A DNA stretch of 63,576 nt, filler included, from Hausera hauseri (Eukaryota): assembly GCA_046269625.1 (NCBI GenBank). It is 10 parts of 10 records of this genome, joined end to end, with 100 filler letters (N's around TTAATTAATTAA, not from the genome) between each part and the next. Parts side by side here need not be neighbours in the genome. Positions count along the whole stretch, not along the records: positions 1 to 7,523 come from JBJURY010009123.1; 9 more parts are not named here. One strand, written 5' to 3'. A model generated the notes under the pieces. The model did not search any database, was not told where the DNA came from, and saw nothing but the letters and a program-made list of their open reading frames with translations. This document shows positions 1 to 63,576 of the stretch, piece by piece. The translations under genes were made by a program, and so were the position numbers. Numbering within the stretch: the first letter of the stretch is position 1; every line of letters starts with the position of its first letter.

Positions 1-336
1 TTTGGAAAACTTGATGGCAGAAACAGAGAGTGCAGTAATCTATCACATTAAAAATAAACCAACATAGGAATTGGATGAAAATGAATTGTCGATACTAGGC
101 ATAGTACCAGTAGACATCCCTCTCATAATGGAAATGTGTAAGATCGCGTTTAACGCACCAAAAGAATATGCGAATATAGGAATCCTCATAGCCTCACAAG
201 ATAAAAGGCGCTCCGAAATCTACCGATGTAAAAATAAAGTAACGTATGCGGAAAGCCAAGAAGTGAAAACATAACGGAAAAATGCATTTTAGAACTAGAC
301 GAATATAAGAAGAAAATAAACTACGTTAAAGGAGTA

Positions 337-2121
337 ATGGACTATATAAAAGATCCAGGTGATAAATTGAACGACGCTTACGAACGACTAGAGAATGTAA
401 TAAACGCAAAACCAGTGATAGATAACCAACTCAAAGAATGGATTGAATTGTTAGACAGATTAATGGATGTAACGCAATATCGTCTAAGGAAGTATTCAGA
501 ATCTGGACCAATATTAAAACAACAGCTGAAGGAAATACTACACGATCTAAATGTTTACAAAACAGAAGCAAAACTTTGAGTAGAATTTAACGCGCTATTG
601 AGACTAAGATTTATGAATAAAGATAAAGAAACGAAACTCACAGAAGAGTTGTATACAATGATCGAAGAAACAGAATTATCGACGAAACAGGAAAAGATCT
701 CCTCCTTATCGATGAGACTAAAAGGTATCCGCCTAGAAGGCATACGACACTTGATAACGAGGCCCATAGATGAAATATCCATAGTTGATCTATCGACGTT
801 GGATGTTTGCCCAATTTATCGATTCGCGTTAGAAGAAGTACTAAATTATCTACATCATCTTTTTAAGTGGGCATCAGATACCGACCAGAATGGTCACGCT
901 GAATTAATAGAAATAACCAAAGATCATCGCCTTACACCGGATGAAGCTAGATTCGTAAAGAGACTGATTGAAGAAATAGACCCAGATTCAAAAACTCTGA
1001 AGGAAATGCGCGAAATAATATCCCTATTATCGGCAATGGCAATAATAGATGACGATAAGACGCGACAATTGACAACCCAAGTTAAAGATATAGAAGAATT
1101 GCGAATTTGTACAAAGCAAAGAGCTACGAAGTTAGATGAATTAGGCAAAGAATTGGAGACTTATAAGAGTAAATACAAAATCAGGCAATCAGAGTTAATG
1201 AATAAAAGAGAATGTGTACAAAAATGGTTAACGGATGTGACGACCGAATTACCGGATTATGAAAGAAAAGGGTTATTTCCTACAGATGAATTAGGACCAC
1301 CATTAAAAACTATACAGCTTGCGTATGGAAATGGAACAGAGTTTCGCACTAACTTGATGAGGGAAATACGGCCAAGATTAAACGGAATCCGTGAAAATGC
1401 ACGAAGCACGCCTATGGAATTGTTAGATTGTGGTATTCCAGACGTTACAGATGACTCAGGATGGGATGCTTATTTAGAAGAATTATACAACCAAAATCCG
1501 AAGACTCCCATCCAACTTCAACGAACGGATACTTTTCCAATCGATCGACGATTTAATGTGGAAATGATATTAAATCCCTCACTAGCCGAGAGAGAATTAA
1601 TTGAGCAGATTAACGTCAACATGACGGAGAGCAGATTGAAACAATTGATCCCTACCTTGACAAAACTATTAAGCGAAAATACCGTTTATAGCTTAGTACC
1701 TAGATTACTGATAAAGAAATACGCTGAATTCTTAAAGGCTAATCCCGAAACGACGGTTAATGTAAAAATATCAGCTGAAGGGATGGAAGAAAAGGAAATT
1801 CAATGTACAACAGCGACATCGGTTAGAGCAGTAAAACAATGGATAGTACGGAACGGTGGAAAATATGAAGTAAATTACCGATTATATTTCCGAGGTAGAA
1901 TACTGGACGAACCCGAACTACTAATAGATGTTGGATTTATTTCAGAGGAAACAAATCGAATAGTGGCTATAATTACAGACGAACAAACAAAAGATGAGGC
2001 TACGAGAAGAGCAAGAGATGAACATTGCGTAGGACTCATTATGGGAGTCAGAGACACCTTGTCATGTATTTTGACTATCTCCATAGCGAGGAAGTTAAGG
2101 AACAATACGATCAGAATCTAG
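337..2121 (+). pseudogene. N-terminal polyprotein segment: helical/coiled-coil region plus ubiquitin-like domain (about 1753-1977)
   Basis: TVNVKISAEGMEEKEIQCTTATSVRAVKQWIVRNGGKYEVNYRLYFRGRILDEPELLIDVGFISEETNRIVAII aligns by eye with the ubiquitin pattern (RLIFAGKQLED...TLHLV). In-frame TGA at 577-579. Confidence 0.65.
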
Positions 2122-2696
2122 TACCGATGAGCGAACCACTACCAACTTCACCGAAACAGAAACGACCAGTGGGAAGGCCGAAAAAAATAAGAGTTGATAT
2201 TGACCAAAGCTCAGCTCTAATACGAGAACTAAGACAACTATCCATGCCCGCAATTAACTCCGAGAACGAAGAGTTAAACGAGTTGCTGAGATACATTATC
2301 AAAATAGTAAACTATTTGGGACCGAGAGACGAGATGTTAGACGAAAAGGAAAAAGCAATATATAATGCTGCGAGAATTATGAGAACATTTCGGATGAAAA
2401 TGAATAAAAGCGATTTATCCGACGAAGTTTTAATTGAGAAAATTTTGGTAGAGAATACTAAGGAAGAATTAAGGAAAATAATATTGTACTTGGCAGTTAA
2501 AACAAATCCCTTAAAGGAAAATGAATTCAATCGAACCATTGGATTGATCAGAAAAGCTGCTAAGAAGATACCTAGAGAAATAAATTGGTCCAAGCTATTT
2601 GGTGACGAAGATGGAAACAGGCCAGCCACTAGAATCGAAGATGTGGTAAGAAATTTAATACCAACTAACTCAGTGCGAGATAGTGAATCAAATTGG
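2025..2696 (+). pseudogene. Basic helical segment with an AT-hook motif (KRPVGRPKK, about 2160-2186), in frame with the glycoprotein
   Basis: ORF 2025..3404 contains a GRP core flanked by K/R and runs without a stop into the glycoprotein signal sequence. Confidence 0.55.
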
Positions 2697-4510
2697 ATGA
2701 TTAAACTGATAACTCTTATGATGCTAATTAGACAGCTCGGTGCAATCACAGTATACGACTGCGATAAGTTTAAGGTTGGACAAAGATATTCCTTAATGGA
2801 TTTGGAACTTTGCGAAGATGCCCGACCTCATAAGTTAGTAACTATCGAAAAGAAGTACTTTTTATATCAGCAACGCGAATTAATCGCAATTGACGGGATA
2901 GAATGCATGTTGCGACGATCACGAAGTATTTTTCACTGCGGAAACATCCACGGACATTCATCGATAGTAAAACCGACGACCCCACTAATTCCTATGGATT
3001 TAGATAGACAACAGTGTAAACAGGCTAAAGAAACCGGAAGATTGAGATGGGATGGAATGGAGTTAGAAACCCAGCCAGGAAAAGTAATTCGAGTATATAA
3101 AGTAGCAATCAGAAAACTGGATATGCACACCGGATACTGTAAAGGAGGTGAATACAATACCGGAAAAGGAAGAGAATCAGGAATAGTAGTGGTCGATTTC
3201 TATGAAACAAAAATAAGGAACCAAAAGATGATGTTCCATAGTATTACAAAAACATATACCGAAAACCAGAAGTACCATATCCAAGATGGTGTCTGTACTT
3301 TCAGGAACTCGATGGTCATTTGGACTCCACCACCTATGAACGATTGTAACTTTATTAAAATAAAGGAAATAAATTTTAACGAAACCCCAGGAAAAGGTAC
3401 GTAGAGACATTCGACAATAATGTCAGACCAAGGAAGGACGTTGCTGAACAATCTACACCCACGATATTGATATCCGAGGACCACGGATTGAAATTCATTA
3501 AGAAACAAATGCTCTCTCGATGCAACGTAGTAATGTATGCCACTAACTACGAAGCATTCTTTGTGGCAGAGGCCGCAATAACCACCTTCACTTTGGAAAC
3601 ACAAGATGTAAGAATAGAGATGACTTCTTCTACTATAAAGGAAAAATTGTACTAGCAGAATTATATCACAAAATGATCGTAAATGATTGTAAATCGGATA
3701 TGGAAATCATGAGAACTAAACTAGCCTTAATCTATGCGAATCCAAAACTAGCATCGCCCGTAATTCCAATGAAAGAAGGTATTTTCGGAAGAGTTACCGG
3801 AGAAGTACTGTTGACCTACGAATGCGAAAGACGAGATGTATCTTTAAACGTGGAAGAAAAACGCTGTATTCAAGAATTGCCGGTCATATATCAAAACGTA
3901 CCCCGATTGTCTATGTCACTTACGAGAGTTTGCTAGAAAACGCGAAACAACCAACTATTTTGAAAGAATGCAAAGCGGGTTTAGGCGAACATATGTTTAA
4001 GAGAAGTGAGACAGATTGGATAAGCCTGCCAAATGGAGGAATGATAGCTACACCTGGCAAATTAACCGGAACAAACTTACTCAAAGGTATAACAGACGAG
4101 TAAATGTAGACACCGCGAGTTAATAGATCTACAGACCAAAAGAGATCGAAGCCTTTAGAAAATTTTTAGCTTTTCCTCGACAGCGCACGCATGAGCTAAA
4201 TAGAGCCATGTCGACTGTGATAGATGACACTCGCTACCATGCGAAGTGGGAATCCTTACTTGGTGTCAATCATTATCAAAGAGTCACCACAGAAATATTA
4301 TATAAAATTTGGGGAAGATTTTTAATTTTCGGACAAGCTGCATCAGGATTTTTAGCCATCTATTTCTTAGTACAACTCATAAAGGCCATAATTCAGTCCA
4401 TTATAAACGGCTACGAAATATTTACTTTAACTGGATTTTCATGTAAAATCTTAACGGCAATCATAAAGCCGTTTGGAAAACTTTTGAAGGCTTACGAAGA
4501 AAACAAATGA
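2697..4510 (+). pseudogene. Chuvirus (Jingchuvirales/Monjiviricetes)-type envelope glycoprotein, about 600 codons, disrupted
   Basis: Signal peptide MIKLITLMMLIRQLGA, then ITVYDC..YSLMDLELC, IECMLRRSRSIFHCGNIHGHSSIV, QCKQAKETG, GYCKGGEY, IWTPPPMNDC, CNVVMYATNY, DCKSDMEIMRTKLALIYANP, GIFGRVTGEVLLTYEC, CIQELPVIY, FLAFP, and C-terminal TM IWGRFLIFGQAASGFLAIYFLVQLIKAIIQSIINGYEIF. These match the order and spacing of chuviral G motifs as I recall them. Confidence 0.85.
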
Positions 4511-4614
4511 AATGCGACGTGGAGAGACACGTTGGTTATTATAATCGGAAACGGAAGAGGAAATCTATATTTTTATAAGCCAAAAAAACACAAAATCTCG
4601 GAAAAACAATTCAG

Positions 4615-7523
4615 ATGATGATGAGCCTAATGGAGGAGACACGGTCTCCAAGACGAGCAATCGTAAGGTGCTTAGGCCACCTTTGCCAATGCTGCATCCT
4701 TCGGCACCACAATACGAAAACAGCGATGGGATCTATAAATTCATATAGTTCGGAAATATATCGAAAGTTTTTTAGTTATGAAGAACCCTATGAAGGGACA
4801 AAACAGTACGGCGTGTTACGAAAAATGTACCGAATTAGGGAAAAATTCGAATTATGCCGTCAACCGGCAGATGATCGCAAGATATACCCCAAGGATTTTA
4901 CGAAGTATCTCTAATTATTCTTCCATAACCAAAGCAACCAAGAGTCGCTAATCAATACACCAGATCGAGATAATGAAAACAGTGCATATAACGGATTGTA
5001 TCCTATTGAGGAATTGAGACAAGTAGCCGAGAATAAAGCACCAGAAATTAGTATAAATGGTTACAAGATATCCGTCACTAAACAACCTAAGATAAATGAA
5101 GGTAGACCTTTCGTCAAAATTAGTATTAACGATTGGGAAGTTTACGCACTAGTAGATACCGGATCAGAGAGATCATTTATAAAGAACGGATCGATACCGA
5201 AAACGTTACGATGTCAATTACGACCACCACTTGCAACCGATCCCGGAAGTATAGGAGCTTTCGGACAAGAATCAAGACCGAAATTCAAGTGGAATCCTAA
5301 TCTTAAAATATTGGGACAGACTTTTCAACATGAATTTTCTATAATGGAATACTTAACAGATGACGTAGTATTAGGGTGTGATATATTAAGACGTCTACCA
5401 AACGTCGCGATAGACTTGAATACCTCAAAGTTAATCGAGCTCGGACCGATAAAAGGAATTAAGATTTATAAGGAAAGAGAATCCGGAGAAGTATGGATTC
5501 CAGTTGCTGAAAACATTCCGCCTAGAACGGAATTGTTGATATTTGCACAAATCTGTCAAGACGACGATATACCGGTATGCTTCGAACCAAAAGAAACGCT
5601 AAATCCGAATATAATCCTAAGCAATATATTAAGCCGAGTAGCATCAGGTCGAATACCTGTAAGAATAGTGAACAATACTCAGACTCCAGTGAAGTTATAT
5701 GCTAACACAACTCTAGGACATACTTACAAGGTACCAGCGATAACGGTTGAAGAGAAACCGTATAAGTACGCTGAATTTCCACCGCACGTTGATACGAAGT
5801 TTTCACCAGAAGCTTATTGCCAGTTTTATGAACTATTATGTCGATATAAATCAATTATTGCGAAAGACGAAGAAGACATTGGCCTAGCAAAGGCATTAAA
5901 ATTAACTATACATCTTAAGAAAAAGCCTGGTTCTAATGATGAAATTGATCTTGAGGAACAGAAAATGCCAAAATGATATCCGCCGCCGCATTCCCTAAGA
6001 CCGGAAATAACCAAGGAGGTAGAACGCATGTTACAGGCCGATATAATTCGACCAAGTTTTAGATCATAGTACTCACCTATTCTAATGGTAAAAAAGAAGG
6101 AAACCACAAAACATCGATTTTGTATCGATTACAGAGCATTAAATACTTTCATAATGAAAGATTCTTTTCCCCTACCATTCGTAAAAGAAGCTCTAGATAG
6201 ACTCTCAGGAGCAAAATGGTTTACTACTCTGGACTTACAATCCGGATATTGGCAAATAGAAATTGAGGATGAAGATCGTTATAAAACCGCGTTTTAAACG
6301 CATGATGGCATATACGAATTCAACGTTATGCCATTTGGAATTACCACTGGCCCAGCCATATTTACCAGGATGATGAATAAAATGTTAATGGGACTTGATC
6401 ATGCATTTGCGTACCTAGATGACGTAATGATTGGATCAAAAGACGAAAAGGAGCATCTGAAGGATATTGAGGACACTCTTATGAGATTAGAACAGGCCGG
6501 GTTGAAGCTAAACCCAAAGAAATGCAAATGGGCTCAAAATGCCGTATCCTACTTTGGTAATATCGTTGGCGAAGGAGGATCGAAACCAGATAAATCATTA
6601 CTGAATAAAATTTCTGACTGTATGGAACCGCAGAACCAAAAAGAACTGAGACATTGGTTAGGTCTATGTGGATATTATGTTACCTATGTACCGGATAACT
6701 CAAAAATCAACGCACCATTATACAGATTATTAAAAAAGGGAATATAATTGAAATGGACCGATGTTGAGCAAAAGTCATTCGATGAAATGAAGAAAATATT
6801 AACTAGCGAACTAGTATTAAGATATCATGATTTTAATTTACCGTTTATTATTAAAACAGATGCAAGTAAAGAAGGTATCGGATATGAATTAGCACAAAAG
6901 CGCGAAGAGGAAGAATTAGAACATCCAATCGCTTACGGAGGACGCTTTCTGAAGAAAGCAGAGAAAAATTACTTGGTGACAGAATTAGAAACGTTAGCAG
7001 TAAAAGAAGCCTTAAGGTATTTTAACGTATATGTATATGGACAGAAGATCATAATAGTTACCGATCATAAGGCAGTTACAAATTTAAAAGGACGCGCAAA
7101 TAACCCTACGTGTAGATTGAATAAATGGATTGAAGAAATATCGAGATACAATATCGAATTCAAATATAAACCTGGTGCAAAACACGTGGATGCAGATTCA
7201 CTGTCCAGATTGAAGACAAAGACAAGTGCAATCATGACAATGAGGAAAAATCAGCTTGAAGAATTAATCGATAGACAACTAACTCTAGCATCAGACAGAG
7301 CAATTAAGATTTCATACGAAGAGAAGAAGGATCGAGTCATCCAACAGATAACCGAATATGTCGAAACGGACGTAATACCAAAGGGGCATCAGTTAAAGAA
7401 ACATTTACAACGACATAGACATAAATATTGTGTCTCCGAAAACAAGGACAGTGAAAAAGTATTGTATTATGAACGAAAAGGAAGAAAGTTAGTAGTCATA
7501 CCCAAAATTCTGCGAACTGAGTG
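4615..7523 (+). pseudogene. pol: Ty3/gypsy pol: aspartic protease, dUTPase-like linker, RT, RNase H, start of integrase linker
   Basis: PR ALVDTGSERS; linker IPPRTE..IPVRIVNNTQTPVKLY; RT RFCIDYRALN, LDLQSGYWQ, MPFG, YLDD; RNase H TDAS, ELE, TDHK, ADSLSR. Several in-frame stops. Confidence 0.95.
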
Positions 7524-7623
7524 NNNNNNNNNNNNNNNNNNNNNNNNNNNNNNNNNNNNNNNNNNNNTTAATTAATTAANNNNNNNNNNNNNNNNNNNNN
7601 NNNNNNNNNNNNNNNNNNNNNNN
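7524..7623. other. Artificial contig spacer (N44-TTAATTAATTAA-N44, stops in all six frames)
   Basis: Identical 100-nt spacers at 7524, 13318, 24494, 29021, 33638, 40598, 46235, 52676 and 57859. Sequences on either side are not truly adjacent. Confidence 0.99.
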
Positions 7624-7791
7624 GGACCCACTATCCTGCATGTTTTAGATGCTTCCCTGCTCTTCAGCAGGTCTTTAGGTTCTGCAGAAGCCTGACAATC
7701 ACTTGTTCATTTAAATTAGGTGTGCCAAAGCAGGGAAACAACTAAAACATGCAGGATAGTGGGTCCCGAGGACTGGAATTGAAAACCACTG
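7624..7791. mobile_element. Palindromic hAT-type MITE remnant (teleost-like)
   Basis: 25-bp perfect inverted repeat GGACCCACTATCCTGCATGTTTTAG (7624-7648 / 7742-7766); ends in AAACCACTG. Confidence 0.65.
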
Positions 7792-7954
7792 GATTAAAGT
7801 AGCGCAAACCCAAAATAACCTGATACATTTTGTTTAGTGTTACACAAATTGTAATAGCAAAGGCAATGTTGTCTTAAGTTTATTTTTTTATCAAAATAAA
7901 TTGCCTATTTTGATATAAACTTAAATTTAATTAGAATCCTTGGTCAAGATTTTT

Positions 7955-10900
7955 CACTGGAAAAGAATATTCATAATTTTAACTAAATTGCCCAAAAATA
8001 TTTTAGTTACTCTTAGTAATTCTTTCCCCCTATTTCACCAGCAACAGCTTCACTTTTAAGTACATACGTTAAAAAAATTAAAAACAAGCCTTGACAAACA
8101 ATGCTGAACATTTTATTTGTCAACAATAAAATGTTTTACAAATGTTAAAAACTTTGGCAAATAACTTAAAGTAAAAACATATTTCTTGAAAACATAAAAG
8201 GTGAAATAAGAGTGCAAATAACGCATATAAGAAATATAATTTTGGAGCATTAAGTGCAACTGTCTAGCTTGCATTTCAAGACATACAACACATTTTATCA
8301 AAAATCAATGCTTTTTTTAAACCAACAAGTCCAACTGCCAATTTAATGAAAGGTCCACATGGAGATAACATGGCATAAAAAAGTGCAACTACAATGTTTT
8401 TTTCATTTGCTCAACAATTTGTTTTTTAGAGTTTGGAGTTTTGGTAGAAGTCTTGTGTTTCCAAGACCCAGCATCACCATTTGAATAAATTTTAAAGAGT
8501 TTTCCATGGGCTTTGGATACTCATGGTGCAATGCGTATATTAGTCCAAAAAGCAGGCAAACTGCTCGAGGGAACTCTTGGATGTTATTTATTACAATACT
8601 TCCCTCCACGACAACAGCAGTTGATGTAGGCTGGAGCTCCATGGTGCTTGATCCATCATCAGGGAGAATAGTGAGTACTCCAACTGTCAAGCTGGCCAAG
8701 ACTTCTTCTTTTGTGGTATCCTACAACAAAACACATTTTCAAAGCATTATAAAAACCTGACTTGTAAAACTAACTGAAACCTAACTACAAGACCCTGTTT
8801 GATTATTTGTTAAAATTTGGTTTTCCCATTAAAAACTCTTCCTGTTTCGTAAATTATTAATTAAACACACCCTGGTAACACCCTGGGGTGGTACCTTCTA
8901 CGTCGGACCAATGAATGCTAAACAATTTTTGTTTATAATACAAAATACCATGCTGATGAAGGTGCTGCTTTTCTCTTTTTTTAAAGCATGACAATTTTTT
9001 AATACCATTACCGTGGAATGTATTTATTTATTCATTTATTTATTAACATTTGTTCCCAAAAATTTGAGACTGGATCTAAAATTCATTTAATTTTGTATAG
9101 TTTCAATTTTTTTGTTCTATGCCTGCTCACTAATGACACTGCAATCAGTTTATTCACCCCTCTAGGACTGGGCGATATGGACAAAAATATATATATAGAT
9201 TTTGTTTCTTCATTTGCCGATATCTGATATCTTTTTTTCTTAAAAAAAAATGCTGTCGAAACCTGCTTGCTTACTAGTACAGGGTATCTGCAGGTTTTAG
9301 CAAGTCAAATTTAAGACTTTTTAAGACCGTTTTAATACCACTTTGAATGAAATTTAAGACCAAAAATATAAGCGATGGTTCTGGGATACTACTGTATTAA
9401 AACCAAGCACATACGTTGTTCAATAAAAAGAATTGAATATAAAGATATTCAGAGCTCTCTGGTTAAATTAGCTGTATTGTACAAGTGCAGTTATTTGGTT
9501 GGAAACAACAAAAATCTATCTACTAAATACATTCATGGTATTAAACTTGTGTTTTAACCTCCAGTTTTGCCTTTATACAAAATAAGCCATCTAGCCAACT
9601 GTCAATAAATATGCACTTTAATGTGACCCATCACTATCCAACAAATGCCTGAAGGAAGAGAGGTTTTAACAACTTTACTGTAGTTCATTTTGATTTAATA
9701 GTCTTTGAATCGAGGGACTCTGATATATTTATAAAATTATAGCATATAAATTTCCTTTATAAAGAATAAGTTACCAGTAAGTTATTTTTTATTTTTTAAT
9801 AAATTTATTTATTTATTTATTTATTTGAGTTTCAGATTCCTCCCTTAAAATCAACATTTCATTCAAAGGGAATATTTACAGGATTATAGCTCTTTTAATC
9901 GAACTGATTGATGATTTGGAATCCTTCTAGATGGCAACCTGTGACCTATTATAGTCAAAAGTTTTCTGTTACTAGTGACCATTGTGTGAGCAACTCATAC
10001 CACTTATTTTTCATATTTGATCATTTATGAATTATATTTATTCCAGTTCAGTTAGTAGTATAGTTCTAAAGATAATAAAAGTTTACCACACCCAAACAGA
10101 CAAAACACCTCATTATTATCATTATCTTTTCTATAACATGAATTATATAGATTTTATATTTTCTCATACATAACTGAAATATTTGTTTTACCATACAACG
10201 TGCAGCTCAGTAAATAAAGAATAACAGCACGTTTTTGAGAAAGAGGAGGAAAACTTTTTTTTTAAAACTGTGGAGGGGCAGAAGACTTTGACGACAGGTG
10301 CACATTCATGGGTCAATGGACCAGGGGCCTCATGTACAAAGACTTGCATGGATTCCTTACTGAAACGTGGTGTATGATCAAATCCAGAAAACGGGACATG
10401 CACAAAAATAAGCCAAAATTCAATGTCTACAAAATGTCTGATTCTATTGATGAGACTATATTTCCTAGTATAAAAGGTATAAACTTAAAAAAAAAACTAC
10501 ATATTTGACAAGTTATGCAGGACAGGTTCTAAAAAAACATTATTTAACCTTTGCATTAGGTGAAAATACCTTCAGTCGCGTGTTCTGTCTTTAAGATCAG
10601 TGTCTGAACCTAAAGGGTCACAGGCAAAAGAGGGGAAAATAAGTTGACAAAATGTATTTATAGGATTTATCAGATCAGTTTGATTTAGTGGTGTTCCGAT
10701 CAATCGGCCACCGATCAATATCGCCCGATGTTCATGAAAAATTATGTGATCTGCGTTTCCGATAAATGCCTTCAATTGCCAATCACAAACAGCAGAGGCT
10801 GTGTGTAGCTGCATTCAGTGTAGTGTCCCCCTCCCCCTTTCACCTCGCTGTGGGAAGAAATTGCGCAGGCGCATAGAGGGAGCAGATCATAAACAAACAT

Positions 10901-12816
10901 GTCGGCCGCCTAGAACTTTTTCACCGTCTGTGAGAGTGATGCTAAGTTTCAGTTTTTATTTTAATAAATTCCACTTTTTTCCATTCCCCACCCTGATTTC
11001 CACATTTTCATTGTGACCATATTTATTAACCTAAAAAGTGTGTAATTATAAGGTGAATAAAAAAATAAATAGCTACAGAAATAATGTCTGTTTTCGCTTT
11101 CACTAATATAACAAATAGTGTTACAGTACAACGTTAAATCTTTTTGAAAGGTGTTTAAAAGTATTTACCAAAAATAACGTGAAAACAGTCAAGTTATATT
11201 TTGTAAAATAAAAATGTTGTAGAATTTAACTTAACATCAAATATGTCAGAGAAATATAAATCCTACAAACAGCAACAATTTGTGCACAATTGCCAATTGA
11301 ATAGAATCTAAGCTCATTTACTTCTGTAATGGAGAGACACACACATAGTTTTCAGGGCTTTATCAACAAATGGACAAAGTTTTTTCATTTTTTCTAAGGA
11401 AATATCTCCTGACCTTCCAGCTCACTTCTGAGTGTTGAGGAGTTTTCAGTGTATCGCTCAGCTCCTGTCCCTTTTTGATGTGACTCAGAGAGGAAGCTGT
11501 CCTCCCAGTGTCCAGTGCTGAAAATTTCTTCTACAGATAAATTTAAAAAAAACAGTGAGACACTGTTCTGTCCTAAACTTTACTGTTGCTTCATATTTTG
11601 GAGGATGTTGATTTTAGTGAGTTTTTTGTTTGCGAGCGGGTCGCGGTTTTTATTTTTTATTTTATCCTCCTCCTGCTGTGTCTGGAAGGAAGCTTGGAGC
11701 TCACCCCGTGTGCCTGTTACCAGGTAGCGGCAGGTAAAGTGAGCAGCAATGGCCAAAATACGTCAGAAACTTGGCCAAATAAGCAAACTTCGTGAGAATT
11801 CACAATTTACACTGGATTACATTTGATTTGGTCAATTTTACGCGTTGCGGAAATTTGAAGGCCCTGTTTTTCCACTTTGAGAACACAGACATAAGATTAT
11901 CATGCAGAATTTATTTTTACTAAAACGCAGATTCAAAATTTATTTTAAATCTCAGAGCCTGTAAGACGTTAAAAAAAGCAATAAATAAAATTTAAAAAAT
12001 TACCTTACAGTGCTCCAACCATAAAGAAGTTCTCCACTTCTCGCAGTCATCCTTTACGCCTCTTTTCCCAACAGGCGTTGTTATCTTCTCTAAGGCTGAC
12101 ATGTATGCATTTTGGACAAACAAAAATGTAAAACATTTACCCACAGAAGTGAAAAACGTCTTTCGTGCTGTCCTACAGCTGTGACTCACAACGTGACGGC
12201 CGCCATATTGCTTGCAGATAAATTAGGCAGGAGATACCACCAGCACGAGAAACAAGTTACATGCTAGCAATAAGACCACAAATTATTCACTAAATGACAG
12301 TAATATTAAAAATTAGCTGCTTTGGCCTCGGAAAGTTAGTGAGTCCACACAACAACTTTGCTTAAACTTTAGAAGTTAAAAAAATGTTCGGCAACAGCAC
12401 ACAAACAGCAAGCTAACAGCAGCAGAAAATGGTGTACGAAAATAAAAATTACTTACTCACCAAGTTAGTGTCCCAACGATTAATAAAATGACCCCACAAA
12501 AAGCCACATGTCGGGAGTCGTCTTCTTGCATGTGTGGTCTTCGCTTAGCAGGTAACTACAGTGAGCGCGCCAAATGGAGATATGTCCGGGCATGTCCTGA
12601 GTTTGAAATGTTAACCCTTTGCAATCCAAAATCCCCACCACTTTCAAATTACTTATATTTTTTGAGTAGACTCAACTTAATTTTTTTAACTTAACAAGGA
12701 TTTTTACCAAAATGTTGGCACAACTTATTTTGGATAAGTACGAACAACAAATTGATGAGATTTAAGTTGTCTTAACTTGAAATATTTTATTAAACACAAT
12801 GTTGGGTTTTTCAGTG
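7955..12816 (-). mobile_element. EnSpm/CACTA-type DNA transposon derivative (teleost-like) with nested hAT MITE fragments
   Basis: Termini CACTGGAAAAG...GTTTTTCAGTG, subterminal TTAAGTT/AACTTAA motifs and an internal SAMD3-like exon. hAT-like ends at about 9162, 9280 and 10686. No clean TSD. Confidence 0.5.
8403..8720 (-). CDS. Terminal exon of a SAMD3-like transposon-associated protein
   Basis: Acceptor TTTGTTGTAG, then ...AVVVEGSIV..AVCLLFGLIYALHHEYPK..FIQMVML..PKLQTLKNKL, the C-terminal motif of fish EnSpm-associated SAMD3-like proteins. Confidence 0.7.
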   Translation of the reverse strand, partial: DTTKEEVLASLTVGVLTILPDDGSSTMELQPTSTAVVVEGSIVINNIQEFPRAVCLLFGLIYALHHEYPKPMENSLKFIQMVMLGLGNTRLLPKLQTLKNKLLSK

Positions 12817-13664
12817 TAGTGTGAGTGAAACAGGACGTCATCTGGCTTCAAGCAAAACAAAGCTATTATAGCAATAACCTTAGCAACAACTTGGCACAGC
12901 CTGAGGAAAAAAAAACTTCACAACATCCAGCTAAGTCAAGAACACTCTTCAGGGAACAGGCGGGTAAACATATCACTATCAGGGACTATCAGAAATAGAA
13001 AACAAGAGCCAGTCCAGAGAATACACTAGTCACAAACCATTCATAAGACTGAAGAAGAAAAGTTCAAATTTACAAACAGGATCTCTTCCAAGACACAAAC
13101 TGATATCAGCCAACAATCTATCAGAATGACTGGATAATGAAGCATAAATTAGACATTAGTTGTAAAGTAATAAACTCATTTCAACAACACCAACACAGGT
13201 GTGTTTACAGACTCATGCTGGGACAAAAAGACTGAACAGTGTCAGGGTATATAATCTACTCAGATTCAGGAAACTGCAGCATAGCTGGATGGACATCACA
13301 TCACTGCATAAAAGACANNNNNNNNNNNNNNNNNNNNNNNNNNNNNNNNNNNNNNNNNNNNTTAATTAATTAANNNNNNNNNNNNNNNNNNNNNNNNNNN
13401 NNNNNNNNNNNNNNNNNCGAAATTCGAATATCTGACTCGAGATCGCCATATTCGACTACCTATCTGTCCCCGCTAATTATAATATCGAATTTTGACTCCT
13501 AGGACCTAAAAATCTAAGGGAATTTTGCCTCAGTTGCACTTCCCATTTTTCCGCTTTTAATGTATGCACCCAATAAAAATCATGGAAGATGACTAGAAGA
13601 AAAAATGAAATAAAGACTAGGATATGTAAGTAAGAGTGCTTAACCGTGATAAATAGAGGTATAT

Positions 13665-16600
13665 ATGATCCAATGTTGTGACGATCCGGAGATGAGAAAG
13701 GAAATCTACCGCAGTGCCGAAATAAACTTAGAACAAATCAAAGAGAAAATACAGAAAGTTCATGAAGTGGCAACAAAGGCGGAAGAAATAAATACAGTCA
13801 GAGAATACACTAAAGATGGTCGACGGCGTTATCGGAATGTGCTAGTGCACAAATATTACAAACCAATACAAGAAAGGAGGGATTTCAAACCATACAATAC
13901 GCAGGCAAATAGGATGATGAAATGCTGGTCGTGCCAGAAAAACAGGTATACAAGCGGGACATGCAGCCTACAACAAGTACGAAGATGTTTTGGTTGTAGG
14001 AAAGAAGGTCACATTAACAGGAATTGCCCGGAAAGGAAACCTATAATATGCTGTGTGAGGTCAGCAAGGACTCATAAGGCGAAATTGCATAAACATAAAA
14101 TGCAACGGATGTCACAATAACAGGCGTGGGGAAGAAGAATGTTATACAAAATTGGACAAGAACAGAAGACAAAATACGTATGTCGACAATTTCAACGTGT
14201 GGGATATGGTCAGAAAAGATATGGAGAAAGGATGAACAGCAGACACGCATTCGTTGCAAATATTGACGAGGACTATGAAGAATCCATCACAGAGTCGACA
14301 ACCCCAAAAGGAGGAGCCTCGACAGAAGTGGGGCTAGTCAATGCATTATATTAAACAACTTCAAAGGCTCACAAAATATTCAAAGGAATGGACAAGGTAT
14401 TGAAGAAATGAAGGAAAGAAGAAAGGAAAAGGTACGAAGGTTTATAAAAAAGGAAACGTATGGGGGCAGAAACGAAGAAGTACGATTTACAAAGTCAAAA
14501 TGAGAGCATCCATGAAAGCAGGATGTTTTCCTTGGAAGGATTGACGGAAAAGAGTATCACGTATTATAAACTACAAGAACGCCCAGGTATAAAAATAAAT
14601 GTACAAGATAGATGGGAAGAATGCCTATTATACACAGGGGCACGAGTGAACCTGATGAGTAGGAAGATTTTTGAAAGATTGACAGATATCTGGCTGGAGA
14701 AATCAGATATCATACGCCGCTTTGCAAATGGTAGCTCCCTAGATTGCATGGGTGAACTGTCCGTAAATGTGGAACTCAAGGGTGTACAGAAGCACGTAAC
14801 TTTCATAGTAGTGACAGACATATCACCGGAAATAATAGGAGGAATGGAACTACAAAAGACTTTTGGAATCGAATTAGGTTGGCTACAGAAAGAAAAGGAT
14901 GAACAAAGATATGATGTATACAACTTAGAAGCAAAATTTGGTCGAAAAGTGACGAATGAAGAACGTTTCAAAAGAGCGAAGGAGATTCTGCGGATAAACG
15001 AAAACTCAATGGTCTTGGACACAGTACGGAATAACCAAGAAGCCTTCATGGCCGACAAGTGGGATATCGGCTGTACAACATTGATCAAGCATAGAATAGA
15101 TACAAAAGGCGCACCAAGTAACATCAAACCGCATAGACAGTTAGTGAATCTAGAAAGCAAAATCGATGAGACCATCCAAAACTTATGGGAAAACAATATC
15201 ATCAAGAAATGTATTTTACCTTGGAATACTCCGATGATCTGCGTCTGGATGAAAGAGAAAAACGATGTCAAAATTTGTCTAGACTTTAGACAGTTGAACC
15301 TCGTCACAGAAAGACAAGCATACCCCATGCCGAATATGATAGAAATGATGGATAATATATGGGGCTAGATATTTCACATCACTCGATTTAGTAAACGCAT
15401 ACTATCAGGTCGAACTAGAGGAAGAATCCAAGTTGAAAACAGATTTTTCGACTAAACAGGGACAATTTTGTTTCAGCAGAATGCCTTTTGGAATAACAGC
15501 AGCTCCGGGTACATTCCAAGAAGTGATGAACAAAGTACTGGGAGATATCGAACAAACTATATTATACCTAGACGATATACTGATCTTTTCGAAGTCATTA
15601 GAAGAACATTATGTAATACTAGAGAAAGTACTAGATTAGGTCAAAAATGCGGGACTGAGAATAAACCCAGAAAAATGCTACATCCTAAAAAAGGAGGTAA
15701 AATTCTTGGGGCACATTGTGAATAACTAAGGAATACAAACGAGTCCCTCCAAGATGGATGCCATCAGATCGTTTGAGAAACCAAAATGTGTAAAAAATCT
15801 GAGAAGCTTCTTAGGGATTTGTAATTGCTACAGGAGATTTATTCAAGGTACGCAACAAAAGCTAAGGCATTAGAACTGATGTTCGGACCAAACAACAAAA
15901 TGTGGTATGGACCGAGTCTTGCAACAAAGCGTTTGAAGCAATGAAAATGGGTTTGGAGTCCTCACCAATAATACGATTCCCAGACTTCAAGAAGGAATTT
16001 TTTCTGGATACTGATGCTAGGTTCGATACGATTGGAGCAGTTTTATCACAGAAAGACAGCGCCGGGCATGAAAGAGTGATTGCATACGGGTCACACGGAA
16101 TGAATAATCACGAAGAGGGCTATTGCATTACACGGAAGGAGTTGATGGCTATATACTACTTCTGTCAACATTTCAATCACTACTTGTATGGAAGAAGATT
16201 TACACTGAGAACGGACCGCAAGACTATTACCTTCATGTTGAAAACAAAAAAGCCGATAACAGCACAATTCCAAACCTGGATAAACTATCTATCAAGTCTA
16301 GACATAAGACTGGAATACGCGAAAGGAACAGATCACGCAAACGCCGATATGTTATCCCGGACCAATTGCGGCACATGCAGCCAATGCTTGCTAATTCACG
16401 AAAAGGCCAAAACACATAAGATCAAGACTCGGAGGATAAGCGCAGTCGATGCAATAGAAGCATATCCGTATCAAAGAGACAGCAAAGAAATTGAAAGGAT
16501 AAAAGAAGAAACCTCAAAGAAAGAGCATTGGAAATATTTAGTAGAAAATGGCATAGTGAAGACAAGAACAGGTAAGATATGGATACCAACGGATGAGAGG

Positions 16601-17583
16601 GAAGGAATGATAAAGCAATGCCGCGGCATGCTATCCCATGCCGGAATAAAAAAGTAACACAATGCATAAGCAATAACTACGATATGACAAACATGAAAGA
16701 CACCATCAAGGAAGTGATTGGATGCTGTGAGGCATGTCAACGAAACAAGACCGTGACAATGGGTACAAAGGAAGAGACCCTGAAACTCTCGGCAAAAGAA
16801 CTATTTGAGAAGATCTACATTGACATTTGCGAACAGTTAAAAGAGACCTGGAGGAAGAAAAAATAGATATTGGCCATCATAGACCAGTTTAGCAGATATA
16901 TATATCACTATCGGCGATAGCAAAACAGGACAAAATAACAATAAAAGACACGGTGCTAAAGATATGGATTCTCAAATTCGGTGCACCAAAAAAGATACAC
17001 ACAGATTGCGGTAAAGCATTTGAATCTAACATATTTAGAGACATGACGGCGTCAATAAGCATCAAGATGTAATATTCAAGCCCACATCATCATAACACCA
17101 ATGGCATAGTGGAAAGGCAATTACGCACAATTAGCGAATATATAGGTGCGACTCTCCACGATCGACGACAAACCGATTGGGAAGAGATACTACCAAAAAT
17201 AGAATTCACATTGAATGCGACAGTTCAAAAAACAACAGGAAAGAGCCCAGTAGAAATAATATTTGGAAGAAAATACATAGCGAGAGATGTCATGGACAGA
17301 ATAAAACAAAACAATCGACAAAGAGTATCGACCCAGAAAGGATACCGGTAAAAAGAGTATTCCAGGTCGGCGTAAGTGTATTAATACAGCAAGAATCGGG
17401 AACAAAAGATAAAGACAAATATGAAGGGCCATGCGAAGTCATTGAGAGAAAACACGACCGACGATATATACTGCAACACCCGGATGACAGAATTCTGGAA
17501 AGAAATGTGGAAAACTGCGGAAATTCTTAAAGGAGAAAATGTAAGGAGGAATTGGAAGGAATATTCAATAAATAAATTTAATT
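13665..17583 (+). mobile_element. Ty3/gypsy LTR retrotransposon family B, copy 1 (5'-truncated; gag-PR-RT-RH-IN-PPT-partial LTR), decayed
   Basis: Gag knuckles CWSC and CFGCRKEGHINRNC; PR LLYTGA (decayed DTG); RT CLDFRQLN, MPFG, YLDD; RNase H DTDA, NADMLSR; IN H..H/CEAC, NGIVER. PPT AAAGGAGAAAA at 17529-17539; LTR starts TGT at 17540 and matches the LTR at 20448. Confidence 0.93.
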
Positions 17584-17589
17584 AAGTTA

Positions 17590-18150
17590 TAAAATAAAGT
17601 TATATTTTAGTTTGTATAGATTTATACGCAACATATGCATTCTGCATTGCAATGATTAATAAAACTCAAGAATCTTTAAGAGAAGCATATGAAAATATTT
17701 TTGAAAGTTATCAAAGAATTCCTGATTATATTTGGTTTGATAAAGAAAGCGGAATAAATCAAAATATTTTGATAATTTAAAAAGAACATAAAATTATGTC
17801 ACAATGAAAACGAAGGAAAATCAGCTTTTTCAGAGCGATTAATAAAGGCATTAACATGTAAAATATGGAAATATTTTGCATCAGTTGGAAATCAAAAATG
17901 GAATAAACTTTTATTACGTAGATAAATTAGTTGATGAATATAATAACCCAATTCATTAAAGTATTAAGGTAACACCTAAAAAGCTTCTTCAAATAATAAA
18001 TTAATGCAAGAGACAATACGTAAATATAATCATGAAAATAATAATTTAAAAGTAAAAGAAAAATTTGATATTTTGTAAGAGTGAAAATTTATAATTATAC
18101 AAATAAATTCGATAAAGTTTATATTACTAAACTTAGTAATGAAATATTCG
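17590..18150 (+). pseudogene. Polinton/Maverick-type rve integrase fragment
   Basis: Manual translation gives YILVCIDLYATYAFCIAMINKTQESLREAYENIFESYQRIPDYIWFDKESG, NEGKSAFSERLIKAL..KIWKYF..GNQKW..LVDEYNNPIH and KFDKVYITKLSNEIF, which match Polinton integrase motifs. Stops and frameshifts present. Confidence 0.75.
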
Positions 18151-18215
18151 CTTTTCATTTTTTCACATGATTGAATTTGTTGCATCTCCAGGTGTATAAA
18201 TGTTTTTTAATTTTG

Positions 18216-18560
18216 CTAACGGAAACCACACCCAAGTCTAGATTCAGCCACAAGTTTATCTGCTATTCTAAATTTTTGTTCGAATTTTTGATCAAGAACT
18301 TTGGTTTCAAATTTTATTAAGTCTTTAACGTGTATTTTTGTTCCAAATGCTCCAATATTCGTGATATCTTCTGTTGGTTTCAGTAACTTTTTCTTTAATA
18401 ATTCTGGCAATTGTTTGCGTGAAATCATTGAGGCTGAGGCTTCTGTATCAATTATAGCCGTGATAGGTTATCCATCTATTCAAATTACCGTTCTTGGTAT
18501 TACTTTATCACCTTCTATACTAGTTATCAGGGCTTCTTTTGGACCCGTTGAATAAAACGT
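18216..18560 (-). pseudogene. Retroelement aspartic protease fragment related to family A
   Basis: ITAIIDTEASASMIS (decayed DTG), IGAFG and LGC; the last two are shared with the contig-1 protease. Confidence 0.7.
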
Positions 18561-19084
18561 TAGTTTCATATGCTTTGAATTGTAATTTTCCATATCACTA
18601 GGATAATGTATATCTATGTAATAGTTAGAAGTGATGAATAACTGTTATTCTATTGGATATTTGTTCCATCTTTTTACTTTCAGAATATCTGCTAGCAAGG
18701 TTCTTCATTTCTTACTACGAATGGTGATTAAACTCCATGTTTTTTAGCATTCGAGAATGAATTGGTATGAGATTTTGCTTTCTTCATTCTTTTATCGAAG
18801 AACATCATCATCATTAGTCATTTTTATTCCTTTGTTTCCATGCGGCATCCTTCTTTATTAATAAAAAGCTAGCTAAGGATGGAATCAGGATATTATAATT
18901 TAAACCATTATTTAAATTTGCTGCATAATTTTTTAAAATTTCAGAAAATCAAGATTTCACAGTATATCACAAACATTTTGAAAATTTTATCAACAGAACC
19001 AATATTTATCAAGATAAATAAAAAATCATTAAAGTCTGATCTCATTTATATCGATTAAACTAAGACGATCATACAGAAATCAAT

Positions 19085-20308
19085 ATGAGTGAAACCTCAT
19101 GGATAAATTACGTCTGCCTTGTCCGCCTGGATAATAAAACAAAACACATTTTAGAATTTGTTTATCCTGAATGTATATTTATTACCGATCTCAGTAAAGA
19201 CCAAATAAGATTTCAATCTATCCCAGATGATCCTCGATTTGTTGACGAAAAAAAGACTTACCATTTCAAACTAAATCCTGAGAAAGATAAAGAATCTCAT
19301 ACTGTCTATATACAATGTCGACAAATTAACTTCAACGATGGTTTCAAATCAGTTTCAGTTTGTTTAGTGACAAATTTTCATTGCCACAATTTCTTCTATC
19401 ATCTCGTTGACATAGCAGCACATGCGTACTACCAATTTGGACTGGATGGGCTGATGAAATTTTATCATCAAACCCGCCAGTGGACAAATCCAAAATTGAC
19501 AGAAATGATTGTTTTACCAACAATTAGAATTGGTTTCAAATTTCTCTCAGTTAACAAACAAAAATATTCCGCAATTCAAAATAAAGAAAGAAATATCTGT
19601 TGGTTGAATCCTTATCACGTACCTTGTTGGCCAGAATTAGAAATAATGTATCCTCACCTACAAACATTATGGGAAATGGTGTTGCTTAACAAGCCCATTT
19701 TGGTTGCGTCCAATGATGAAACCTCTGTTACGAGATTTGTTGAGTTCCTTGGTTCAATAGTGGAACCATTGGATATAAGTAATAATGTGATACCATTGTC
19801 CAGTTCCTATGACGAATTATCGTGTGGCAATAAAATTATTGGAGTAACAAATCTCCATTTGAAATTATTTCTCAAAGACCACCCAAATGTTGTCGACCTA
19901 ACGAAAATGGATAAAGAACCCTCGTTATTTAAATGGATTGGATCATTATTTGATGATGGTCTATTTAAGTCCAATTATGTGCCGTATTTAGACCAAGACT
20001 CGATACTGATCGACAACATTGAGGAAGGATTGGCTAATCACAGAAATGAATATTTTCAATTGTTAATTATTGAAAATTATTTTAGAAAACTGACAAAAAA
20101 TTTTCTCGATAAATTGGACCTATCCATAAAAATGATGAATTGGGGTAAAAAGACCGTTAATTTCAGTTCGGATTATTTCTTTGGCTGTAAAGATGTGAAC
20201 AAAATGCCAACTGAAACGGGAATTTCGGGCAATTGGAAAGAACTTTATTCGGAATTTTTTAATTCTGAAAATTTTCAAATTTTTTTCAATAAAACTCTTG
20301 GAAAATAA
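19085..20308 (+). CDS. DENND6: DENN domain-containing protein 6 (FAM116-like Rab GEF), intronless and highly divergent
   Basis: Intact 407-aa ORF. Motifs WINYVCLV..LEFVYP, HLQTLWEMVLLNKPILV, IIGVTN, YFRKLTKNF and GNWKELYSEFFNSENF follow DENND6A/B in order. Confidence 0.85.
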   Translation: MSETSWINYVCLVRLDNKTKHILEFVYPECIFITDLSKDQIRFQSIPDDPRFVDEKKTYHFKLNPEKDKESHTVYIQCRQINFNDGFKSVSVCLVTNFHCHNFFYHLVDIAAHAYYQFGLDGLMKFYHQTRQWTNPKLTEMIVLPTIRIGFKFLSVNKQKYSAIQNKERNICWLNPYHVPCWPELEIMYPHLQTLWEMVLLNKPILVASNDETSVTRFVEFLGSIVEPLDISNNVIPLSSSYDELSCGNKIIGVTNLHLKLFLKDHPNVVDLTKMDKEPSLFKWIGSLFDDGLFKSNYVPYLDQDSILIDNIEEGLANHRNEYFQLLIIENYFRKLTKNFLDKLDLSIKMMNWGKKTVNFSSDYFFGCKDVNKMPTETGISGNWKELYSEFFNSENFQIFFNKTLGK

Positions 20309-20447
20309 AATTTGATGTTTATATTCGAGTTTATTATGTCATATAGCGATAAAATGTGACTTTTTATTTTAGTAGTAATATTTTAAGTTTCACAGATTTA
20401 ATTGTATAAATTTTGCATTTCATTTACAATTTATCAATTTTGTCCAG

Positions 20448-20619
20448 TGTGAGGAGGAATTGAAAGGAATATTCAATAAATAAATATAATTCAATAAACA
20501 GCCAAGTGAAAGTTAGGAAATTCAGAAAAGAAGGAAAACAAGACACATTTCCCGAGTTGAGGAGATAATTGTTATATAAACTTTTATAATAAATTTTTTG
20601 TGGATAATTTTATTTTACA
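20448..20619 (+). repeat. 5' LTR of family B copy 2 (3' boundary approximate)
   Basis: Starts TGTGAGGAGGAATTGAAAGGAATATTCAATAAATAAA, matching the post-PPT sequence at 17540. Candidate ACA end at 20619; gag ATG at 20669. Confidence 0.65.
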
Positions 20620-20668
20620 ATCATCAAGTGACGTTGAGGTTCGGATGGTAGAGACGCGATCTACTAAC

Positions 20669-22586
20669 ATGGCGACCAACGCTTCAAGAGACTTCCTTGA
20701 GAAGAAATTGATGCACAAAGAATTTCAGAAAGGTGACAACGTGGAAACCTTTATTTGAAAATGCTAGAGATACTTCGACTTAATAAAGATGTCGGAGACG
20801 GACCGCGAATCCGCGGTCCTGTGCCTGTTGGCGGACGAAACACAGGAAAAATACCATCTGATGAATCAGAATGTTTAACGGTACCAAAACCGGTTGAGAA
20901 AAGCCTTTGCAAAACCCACAACGCTGTGCGGTGATCTGTGCGAGGCCTTGGACCACAGAATGAGGGGGCAGAACCAGCAGCCTACTTCAACAAAACCGAA
21001 CAACTGGCGACGAGCATCCTTAGCCACAAAATAACACTGGAAACGCTAACATAAGAATTGATGATGCACTGTTGTGACGATCCGGAGATGAGAAAGGAAA
21101 TCTACCACAGTGACGAAAAAAGCGTAGCACAAATCAAAGCGAAAATACACGACGTTCATGAAGTGGTAATAAAGGCGTAAGAAATAAATACAGTGAGAGA
21201 ATACACTAAAGATGGTCGACGCAGTTATCGGGATGTGGTGGTGCACAAATTTGACAAACCAAGACAAGAAAGGAGATTTCAAACCACACAATACGCAGGC
21301 AAAGAGGATAATGAAATGCTGGTCGTGCCAGAAAGATAGGCATACAAGCCGGACATGCAACCTACAACAAGTACCAAGATGCGTTGGTTGCGGAAAGGTC
21401 ACATTAACAGGAATTGCCCGGAAAGGAAACCCATAATATGCTATGGATGCGGTCAGCAAGGAAACATAAGACGAAACTGCATAAACATAAAATGCAACAG
21501 ATGTCACAATAGAGGGCACAGGGAAGAAAAATTCTATAGAAAATTTGACAAGAACAGAAGCAGACAGAATACGTATACCGACAATTTCAAACGTGCGGGG
21601 TATGGTCAGAAAAGGTATGGAGAGAGGTGAACTGCAGACACGTATTCGTTGCAAATATTGACGAAGACTGTGAAGAATCAATGACAGATAGCTTTGACAC
21701 AAGTGGAGCTAGTCGGGGCCTTATATTAAACAACTCCAAAGGCTCCAAAAATATTCAAAGGAATGTACAAGGTTTTGAAGAAATGAAGGAAAGAACAGAG
21801 GAAAAGGTATAAAGGTTTATAAAAAAGGAGACGTTTGGGGACATAAACGAAGAAGTACGATTTACAGAAAGTCAAAATGAGCGACCTCATGAAGATAGGA
21901 TTTTTACCATGGAAGGACTGAAGGAAAAAATATCACGTACAATAAACTACAAGGACGGCTAGGTATAAAAAATAAAGATACAAGATAGATAGGAAGACTG
22001 CCTATTGGGCACAGGGGCACGGGTGAACGTGATCAGTAGGAAGATTTTTGAAAGATTGGCAGATATCCGGCTGGAGAAATCATATATCATACTCCGTTGT
22101 GCAAATGGTAGGCCCTAGATTGCATGGGTGAACTGCCAGTAAATGTGAAACTCAAGGGTGTACAGAAGCGCGTAACTTTCATAGTAGTGACAGACATATC
22201 ACCGGAAATAATAGGAGGAATGGAACTACAAAAGACTTTTGGAATGGAATTATGTTGACGACAGAAAGGTGGGGAAGAATAAAGGTATAATATAAGCAAC
22301 TTAGAAGCAAAATTTGTTCGACAAGTGACGAATGAAGAACGATTCAAAAGGGTGAAGGAGATTCTGTGGATAAACGAAAACTCAGTCGTATTGGACATAT
22401 TTCGGAAGAACCAAGAAGTCTTCATGGCGGACAATTGGCATATAGGCTGTACAAAATTGATCAAGCATAGAATAGACACAAAAGGTGCACCAATTAACAT
22501 TAAACCGCATAGATAACCAGTGAATCTAGAAAGTAAAATAGATGAGACCACTCAAAACCTGTGGGAAAACAATATCATCAAGAAAT
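20669..22586 (+). mobile_element. Family B copy 2: gag (four CCHC-type knuckles), PR and start of RT, decayed
   Basis: Gag start MATNASRDFLEKK...; from about 21060 onward collinear with copy 1 (13665-15210). Confidence 0.9.
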
Positions 22587-23964
22587 ATCGTCTCTCTGTG
22601 TACTTTACTTCAAAATATTATTTCTGCTGGACTCTTTCCTGTTGTTTTCTGAACTGTCGCATTCAACGTGAATTCTATTTATGGTAGTATCTCTTCCCAA
22701 TCGGTTCGTCGTCGATCGTGGAGAGTCGCACCTATATATTCTCTATTTATCCGGAATTGCCTTTCCACTATGCCATTGGTGTTGTGATGATACGGGCTGG
22801 TATAGCACATTTTGATGCCCATTGACTCCGTCATGTTTCTAAATACGTTAGATTCTCTTTCGATGCGCGGATTTTGACAATCCATGTCTTTAGCACGGTG
22901 CCTTCTATTGTTACTTCGTCCTGTTTTGCTATAGCCGACAGTGATATATATCTGCTAAATTGACCTTTGATGGCCAATATATACTTTTTCTTCCTCCAGG
23001 TTTCTTTTAACGATCCGCAAATGTCAATGTAGATCTTCTCGAATGGTTCGTTTGCAGAGAGTCTCAGGGTCTCTTCCTTCGTACCCGTTGTCACAGTCTT
23101 GTTTCGTTGATATGCCTCACAATGTCCAATGACTTCTTTGACTGTGTCTTTCATGTTTGTCATATCGTAGTTATTGCTTATATATTTTGTTAATTTTTCT
23201 ATTTCGGCATGGGACGGAATGACGTGGCATTGCTATATCATTTTATCCCTCTTATCTGTCGGTATCCATATCTTGCCTTTTCTTGTCTTCACTATGCCAT
23301 TTTCTACTAAGAATTTCCAATATTCTTTCTTTGAGGTGTCTTCTTTTATTTCTTCAATTTCTTTGCTGTCTTTTTGATATGGATATGCTTCTGTTGCTTC
23401 AACCGCTTTTATCATCCGAGTCTTAATCTTATGGGTTTTGGCCTCTTCGTTAGTTAACAAGCATTGTCTGTCACAATTGGTCCTGGATAACATGTCGGCC
23501 TTTGCGTGATTTGTTCCTTTTCTGTATTCCAGTCTTATGTCTAAACTTGATAGATATGCAGGTTTGGAATTGTGCTGTTATAGGCTTTTTTGTTTTCAAC
23601 TTCTCCCATACAAGTAATGATTAAAATGTTGACAGAAGTAGTATATAGCCAGCAACTCCTTCCGTGTAATGCAATAGCCCTTTTCGTTATTACTCATTCC
23701 GTGTGATCCGTATGCAATCACTCTTTTATGTCCGGTGCTGTCTTTTTGTGATAATACTGCTCTAATCGTATCAAAGCTAGGATCGGTATCCAGAATGAAT
23801 TACTTTTTGAAGTCTGGGAACCCTAGTATTGGTGGAGATGCCAAAGCCATCTTTATTGCTTCAAATGCTTTGTTACAAGTCTCGGTTCATATCAGTTTTT
23901 TGTTGTTCAGTCCGCACATCTGTTCTAATGTCTTAGCTTTTGTGGTATACCCTTAGATCAATTT
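22587..23964 (-). mobile_element. Inverted family B block (RNase H-integrase)
   Basis: Reverse complement matches about 15840-17290 of copy 1 (e.g. MTNMKDTVKEVIGHCEA, HHNTNGIVERQF). Confidence 0.9.
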
Positions 23965-24493
23965 TTCCTTTCTGCTGCAGTAGCCAAACAAACTTTTTGT
24001 GACAAAACAGGCAATGCAGTTTGTTCATCAACTATTTGAATTAGAATTGTATCCTGCATTGGACATTGCAATTGGTTGTCATTTGGACTTTCCATTAGTT
24101 TGAATTTAAGACAAACTGTAAAATTGTTTCATCCCAAAGCAAAGACACATTTTGTATCCATCATTTCCATTTGAATGAAATGATGGACTGTATTCACATT
24201 TCCAATTTTTATATTTGTCATCAATTCCTTCAATCCGCCAAGTCAAATCATTCTGTCCAGTCATTGCAACCATAAATTTGTCCATCCTAACTCGTCCATC
24301 AGTCTACAACAGTCAAATCAAACAACAAATAAACAAATCACCTCCATCTGCCTGTACTCGTCCATTTTCCACGTCAAATTAGCCACATCCATCTGCCATT
24401 TCCTCTCATCATTTTTTCCTTTCATTTCAATTTTCTCCATCCGACTCAACACAGTCGCCAATTTCCCCTACAAATTCCTGCATTATCGTCATC
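23965..24493 (-). pseudogene. TRAF-like protein (coiled coil plus MATH domain), frameshifted and cut by the gypsy block
   Basis: LTWRIEG..YSPSFHSNGNDGYKMCLC and, after a frameshift, VCLKFKLMESPNDNQLQCPMQDTILIQIVDEQ match TRAF MATH motifs. 38-nt GT-AG intron at 24304-24341. Confidence 0.7.
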
Positions 24494-24593
24494 NNNNNNN
24501 NNNNNNNNNNNNNNNNNNNNNNNNNNNNNNNNNNNNNTTAATTAATTAANNNNNNNNNNNNNNNNNNNNNNNNNNNNNNNNNNNNNNNNNNNN

Positions 24594-27500
24594 GTATGTT
24601 TTATGATAGCGACTATTTTATTTGGTACCCCATAGTGTCGAAGTAATTTCCATTGTGTTTCCCTACCTACAGTGTCGAATGCTTTTTCGTAATCAATGAA
24701 GTTAACATATAAGAGGGAATTCCATTCTAGAGACTGTTCTACAATAATGCGTAGTTTTGCTATCTGGTCTATATAGGATCTCCCTTTGCGGAAGCCAACC
24801 CCGGAGTTGTGTATCAACTGCATCCCATATTTTATTTAGGATTATTCTGTTTTAAAACCTTTCCTGATATAGACAGTAGGGTGATTCCTCTATAGTTTAC
24901 ACAGTCTCCAAGATCACCTTCTGGAATTTTAACAAAATGTCCTTCTTTCCTTTCCGAGGGGTCTTGTTCTTCATCCCAAATTTTCATAAAGAAGAGGTAT
25001 AATATAGCTGTTGTAGTACTCGTATCTGCCTTAAGTGCTTCAGCTGGGATGTTGTCAGGTCCTGGTGCCTTATGATTTTTTAGTTGCTAAATTGTTTTCT
25101 GTATTTCCTCTTTTGCAGGTTTTTCACAGGATAGGGGCAAGTCCACTTCAACTGGCTGAATATCTGGTGTGTTTGTGGGGTTGGTCTGTTTAATAGTTTC
25201 TTAAAATGTTCCATCCATCTATCCATTTGTTTTCTTAAGCCTAAAATATGTTTTCCTTCTTTGTCTTTTGCAGGTTTTCCTTGTCATCCAAATTTCCCTG
25301 ATAGATTCTTAGTGGAGTCATATAACTTTTTCATGTTTTCTTTTTGGCATTTGTTCCTGCTTCTTCTGCTACGCTGTTTATGTGTTTTCGTTTATCTTTC
25401 CTGATGCTTTTCTTTGTTTCTCTGTGTATTACTGTGTTCTTCCTTGCCTTTGCTTTCTTTGCTCTTGTACGACTGTTGTTTTTCATTGCCTTCTGTTGTT
25501 TTCGTACCTGTATTTTTTCTAAAGTTTCAGCTATATCCATTCTTTGGTCTGATGTTTCTCGGGCCCCAATATTTCTTTGCAAGTTGACGTGAATGTTTCT
25601 TTAATTTTGGTCCATCTGTTATCTACTGAGTCTTCCTTTTCCAATAAATCTTGTAGTGCCTAGAATTTATTTTTGAGAGTAATTTTATATTCTCAATTTC
25701 TACATGTCTTTCATATACTGGATATTGTACTTCTGGTTTTGTGATTGCCCTTTTATCCTATCTCCATTTAGTTTCAGTTTTGCCACTAGTAAATGGTGGT
25801 CTGAGGCTATATCTACTTCCCTTTTTACCCTCATATCTTCTAAGGTCCCCGTGAATCGTTTGTACAAATGTGATCAATCTGGTTTTCTGTGCTATGATCC
25901 AGTGACACCCAGGTTGCTTTGTGTATTCTTTTGTGAGGAAAAACACTGCCTCCTATAACCAAGCTACCTGATGCACAGAAGTCTATAAAACTGTTTCCAT
26001 TTTCGTTTATTGTCCCAAGTCCATTGCAACCCATTATGTCTTCATATCCCTTATTATCGTCTCGAATTTTTGCAATCAGATCCCCCATTATGATATTAAC
26101 ATCTCTCGATGGGCATTTTTTGCACACAGAGTCCAGATTGCTATAGTTATTTATGTGATGGCGATGAGAGGATAGACAGAAGAAAGCGGACAAAGGGAAA
26201 TAATCAAAACAAAGAACTCAGAGTTAAGTTCCTTATGTTCGAGAAGTCTTAGAGAGGTGGGTTGATAATATAACTCACGGAGGGCACGCTTTTCACATGA
26301 AGGTAAAGGCAGCTCGGAAGCCATGTTGGGGAATCTAAGCTAGATTAAAAATCACTTTGTGGTTAACTGCTGACCAAGGTGGTCAGGAACGTTGGTAACA
26401 CTCAACATTCTGAGTTCGCAAAAAGGATGTTGTGATTTGAATTTTTCGAGAGAGCCGGTTGAAATTTAACGGGCTATCAAGTCAGTTTTGTTATTCTTGG
26501 TAGACTTCAGATGAAATTTCGTCCATACATCAGCTGTATGCAGTGTTTTCATGGTAAAAACGGGAGTCTACTATTTAAAGTTGTATTTTCGTCCAACGGT
26601 TAGTATGGTCGTGAAACACAAGTAAAGGAAGTTTGTATTGATGAGCTTCGACTATGTTTACTAGTCAACTGAACGTAAGTAAGCAGAATCAAGTTCAGTG
26701 TGTAAGGCTGTAACAAAACCAGTCCGCTGTTATATTTAGCAGGCGTCAGACAAGTTTATGTTGACCTAGAACTGGTCTGCTGTTATGAGTCGGCAGGCAT
26801 GCTACGAGAAAGTAATTATAAGCTGATGTGTACTTGATGAAAGCATAGTCAAACCCCAGGCGATGTGTGTTATTGCCAATATGAAGCAACGTTGATAGCA
26901 GAGTATTACATTTGCATCGTTGAATTATATTGAAGAAGGTCTATATAGTAGATAGAGGAAATCTACTGAGAATTGATATTATGGTTGTGAATTAAGGAAG
27001 AATCAAGGCAAGGTTTTCAAGCTTCGATAAATGAAGGTATATTCAAGTATTTATGATACAGTTTATTATCAATCCTTTCGTTTGTCTCTGAAATTGGTAG
27101 CTGTACGACTCCAGTCACTTCTTGCTAAAGCGTAATCATATCAAGGAGGATCAACCATCTTGTTTTTCAGTCAAAATGTCCCAGTCTACGAATCCAATAT
27201 TTGTCTGAATACGTTTCCAGTCCTTGTCTTATGTTGCAGTTCGAGTTTCAGACTACGAGTCCAGTGGTTGTCTAAATACCTTCCAGTCATCATCTATGTC
27301 GCAGTCCGCGAGTTTATGTATGCAGTTGTGAGTTCTGTGAACACGCCATTGTTACAGTGTGTAACTTTATATGGTCCCGGCAGCAGTACGAGGTCTATGT
27401 CAGTCGTTTTATGGTCTTCAAAGACAGTGTTAACAAGTCTGAAAGATAAACAAGGTGTTATGAATTGAAGAGAACTACTTGAGAACATAAACTATAGTGT

Positions 27501-28745
27501 GTGAAGAGACGATGTTGTACAGTTGAAGTGGTGTCACCTTAATGGCAGGAGCATCAGTAATGACGTTGTAGTCAAGGGTAATCATAACTGTTGGTTTTAT
27601 GTCACACTTGTTGGTCTTTGTCTGTCTGTCTTTACCTAATGTTCATAATTGGAATTATTCAGTTGTGTAGTTCTTATGTAGTTATTAAATAATGAAGAAC
27701 TTTGATACGCAGCGTTTAAGTATCAGAGTGTGTTCAATGTCAGTGGTTTAGCTAGTGTGAGCTGAGGACAAGGTATAGCAAGGTATTCTGATACCTGCGT
27801 CAGTCTCCTGGGAACGTAGCACAACGGCGAAGGAAGCACTTAAGATAACGAGGCCACTAGTGTGTATCACTGGCTATATAGCAGTGATATTGTTGAACCT
27901 GTTGGTGAGTTCGATCACACTGATTTAGAAGCATAGACTATCGATAAGAGGGTAGAGTGATAGAAGTACCTATTAACCGGGGTACGCATTACATATATCT
28001 ATTATTAGTACCAATCACATTATTCTGCAGTTCTTTCTTCACTATTATTTGCTGTCGCATAACACTGGATCAGATTCATGTTGATTTTCTTTTTCTGTGT
28101 GCGAAAGGGTGCCATTATAACTCTTGGGCCATATGCTTCACATCCAATGAGCTCTTTCTGTGCTGGTCTTGATAGCATCAATGTTACTACTCATTGGGTA
28201 TGCGGTGAATTTTCCTCTTCATGAACAGAGTGTATGATTAGTTCTCCTGAGCTTAATCTCTTCAGTCCTGATCATAACCACCTTGTTTCACAAATTCCTA
28301 GTATATTAATATTGTAGGTGTTCATTTCCTTTGCTGCTTGTGCGGTTTTTCCAGAATCATACATAGTTTTAACATTCCATGTTTCTATATACATAATTGT
28401 CCTGGTTGAGAGATTGACTGTCAGTCTGTTGGCTGCCAGAATCTTCTGGCTTTCACCACCAGGCGTCATACTGCTTCTAGGAGAAGCCCCATCCCTTCCC
28501 AGGGCGGTCACTTCTTGAGTTATTTTCGACGTTTTCGTAGTAATAGTTTTTACGACGTCGGGCGACTAACCCTGCGACCAACCCCAACCTGGAGGACCAG
28601 TTGGTCCCTCTTAGTCTTGTCGCTACCCTTTGACCTGTCCAGCTTTGTTGAACCTTCTAGCAGTAAGCTACCGCCGGCACAGCTCTCAGGGTCATAGGGA
28701 CACACAAGCCTCTCAATCACTACAAGGTGGAGATACCATTGGGAT
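24594..28745 (-). mobile_element. RTE-clade non-LTR retrotransposon (5' UTR, AP endonuclease, RT N-terminus), decayed and interrupted by an insertion
   Basis: EN: TWNVKTM..ILGICETRW, IQCYA, IMGDL, HKATWVS..ENQIDH. RT: GFRKGRS, FIDYEKAFD, LRHYGVP. Confidence 0.92.
26154..28019. mobile_element. 1866-bp insertion with TG...CA termini (solo-LTR-like) inside the RTE endonuclease
   Basis: Ends TGTGATGG... and ...CCAATCACA form a short inverted repeat, with TTA directly flanking both sides. It splits RTE coding sequence between NNSEERTAE and YSNLDSVC. Confidence 0.7.
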
Positions 28746-30794
28746 AGTGGTAATAACCATGGCCGGCCTTACGAATTGCGGGGCCCAATTTAACGGATGC
28801 TTGCGAGCTCCTCTTCTAAATTTTTTTACAATAACAACTATTACTATTAATTAGATCATTATATCGACATTTATTATACAACATGCATAGGAAGCAACTC
28901 AAAACATAACTTCACAAGCGAATTGTTGTATCATCATCATCAAGTGCCGTGCTGCGAAGCACAGGCTGTCATGGATCTCCACTTCTCGCGATTCCTGGTG
29001 TCTCCAATCATCTCTGCTGTNNNNNNNNNNNNNNNNNNNNNNNNNNNNNNNNNNNNNNNNNNNNTTAATTAATTAANNNNNNNNNNNNNNNNNNNNNNNN
29101 NNNNNNNNNNNNNNNNNNNNAAAAAGTCATGTAGGGGTTTTATCAGGAGCCCTGGATCTGGTCTGAAGACGACTGGATCTGCAGCTCGTCGGGGTGGATC
29201 ACGATCTTTTCCAGCTGGGGAAGAGACAGCGAGGACAGGATGAGGAGGTGAAGGATTAACCTCCTCAGACCTCTAACACTTTATCTCCCTCCTTCTCCTC
29301 CTCGCGGTTATCCTATTCTTCTGCTTCTATCATTTCATCTTCATAATTAAATACAAACCTTATCCAATTTTCTGGCGCAGATATTTCCACAGAAGCCGCT
29401 GCGATAAACCTGTGGACAAACTGACGTCCTGTCAGGTCTCTGCTGTGAGGTCGTGTCCCTTTAGACAGTTGGTAACAAACGTTCAGGGAAACTTCAACAG
29501 TAAACTGCATGAATTAACCATTTAACAACTTTTCTTAAACATTTAAATGTAATAAAATAACTTTAAAAACATTAAATAATACCTTATTTTAATCTTTAAT
29601 TACTCTGTGTTAAAAACGTGTGGTATTGATCTTAGTACCTTGTAAGCAAAATATCAATATTACTGTTAAATTGTCAAATTCTATTATTTCTTTTTTATTT
29701 ACAAAATTCTCTTATTTCTTCTTTTTTTATTTACAAAATAAATTTTGGTTCTTAAATCTTATCAAATCCTAACATGTAAAGTTGTTGCGAGTTCGGCTGT
29801 TAAATTACTTTCAAGTGGTTTCGAATGAACTTTAACTCCGCTATTATGCTAATAACAATAGTTTTGATAGGAATCTCAAAAAAGTTCATAAATTTTCACA
29901 TTGTTTTCATGATAAAAACAAAAGTTATGAACTTTTTGTAACTATACGGAAAAATGTTTTTGGTACCTGTTTCATCTGTAAAAAAAATTCATCTGAAAAG
30001 CTTTGAAAGTTTTTGAAAACCAAATCTTTTCATTTTTGAGAATATTTCAATAATATTTCCTGAGAACGTATTAAAAAAATTGACCGTCTAGGAAATTTCT
30101 TAATAAACTTCAAAAGTATTTTTTTATTGTTGAATGAAACAGAACGTTCATTCAGCTGTATTGGTTCAATTCAGAAAAAAAAACGTATACGATTTTCAGA
30201 TGACACTTTAGTTACCATACTGCCTCTAAAAGTAAAAAGCATTTACTTTCCATATACTCCAGTACATATGAACGGCATTGTACATATTCAGTAATCCCAT
30301 ATATATTCAACATGTTCGTTAATTGCACGATTAAATTTCTAATTAAACAGTTTAAGAAATTGGGCTCGCCTTGATTTCCTGGGCTATTAATAAAAAGGGA
30401 ATTTTCTGTCTGCCCGGGCTTGAAACTCTAGTTACGATTGTGGTGCCCACCGTTCACACGCTCCGAGGCCGGATGGCTGGACGACGTCGGGCGCCTGTCA
30501 TCGCCTTAATGGCGTCCCAGGCCTCCGACCGTGCCAGTTTCTTGCGCCGTTTCCCGTTGCCGCGCGACAGTATGGAGCCGATCTGCCCATCTACAATCAT
30601 CCAACCTAACGGGCTACTACATTCGTATCGGTACCATAGCTCTCGGTATTTTCTCGGATTTCCATTCAATTTTCTCTACATCGTAACGTTCTTCAAATCC
30701 CGGACGCTGTATCGATGATCGATTTATTGTACATTTATGAATCTATCGTGCATTTTTCTTGTTGATATTTTCACTCAGTTTTTCACACTGATTT

Positions 30795-31424
30795 GTGCAG
30801 CAAATCAACAAGTTTTCTCATCAACTATTTATCAAACTCAAGCATTTTATTGACCGGGTCGTTGACGTTCAGGCTAATGTCAACGACAACGCCAAATTAG
30901 CCAAAGGGTTGAAAATGGAGTCCGTTGAATTGTCCGTTGTTTGTTTCTGGTTGGTCAGCATTTGTTTTTCCGTTCCGTTGTTTTCCGTTGCCAATACGAC
31001 GAAATATTTCGCGGATTATTTGGTTTGTTTGCCGGTTTACGATTCAATTTTGGGCTACAAATTACCAACGGCCATTATCACGTTGGCAGCACAGCTGTTG
31101 TGCACGTTTGTCATTTACATCAACATCATATCAATCTAGTCCCGACGACAGATTCTCCCAGTCCGAAATTCGCTATCCGATGAAATGAAGTTGCAAATCG
31201 AGGAAGAGATTCACAGTTCGTTGTTGACGTTCGTCGTCCTCGTTATTTGGATTGCTATGGTCAGGCCGCATTTCATTTGGTTATACGTATCAACTATACC
31301 GAAGGATGTGTTCTGTATTGTGTTCACGTGGATGCGACACTATTACTGTCTCGTGCCTTTTATGCTCATTCTCATTCTAAAAAAATCGTTTCGAACGGTG
31401 TTAATTCGTCAGCAAATCAGCTAG
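30795..31424 (+). pseudogene. Class A (rhodopsin-like) GPCR, TM3-TM7 fragment with one in-frame TAG
   Basis: IDR (DRY-like), TM4 W..P (FWLVSICFSVPLF), ECL2 Cys, TM5 YINI and TM7/helix 8 VPFMLILILKKSFR. 30795..31139 and 31185..31424 are in the same frame. Confidence 0.55.
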
Positions 31425-31744
31425 ATTGCTATTTGAACTGTCACGAATTCGCCTTATTTTGTATTGCCTTTTTAGATCTCCTTTTTGTAAAAAAACCGTT
31501 TTAGTTTATTTTTTTTGTTTAAATATTGTACAAAAAATAGACACTTCACTTTCGTTTTAAATAAAATTCTTTAGTCATTGTTTTAGCAATTTCAAAGTTT
31601 ATTTTACTATTCCAATTTTGTCCTGAATTTAATTTTTAACTGACGTTTGTGTACTGACTATTTTGCTAACGTGGTTCTGCATATGTATATTAGTGTCTGA
31701 TTATTAATTGTACATCGATTGAGAATTCGCTATTTATTATTTAT

Positions 31745-33060
31745 TATTTTCTAAGACAAAATGCAAATTTACAAACTGGTGTCAGATAATGAAGATTGTG
31801 TCAAACGGGCAAATGTTCTTCTATCGAATTCCGGCATTACAATATTGGCTGATTTCGAATTCTCTCGACGATTCAAACCGTTTGATCGACAGTCACAGGT
31901 CATTCTTTTATATAATGTCAAGAAATGGGATAGTATTTCGATTTATGATTAAATATTTCTTAATCTCGGCAACCCGCGATGTTTTGATCCAGAAACGGAG
32001 TCGTACAGTCTGGAGGACGCCCGGGATATCGAATTTCGTATGAGTTTATTTAAAACGGCCGGAATACTACAGACTAAATACGAATGCCTTCAAACATTCC
32101 TCAGTGATGTCTATGCCATCGGATTTATACTTTCCAAATTAATCCTCGACGGAGTACTTTTGGTTTTCAACTGTTATAAAAACATCGTTCGTAAACGGTT
32201 TCAAGAAAATGATAATGCTGATACGTACTGGCGCATTTTGGTGTCGTGCAACAATCTTTTTTGGAGTTGCAATTTGTCTATAGTCTATGATTTGTCAAAA
32301 GTAAATAACCGGACAACAGGTATGATAGCATTCGCTATTATGTTGACTACATCTCTTGATGAAACTACTTTCAAGAATTTGCTACTACAAAATCATCTGG
32401 GAGTTACACTTACCAATTTCATTACTAATATTAATTATTGGTTTATTAACGACTGCAAATGGTATTTGGGCAAATTTACCGTTGATACACCTTTTACGCG
32501 GCCATACTTTTGCCATCTGTCTGCTAATGTTAAGGAAATTAAAGATTATGAAGTAAAAATGCATAAAGAACAGCGCATTATGGCATTTAACGAATGGGTT
32601 ATGGGTGATAATCTACTAGCGAATTTTGCGGAAGACGGTTCGGCTGTTTACTTTCGCCAGGAATTAATCGTATGCGCATGGGCCAGAATCTTATTCACGA
32701 ACTTATGGTGAAAGAACAATCGTCAAGACCTACAAAGGTACCTGACGTCAACTTCGATGCGTCTATGTTTCCCCCATTGCACGAATTACCTGGGAATCTT
32801 AATACTTACGACCTCAATCGACTTTTCTTTCGATATGGACCAGGGGAAAACGCTGACTCCCCTGGCAGAGGTTTGCATTACTTGTCGAGGTACGGTTTGT
32901 TACACTTTTGCGGTATATACAGTTATCATTCCGAAATGGAACAATCACCTTTACAAAACAACCTAAGTCACCCGCGGTGTAACAACCTGCGTGAGGGCAA
33001 TTGGCTTATCGATTTCATATGGCAGCGACTGGATGCTTGTGCGGGTTCGGCCGCCCGGAG
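31745..33060 (+). pseudogene. AGL: Glycogen debranching enzyme fragment with internal deletion
   Basis: MAFNEWVMGDNLLANFAEDGSAVYFRQELI and DLNRLFFR..NLSHPRCNNLREGNWLIDFIWQRL match two AGL blocks that are several hundred residues apart in the intact enzyme. Confidence 0.85.
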
Positions 33061-33737
33061 CTTGCCACGCCGGCGAGGTGATGCCACGGGCCGGGCTGTC
33101 GCTCAAGTGCCGTCCGAGCGCCGGGCTTGTTTGCGTCGTGCACCACAAAACCCACCCGCCGCTTATACCCCCTATGTTTCTTTTTATTTTTTAACTAATA
33201 ATAAACACACACATACACAGGCAAGAATACACCACATATAACACATATCCATTACCTCCTCGCTAATCTCTTAGGCACTTCCACCTTTTTCTCATCATAC
33301 AATGGCCTTATCATCCACACTTTTCACGATTTTCTTCCTTTCGCACAGACTTCTTTCTTTATCCAAATCAACATCAAAATTCTTGGCGGTATGAACTCGC
33401 CACCTTCAGTCGACACCACTGAAAAACCAAAATCAATTCCCATATTACTCTGCGCTGGCACAGTCATACCTTCAGGCCTCCATTTCGGCTACCACTGTAC
33501 TGAATTCTTTATTGATAGTCAAAATTCAAGCCAAACTGGCTTCAATTTCACCAGCTCTGGATGCATTCCGTTAACATTACTGAGCCTCTTCCAAAAGCCC
33601 ATAGTCTCTTCTACTATTTACCGAACTTAATTAAAACNNNNNNNNNNNNNNNNNNNNNNNNNNNNNNNNNNNNNNNNNNNNTTAATTAATTAANNNNNNN
33701 NNNNNNNNNNNNNNNNNNNNNNNNNNNNNNNNNNNNN

Positions 33738-33895
33738 CGATATCATAAATAATCGACCAATTTTTTAATTTATTGTTCACAATTTTATATCCTACTATAT
33801 AAATAATGGACTTGAATTCTAATCGTGTATAATTCTGTACAGCTTTTCAACTTATTCGTTTATCCACTTCTCAATTTATAACATTTCTCCTCCCT
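33738..33895 (-). repeat. Polypurine tract (33884-33895) and start of the 3' LTR (33883 to contig end)
   Basis: Minus strand reads AGGGAGGAGAAA immediately followed by TGTTATAAATTG. Confidence 0.75.
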
Positions 33896-34093
33896 GAATG
33901 GCACACTCGGATGTGCCCATTGCGTCAGGAGAGGTGCCGCGGCGACTGGGACTTCGTAATAATTCCATCCGCTGGCTTAGACTAGGTCCAGAACTGGTAC
34001 TTGACTGGCGTTCTCTGGGGTTCGGTTCCAACTCATAACTGTGATAGGGTTTAATTCTAACTATTCGGGTGTAACTACCATTTGAGTAGTACT

Positions 34094-34825
34094 TTAGGTC
34101 TGCGGCCTCAGCTCGGTATATACTGGACATGTGGTCTTTTCATTATCTAATGTCCATTTCTCTAAGCAATCTCTGCAATATTTATTACGGCAATCCGGGT
34201 TATTTAACACTACATATCCTTGTTTTAGGTTTGCCTCACATACGGGGCATTCGTTCTCCTCTTTCACCCAATTTTCTTCGTCTAGATCTACTCTTAACAT
34301 AATCTCAATAGGTTCTACTATTAACCCTTCTTCATCTTCATATAGATAGGCATAGATTCTTTTTTGTTTCGGATTCATTGAGCTTTTTTTGGGATCACAT
34401 CCAACGGCTATCAAGGTCCAATCGCTGATAGTGCCTCGATCTAAATCGGGAGCTTCACCAGTCGATCGGTATTTTTGATATTGTTTCTTTAACAGCAGCT
34501 TAACTGATTTATCCACGGGAACTATTACTTTACCATTTCGTTTGGGTTGAAATATTGGGGCAATATACTTCCCGATTTTGGGATTTTCTCAGACATACGT
34601 GTTCTCGTAAACTTGTCTGGCAGGCAATAGTTTGACAAAGAACATTGCTTCTTTGATCTTTTGTTTACTATAGTACTCGGTGGTTACTAACATCCTGGGG
34701 TAGTCTGCTGTTGTAGCATAATGGACATTTTCTATGGATGTCTTCTTTCGTAAGACATTTATTTCGGTTATTTGTTCTTCCTGCCTTTTTTGTTTTATTG
34801 TGGGTTTCTCAATGCGGGACTGCAT
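34094..34825 (-). pseudogene. Accessory ORF ending in a C3HC4-type RING finger (about 34118-34249)
   Basis: CPVC-x15-CRNKYCRDCLEKW..CPVY; H>N and C>Y are each single-base changes. 34589..34825 and 34094..34516 share a frame. Confidence 0.7.
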
Positions 34826-35250
34826 CTTTTGTTTTGCGGGTTCTGCTGTTGGTCGTTCTGGTTTTGAATTCTTTCTGCACGATCTTGGTTCTTCTTTTGA
34901 TCCTTTTTCGCCTCCTTTGCTTTTTTCTTGAACAAGTAACCGAAAAAGGACGCTTTCCTTTTTGTTGTTTTATCGCTTTCAGTCTCTGACTTTCTCTATT
35001 CCTCTTCTGTGTGTTTCCGAGGTATTTCTGGTATCTTAAATGAACTATTATTTGCTGTGGCACCATAACTTGTACCGGGTCTTTCATCGATGCGAGCTTT
35101 ATTTTCTGTCTTCACCGTTTTCAATCCCTGTATGGTTATTTGGTAGTTCCAGTCTGGTTTAATTTCAACATTCCTGGGTGGAGAATAAGGGCGAAAATGT
35201 TTGCGGTATCGTGTGCTGAGTCCTTCAAATTTTGGGAAGTTCCGTAAGTT

Positions 35251-36138
35251 TTATCTGGGGTTGGTGGGAGTCCATTCATGTTCCCACTTTAATCCAGCAT
35301 TTATATCCCTTAGATATTGGGATCTTTGACTTGCGGATAGTATTCTACTTATTTTTATGTTTTCCCCGGTCATGATTTCTACCATTAATTTGAAGCGGCC
35401 TTCCATGGTCAGTGGTATGTGACTCCTCTTCTCTTCAACCCTATTTCCCACTTGTCTCATAATAGTCGGGTGGGTTTCTATTTCTCTTACTCCGGCTATA
35501 TATGTTATCGGTATGGCCAATTTCCTCATTATCCTCTCTATTTGATACCCTATTAAGACGTATCCATAGAGGTATTGTATTACTTCTTGTTGTACTAATT
35601 TGAAATCCTTGCCATGATTCAGATGCTCTATTTTAATTCCGGTAATTTCTAAATGAGTTTCAAACACTTTTTGCCTTGGATTGATGATTTTTGAATAAAC
35701 TTCAGTCCCGTTTTCTTCTCGGATGGATATTTCGATGGCAATGTAATTCCCTTCTTCTCCTTCCCCATAATTTATCGCGACAATTCTGAGATTTCTCTCG
35801 TCAGCCACCAGTCTGAACGAGTGCAAATAGGTATCTTGTTCCTCTTTTGTAGGCCTTTGACTAAACTCTAAATGTGGTAACGATATAGGTATTTCTTCTT
35901 ATGTGGTTTCGATCATCATTTTTACTGGTAAGGCGGCCACGCGAAATTCCAATTCGTGATTTTTGAGGCTCCTACTATTGAATACAAAGGTACTAAACCG
36001 GCTTTGTCTCCCTTTGAAGGAATCCCATTTTTGATCCTTTAGCCGATAGTATATTTCCCCGTCCGCCAAATGCACATATTGTCTGTTCTTTATCTGCTTA
36101 ATACTGAGCGATTGGTTTAAAGGGGTATGCCCTAGCAT
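35251..36138 (-). pseudogene. DEDDh (REX4/ISG20/REXO-like) exonuclease domain
   Basis: IVAINYGE..EISIREENGTEVYSKIINP..VFETHLEITGIKIEHLNHGKDFKLVQQEVIQYLYGYVLIGYQI follows the REX4-like consensus. The ExoI acidic motif is degenerate. Confidence 0.75.
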
Positions 36139-36544
36139 ATTTATTCTCCCTCCATGCGTATAAATATACTGTTCTAGCCTCCTCGGTTGTCCCTTTTAAT
36201 CCATTCGGGATTTCACCAACTTTCCCGTATTGCACAAAACGTTTCCTTTGTAATTCCGTGTTTATTTGCCTATAGACGGCCTTTGAATTTGGGATCCGCA
36301 CTGTCACGTAGTTTTGTAGAAATTCGTCGATACTAAGTCGACTAGTCATTTCCTCCGTGTCGATTCTAAGTCGACTCGGAACTTCCTTGGCGTCGATGCT
36401 AATTCGGCTTGGTTCCATCTGGGTCTGAGTACTTACCAATCTGAACAAAAGAACATAAAGGTTAATCTTAAAACAAAGGATGGTTTTAAACCAAAACCAA
36501 TTCTTTGTTTGATGATAGAATAACCTGATCTGTAATTGTCAGGT

Positions 36545-49500: not shown

Positions 49501-51800
49501 GTCCTTCTTGGGCACTACTTGTAGAAATGAGGACCAAGGTGACTTTGATCTTCTTATAATTCCTGCCTTTTTCTAATTCACTGAACTTCAATTCCACTGC
49601 TTTGCGTCTGCGTGGAGAAAGTAGCCTAACCTTCTGTTTAATTGGTCTTTGGTGTTCAGTGACGATGTGATAGCACGTCGTAAAAGCAGGCTTAAACTTT
49701 GAGTCCTTCTTCAACTCTCTAGGATAAGAAGTTGTGATGTAGTAACAAAGAGCTATATCCAGTTGCATTAATGGGGAGGTGAGGTGAGAGATCGTGTCGG
49801 TGTTGGCAATTGTTTTGTTGTTACTGTATGAATGGAAACGTCACAATCAGAGTTATCAACATTCAATTTATCTAGTTTAATAAAAGATTTCTTTAATATA
49901 GATTTCGGCACTACAGTAAACTGCGCGACAAGTAGTGAATTATTTTGTGATTTTATATGATTGATTGTATTTTTGATCACACGATGTTTTCTGCAGTCGA
50001 CTAGTAAGTTGTAGTGCGATAAAAAATCAGATCCTACAATTGGTGTTTTAAAATCTTCAACATTGAACTTCCATTGAAAGACATCCGAAAAATGTGGCAG
50101 GATGAAAGACATTTTTGCGGCACCAAAAAATATACAATACTTGCCAATTTGCGGTAAAGAGTTTAGTGGACGTAGGGATCATTTTTAGTCATGTGAAAAA
50201 TTAAAGTAGTAAGGAAACATTTGCACCTGAATCGATCATAAATTTAGTGAGATGAGGAAAAGATGTGAGTGCAGCATCTAATGAGAAAACACTATTGGTA
50301 GAAGTACGGCAGTCAAAACGGATAAGATGGCTTTTGCCAGAATTTGCCGTAGTTTCTGGCCGCTTTAGGCGTTTTCTGAATAGATTAAGATGTTTGAGTT
50401 TTCTGAGTATAAAACTTACACCCAGGTAAGCAGTGTTTTGCGTTGTCTTTAAACTTACTGTGATAGATGCAGACCGCATCGTGTAATTGGAAACGCTGTG
50501 TGTAGAACTTGCAGCCTATACAGCATTTTTTGGCATTTCGATTGAACTTGGTGCGATAATAGCACACTATTTGTCGCGAAGGTGACTGGGCGTGCCTACA
50601 GTTTTCAGACGACTGTCTGCTTCGATACGCTATAAACCGATCACGACGCGGTCGAGCCAAAGCGTCAGTTTTGCTAGAGATGGCCGATATGGTTTAATGT
50701 AGGTCCGCATTTTCGGCTTGAAGATTTTGAATTTAATAAACTATACTGTTTTTGTTGTTTGATGAGTTTACTGAATGTAGATGTGCAACTATTATGAGTG
50801 ATTGCGTTGCTTGCAGAGCTGAAATCGTATTATGTGCATTATTGTTATGAAAATTTTCGTAACTTTCGACCGCAAGTTGCGCCAGTTTGTCGAGCGCCGT
50901 AGAATCCTCCACATCAGTAATTGAGTGCACGGATTTGGACTGGCATGGATAATAAGAAATAATGTCGAAGAAGATCCGCGTTATTTTGCTGGTTTACTCC
51001 TAGTGAGTTTAGTTTTGAAAGTGGGGTTCGAAGAAATTCTGAAGGTTTTTGCTGGCCAAGAGCGTTTTCGTTGAAGTATTTTTGTATTATTGAGTCTAAT
51101 GAAGGTTCGGTTCATGTAGTTAAGGCGTCAAGTAGTAATTTGTATGGGTCAGAATAATTAAAGATGTCAGAAAGATTAGTTATTCCGGATTTTATATTGG
51201 ATAGCAGATGAAGAAGTAGACTATTGGCCTTTTGAAACGAATCAATGATTTTATGTGAGGCTAGCAACTTTGGGTGGAAGTTTAGCCATGTTCTGCAAGA
51301 GTTTTTACTATCAAAAATAACGTCTACATACTGAAAATGTGAAAAAGAAAATGGAGTTGGAGAAACAAAGGTTACGTTTGGAGATTTTTTTATCTCCTCA
51401 GAATTGGGGTCAGAACCACCACAAAGTTTAGGAATTAGATGGAGATAGAGAAATGAATAATGTGATTGAAAAGATCATAGCAGATCGCCAGGATAAATAT
51501 TGAGTTTATTCAGAAAGAGAGAAGCCAGAAAGATGGACGTCTTTACAAATTGAGGTGCATATGTATTGCCCTAATGTTTTGTGATTTCTGGTGTGTTTAT
51601 GAATATGTTTATTTTAAAAGATGAAAATGATAAAAGAATTGCCCAATATGCTGGGGACACAATGCGCCGCAACAGGTGTGAGCACGCCAAGACCTCCGGC
51701 GAGGCGACACTCGGGCCGCACAACCGATGCGCTACGAGTCCAGACCGCCACCCGACAACTCCCAATCGGTCGGAACTCATGTTTATATCAATTTTTCGCC
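46590..51800 (-). mobile_element. CsRn1-clade Ty3/gypsy family C, divergent copy 2 (Ubl-gag, PR, RT, RH, IN, PPT, LTR stub), decayed
   Basis: Tandem CHCC fingers, PR FMIDSGA, RPCGNY, IN DQGPQFES/ANSLLERFHR and an S/T/P-rich tail. PPT GGGGGGAGG at 46638-46646, then TGTGGTGCC starting at 46634. Confidence 0.9.
51403..51650 (-). pseudogene. Ubiquitin-like leader on Gag ending LHLIPKLCGG|SDPN
   Basis: Manual translation IYPGDLL*SFQSHYSFLYLHLIPKLCGGSDPNSEE; the GG codons are at 51415-51420. Confidence 0.72.
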
Positions 51801-54788
51801 AATAGATTTTTTTAATGACATTTTTAACTTGGACTTCCTATTATACTTGAATGAACTCTTGTATAAATGAATATTTTCTGGAAAACGACTCAAAAAATAA
51901 CATGTGGTTGAATGAATGCTCGAAAATAACGTATTGAAGATATTCAGGGAGTTTTGACTTTGGAGACCATAGCTATATAACGGAAGCAAAATTAGAACTT
52001 TTACATATTTATGCCATTAGATGGATCATTCAAAGATTCATCTTCTTTAACTGTTTTGTCAGGTGTTTTGACTTCATTTTTGGTAACAATTTTTAATTCT
52101 GATTTACTGTTTTCGGAAAATTCGACTATTAATATTAACGTTATTTGCCTATATGCCTGTCTTTGTAAAATTTTGATTAGCTGTCATTCGTAAATTTCGT
52201 GCATCCAATTGTTTATTGAAATCATATTCGTGGAATCGTTGAATAAAAATCGAAGGAATCATGTCACTCGATGGACGCAGCATCTTTTCATTATTGTTTG
52301 TGGCAGCCTGAAGATCAATAGGACGTTCCCAAGCCAATTGTATCATATAGCTAACGAAAGGAATTTCGTCAATTTGCGTAGCCGGTTTAATAAGCCAAAA
52401 AAGCAGGTATGAAAATGACTCACGAAATATTTGCAGCTTATTTGGTGCATTTTTGTAATGAAAGAACGTATAACTTGATATAATTTTGTGAAAAAAAACG
52501 CTGAGCTATGGGGTAGCAGGAAAAGAAAGCATCGCAATTAATTATGAAAAACTGACTGTCTGAGGGTAAAAACATTTCACTTAAATTCATGTTATTTAGA
52601 GGTGCATCTTCAAAGTCGGTGCATACCAAATCGTTATAGTCACGCCATAAATTAGTCAATGGTTCTATATCTAATNNNNNNNNNNNNNNNNNNNNNNNNN
52701 NNNNNNNNNNNNNNNNNNNTTAATTAATTAANNNNNNNNNNNNNNNNNNNNNNNNNNNNNNNNNNNNNNNNNNNNTATCAGAGCACGTGCAACCCGAGAA
52801 AATTAAAAAAAAATCTAAGTGTTTTATTTCAGCTAATGAGCTGTGCAAGTTATTTAAAATGATTAGTAGAACAGTTAAAATTCAGGCTAAGAAGAAAGTC
52901 AATTTAATTATATTTGGAAGGATATTCACTGATATGAAAGCCTGTTGCTGGTCTCTGAGAGCTCAAAAGTTTAATTAAATAATTAACTTATTTATTTTCC
53001 AATATGTTTTCCTGTTACAACAAGATTAGGAACCAGCAGCTTGAGAAAACCACGTAAATTCGTATACGTCGATAACATATCTAATATCACTCAGCAACAT
53101 CTTTCCAACGTTTGAGCACGTAATGTCAAATGTCAGCTTGAAAAGACTACCTTTTCACCAACACGAAACGAAGAACAAGTGTTCATGAAACGTGATCAAT
53201 TAGTATCCGGAATTGCAAGCCAAGGATGCTAATTACAAACCGGATAATTGCAATAATCAATAACAAAAGAGGGAATCAGAGACACATAAAGATACATTAT
53301 ATCAAGGACATTTTATTTGGTCGTGGTGAAGCGGGGAGACCGAGACTGAACATTTCTTCTTGTTGTTGTGTGCGTGTGTGTGGTGGTGGTGGTGGTGGAG
53401 GGTCCTAGTGACGGAGAGGACGAAGAATGAAAATGTTTAGTTGTTGGTGGTGTTATTATTGTTGGGAAGTCCTGGTGAAGGGGAAGGCAGAAAGTGAATA
53501 TTTTTTTGGCTGTTACTGCTGGCGAAGGGGTGGAGGGGATCCTAGTTAAGGAGAAGACGGAGGCTGAACATTTTTAAGATACGAAATCATAAAATAAAAG
53601 TAAAGTCAATTACACGCCTACATAAGGCGTATAGCAGAGTTAGTGTCTACATGTTTCCTTGGCATCGGCATAAGATTGGATAATGTTGTCAGCACAACGC
53701 CAGGCCGCGTGTACGTTCCAAGAGAATTTCTCCGGTACCCATTTTTGAGGCTGGGTGACCCCTGGGGCCGTTTCTGTCGAAAAAAATCCAATCGTCTCAT
53801 GAAATCATGGTACGTATATAAATCCGCTCTGATACTAAATTAAGAAATAGAGGTGTAGATGGACACGATCGTCAACGTTATTCAGGAGTTGCTTAATGAC
53901 GATATTTTTTGTGTGTGGGGTATGGGGTGAGAGAGCAACAAAGATGAAAATGGTGGTCAGGACTGGAATGAGGTTTCAGATATTAAATACACACGTGGCT
54001 AATGGGTGATGTACAAGCAATATCTATATGGGCCTTCAAGTACGGCAGATGAAGAACACCTCAGTTATTACATCATACCCTAACCTACAATGCTAAATAC
54101 TGTTCGCAGAATAGGAATTATTCGTCATTTAAAGCAACGAAAGCTAAAACATCAGAGAAACCGCAGTGACTTAGGTAGTGAACAAGAAATCACGAATCCA
54201 TGGATTTAAAAAACAAAAAAAAGTAGGAACACTCAAAGAGATGAATGATTACATCCTTATAGTGGCTTGGAACAGTGTAACAGTGGAGGGAGAGGTGGTG
54301 GGGGGAAACAGACTGAAGAGAAGGGATGGTTAAACAAAGTCACGTAAATTATACCCAGATTTATTGATGTTCATAAACCTGAAAATTTGGAGAAGACTCA
54401 TCAAGTCCTCGCGTTACCTCCACCTGACTCCAGATAAAAGAACACATCCACGAACGACGATGGAAGTAGAAGAAGAATCGTTCAGCTGCATCTCATTAAC
54501 CATACAGCAGTCACGTACTCGCTTGTACAAACATCTAAATTCAAGAAAGGACCATTACATTTTCAGGACACAAAATGATAGCATTAAACGTCCACATTGT
54601 CTGTGTTCTTGTTCGACCTCCACATCAGCGAGAGTCAGTTCTTCTGGATGAGCCATGAGAAGTGTTGTTGCAGTCCCGAGAAGGACTGTGGAGGAGGGTA
54701 GCTGAGCTTTCATGCTGTCTTCCATGATTTAGTGTCATGCTTGGCCTCCTAGAAAGTGATCCACCACTCAACCGGGAAGTATCCCCAG

Positions 54789-54890
54789 CCTCCGCTCGTT
54801 AGCCGGCAGGTTTCCCTACAGTTGCGTGGGGACGGCGACGAAGACGTGGGCAGAGGATCTTGGCTGACTATGATTCGTCAGCCCTTCACA
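54789..54890 (-). ncRNA. Candidate HDV-like self-cleaving ribozyme (degenerate), probably an RTE 5' end
   Basis: P2 CCTCTGCCC/GAGCGGAGG, P3 ACG/CGT, P4 GTAGG-GAAA-CCTGC, J4/2 GGCTAAC and J1/2 hairpin GGCTGAC/GTCAGCC. P1 is only partly paired. Confidence 0.5.
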
Positions 54891-54959
54891 TTGATGCACT
54901 ATGTATCCTTCATTTCCTAATCTGTTTTCAAACACTGAATATCTAATTTAATATTTCTT

Positions 54960-55414
54960 CTTGCTGTTCAGTTAACGTTTTTTTTAACCTTTACCATGAT
55001 TTTTCCTACACCAGGTACATGATCACTCTCAACGTCAGCACTTGGTATTGTCTTAACGGATACCAGCCCATTCATAATCTGTTTTGAATCAGTATATAGT
55101 CAGTTAAGATAATTATCTCCCGGGCTTTTCCATATCCATAAACGTTTTGGATGTTCCTTAAACCATGTGTTACCTATGATCATCTGGTGTGACTCAATCA
55201 ATCTATCTCCTCTATCATTTCTCTGCCCTAGATTAAATTTTCCAGTTGTATCACCATCTGATTCATCCCCCACTTTGGCATTAAAATCCCCCATTACTTT
55301 AGTAACTTCTCCAAACTTACATTGCTTCATTGCTGCAACCATTTCTACATAAAATTGGCACTGTGTATCAGAGCCGGCTATGGGTCGCCAACTACATAGC
55401 ATCTCCGTCCTCAC
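54960..55414 (-). mobile_element. RTE-clade LINE endonuclease fragment
   Basis: VMGDFNAKVG..GKFNLGQRNDRGDRLI..IGNTWFKEHPKRLWIWKSPGD. Confidence 0.85.
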
Positions 55415-55869
55415 ATTTTCTGCTAAACAACACGTTTGTTTGAAAACTCACTTGTTTTAACATAAACGCCACTGTTTCTCTTGTAGAAATCGGGAATGTG
55501 GAGTGACTAGAACCATGGTGAAAACCAACTGAAGATAATAAAGGGGGCACATGTAGAAGAGAAAGGAAGCAAAACCATGTTTATAACAGATTCATATCTG
55601 TGCATTTCAGAAACACGTTCTGTAGATAAGAAATATACGAATAAGACCCAACAAGTGAAACTGGACACTTTTCAGGAAAACTAATTACAGGATAGTCTAC
55701 TGTTCCCCCTAAATAATGTATCACTGTCATGAGGGTAAAAAGGCCATTCCGCCCAGTGTCTTTACAGCGAGCACCCCTGCCACCTCGCTATATTCAACAG
55801 GGACTCAAAATATTCTCAATTCTCAAGTAAAGTTGTCAGTGCGGCCCAGTCGTCATCGAAGTTAATTTT

Positions 55870-57020
55870 GTGCAACCACGTATTTATCCCAATACAAATG
55901 CAAATCCTATTGATTATGGCTGTAGAAAGGGATATTTAACTCGAAATCTGTCTTTGATAAAACAAACAAAAGCTGATCATTCTGTGTTCTATCAGTCATT
56001 GACAAATATCAAAAACTTAGGCACAACTACTCAAAACCTACCCGACATTAATGAACCAGGTATTGTCGAACTGAAGATTGATAAGTCAAAGATTGGCGAA
56101 CAAAACACTACCTACGGTGAATAATGAGATTAATCGTACAGACTCCGTGGCTTCATTATCTGATGATCATGGTCCAAATAAAAATTCGTTGGATTATAAC
56201 ATAGATTGGAGCGCCGTGTATCAAAAAATATCATTTGAAACATCAAATGACATTGAAACTGAATTGATTCATTACTTCCGTCATAAACAAGTTGATCTAA
56301 AAAAATTTCCTTAAAATTGCCTTTTTCGGTACATGACCTTTGACTTTATTCAACAATACATATTTAAAAATATTCTTTCAAATCGAGATGACAATGATAT
56401 TTTAGAAGAACTCGAAAATTTACCTTGCTCACTTCATGACATTTATTATAGTATGAATGATGATGCTATTTTGGTGTTGTTGACATGTTGTATCCGAAGA
56501 TTTACGAACTTACAAAGGGAATATAGAAGCAGACAAGGCGATTTGAAAAACTTTAATCAAACACTCAAGCAAAAACTTAACGCGTACCTCAAAGATCAGT
56601 TTGATTCGGTAAAAATGCACGCGCAAGTTGACAGAATTTTTAAAATATTTACGGGTTTGAACAGTTTTCTCACTTCAACAGCAATTTCAATCGTAATGTA
56701 GAAATTTTCTAATACGTTCGTCCATCTTTTTGATAAGAAAACTTTACTTATGCCAACAGTATTATCGAACAATGATATGCTGGGATCCGTTCGAAAAAGT
56801 CACACAAATTTACAACGAAATATCATCAATCTTTTTCAACGATTTAAACCGTAAAAAATGACGAAGCAATGAAATACTATGATCCGTTTTTCAGCGAAAC
56901 TTTGACTATCTCACTCTGTATGCCGATCGTCAATGAAAAACTGAGACGAGATACTGAACTTATGGAGCTGTGTTGGTTCTATCAGTTACCTATGTTGTTG
57001 TTTATTGTTTCCTATTTCTA
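55870..57020 (+). pseudogene. Fragmented coding sequence of unknown helical protein
   Basis: Run of protein-like + strand ORFs separated by stops and frameshifts; no family recognised. Confidence 0.35.
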
Positions 57021-57958
57021 AAATGTTGAGTTTTTCTTTTGAACCTTGATTTAATTATTAACAGTTAGTCAGATCCCTATTCGTCATAATCAGATTTATT
57101 TCTATGTTTATTTGTAAATTGATTTTCTGTATTTTATGAAGCAAGGAAATGAAGTTGGTCAATTGTTAATAGTACCAGTCAGATGTTACCGATAGTCAGA
57201 ATATATTCGTCAATCAACAAAATGACTTCTTGATGTTTTGTATTGTCTTTGTTGCTTTTATATTTTTCTATGCGTTTTCCTTTTGGCATAATGTCGATGA
57301 CCATGTTAATTTTTAAGAAAAGAAATTTTTTAAGGCTGGAAAACAAATTTGTTTTAATATTCAATAAAGTTTGAACTCGCTTGAAATCGGAAATTATTCT
57401 GGCCATATTGGCCTTTTTACTCTCATAATTATTTTACTACGATTGAAATATTTAGATCCTTTCGTTGAATCTTGTGAGTGTTACATTAAATTGTATATCA
57501 GTCAGATTTAGTGCAGAAAATTACCAGATCTTGTTTTCTTTGTATATTCAATTCTCCCGTTTTATGTGTAAACAAAGAGATATGTTAACAGAAATAGCTA
57601 AGATTCGCGGTTACGCTGAGAATCAGATCGTATCAACATTAAAAATGCATGTCGGAATTCACTACGATACAAGTACCAAACTTGACTATTTTGCTTACCA
57701 GAAACTTGATGAAACGAGGGGATTATGCACTCCTTTTTAATAACGACATTTTGGCGGAATTATCGACTACAATGGTCCCTACCGAATCTACTAATTAGGA
57801 ATTTCAAACCTAATAATCCTACTAGTGTATTTTGACATTTCATCTTTCTTAAGAACACNNNNNNNNNNNNNNNNNNNNNNNNNNNNNNNNNNNNNNNNNN
57901 NNTTAATTAATTAANNNNNNNNNNNNNNNNNNNNNNNNNNNNNNNNNNNNNNNNNNNN

Positions 57959-58075
57959 GAGGACATGGAGACGGTTGGTGTAACAGTAGAGGAGGCAGGG
58001 GATAGGGTGAGATGGAGGCAGATGATCCGCTGTGGAGACCCCTAAAGGGAGCAGCCGAAAGACAAAGAAGAAGAC
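57959..58075 (+). mobile_element. 3' end of a teleost-type RTE LINE
   Basis: ...GATGGAGGCAGATGATCCGCTGTGG..CCCCTAAAGGGAGCAGCCGAAAG followed by a (GAA)n-like tail. Confidence 0.65.
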
Positions 58076-58664
58076 TTGTGCAAAAGTGGTAAAAACATTT
58101 TTTTGTTTAAGAAAAAAAAGAAAGAACAAGAGCTCAACATCCCCTAGTTCTACTTTTTAATATTCTAAGATTGTTTATATACGTATGTATGCATTTGTGA
58201 GCTGTACAAATGTAATTACACGGTTAAAAGAAACGACCACTAGATGGCGGTGGAATGCTTCTCTTGATGGGAAAAACAGGCGGTCAACTGAGGAGTAGAA
58301 GAGGGCAATGGAGGGGCATCCAGGTGGTCTACCCTCAGAAGTAAGTAGAAGAACTGCACACTTTGCTATCATATGAAGTTAGGCTTTAGAGAACAAATGT
58401 CTCTATTTTGCTTTTATTTGCTATTATGAGTAATTTTTGTTCTTGTTGATAATTTCAGGTTAAGTTTTCTGTGTCGAGTTGTTCTCCTCGCATTTCTCTG
58501 TTAGCAAGAGCTAATGTCTAGTGAGCTGAGCTACTTTAGCTGTTGGTATCTAAGTCCTTGTTTCAGTACAGTTATCTTCCTGATCCATCAAAGTAATCTC
58601 TACATTTTTCACCAAGCTAAGCTTTATTTATGATGCTGACGAGATGTAGGCTTTGAAATTCATG

Positions 58665-59457
58665 TATGGTTCGTTCTTTGGTTTTTCTGTTTCAAAATAA
58701 AATCACTAAAAGAAAACAACCACCTTGTTGTTTCAGTTGTCAGTTTTTTAAACCTAAAATAAAAAATGTAAAACCAAACTAATTATAAAACCCCCACCGT
58801 CTTTGAGTTTTGGTTGAGCTATCCAAATCCAAAGTTAAATAGGTTGTTTTAATATGAAGCGAGACTAGAAAGGACGAAATGCTCAAGAAGAGTTTGTAAT
58901 GGCTGGAAGACTGAGTAAAACTGCCTTTCCCCCTTTATTTAGTTGTTGTAAAAGACTTTTTATTATATCTACTTGAATGTTATTGTGTAGTACTGTACTT
59001 TTGTTAGGAATTGAGAAAAAACAGTTGCGGCTAAGGTAGCGTTGGTTAACTGTTTCCTGTTGATACTTTAAAAATAAAACCATTCCTGTCGAAATAAAAA
59101 TAATAGAGACTGCATAAAAACAGAAACCAGTTCTACAGATATGACTGCATTCCAACTCTATTCGTCATAACTTGGAATATAAAAGCTATTTTGTTCACGG
59201 TAAGATCATCAGCTCTCCATCACGTGTTTCCATGGTTACAAGTGAAAAGAAATGCTCTGGGAGGTCATGATTTACGGTTCTGACAGAAGTCCCCAATGGT
59301 CTGCTAACAAATGAAAAGCCTGTCTTTGCTACAAAAAATGTAGCTTTTGCAATTGTTGGTTTACTAGTTTAGTTAAAGCAAACAAATAAAAACTACAGTT
59401 ACTATAGTTGTTTTTGTCGTTTTATTTTAAAACTGAAAAACCAAAGAATGAATCCTA
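58665..59457. mobile_element. Non-autonomous TIR element, IS3EU-like
   Basis: About 38-bp imperfect TIRs: TATGGTTCGTTCTTTGGTTTTTCTGTTTCAAAATAAAA and its reverse complement ending at 59457. No clear TSD. Confidence 0.5.
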
Positions 59458-59791
59458 AACGTATTTAGACATTATGAAATAAAAACAAAGAAATGGAAAA
59501 GATGGAGGGTTGTGAAAGCTGAGGAGGAGGAACATGTATTATGTTCAGGTCGTCAGCTGACATCAGTTTTTGAGGTTTGGATGTTGGCCAGTGTGTAAAG
59601 TTGTTTCATTCTATCAATTGATTTTGGGTTCTGTCTACGGTCAAATGATTTTTCCATTGTACCAAAATACTGTAAGTAATACCAAATTGATCAGTTGTCT
59701 AGTGTGTTGACGCTGTAATACTTCACTTTTACCAACCATTCTTTAATTTATTTTTGTGTTTTGAAGGATTTGCTGATGCTCATTTTGTAAA

Positions 59792-61680
59792 ATGGAGAGA
59801 GACCAACAAGATGCACGGGTATGTAGCGAAGCAGTACAGAACAATTTGAACAATTTCTAAATAAATGTTAGAAAACCTAACCCTAAAACATAGAGCTTTC
59901 AGTATTTAGTAATGTTACAAGCTTATTATGTACTAATTACTGTGTACTAGTATGTACTAGTACTATGTACTAATGACTACTATTTATTTTCTTCTTACCT
60001 AACGCAACACATGCTCCATCCAGTAGTTTCACATTATGTTTTATTTGCATTCAAAGACAAAGATATTACAAGTGTGTGGTGTAATTTTGTATATATTTTA
60101 ATTTAAGATGTCTTTCTTCAATAGGACCTATTGAAACAACACATTTTGGAGAGACTGCATCAGCGTGTCACACATGCACTGCAACACATTCCACTGGATA
60201 TTGACTATTTGGAGTTTGTTTGTAACCAAGAAATGGTTTTTATTGATGCTCTATCGCAACATATTCAACTGTCGCAGAATGTCACACAGAGGTTGACTGA
60301 TCTACACAACGCTATTCAACACCACAGAAGGAGACAAGAACCTCCAGAAGCTGTTAAGATTGAAACACAAACAACCAGGGGACGTCCAAAGATCATAATC
60401 TGTACTGACCAACTTGTTCATCTGCTGGAAACTGGACTATCTGTGAACACCACTTCAAAGTTCTGGGGAGAGTCACGGGCTACTCTGTTTAGAAGGATGG
60501 CTGAAAACAATCTGTCAGTCAGTAATCTGTACAGTACGTGTACAGATGCAGAACTTGATACACTTGTCACAGAGATCAAAAACAGAATGCCCCATGCAGG
60601 ATATCACTTAGTAAAAGGGACATTAAAAGCTCAAGGACATTATGTGGGATGGGACAGAGTAAAAGCTTCAATGCTCAGAGTAGACATCTTTGGAATATTG
60701 TCTCGAATGACCCAGTTGGGATGTGTTGTCCAGAGAACATATTCAGTGCCCGGTCCAAAGTACCTAGTGCATATAGATACCAATCACAAGCTGATCAGGT
60801 GAGATTACTGGTTTTGATGGGAACTTTTTTTGCTGCCTAAAGACAAAGTTTTAGGTTTCTATAAAACACCAAAACAGTGCATTGACTTATAGGAAGTACA
60901 ATCTGAGCATTATAATTTACCATTAGAAAGATTTCATCCAACCAACTCCAACTTTATTTGTAAAGCACTTTTTGCACCACAGCAAACCAAAGTGCTGCAC
61001 AGAATCAACATTCCAACACAGCTCATATTATGCTGACAATCTGGTGAGTTCCTTTACTCTAGAGCAGTGGTCTGCAACCTGCGACTCTGGTGGGGCATTG
61101 AATTCAGAGTGACACTCAAACTGCCAGCAGTGCTTTCTAGATGGGTTTTTAGCATTAGGTTGTTAACGACGTGCTTTTTTCCATAAATACAAACCTCACA
61201 TCGAGCTAAATGTATCCATCCTCTTTTTACAAAGGTTTTGTATATTTTTTAATGTTGATGCATACAAATAAAGATAAAATGTTAGTTTTTATCAATGATA
61301 GCAATTTTTCAATAGAAAATATTACAAACTACAAGTTTTGAAAAGGTCATGTAACATTAGCATTTCTAATTGGGTTTCATTTAGCTGGACTAAGGTTAAA
61401 ATGTCTCTGGATTGTAAAGGTTGCAGAGCCCTGATGAAGTAGATGTCTGGTTTTATGTTATTTACTAAAAGCAGTGCTCTGACATTAAGTATTTGTGTGA
61501 TGAGTCATCACTTTTGCATTCAGACATTTCTGATAGCTATGCATCCTGAGACTTCAAGTATATTTGTTCATATTTTCTCTACTTGCATACTTAGAAATGT
61601 AACTGACAGCTTCTCCCTGTTTGTTTTCCTTCAGGTACAATATGGTACTGTTTGGTGGGATTGATGGTTATTCTCGTAAG
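59792..61680 (+). CDS. IS3EU-type DDE transposase, first three exons (59792-59818, 60125-60798, 61635-61680)
   Basis: GT-AG junctions keep the frame. GRPK HTH region, then YSVPGPKYLVHIDTNHKLIR|YNMVLFGGIDGYSRK. Downstream exons not found. Confidence 0.8.
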
Positions 61681-62107
61681 GTAAGAAATTTTATGATTCA
61701 TTTCAACTAAATAAACAAACATAACCAATAAGTACAGAAAACAAGACAAAGTTGTTCAACAGTTTTGTTTTCAGAAGGTACTTTAAAGTTCTTAAGACAT
61801 TTTCAGCTTTTTCTCTTTTACTGTCCAGTTCTTCTGCTTAAACTTATTTAGGAATGTGTTTTTTTGATTGTTTTATTAGTTTTTAGTGACTTTACTCAAA
61901 CCTATATATATTTGTTTTCAGATTATTAAATTGTTAAGTGTTTACTTGGAAATGTACAAAGAAAGGAGGTCTGGACCAAAATATACAGTCTTTGCTGATC
62001 TTACATGTATTATTGTAAATTTAATGGTTCTGTCATTGTCAGCTTGTTTGGACTGCTTTGTCTTTATATTCAGCCATGTTTGTGTTATTCTTCTTATTAC
62101 ACTTCTC

Positions 62108-62715
62108 AGAGTTGTAAAGTAACTAAGTACAAATACTTTGTTACTGTACTTAAGTAGAAATTTTGGTTATCTGTACTTTACTTGAGTAATTATTTTTCAG
62201 CCTACTTTTTACTTTTACTTCTTACATTTTTACACAATTATCTGTACTTTCTACTTCTTACATTTTTTAAAAAGGTAAGAAGTAGAAAGTCGTTATTCCT
62301 ATTTCATTCCGGCTCGTTATTGTTAAAAAATACTGTCCTGAAATATTTCGCCTCCTGGACAGAGTGAATTTAATTGTGGTTGGATGAGAAGTATAAATAT
62401 AAACCATTCTGACACTGTATCAGTTTGTACACAATCCATCACAGCTGCTTGCATTTAGAAAAAAGTATTTTTTTGGAGGTCACCTCCCAATAAATGCATT
62501 TTAGAAAATCTAACCGCTTACTTTTACTCAATACTTTTACTTTTATACTTAAGTACATTTTATGTCAGAAATTTACTTTTGATACTTAAGTACGAAAACA
62601 ATCAGATACTTTAAGACTTTTACTCAAGTAATATCCTTCGAGGACACTTTAACTTTTACCAAAGTCATTTTATGGTAAGATACTTGTACTTTTACTCAAG
62701 TATCACTTTGAGGTA
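62108..62715. repeat. Teleost hAT-derived non-autonomous element with TACTTTTACT subterminal repeats
   Basis: CAGAGTTGTAAAGTAACTAAGTAC start and many TACTTTTACT/TACTTAAGTA units. Confidence 0.6.
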
Positions 62716-63576
62716 GCTCCCTAGCTAATATTTATATGACGAATATATGGCGTTAGCTCAAGAGGGGAAAAAAAGTGTGGTGGGTTGGGTTAACTTTCTT
62801 CATGCTGCAGTGCATCGACAGTGTCCGTCAGTTCTGAGTGTGCTGCTACAGAGAAGTGAATAATGGAAGATTAAAAAAAAAAACTACATAAATTTTATTT
62901 TTTCCCAATAAGTAACTAGGATCAAACTGAATGAAGCAGGAGTAGAGAAATTATCAATAGCAAGGCGGCATTGGATAGGATGTGTGTAAAGAAGACATTG
63001 CAATGGACCCCATAGGTTAGGGGTGGACAACTAAGGGAGCCATGGAGAATCACTACAAGAAAAATAGTCACCTACAGATTCACCTTGGGATATAGTCAGA
63101 GGAAAAACAAAAGACTGGCAGTTATGGAGGAAAGAAGTGGGGCTGAATGTGACCAAGAAAACTTGATAATGATCCCAATGGGATTTTTTTTCTCTTGGAT
63201 CACCTAGTTTTATGTTCTCCTGGTCTTTGAACAGTGAGTTTAGGTGTTCATGTATACTGCTGCGTGCATCATACATCCCTTGGCATATCTGAGAGAGCTT
63301 ACGGAAGAACTTTTACCTAAATTCCCCACAGCACAAAACTGCTTTTACACAGATATAGTACAACTCAGAAGAACAGCAAAATACTTCAGAGTGGCATCAG
63401 CTTGCAAGAGCCCATAGCTCACAGCTACAGGGGATCCACCACCACCACCATTGCATTTCAGCCTTCACATCCTTCAGCAATATTTATTATTTCCTTTTAA
63501 CATCAATCAGAAACAAAGTATTGTTCAAATAATGAAGAGACAAAATAAAAGAAACTTTTTTTTCCTTGGAGCTGTG

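Follow-up and report, generated by a model that had tools for sequence, protein, structure and literature searches.

A decayed Ty3/gypsy fragment with a class III fusion glycoprotein after a ubiquitin-like module and before the protease

The first contig (positions 1-7523) of the window, the whole stretch of 63,576 nt analysed here, is very probably an internal piece, now decayed, of a multi-copy Ty3/gypsy element. In it a glycoprotein (G) is placed after a ubiquitin-like module and before the protease, likely within one inherited gag-env-pol polyprotein of the Burro type. The order along the contig is helical region, ubiquitin-like module, internal signal, class III G, transmembrane (TM) anchor, protease, reverse transcriptase (RT) and RNase H (RH). 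The contig is only 7.5 kb long and is cut at both ends; gag core, integrase (IN) and LTR are all absent from it, and no repeats were found. A gag profile built from five relatives matched none of the 711 ORFs of the window. To read the contig through, at least 16 breaks are needed, versus 98 in shuffled sequences (0 of 40 as low). The copy is dead. With so many breaks it cannot itself be an agent, and the earlier suggestion of a candidate enveloped agent falls for this copy. The intact ORFs of GAG-ENV-POL elements are lacking here, and the copy would not pass the intactness filter of PMC13524379, a matter of the state of the element and not of its kind. The features are as follows.

1..1596, + strand: charged, helix-rich 5' part of the polyprotein, in the position of the Smc-like part of Burro; coding-like; the contig starts inside it; no gag core
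1597..1968, + strand: helical and ubiquitin-like module common to the family (relatives' profile E 6e-9, best of 711 ORFs)
2160..2186, + strand: basic GRPKK stretch, from the sequence
2190..2663, + strand: helical domain in the position of the relatives' Bcl-2-like domain (helical model, pLDDT 59, low confidence)
2697..2747, + strand: internal signal peptide of G (hydropathy 1.63), within ORF 2022..3404
2748..4318, + strand: class III fusogen ectodomain, with frame changes near 3400, 3600 and 3900 and within 4100-4127
about 4319..4405, + strand: TM anchor of G (hydropathy 1.8-1.9; the PF24664 match reaches profile position 600)
4406..5097, + strand: probable cytoplasmic tail of G with the linker that leads to the protease; interrupted, coding-like, free of repeats and LTRs
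5098..5397, + strand: aspartic protease, DTG at 5155 (PF00077, E 7.8e-7)
5512..5724, + strand: protease-RT spacer common to the family, in the position of the dUTPase-like part of Burro (family profile E 1.6e-10)
6091..6561, + strand: RT, YLDD at 6412 (PF00078; one internal stop)
6754..7149, + strand: RNase H (PF17919/PF17917; aligned to the sister copy)
33738..40597, - strand: sister element on another contig of the window, with RT, RNase H and integrase, then signal, exported region and TM, an exonuclease-like ORF and a RING ORF

The glycoprotein and its neighbours

The G gene (2697-4510) crosses five reading-frame segments with four frame changes. Three of the five ORF pieces matched PF24664 (Monjiviricetes_fusion) above the cut-off and collinearly (profile positions 5-227, E 3e-18; 326-410, E 3e-9; 478-600, E 1e-19), and the other two were aligned to intact relatives by tblastn. 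When the N-terminal piece was folded, its top five matches among 48,161 PDB representatives were HSV gB, HCMV gB (two), Bourbon virus GP and Chandipura G (Z 6.2-7.7, rmsd 4.0-6.1 Å, 115-166 aligned), and the best viral structure model was that of a chu-like virus G (E 4.5e-16). When PDB sequences were searched with the alignment of G, only proteases were returned. The PF24664 matches and the fold support G as a chuvirus/Monjiviricetes-type (gB-type) class III fusogen with signal and TM, the env type of GAG-ENV-POL elements. The sequence-only reading had proposed a full-length chuviral G across stops and frameshifts, a signal peptide internal to the upstream ORF, and gypsy protease, RT and RNase H 3' of G; each of these was borne out. 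The signal stands at a matching internal position in the intact ORFs of relatives. Four frame changes fall in G versus none in 2.9 kb of pol, and env could have decayed first.

Upstream of G, positions 1-579 take 3 breaks versus 7.9 in shuffled sequences, and 1..1596 gave no significant Pfam match. The module at 1597..1968 corresponds to the Ubi/SUMO-like domain that precedes env in Burro; it is recognised by the family profile, while Pfam ubiquitin/Rad60-SLD matches are weak (E 0.06-0.07 here, 0.006-0.02 in relative L002). The 'basic protein' that had been placed ahead of the signal proves to be a brief GRPKK stretch, which we take to be an AT-hook-like motif, with a helical domain beside it and the ubiquitin-like module preceding. 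Such a stretch also precedes G in P0002, P0004, P0007 and P0013/P0053. For the helical domain, no significant Bcl-2 match was obtained by profile, pairwise, Atlas or fold searches; a few Bcl-2-family chains appeared, only among non-significant Foldseek rows (E >1). Three relatives matched PF00452 (Bcl-2) below the cut-off (E 2e-5, 2e-3 and 7e-3), and the L001 piece was blank.

The TM anchor ends at about 4405 and the protease starts at 5098, so that env lies less than 2 kb upstream of pol, as in GAG-ENV-POL elements. Crossing 4480-5103 takes 2 breaks, whereas shuffled sequences need 6.95 on average and none of 300 needs as few, in agreement with the earlier view that the intervening sequence is coding-like; 4511-4990 alone takes 2 breaks versus 4.9 (7 of 300 as low). 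Positions 4579-7521 form a single frame with 5 stops. The stretch 4615-4914, previously read in the protease frame, is indeed open there; however, codon bias over 4561-4800 weakly points to other frames, so that the stretch is probably cytoplasmic tail of G and not protease leader. The protease-RT spacer was blank in Pfam, with no dUTPase. Aligned to the sister copy, the contig ends just short of the integrase zinc finger. Protease, RT and RNase H on this contig, and integrase after RNase H in the 86%-identical sister copy, give the Ty3/gypsy order.

Intact relatives, further copies and trees

Relatives labelled P are natural proteins from other assemblies. A phmmer search with the G piece gave 51 longer proteins; a word-index search with it for longer proteins gave none. 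Scans of IMG/VR and GTDB yielded no relative, and JGI metagenomes yielded three loci from 104 stretches (L001, L002 and L003, the last of 1.8 kb). G, protease, RT, RNase H and integrase stand in one natural ORF in seven relatives: P0007, P0008, P0016 and P0024 (4 of 18 scanned proteins), P0053 (4,844 aa, also with ankyrin repeats), L001 (3,426 aa) and L002 (3,703 aa). Four further relatives have G and protease together in one ORF, and gag lies upstream of env in L002, P0002, P0004 and P0047. The proposal of one polyprotein for G and pol is thus matched by the seven intact relatives; for the broken copy itself an uninterrupted polyprotein is inferred from them. In addition to G, the window is linked to intact relatives by the helical and ubiquitin-like module, the protease-RT spacer, the post-integrase membrane protein and the exonuclease-like ORF. 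Pfam assigns every one of the 120 listed pol relatives to the gypsy type, and the nearest among the matches listed are 37-48% identical, from mixed hosts. Burro-like polyproteins are common in metagenome assemblies, and in many of them the last part is a second protein running from signal to TM, which PMC6431247 and PMC13524379 do not name in the portions consulted.

The sister copy is 74% identical to 1-7523 in nucleotides over 1,584 nt and 86% in amino acids; RT-RNase H differences between the two fall mostly at the third position (61/39/214). In the sister copy, family profiles picked out the membrane protein after integrase at E 4e-8 and the exonuclease-like ORF at E 1e-7, both ranking first among 711 ORFs. 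Near its end are a purine tract and TG at 33895-33882, one of five such tracts in that contig. In sequencing run X1, which may be the source sample and not independent, 10,684 contigs covered all 30 bins of 1-7523 at 85-99+%. At the G-pol junction, 1,783 X1 contigs covered all 30 bins of 4250-5300, and one joins 4651 to 4923; no single X1 contig runs from TM through to protease.

In the G tree, the window G falls within a set with 8 retroelement G proteins (support 95/96), and 13 retroelement G proteins plus the window stand apart from 5 stand-alone viral-type G proteins, of which 2 are from named viruses (100/98). Identity between the window G and pieces of retroelement G is 25-48%, and viral G proteins score lower. 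This nesting among retroelement-borne G indicates that it was inherited and not freshly captured. In the pol tree (34 rows), both window copies and 10 family pols are separated from 22 other gypsy pols (88/99, unstarred). The window pol sits on a long branch, and its position is not resolved in a 75-row RT-RNase H tree. The G and pol trees of Burro-like polyproteins broadly agree. Kinship with Burro and the published GAG-ENV-POL elements is drawn from domain order, not from a tree. It is likely that the Burro-type lineage is old and widespread and that the G of 1-7523 was inherited from it.

Alternative accounts of the G-pol linkage

In principle, programmed frameshifting or read-through could connect a gag-env ORF to a separate pol ORF, an arrangement that would leave the linkage unchanged. 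The G frame stops at 4510, and nowhere is coding less clear than in the tail 4511-4990, where 7 of 300 shuffles are equally open and the codon signal is weak. In one case G and pol are found as two proteins, P0003 and P0062, each on a 20,084-nt contig. Yet seven relatives are single-ORF, including L001, the nearest kin of P0003/P0062, and the junction is not more broken than the remaining G. We therefore regard this arrangement as unlikely. That this gypsy lineage independently acquired a chuvirus-type G, as originally proposed, and did so recently, seems more improbable still. It would accord with the best structural matches being chu-like virus G, with the long branch of the window pol, and with the pol of published GAG-ENV-POL elements not being monophyletic in the consulted part of PMC13524379. 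However, in a tree with 5 viral-type G proteins the window G nests in the retroelement set (95/96), closer to it than to viral G, and four non-G modules are common to the window and that set. The capture reading is largely refuted.

Least probable, by a small step, is chance adjacency, that is, an endogenous viral G fragment nested beside a gypsy pol, or a chimeric contig. The window strings together short contigs, some with mixed CpG content; against this, strand skew, CpG and codon use are uniform across 1-7523. The sequence-only reading would have given up its case for a G-pol adjacency unique to this contig, with an LTR or target-site duplication at 4510-4990. Instead, the same G-then-pol order is present in intact relatives, no repeats occur at the junction, and diverged copies cover and partly bridge it. 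Since diverged copies extend over all of 1-7523 and seven ORFs from other assemblies are intact, the linkage is not a nested-insertion accident.

Known elements and significance

The inherited gag-env-pol reading places 1-7523, likely, in a described kind. Env-like genes had been taken to lie always 3' of pol, but in-frame env before pol is described in the portions consulted of PMC6431247 and PMC13524379. According to the former, planarian Burro is Gag-Ubl-BCL2-Env-PR-dUTPase-like-RT-RH-IN in one ORF; Burro/GYPSM1 are giant gypsy-like planarian elements (Grohme 2018, Jurka 2007, via PMC6431247), with an env matching mononegavirus fusion glycoproteins, accessory ORFs, and copies decaying in some hosts. 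Intact relatives of 1-7523 show the Burro domain order. In contrast, MATH, BIR, ankyrin and Bcl-2 were not detected in the window, the host is probably not planarian, and Burro exceeds 25 kb whereas this contig holds 7.5 kb. The post-integrase membrane, exonuclease-like and RING ORFs of the sister copy are not named for Burro in the part of PMC6431247 consulted. The second membrane protein after integrase, in relatives and sister copy, is possibly new; it may already be named in Sacco 2022 or Grohme 2018.

NERV is reportedly nematode-restricted, as Sacco et al. 2022 are said to have found. With it the fragment shares an RNA-virus-type glycoprotein before pro-pol, in a continuous nematode gag-env-pro-pol (via PMC13524379, in part). 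In the portions consulted of that source (Chary and Hayashi 2026), GAG-ENV-POL HSV/gB-type 'errantiviruses' are described from Nematoda, Bryozoa and Platyhelminthes, ENV-POL candidates are counted in Gyrodactylus and some cestodes, and arthropods are noted to have chuvirus-like G next to gypsy pol. Like these elements, ours is multi-copy and has a Ty3/gypsy pol preceded by a class III env of the gB type that opens with a signal or TM; they are intact and LTR-flanked, whereas 1-7523 is broken and cut. Mosquito chuvirus-G BEL/Pao elements (Dezordi 2020, via PMC13524379, in part) have the same glycoprotein class, but a BEL/Pao pol and another arrangement.

The host is likely a non-vertebrate whose DNA lies in an assembly associated with fish; a myxozoan is a guess, and the host is possibly new for such elements. 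CpG content is a weak marker of Myxozoa, since among the papers listed one speaks for a loss of methylation and one against it. In the part of PMC13524379 seen, Myxozoa are represented by 8 genomes with 0 POL-ENV and blank ENV-POL cells. Our literature search found no env-carrying element in a myxozoan, nor the accessory-gene set beyond PMC6431247 and PMC13524379. The window also contains a glycogen-debranching fragment, for which no match was obtained, and a DENND6-like protein, whose Atlas match brought no informative taxa; it is blank in Rfam.

In intact members, the single long ORF seen in seven relatives would be translated, and the internal signal would direct G into the ER, where signal peptidase would free its N-terminus. 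The TM anchor of G would stop transfer and return the chain to the cytosol, where the element's own protease would release RT, RNase H and integrase; the second signal and TM after integrase would position a second membrane protein. G trimers would allow capsid budding and fusion into neighbouring cells, probably from soma to germ line within the host.

Tentatively, and with more doubt than belief, Burro-type elements may be regarded as one old, widespread family of retrovirus-like agents with two surface proteins in one polyprotein: a class III fusogen ahead of the enzymes and, following integrase, a membrane protein of an attachment-like kind. The family would also carry Ubl, Bcl-2-like, exonuclease and RING host-control cargo, and with this copy it would reach, as a long-branched, expanded lineage, a cnidarian (myxozoan) fish parasite, for which no such element is reported. 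The main value of the finding lies in the range and anatomy of Burro-like elements. A division of labour between a fusogen and an attachment protein would recall how herpes- and paramyxoviruses enter cells, and would offer a testable handle on whether such elements move from cell to cell. If the host is a myxozoan, env-before-pol would extend beyond the bilaterians, a point of relevance to the ancient origin proposed for gypsy elements that carry env.

Coding content of contig 1-7523 and the G-pol linkage

The window is built of 10 short contigs with N-padded linkers, and 1-7523 is a single contig cut at both ends. Over this contig the purine skew is uniform, CpG o/e is 1.13-1.24 over the three thirds, and one frame is clearly favoured nearly throughout by the codon model, which needs 16 breaks to cross it, compared with 98 when shuffled (0/40 shuffles). 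Three pieces of 2697-4510, the glycoprotein G, matched PF24664 in order, and protease, then RT and RNase H, were found downstream (Pfam). The sequence-only reading, which had placed a chuvirus-type glycoprotein upstream of gypsy enzymes, had seen a real feature correctly, and a codon/hydropathy scan put the signal and TM of G at the same positions. There are four frame changes in G; pol is a single frame with 5 stops and a purifying pattern. This copy is dead. No gag, integrase or repeats were found on the contig.

In the structural model of ORF 2022..3404, confidence is high for the G part, with most pLDDT values >90 over residues 281-450. The five best structural matches of the model are all class III fusogens; among viral proteins its best match is a chu-like virus G. 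A PSAP sequence lies within 4545-4748 (+), likely the cytoplasmic tail of G; we take it to be a putative ESCRT-recruiting late-domain motif.

The stretch is present in one public run (share 0.38), which may be the source sample. Since 10,684 of the 15.5 million run contigs align to 1-7523, most of them at 85-95%, and fall in all 30 bins, the element belongs to a multi-copy family. Over 4250-5300, 1,783 run contigs covered all 30 bins; diverged pieces run across 4268-4574 and 4509-4727, one contig joins 4651 to 4923, and no single piece among the 1,783 reaches from TM to protease.

Relatives and the origin of G

When ORF 2022..3404 was compared with proteins (phmmer), 51 matches were obtained, every one over the G part. 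Among 18 relatives scanned, G, protease, RT, RNase H and integrase occur in a single protein in 4, G with protease in 4 further, and a stand-alone G of ~650 aa in 5, including Wenzhou crab virus 2 and Hubei lepidoptera virus 4. Three additional single ORFs are the protein P0053 and the JGI metagenome loci L001 and L002. The order in L002 is gag, two zinc knuckles, ubiquitin-like (Ubl) domain, G, protease copies, RT, RNase H, integrase and a second protein running from signal to TM; an exonuclease ORF follows. Aspartic protease-like copies number 2 to 7 per polyprotein in P0053, P0007, P0004, P0047, L001:2-10279 and L002:97-11205, whereas the window has one. Profiles built from the relatives were run against 711 window ORFs and found a helical plus Ubl module (E 6e-9) and a PR-RT spacer (E 2e-10), each as the best of the 711. 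Three relatives weakly show a Bcl-2-like domain before G; none of the profile, pairwise, Atlas and fold comparisons found one in the window.

Relative P0016 has a DEDD-like stretch upstream of G (residues about 110-290), which may resemble the arenavirus NP exonuclease. The complete G-pol polyprotein P0008 (HBK71150.1) is assigned to a Flavobacteriaceae MAG, probably because a contig of eukaryotic origin was binned with bacterial ones.

It had been proposed that G was captured independently. The G tree (20 rows: 13 retroelement G, 5 stand-alone, P0046 and the window, with the fragments among the 51 matches excluded) argues against this: the window and 8 retroelement G form one set (95/96), and a split at 100/98 divides the retroelement side from the viral-type side. 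G was therefore inherited with the element. In a quick RT-RNase H tree of 75 rows both window copies lay on a long branch whose place was not resolved. In a 34-row tree of RT-RNase H plus integrase, with 22 other gypsy pols hand-picked from 120 listed, both joined 10 family pols (88/99, not starred); pol thus agrees with inheritance, with less certainty.

The layout is already known. Planarian Burro is described as one ORF of Gag, Ubi/SUMO-like, BCL2-like, env, PR, dUTPase-like, RT, RH and IN, its env matching mononegavirus glycoprotein, and as the first case of an env lying in frame between gag and pol (PMC6431247). GAG-ENV-POL gB-type elements are reported, following Sacco 2022, in Nematoda, Bryozoa and Platyhelminthes, and chuvirus-like G adjoining gypsy pol in arthropods (PMC13524379). 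Compared by description only, the window element works like Burro and the GAG-ENV-POL elements and fits their order.

The sister element after integrase

The sister element (33738-40597, -), which lies on another contig of the window, is 74% identical over pol and runs on into integrase, after which lie:

33738-38000 (-), downstream part: signal, exported region, TM and ORFs
37948 (-), signal
36703 (-), TM, with the exported region between signal and TM
36098-36538 (-), unknown ORF
35251-35898 (-), exonuclease-like ORF without the first acidic motif
34094-34588 (-), RING ORF (PF13639, E 7.5e-7)

L001 and L002 also have the membrane protein and the exonuclease; relatives' profiles found both as best of the 711 ORFs (E 4e-8 and 1e-7, respectively). 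By eye the exported region looks FN3-like; Pfam gave no FN3 match in it.

Host and possible use of G

CpG o/e is 0.33-0.6 at 7624-13317, 24594-29020 and 57959-63576 vs 0.9-1.3 in other contigs, and CpG content shifts inside some contigs. It suggests that the low-CpG contigs are vertebrate DNA, likely fish, and that fish DNA is probably mixed in the assembly with that of another eukaryote. As the element is not CpG-depleted, and CpG decay would account for only 1 of the 40 private differences listed, its host is likely a non-vertebrate. Long branches and a short, intronless DENND6-like gene prompt the guess of a myxozoan, to which we give about an even chance. The main alternative is a parasitic flatworm; in the counts of PMC13524379, ENV-POL candidates occur in Gyrodactylus and cestodes and none in 8 myxozoan genomes. 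It seems rather unlikely that the family has two surface proteins and that the host is also a cnidarian. Other features are:

19064-20308 (+), DENND6/Avl9-like ORF, intronless, short, very divergent, between two gypsy copies
31953-33241 (+), glycogen debranching enzyme, two overlapping pieces, middle apparently missing

Other decayed gypsy elements without env lie at 13418-24493 and 44500-51100, two copies each, in direct and inverted arrangement.

The order of the domains, the class III fold, the single ORF of the relatives, the multiple copies and the purifying pattern in pol were observed. The steps of the following scheme are proposed from membrane-protein topology and retroelement biology. 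The internal signal would send G into the ER, where signal peptidase would cleave it and the TM would act as stop-transfer; the element's protease would release the enzymes, and a second membrane protein would be produced after integrase. For most such elements the transmission mechanism is given as unknown in PMC13524379. The likeliest use of G would be budding and fusion into neighbouring cells.

Follow-up and report, generated by a model that had tools for sequence, protein, structure and literature searches.

Accessory ORFs of LTR retrotransposons

Accessory ORFs of the DEDD family are already known in LTR retrotransposons. Rotifer LTR elements and Terminons carry DEDDy exonuclease ORFs with intact residues (PMC5408684, PMC5718144 and PMC6338049, excerpts). 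Juno and Vesta of bdelloid rotifers (Rodriguez et al. 2017, PMC5408684, excerpts) are Gypsy-like elements with a DEDD-superfamily accessory ORF downstream of pol, an arrangement that is also found in the element of Hausera hauseri described here. In the same excerpts, ORF3 of Juno and Vesta is DEDDy or RNase D-like, and its invariant residues are intact (DEED). In contrast, the last ORF of the H. hauseri element, ORF4, is DEDDh or REX4-like and devoid of catalytic residues, is joined to a RING finger, and is located after a separate membrane-protein ORF. Its domain matches DEDDh proteins and lacks the acidic residues, which places it outside the DEDDy class with intact acidic residues that Juno and Vesta represent. 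The main text of PMC5408684 does not use the word RING.

The giant Gypsy elements of planarians, Burro/GYPSM1, resemble the present family in two respects: the sister element has an env gene before the protease, and the accessory domains are linked to ubiquitination (PMC6431247, excerpts, where Burro elements are described as rich in ubiquitination-related domains). This likeness is drawn from the published description and from an env seen in the sister contig only, the 5' end of the element itself being absent from the contigs. The domains listed for Burro in those excerpts are BIR, BCL2, MATH, ankyrin, SUMO-like and AIR1, without an exonuclease, and none of them was seen here. Burro elements also have env between gag and protease and polyproteins near 5000 amino acids long; the sister contig does not extend to gag. 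Burro is mentioned once, without domains, in excerpts of PMC11410931.

A DEDD fold without canonical catalysis is also kept as a binding module in PML-1, Maelstrom, EXD1 and Exuperantia. Unlike the element protein, these are products of host genes on the defence side, and the likeness is one of analogy. PML carries a RING finger, and PML-1 is a precedent for the presence of a RING and a DEDDh pseudo-exonuclease in one protein. The DEDDh pseudo-exonuclease of PML-1 is described under the name PXL (PMC13659232, excerpts). Nidovirus nsp14 ExoN and arenavirus NP share the same superfamily fold, but are active enzymes and give far weaker matches to the element domain than ISG20 does.

A search of titles and the beginnings of abstracts returned no report of a dead DEDDh ORF or a DEDDh-RING ORF in a retroelement; Repbase, supplements and subscription journals could hold one. 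What appears to be new is a DEDDh fold whose active site was lost before the family diversified, fused to a RING finger and encoded by the final ORF in a Gypsy lineage that bears env.

A Ty3/Gypsy element and its sister

The window, meaning the whole stretch of DNA that was analysed, comprises 63,576 nucleotides of the H. hauseri assembly GCA_046269625.1. It consists of 10 contigs of 4.4-11 kb each, and features are not readable across the joins, each of which (7524-7623 and eight others) is composed of N44, a 12-base all-frame stop linker and N44. The pseudo-exonuclease domain lies on the minus strand of the contig at 33738-40597. The features of the element and of its sister are as follows.

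39906..40481 and on to the contig edge at 40597, minus strand: reverse transcriptase (RT) of a broken Ty3/Gypsy-type pol (Pfam RVT_1, E 5.4e-36)
39297..39902, minus strand: RNase H of pol (Pfam RT_RNaseH_2, E 6.7e-33)
38398..39030, minus strand: integrase zinc-binding and core domains (Pfam Integrase_H2C2, E 2.7e-7; rve, E 3.2e-12)
36542..37996, minus strand: ORF3, probable type I membrane protein with several in-frame stops (hydropathy peaks)
33876..36496, minus strand: ORF4, last accessory ORF, broken (tblastn of P0001 and P0002, in four and two colinear pieces)
33882..33895, minus strand: probable polypurine tract with TG directly after, overlapping the last ORF4 codons (purine-run scan)
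33738..33883, minus strand: start of the probable 3' LTR, of which 146 bases lie within the contig (location behind the purine tract, TG start)
1..7523, plus strand, separate contig: sister element, 5' and middle part (pol 74% identical at the nucleotide level across 1584 bases)

The initial annotation placed the locus inside an LTR retroelement. The retroelement part of this description is borne out by Pfam matches in the order RT, RNase H and integrase, which is that of Ty3/Gypsy elements; however, no LTR pair is visible in the contig, which spans only 33738-40597. The RT is 88% identical in amino acid sequence to that of the contig at 1-7523, where the sister element carries a mononegavirus-type fusion env (Pfam Monjiviricetes_fusion, PF24664, E 3.3e-18 and 1.4e-19) upstream of a protease (RVP, E 7.8e-7), RT and RNase H. 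From the extents of the two sister contigs, the element family is probably longer than 12 kb. Long coiled-coil-like ORFs without annotation occupy 580-2118 of the sister element.

ORF3 (~480 codons) is in frame with the integrase tail. It includes a signal-like stretch near 37963, a cysteine-rich ectodomain, a Thr-rich stalk and one transmembrane-like stretch near 36706, the two outer stretches being read from hydropathy. Pfam gave no match up to E 1 and the PDB no credible one, and a by-eye impression of a fibronectin-III-like fold was unsupported. Given the upstream env of the sister element, ORF3 may be a second surface protein, separate from that env.

The end of ORF4 coincides with a purine tract of 12 bases that runs directly into TG, 146 bases from the contig edge. 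This is one of two sites on the minus strand of the contig where a purine run of at least 12 bases precedes TG. The site is probably the polypurine tract and the start of the 3' LTR, and we infer that ORF4 belongs to the retroelement. The possibility that ORF4 is a host gene adjoining the element was rejected because the ORF ends on the purine tract. Neither a second ORF4 copy nor a second LTR start occurs within the window.

Elsewhere in the window, two related Gypsy copies at 13418-24493 are 85-90% identical, with some parts in direct and others in inverted orientation relative to one another. A 414-codon frame between them (19064-20305) matches nothing in Pfam up to E 0.1 and is DENN-domain-like by eye only. 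Two fragments on the plus strand at 31953-33238 match glycogen debranching enzyme domains (E 4.1e-12 and 8.2e-20). Additional Gypsy-type pol fragments, together with a frame that weakly matches an integrase core (rva_4, E 0.0072), are found at 44543-46047, 47344-49491 and 60125-60799.

Organization of ORF4

The two top phmmer matches to the element domain are P0001 (870 amino acids, 42% identity, E 6.5e-45), which derives from a single ENA contig of 16,242 bases, and P0002 (333 amino acids, 46% identity), which ends inside the domain. By tblastn, P0001 is colinear with 36331-33879, and P0002 carries the match out to 36496. The gene extends from about 36500 to 33876, and upstream of about 36100 the relatives match another frame. 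The gene limits first proposed, 35251..36138, do not survive this comparison: the ATG at 36138 does not mark the beginning of the gene, the frame switches upstream of about 36100, and an in-frame stop is present at 35899-35901. Relative to the intact 870-amino-acid P0001, the H. hauseri copy carries at least four stops and three frame changes, and this broken copy makes no full protein. The following parts can be distinguished.

35902..36331, minus strand: N-terminal domain with no fold assigned, in two frames (40% and 50% identity to P0001)
35269..35793, minus strand: pseudo-exonuclease domain, DEDDh fold of the REX4/ISG20 type without catalytic residues (profile and PDB matches, alignment, model)
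35761..35778, minus strand: ExoI-equivalent motif AINYGE (40-row alignment)
34900..35250, minus strand: basic, low-complexity, poorly conserved linker (32/116 residues identical to P0001, 28%)
34256..34684, minus strand: conserved pre-RING domain with no fold assigned (63/134 identical to P0001, 47%)
34121..34255, minus strand: C3HC4-type RING finger, damaged here (Pfam zf-RING_2, E 7.5e-7; 29/44 identical to P0001)

P0001 has the layout of N-terminal domain, pseudo-exonuclease, basic linker (K/R-rich at 501-600), pre-RING domain, intact C3HC4 RING and short tail. The tails match at 12 of 40 positions, after which ORF4 and P0001 share their final five residues (5/5). This colinearity and the shared terminal residues suggest that P0001 and P0002 lie in retroelements as well, with P0001 presumably in the same place of its own element.

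The RING is the best conserved part of ORF4 (66% identity to P0001). In P0001 it is intact, with eight zinc ligands at RING spacing and a match to zf-C3HC4 (PF00097, E 2.6e-7, 30.8 bits versus a cut-off of 21), whereas in the H. hauseri copy the His is replaced by Asn and the reading frame shifts at the last pair of ligands. The initial annotation overlooked this RING at the end of the same ORF, and its presence changes the likely function. The pseudo-exonuclease aligns with P0001 over all 177 of 177 residues, of which 69 are identical (39%), and about 330 residues separate it from the RING. In P0001 the domain occupies roughly residues 238-420. Neither the N-terminal domain nor the pre-RING domain has a Pfam match, and the N-terminal part of P0001 gave no usable Atlas match. 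At the start of ORF4 (about 36325-36412, minus strand), three imperfect 33-base tandem copies can be seen by eye, in frame.

Assignment to the DEDDh fold

A stop-free frame of 215 amino acids (35254-35898, minus strand) holds the domain, and the unusual AINYGE motif previously noted in it is indeed present at 35761-35778 on the minus strand. The REX4/ISG20-like assignment made at that time is supported by phmmer matches in the PDB to ISG20L2 (E 0.0016) and ISG20 (E 0.003), followed by DnaQ (E 0.08). Profile matches are weak: TIGR00573 dnaq has an E of 4.3e-5 and a score far under its cut-off, and Pfam RNase_T reaches only E 0.041 (14.9 bits versus a cut-off of 24). All eight NCBIfam matches are to DnaQ-family or DnaQ-containing models or to one unnamed model. 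The domain is also found in P0001 and P0002.

A phmmer search of 1.84 billion proteins gave 79 matches, cellular REX4-like nucleases among them. An ExoI motif was intact by pattern in 54, another 9 were vertebrate-like and set aside, and 16 were without the motif. A cellular profile was built from 37 of the 54 screened ExoI-intact matches. The domain scores 63.4 bits against this profile versus 11.3 for the best of 1000 shuffles, a result that is circular because the rows were found with that query. Less circular are the scores of P0001 (35.8 versus 5.3) and P0002 (28.9 versus 5.0), again relative to the best of 1000 shuffles. In an Atlas feature search, the P0001 domain matched RNase_T clusters at 0.92 and 0.91 and arenavirus nucleoprotein at 0.90.

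A structure model made with the 37 cellular rows has a pLDDT of 81, whereas the single-sequence fold was unusable (pLDDT 36.6). Its best match is ISG20 (Foldseek E 4.3e-10; Z 19.3, rmsd 2.4, 159 residues aligned), which is partly circular given the cellular rows. Matches to nidovirus nsp14 ExoN (Z 9.8) and arenavirus NP (Z 9.1) are lower. The element domain and REX4/ISG20 have in common a conserved Gly, the hydrophobic core and the R of the RDT motif, and of 49 columns that are conserved among the cellular rows, the element domain retains 18. Judged from sequence, the domain is a member of the DEDDh/DnaQ superfamily that is closest to REX4/ISG20, the match being real though weak.

The donor subfamily is seen differently by different queries. 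The single sequence favours REX4/ISG20, whereas a profile of the three element rows favours DnaQ/PolC, ranking bacterial DnaQ (E 1.2e-4) and PolC (E 8.9e-4) above ISG20L2 (E 8.5e-3). A quick tree of 46 rows was made from the 37 cellular sequences (of 54 screened), P0021, four tandem-repeat domains, the window copy, P0001, P0002 and P0008. The last four fall on one side of a long branch with an SH-aLRT of 97, a grouping that carries a long-branch warning and comes from a tree with no DnaQ rows. The branch from the element domains to their cellular relatives is very long (5.7), and the tree names no donor.

Loss of the catalytic site

All five catalytic positions, as well as several RNA contacts, are lost relative to REX4, ISG20 and ISG20L2 (PF00929). 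The ExoI Asp is D in 37 of 37 cellular rows and Asn in all three element rows. The three columns that follow, among them that of the ExoI Glu, which every cellular row possesses (37/37), are gaps in the element rows (3/3). ExoII and ExoIII are readable in the window copy and P0001 only, since P0002 stops before ExoII. In these two rows (2/2), the ExoII Asp is replaced by Ile and Met. The ExoIII His and Asp become N/P and R/K in the MAFFT register, whose exact placement is uncertain, or L/L and R/C when read by eye from the last helix of the model. In either register, the window copy and P0001 have no common His-Asp pair. For ISG20, each single alanine change at the five catalytic positions strongly impairs the enzyme (PMC10085690, excerpts).

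The label exonuclease is thus a misnomer, as no canonical catalytic residue is present. The initial annotation had offered a catalytically dead module as a fallback and held that one decayed copy could not settle the matter. The residue loss in the window copy and its relatives supports that fallback, and the matter is now largely settled: intact P0001 and partial P0002 also lack catalytic residues, with ExoI absent from three of three sequences and ExoII and ExoIII from both that can be read. Because P0001 is an uninterrupted frame of 870 amino acids and is also without these residues, the loss is not the decay of one copy, and it occurred before the divergence of lineages whose present identity is about 40%. 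We consider it very probable that ORF4 encodes a family-wide pseudo-exonuclease fused to a RING. The best explanation of the sequences is that an env-bearing Ty3/Gypsy lineage acquired a DEDDh fold long ago, and that the fold then lost its metal site.

Evidence for the family comes from three or four sequences, one of which (P0002) is truncated. A possible distant fourth member, P0008 (406 amino acids), is also without the acids and scores 16.5 bits against the cellular profile versus 7.3 for shuffles, but its membership is doubtful given a branch length of 9.2 and no RING match. A word-index search with the 215-amino-acid frame gave no homologue at E up to 0.01 among 117 candidates, and such searches with residues 50-430 of P0001 and with the three-row profile returned P0001 alone. 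Over the domain there are almost no indels, and 45 columns are invariant in the three element rows, several of them family-specific. In the C-terminal half of the domain, only 11-14 of 40 residues are identical to P0001.

Unusual active sites were also encountered among the cellular-type sequences. P0021 (180 amino acids) is REX4-like, with Asn at the ExoI Asp position and the Glu kept. It groups with cellular rows, and its Asp-to-Asn change therefore arose independently. P0007 and P0019 (778 amino acids each) carry four tandem REX4-like domains from which most catalytic residues are apparently absent; these have no RNase_T Pfam match and group with cellular nucleases, not with the element domain.

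Possible roles of the pseudo-exonuclease

Our preferred reading, to which we assign a little less than an even chance, is that the domain acts as a binding module, directing a RING E3 ligase towards a factor of the host defence. The architecture suggests that the RING would have E3 ubiquitin ligase activity. A host protein or ribonucleoprotein would be recognised by the dead nuclease fold, either by itself or together with the two fold-unassigned domains; most likely this target would be a factor of RNA decay or small-RNA silencing whose usual partner is a fold of this kind. The bound factor would then be ubiquitylated and the RNA of the element protected. The fold is kept with almost no indels, and the domain therefore probably binds something; the intact RING, as the best conserved part, favours a ligase recognition module. 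However, the margin by which the domain is better conserved than the linker is modest (39% versus 28%), and both the RING and the pre-RING domain are better conserved than the pseudo-exonuclease. The distance between domain and RING also means that the two may act independently.

One such independent activity would be RNA binding, in which the dead enzyme shields the 3' ends of element RNA or soaks up small RNAs as a silencing suppressor or nucleocapsid-like chaperone, via a new surface or the basic linker. The known pseudo-nucleases of the DEDD fold mostly bind nucleic acid, as described in excerpts for PXL (PMC13659232), Maelstrom and EXD1 (PMC5408684), which speaks against an adaptor and for this alternative. 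The basic clusters in the linker and the Atlas features that the P0001 domain shares with RNase_T and arenavirus nucleoprotein are also in favour of RNA binding. Arenavirus NP nonetheless stands low in the fold searches (Z 9.1 versus 19.3 for ISG20). Furthermore, the domain is neutral, with 24 K/R and 24 D/E each in the window copy and P0001; the medians for the 37 cellular domains are a net charge of +5 and a pI of 9.3. The RNA contacts of ISG20 are M14, R53 and H89 (PMC10085690, excerpts), and by eye these map in the element rows to a gap, H/Y/Y and Y/Y/F, respectively. Neutral charge and the loss of these contacts favour protein over RNA binding. RNA binding by the domain is accordingly uncertain, and we regard this alternative as rather unlikely, though it deserves weight.

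The domain might instead be a passenger, i.e. a captured host nuclease gene that decays slowly without function while the RING alone, or nothing, is selected. The heavily broken ORF4 copy, the poor match of the C-terminal half of the domain and the very long branch to cellular relatives fit this idea, and rotifer accessory ORFs show no clear departure from neutrality in excerpts of PMC5408684. We give it a slim chance, however, given that the P0001 frame is open over 870 amino acids, that the domain has almost no indels at 39% identity, and that so many columns are invariant, several of them specific to the family. Some of those columns might alternatively form a new active site built from Asn43, Glu46, Glu56 and neighbouring polar residues: N43, E46, E48, E56, R60 and E66 are invariant in the three element rows and absent or rare in the 37 cellular rows, and an 'active site switch' has been hypothesised for MAEL (PMC2628886, excerpts). 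With three sequences at 40-50% identity, many invariant columns will occur by chance, and P0008, if it is a member, keeps none of N43, E46 and E56 by eye; a rewired nuclease thus seems very improbable.

The initial annotation proposed that an active enzyme helps to maintain a very large RNA genome by nidovirus-like proofreading, or counters small-RNA silencing by degrading dsRNA like arenavirus NP. The DEDDh fold, the probable size of the element family and the active-looking DEDDy ORFs of rotifer LTR elements (PMC5408684, excerpts) would be in keeping with an active canonical DEDDh exonuclease whose odd motif reflects decay of one copy. Both proposals nevertheless need a D-E-D-D-h site, which is absent from the window copy and from intact P0001 (with ExoI also absent from P0002), and the domain is encoded outside pol, in one ORF with a RING. 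We consider an active enzyme of this kind extremely unlikely.

Implications

The element provides no example of a proofreading retroelement. To our knowledge, few counter-defence proteins have been described for animal retroelements. A more specific form of the adaptor reading is that ORF4 encodes a counter-defence E3 ligase of large env-bearing animal retroelements, in which a dead mimic of an ISG20/REX4-type nuclease binds and destroys the RNA-decay or piRNA machinery. This full version is speculative and, on present evidence, unlikely. Because P0001 exists as an intact natural protein, its binding partners and ubiquitylation targets are directly testable. If the proposal is true, ORF4 would represent an anti-silencing ligase encoded by an animal retrotransposon, similar to the viral RING proteins that degrade restriction factors.
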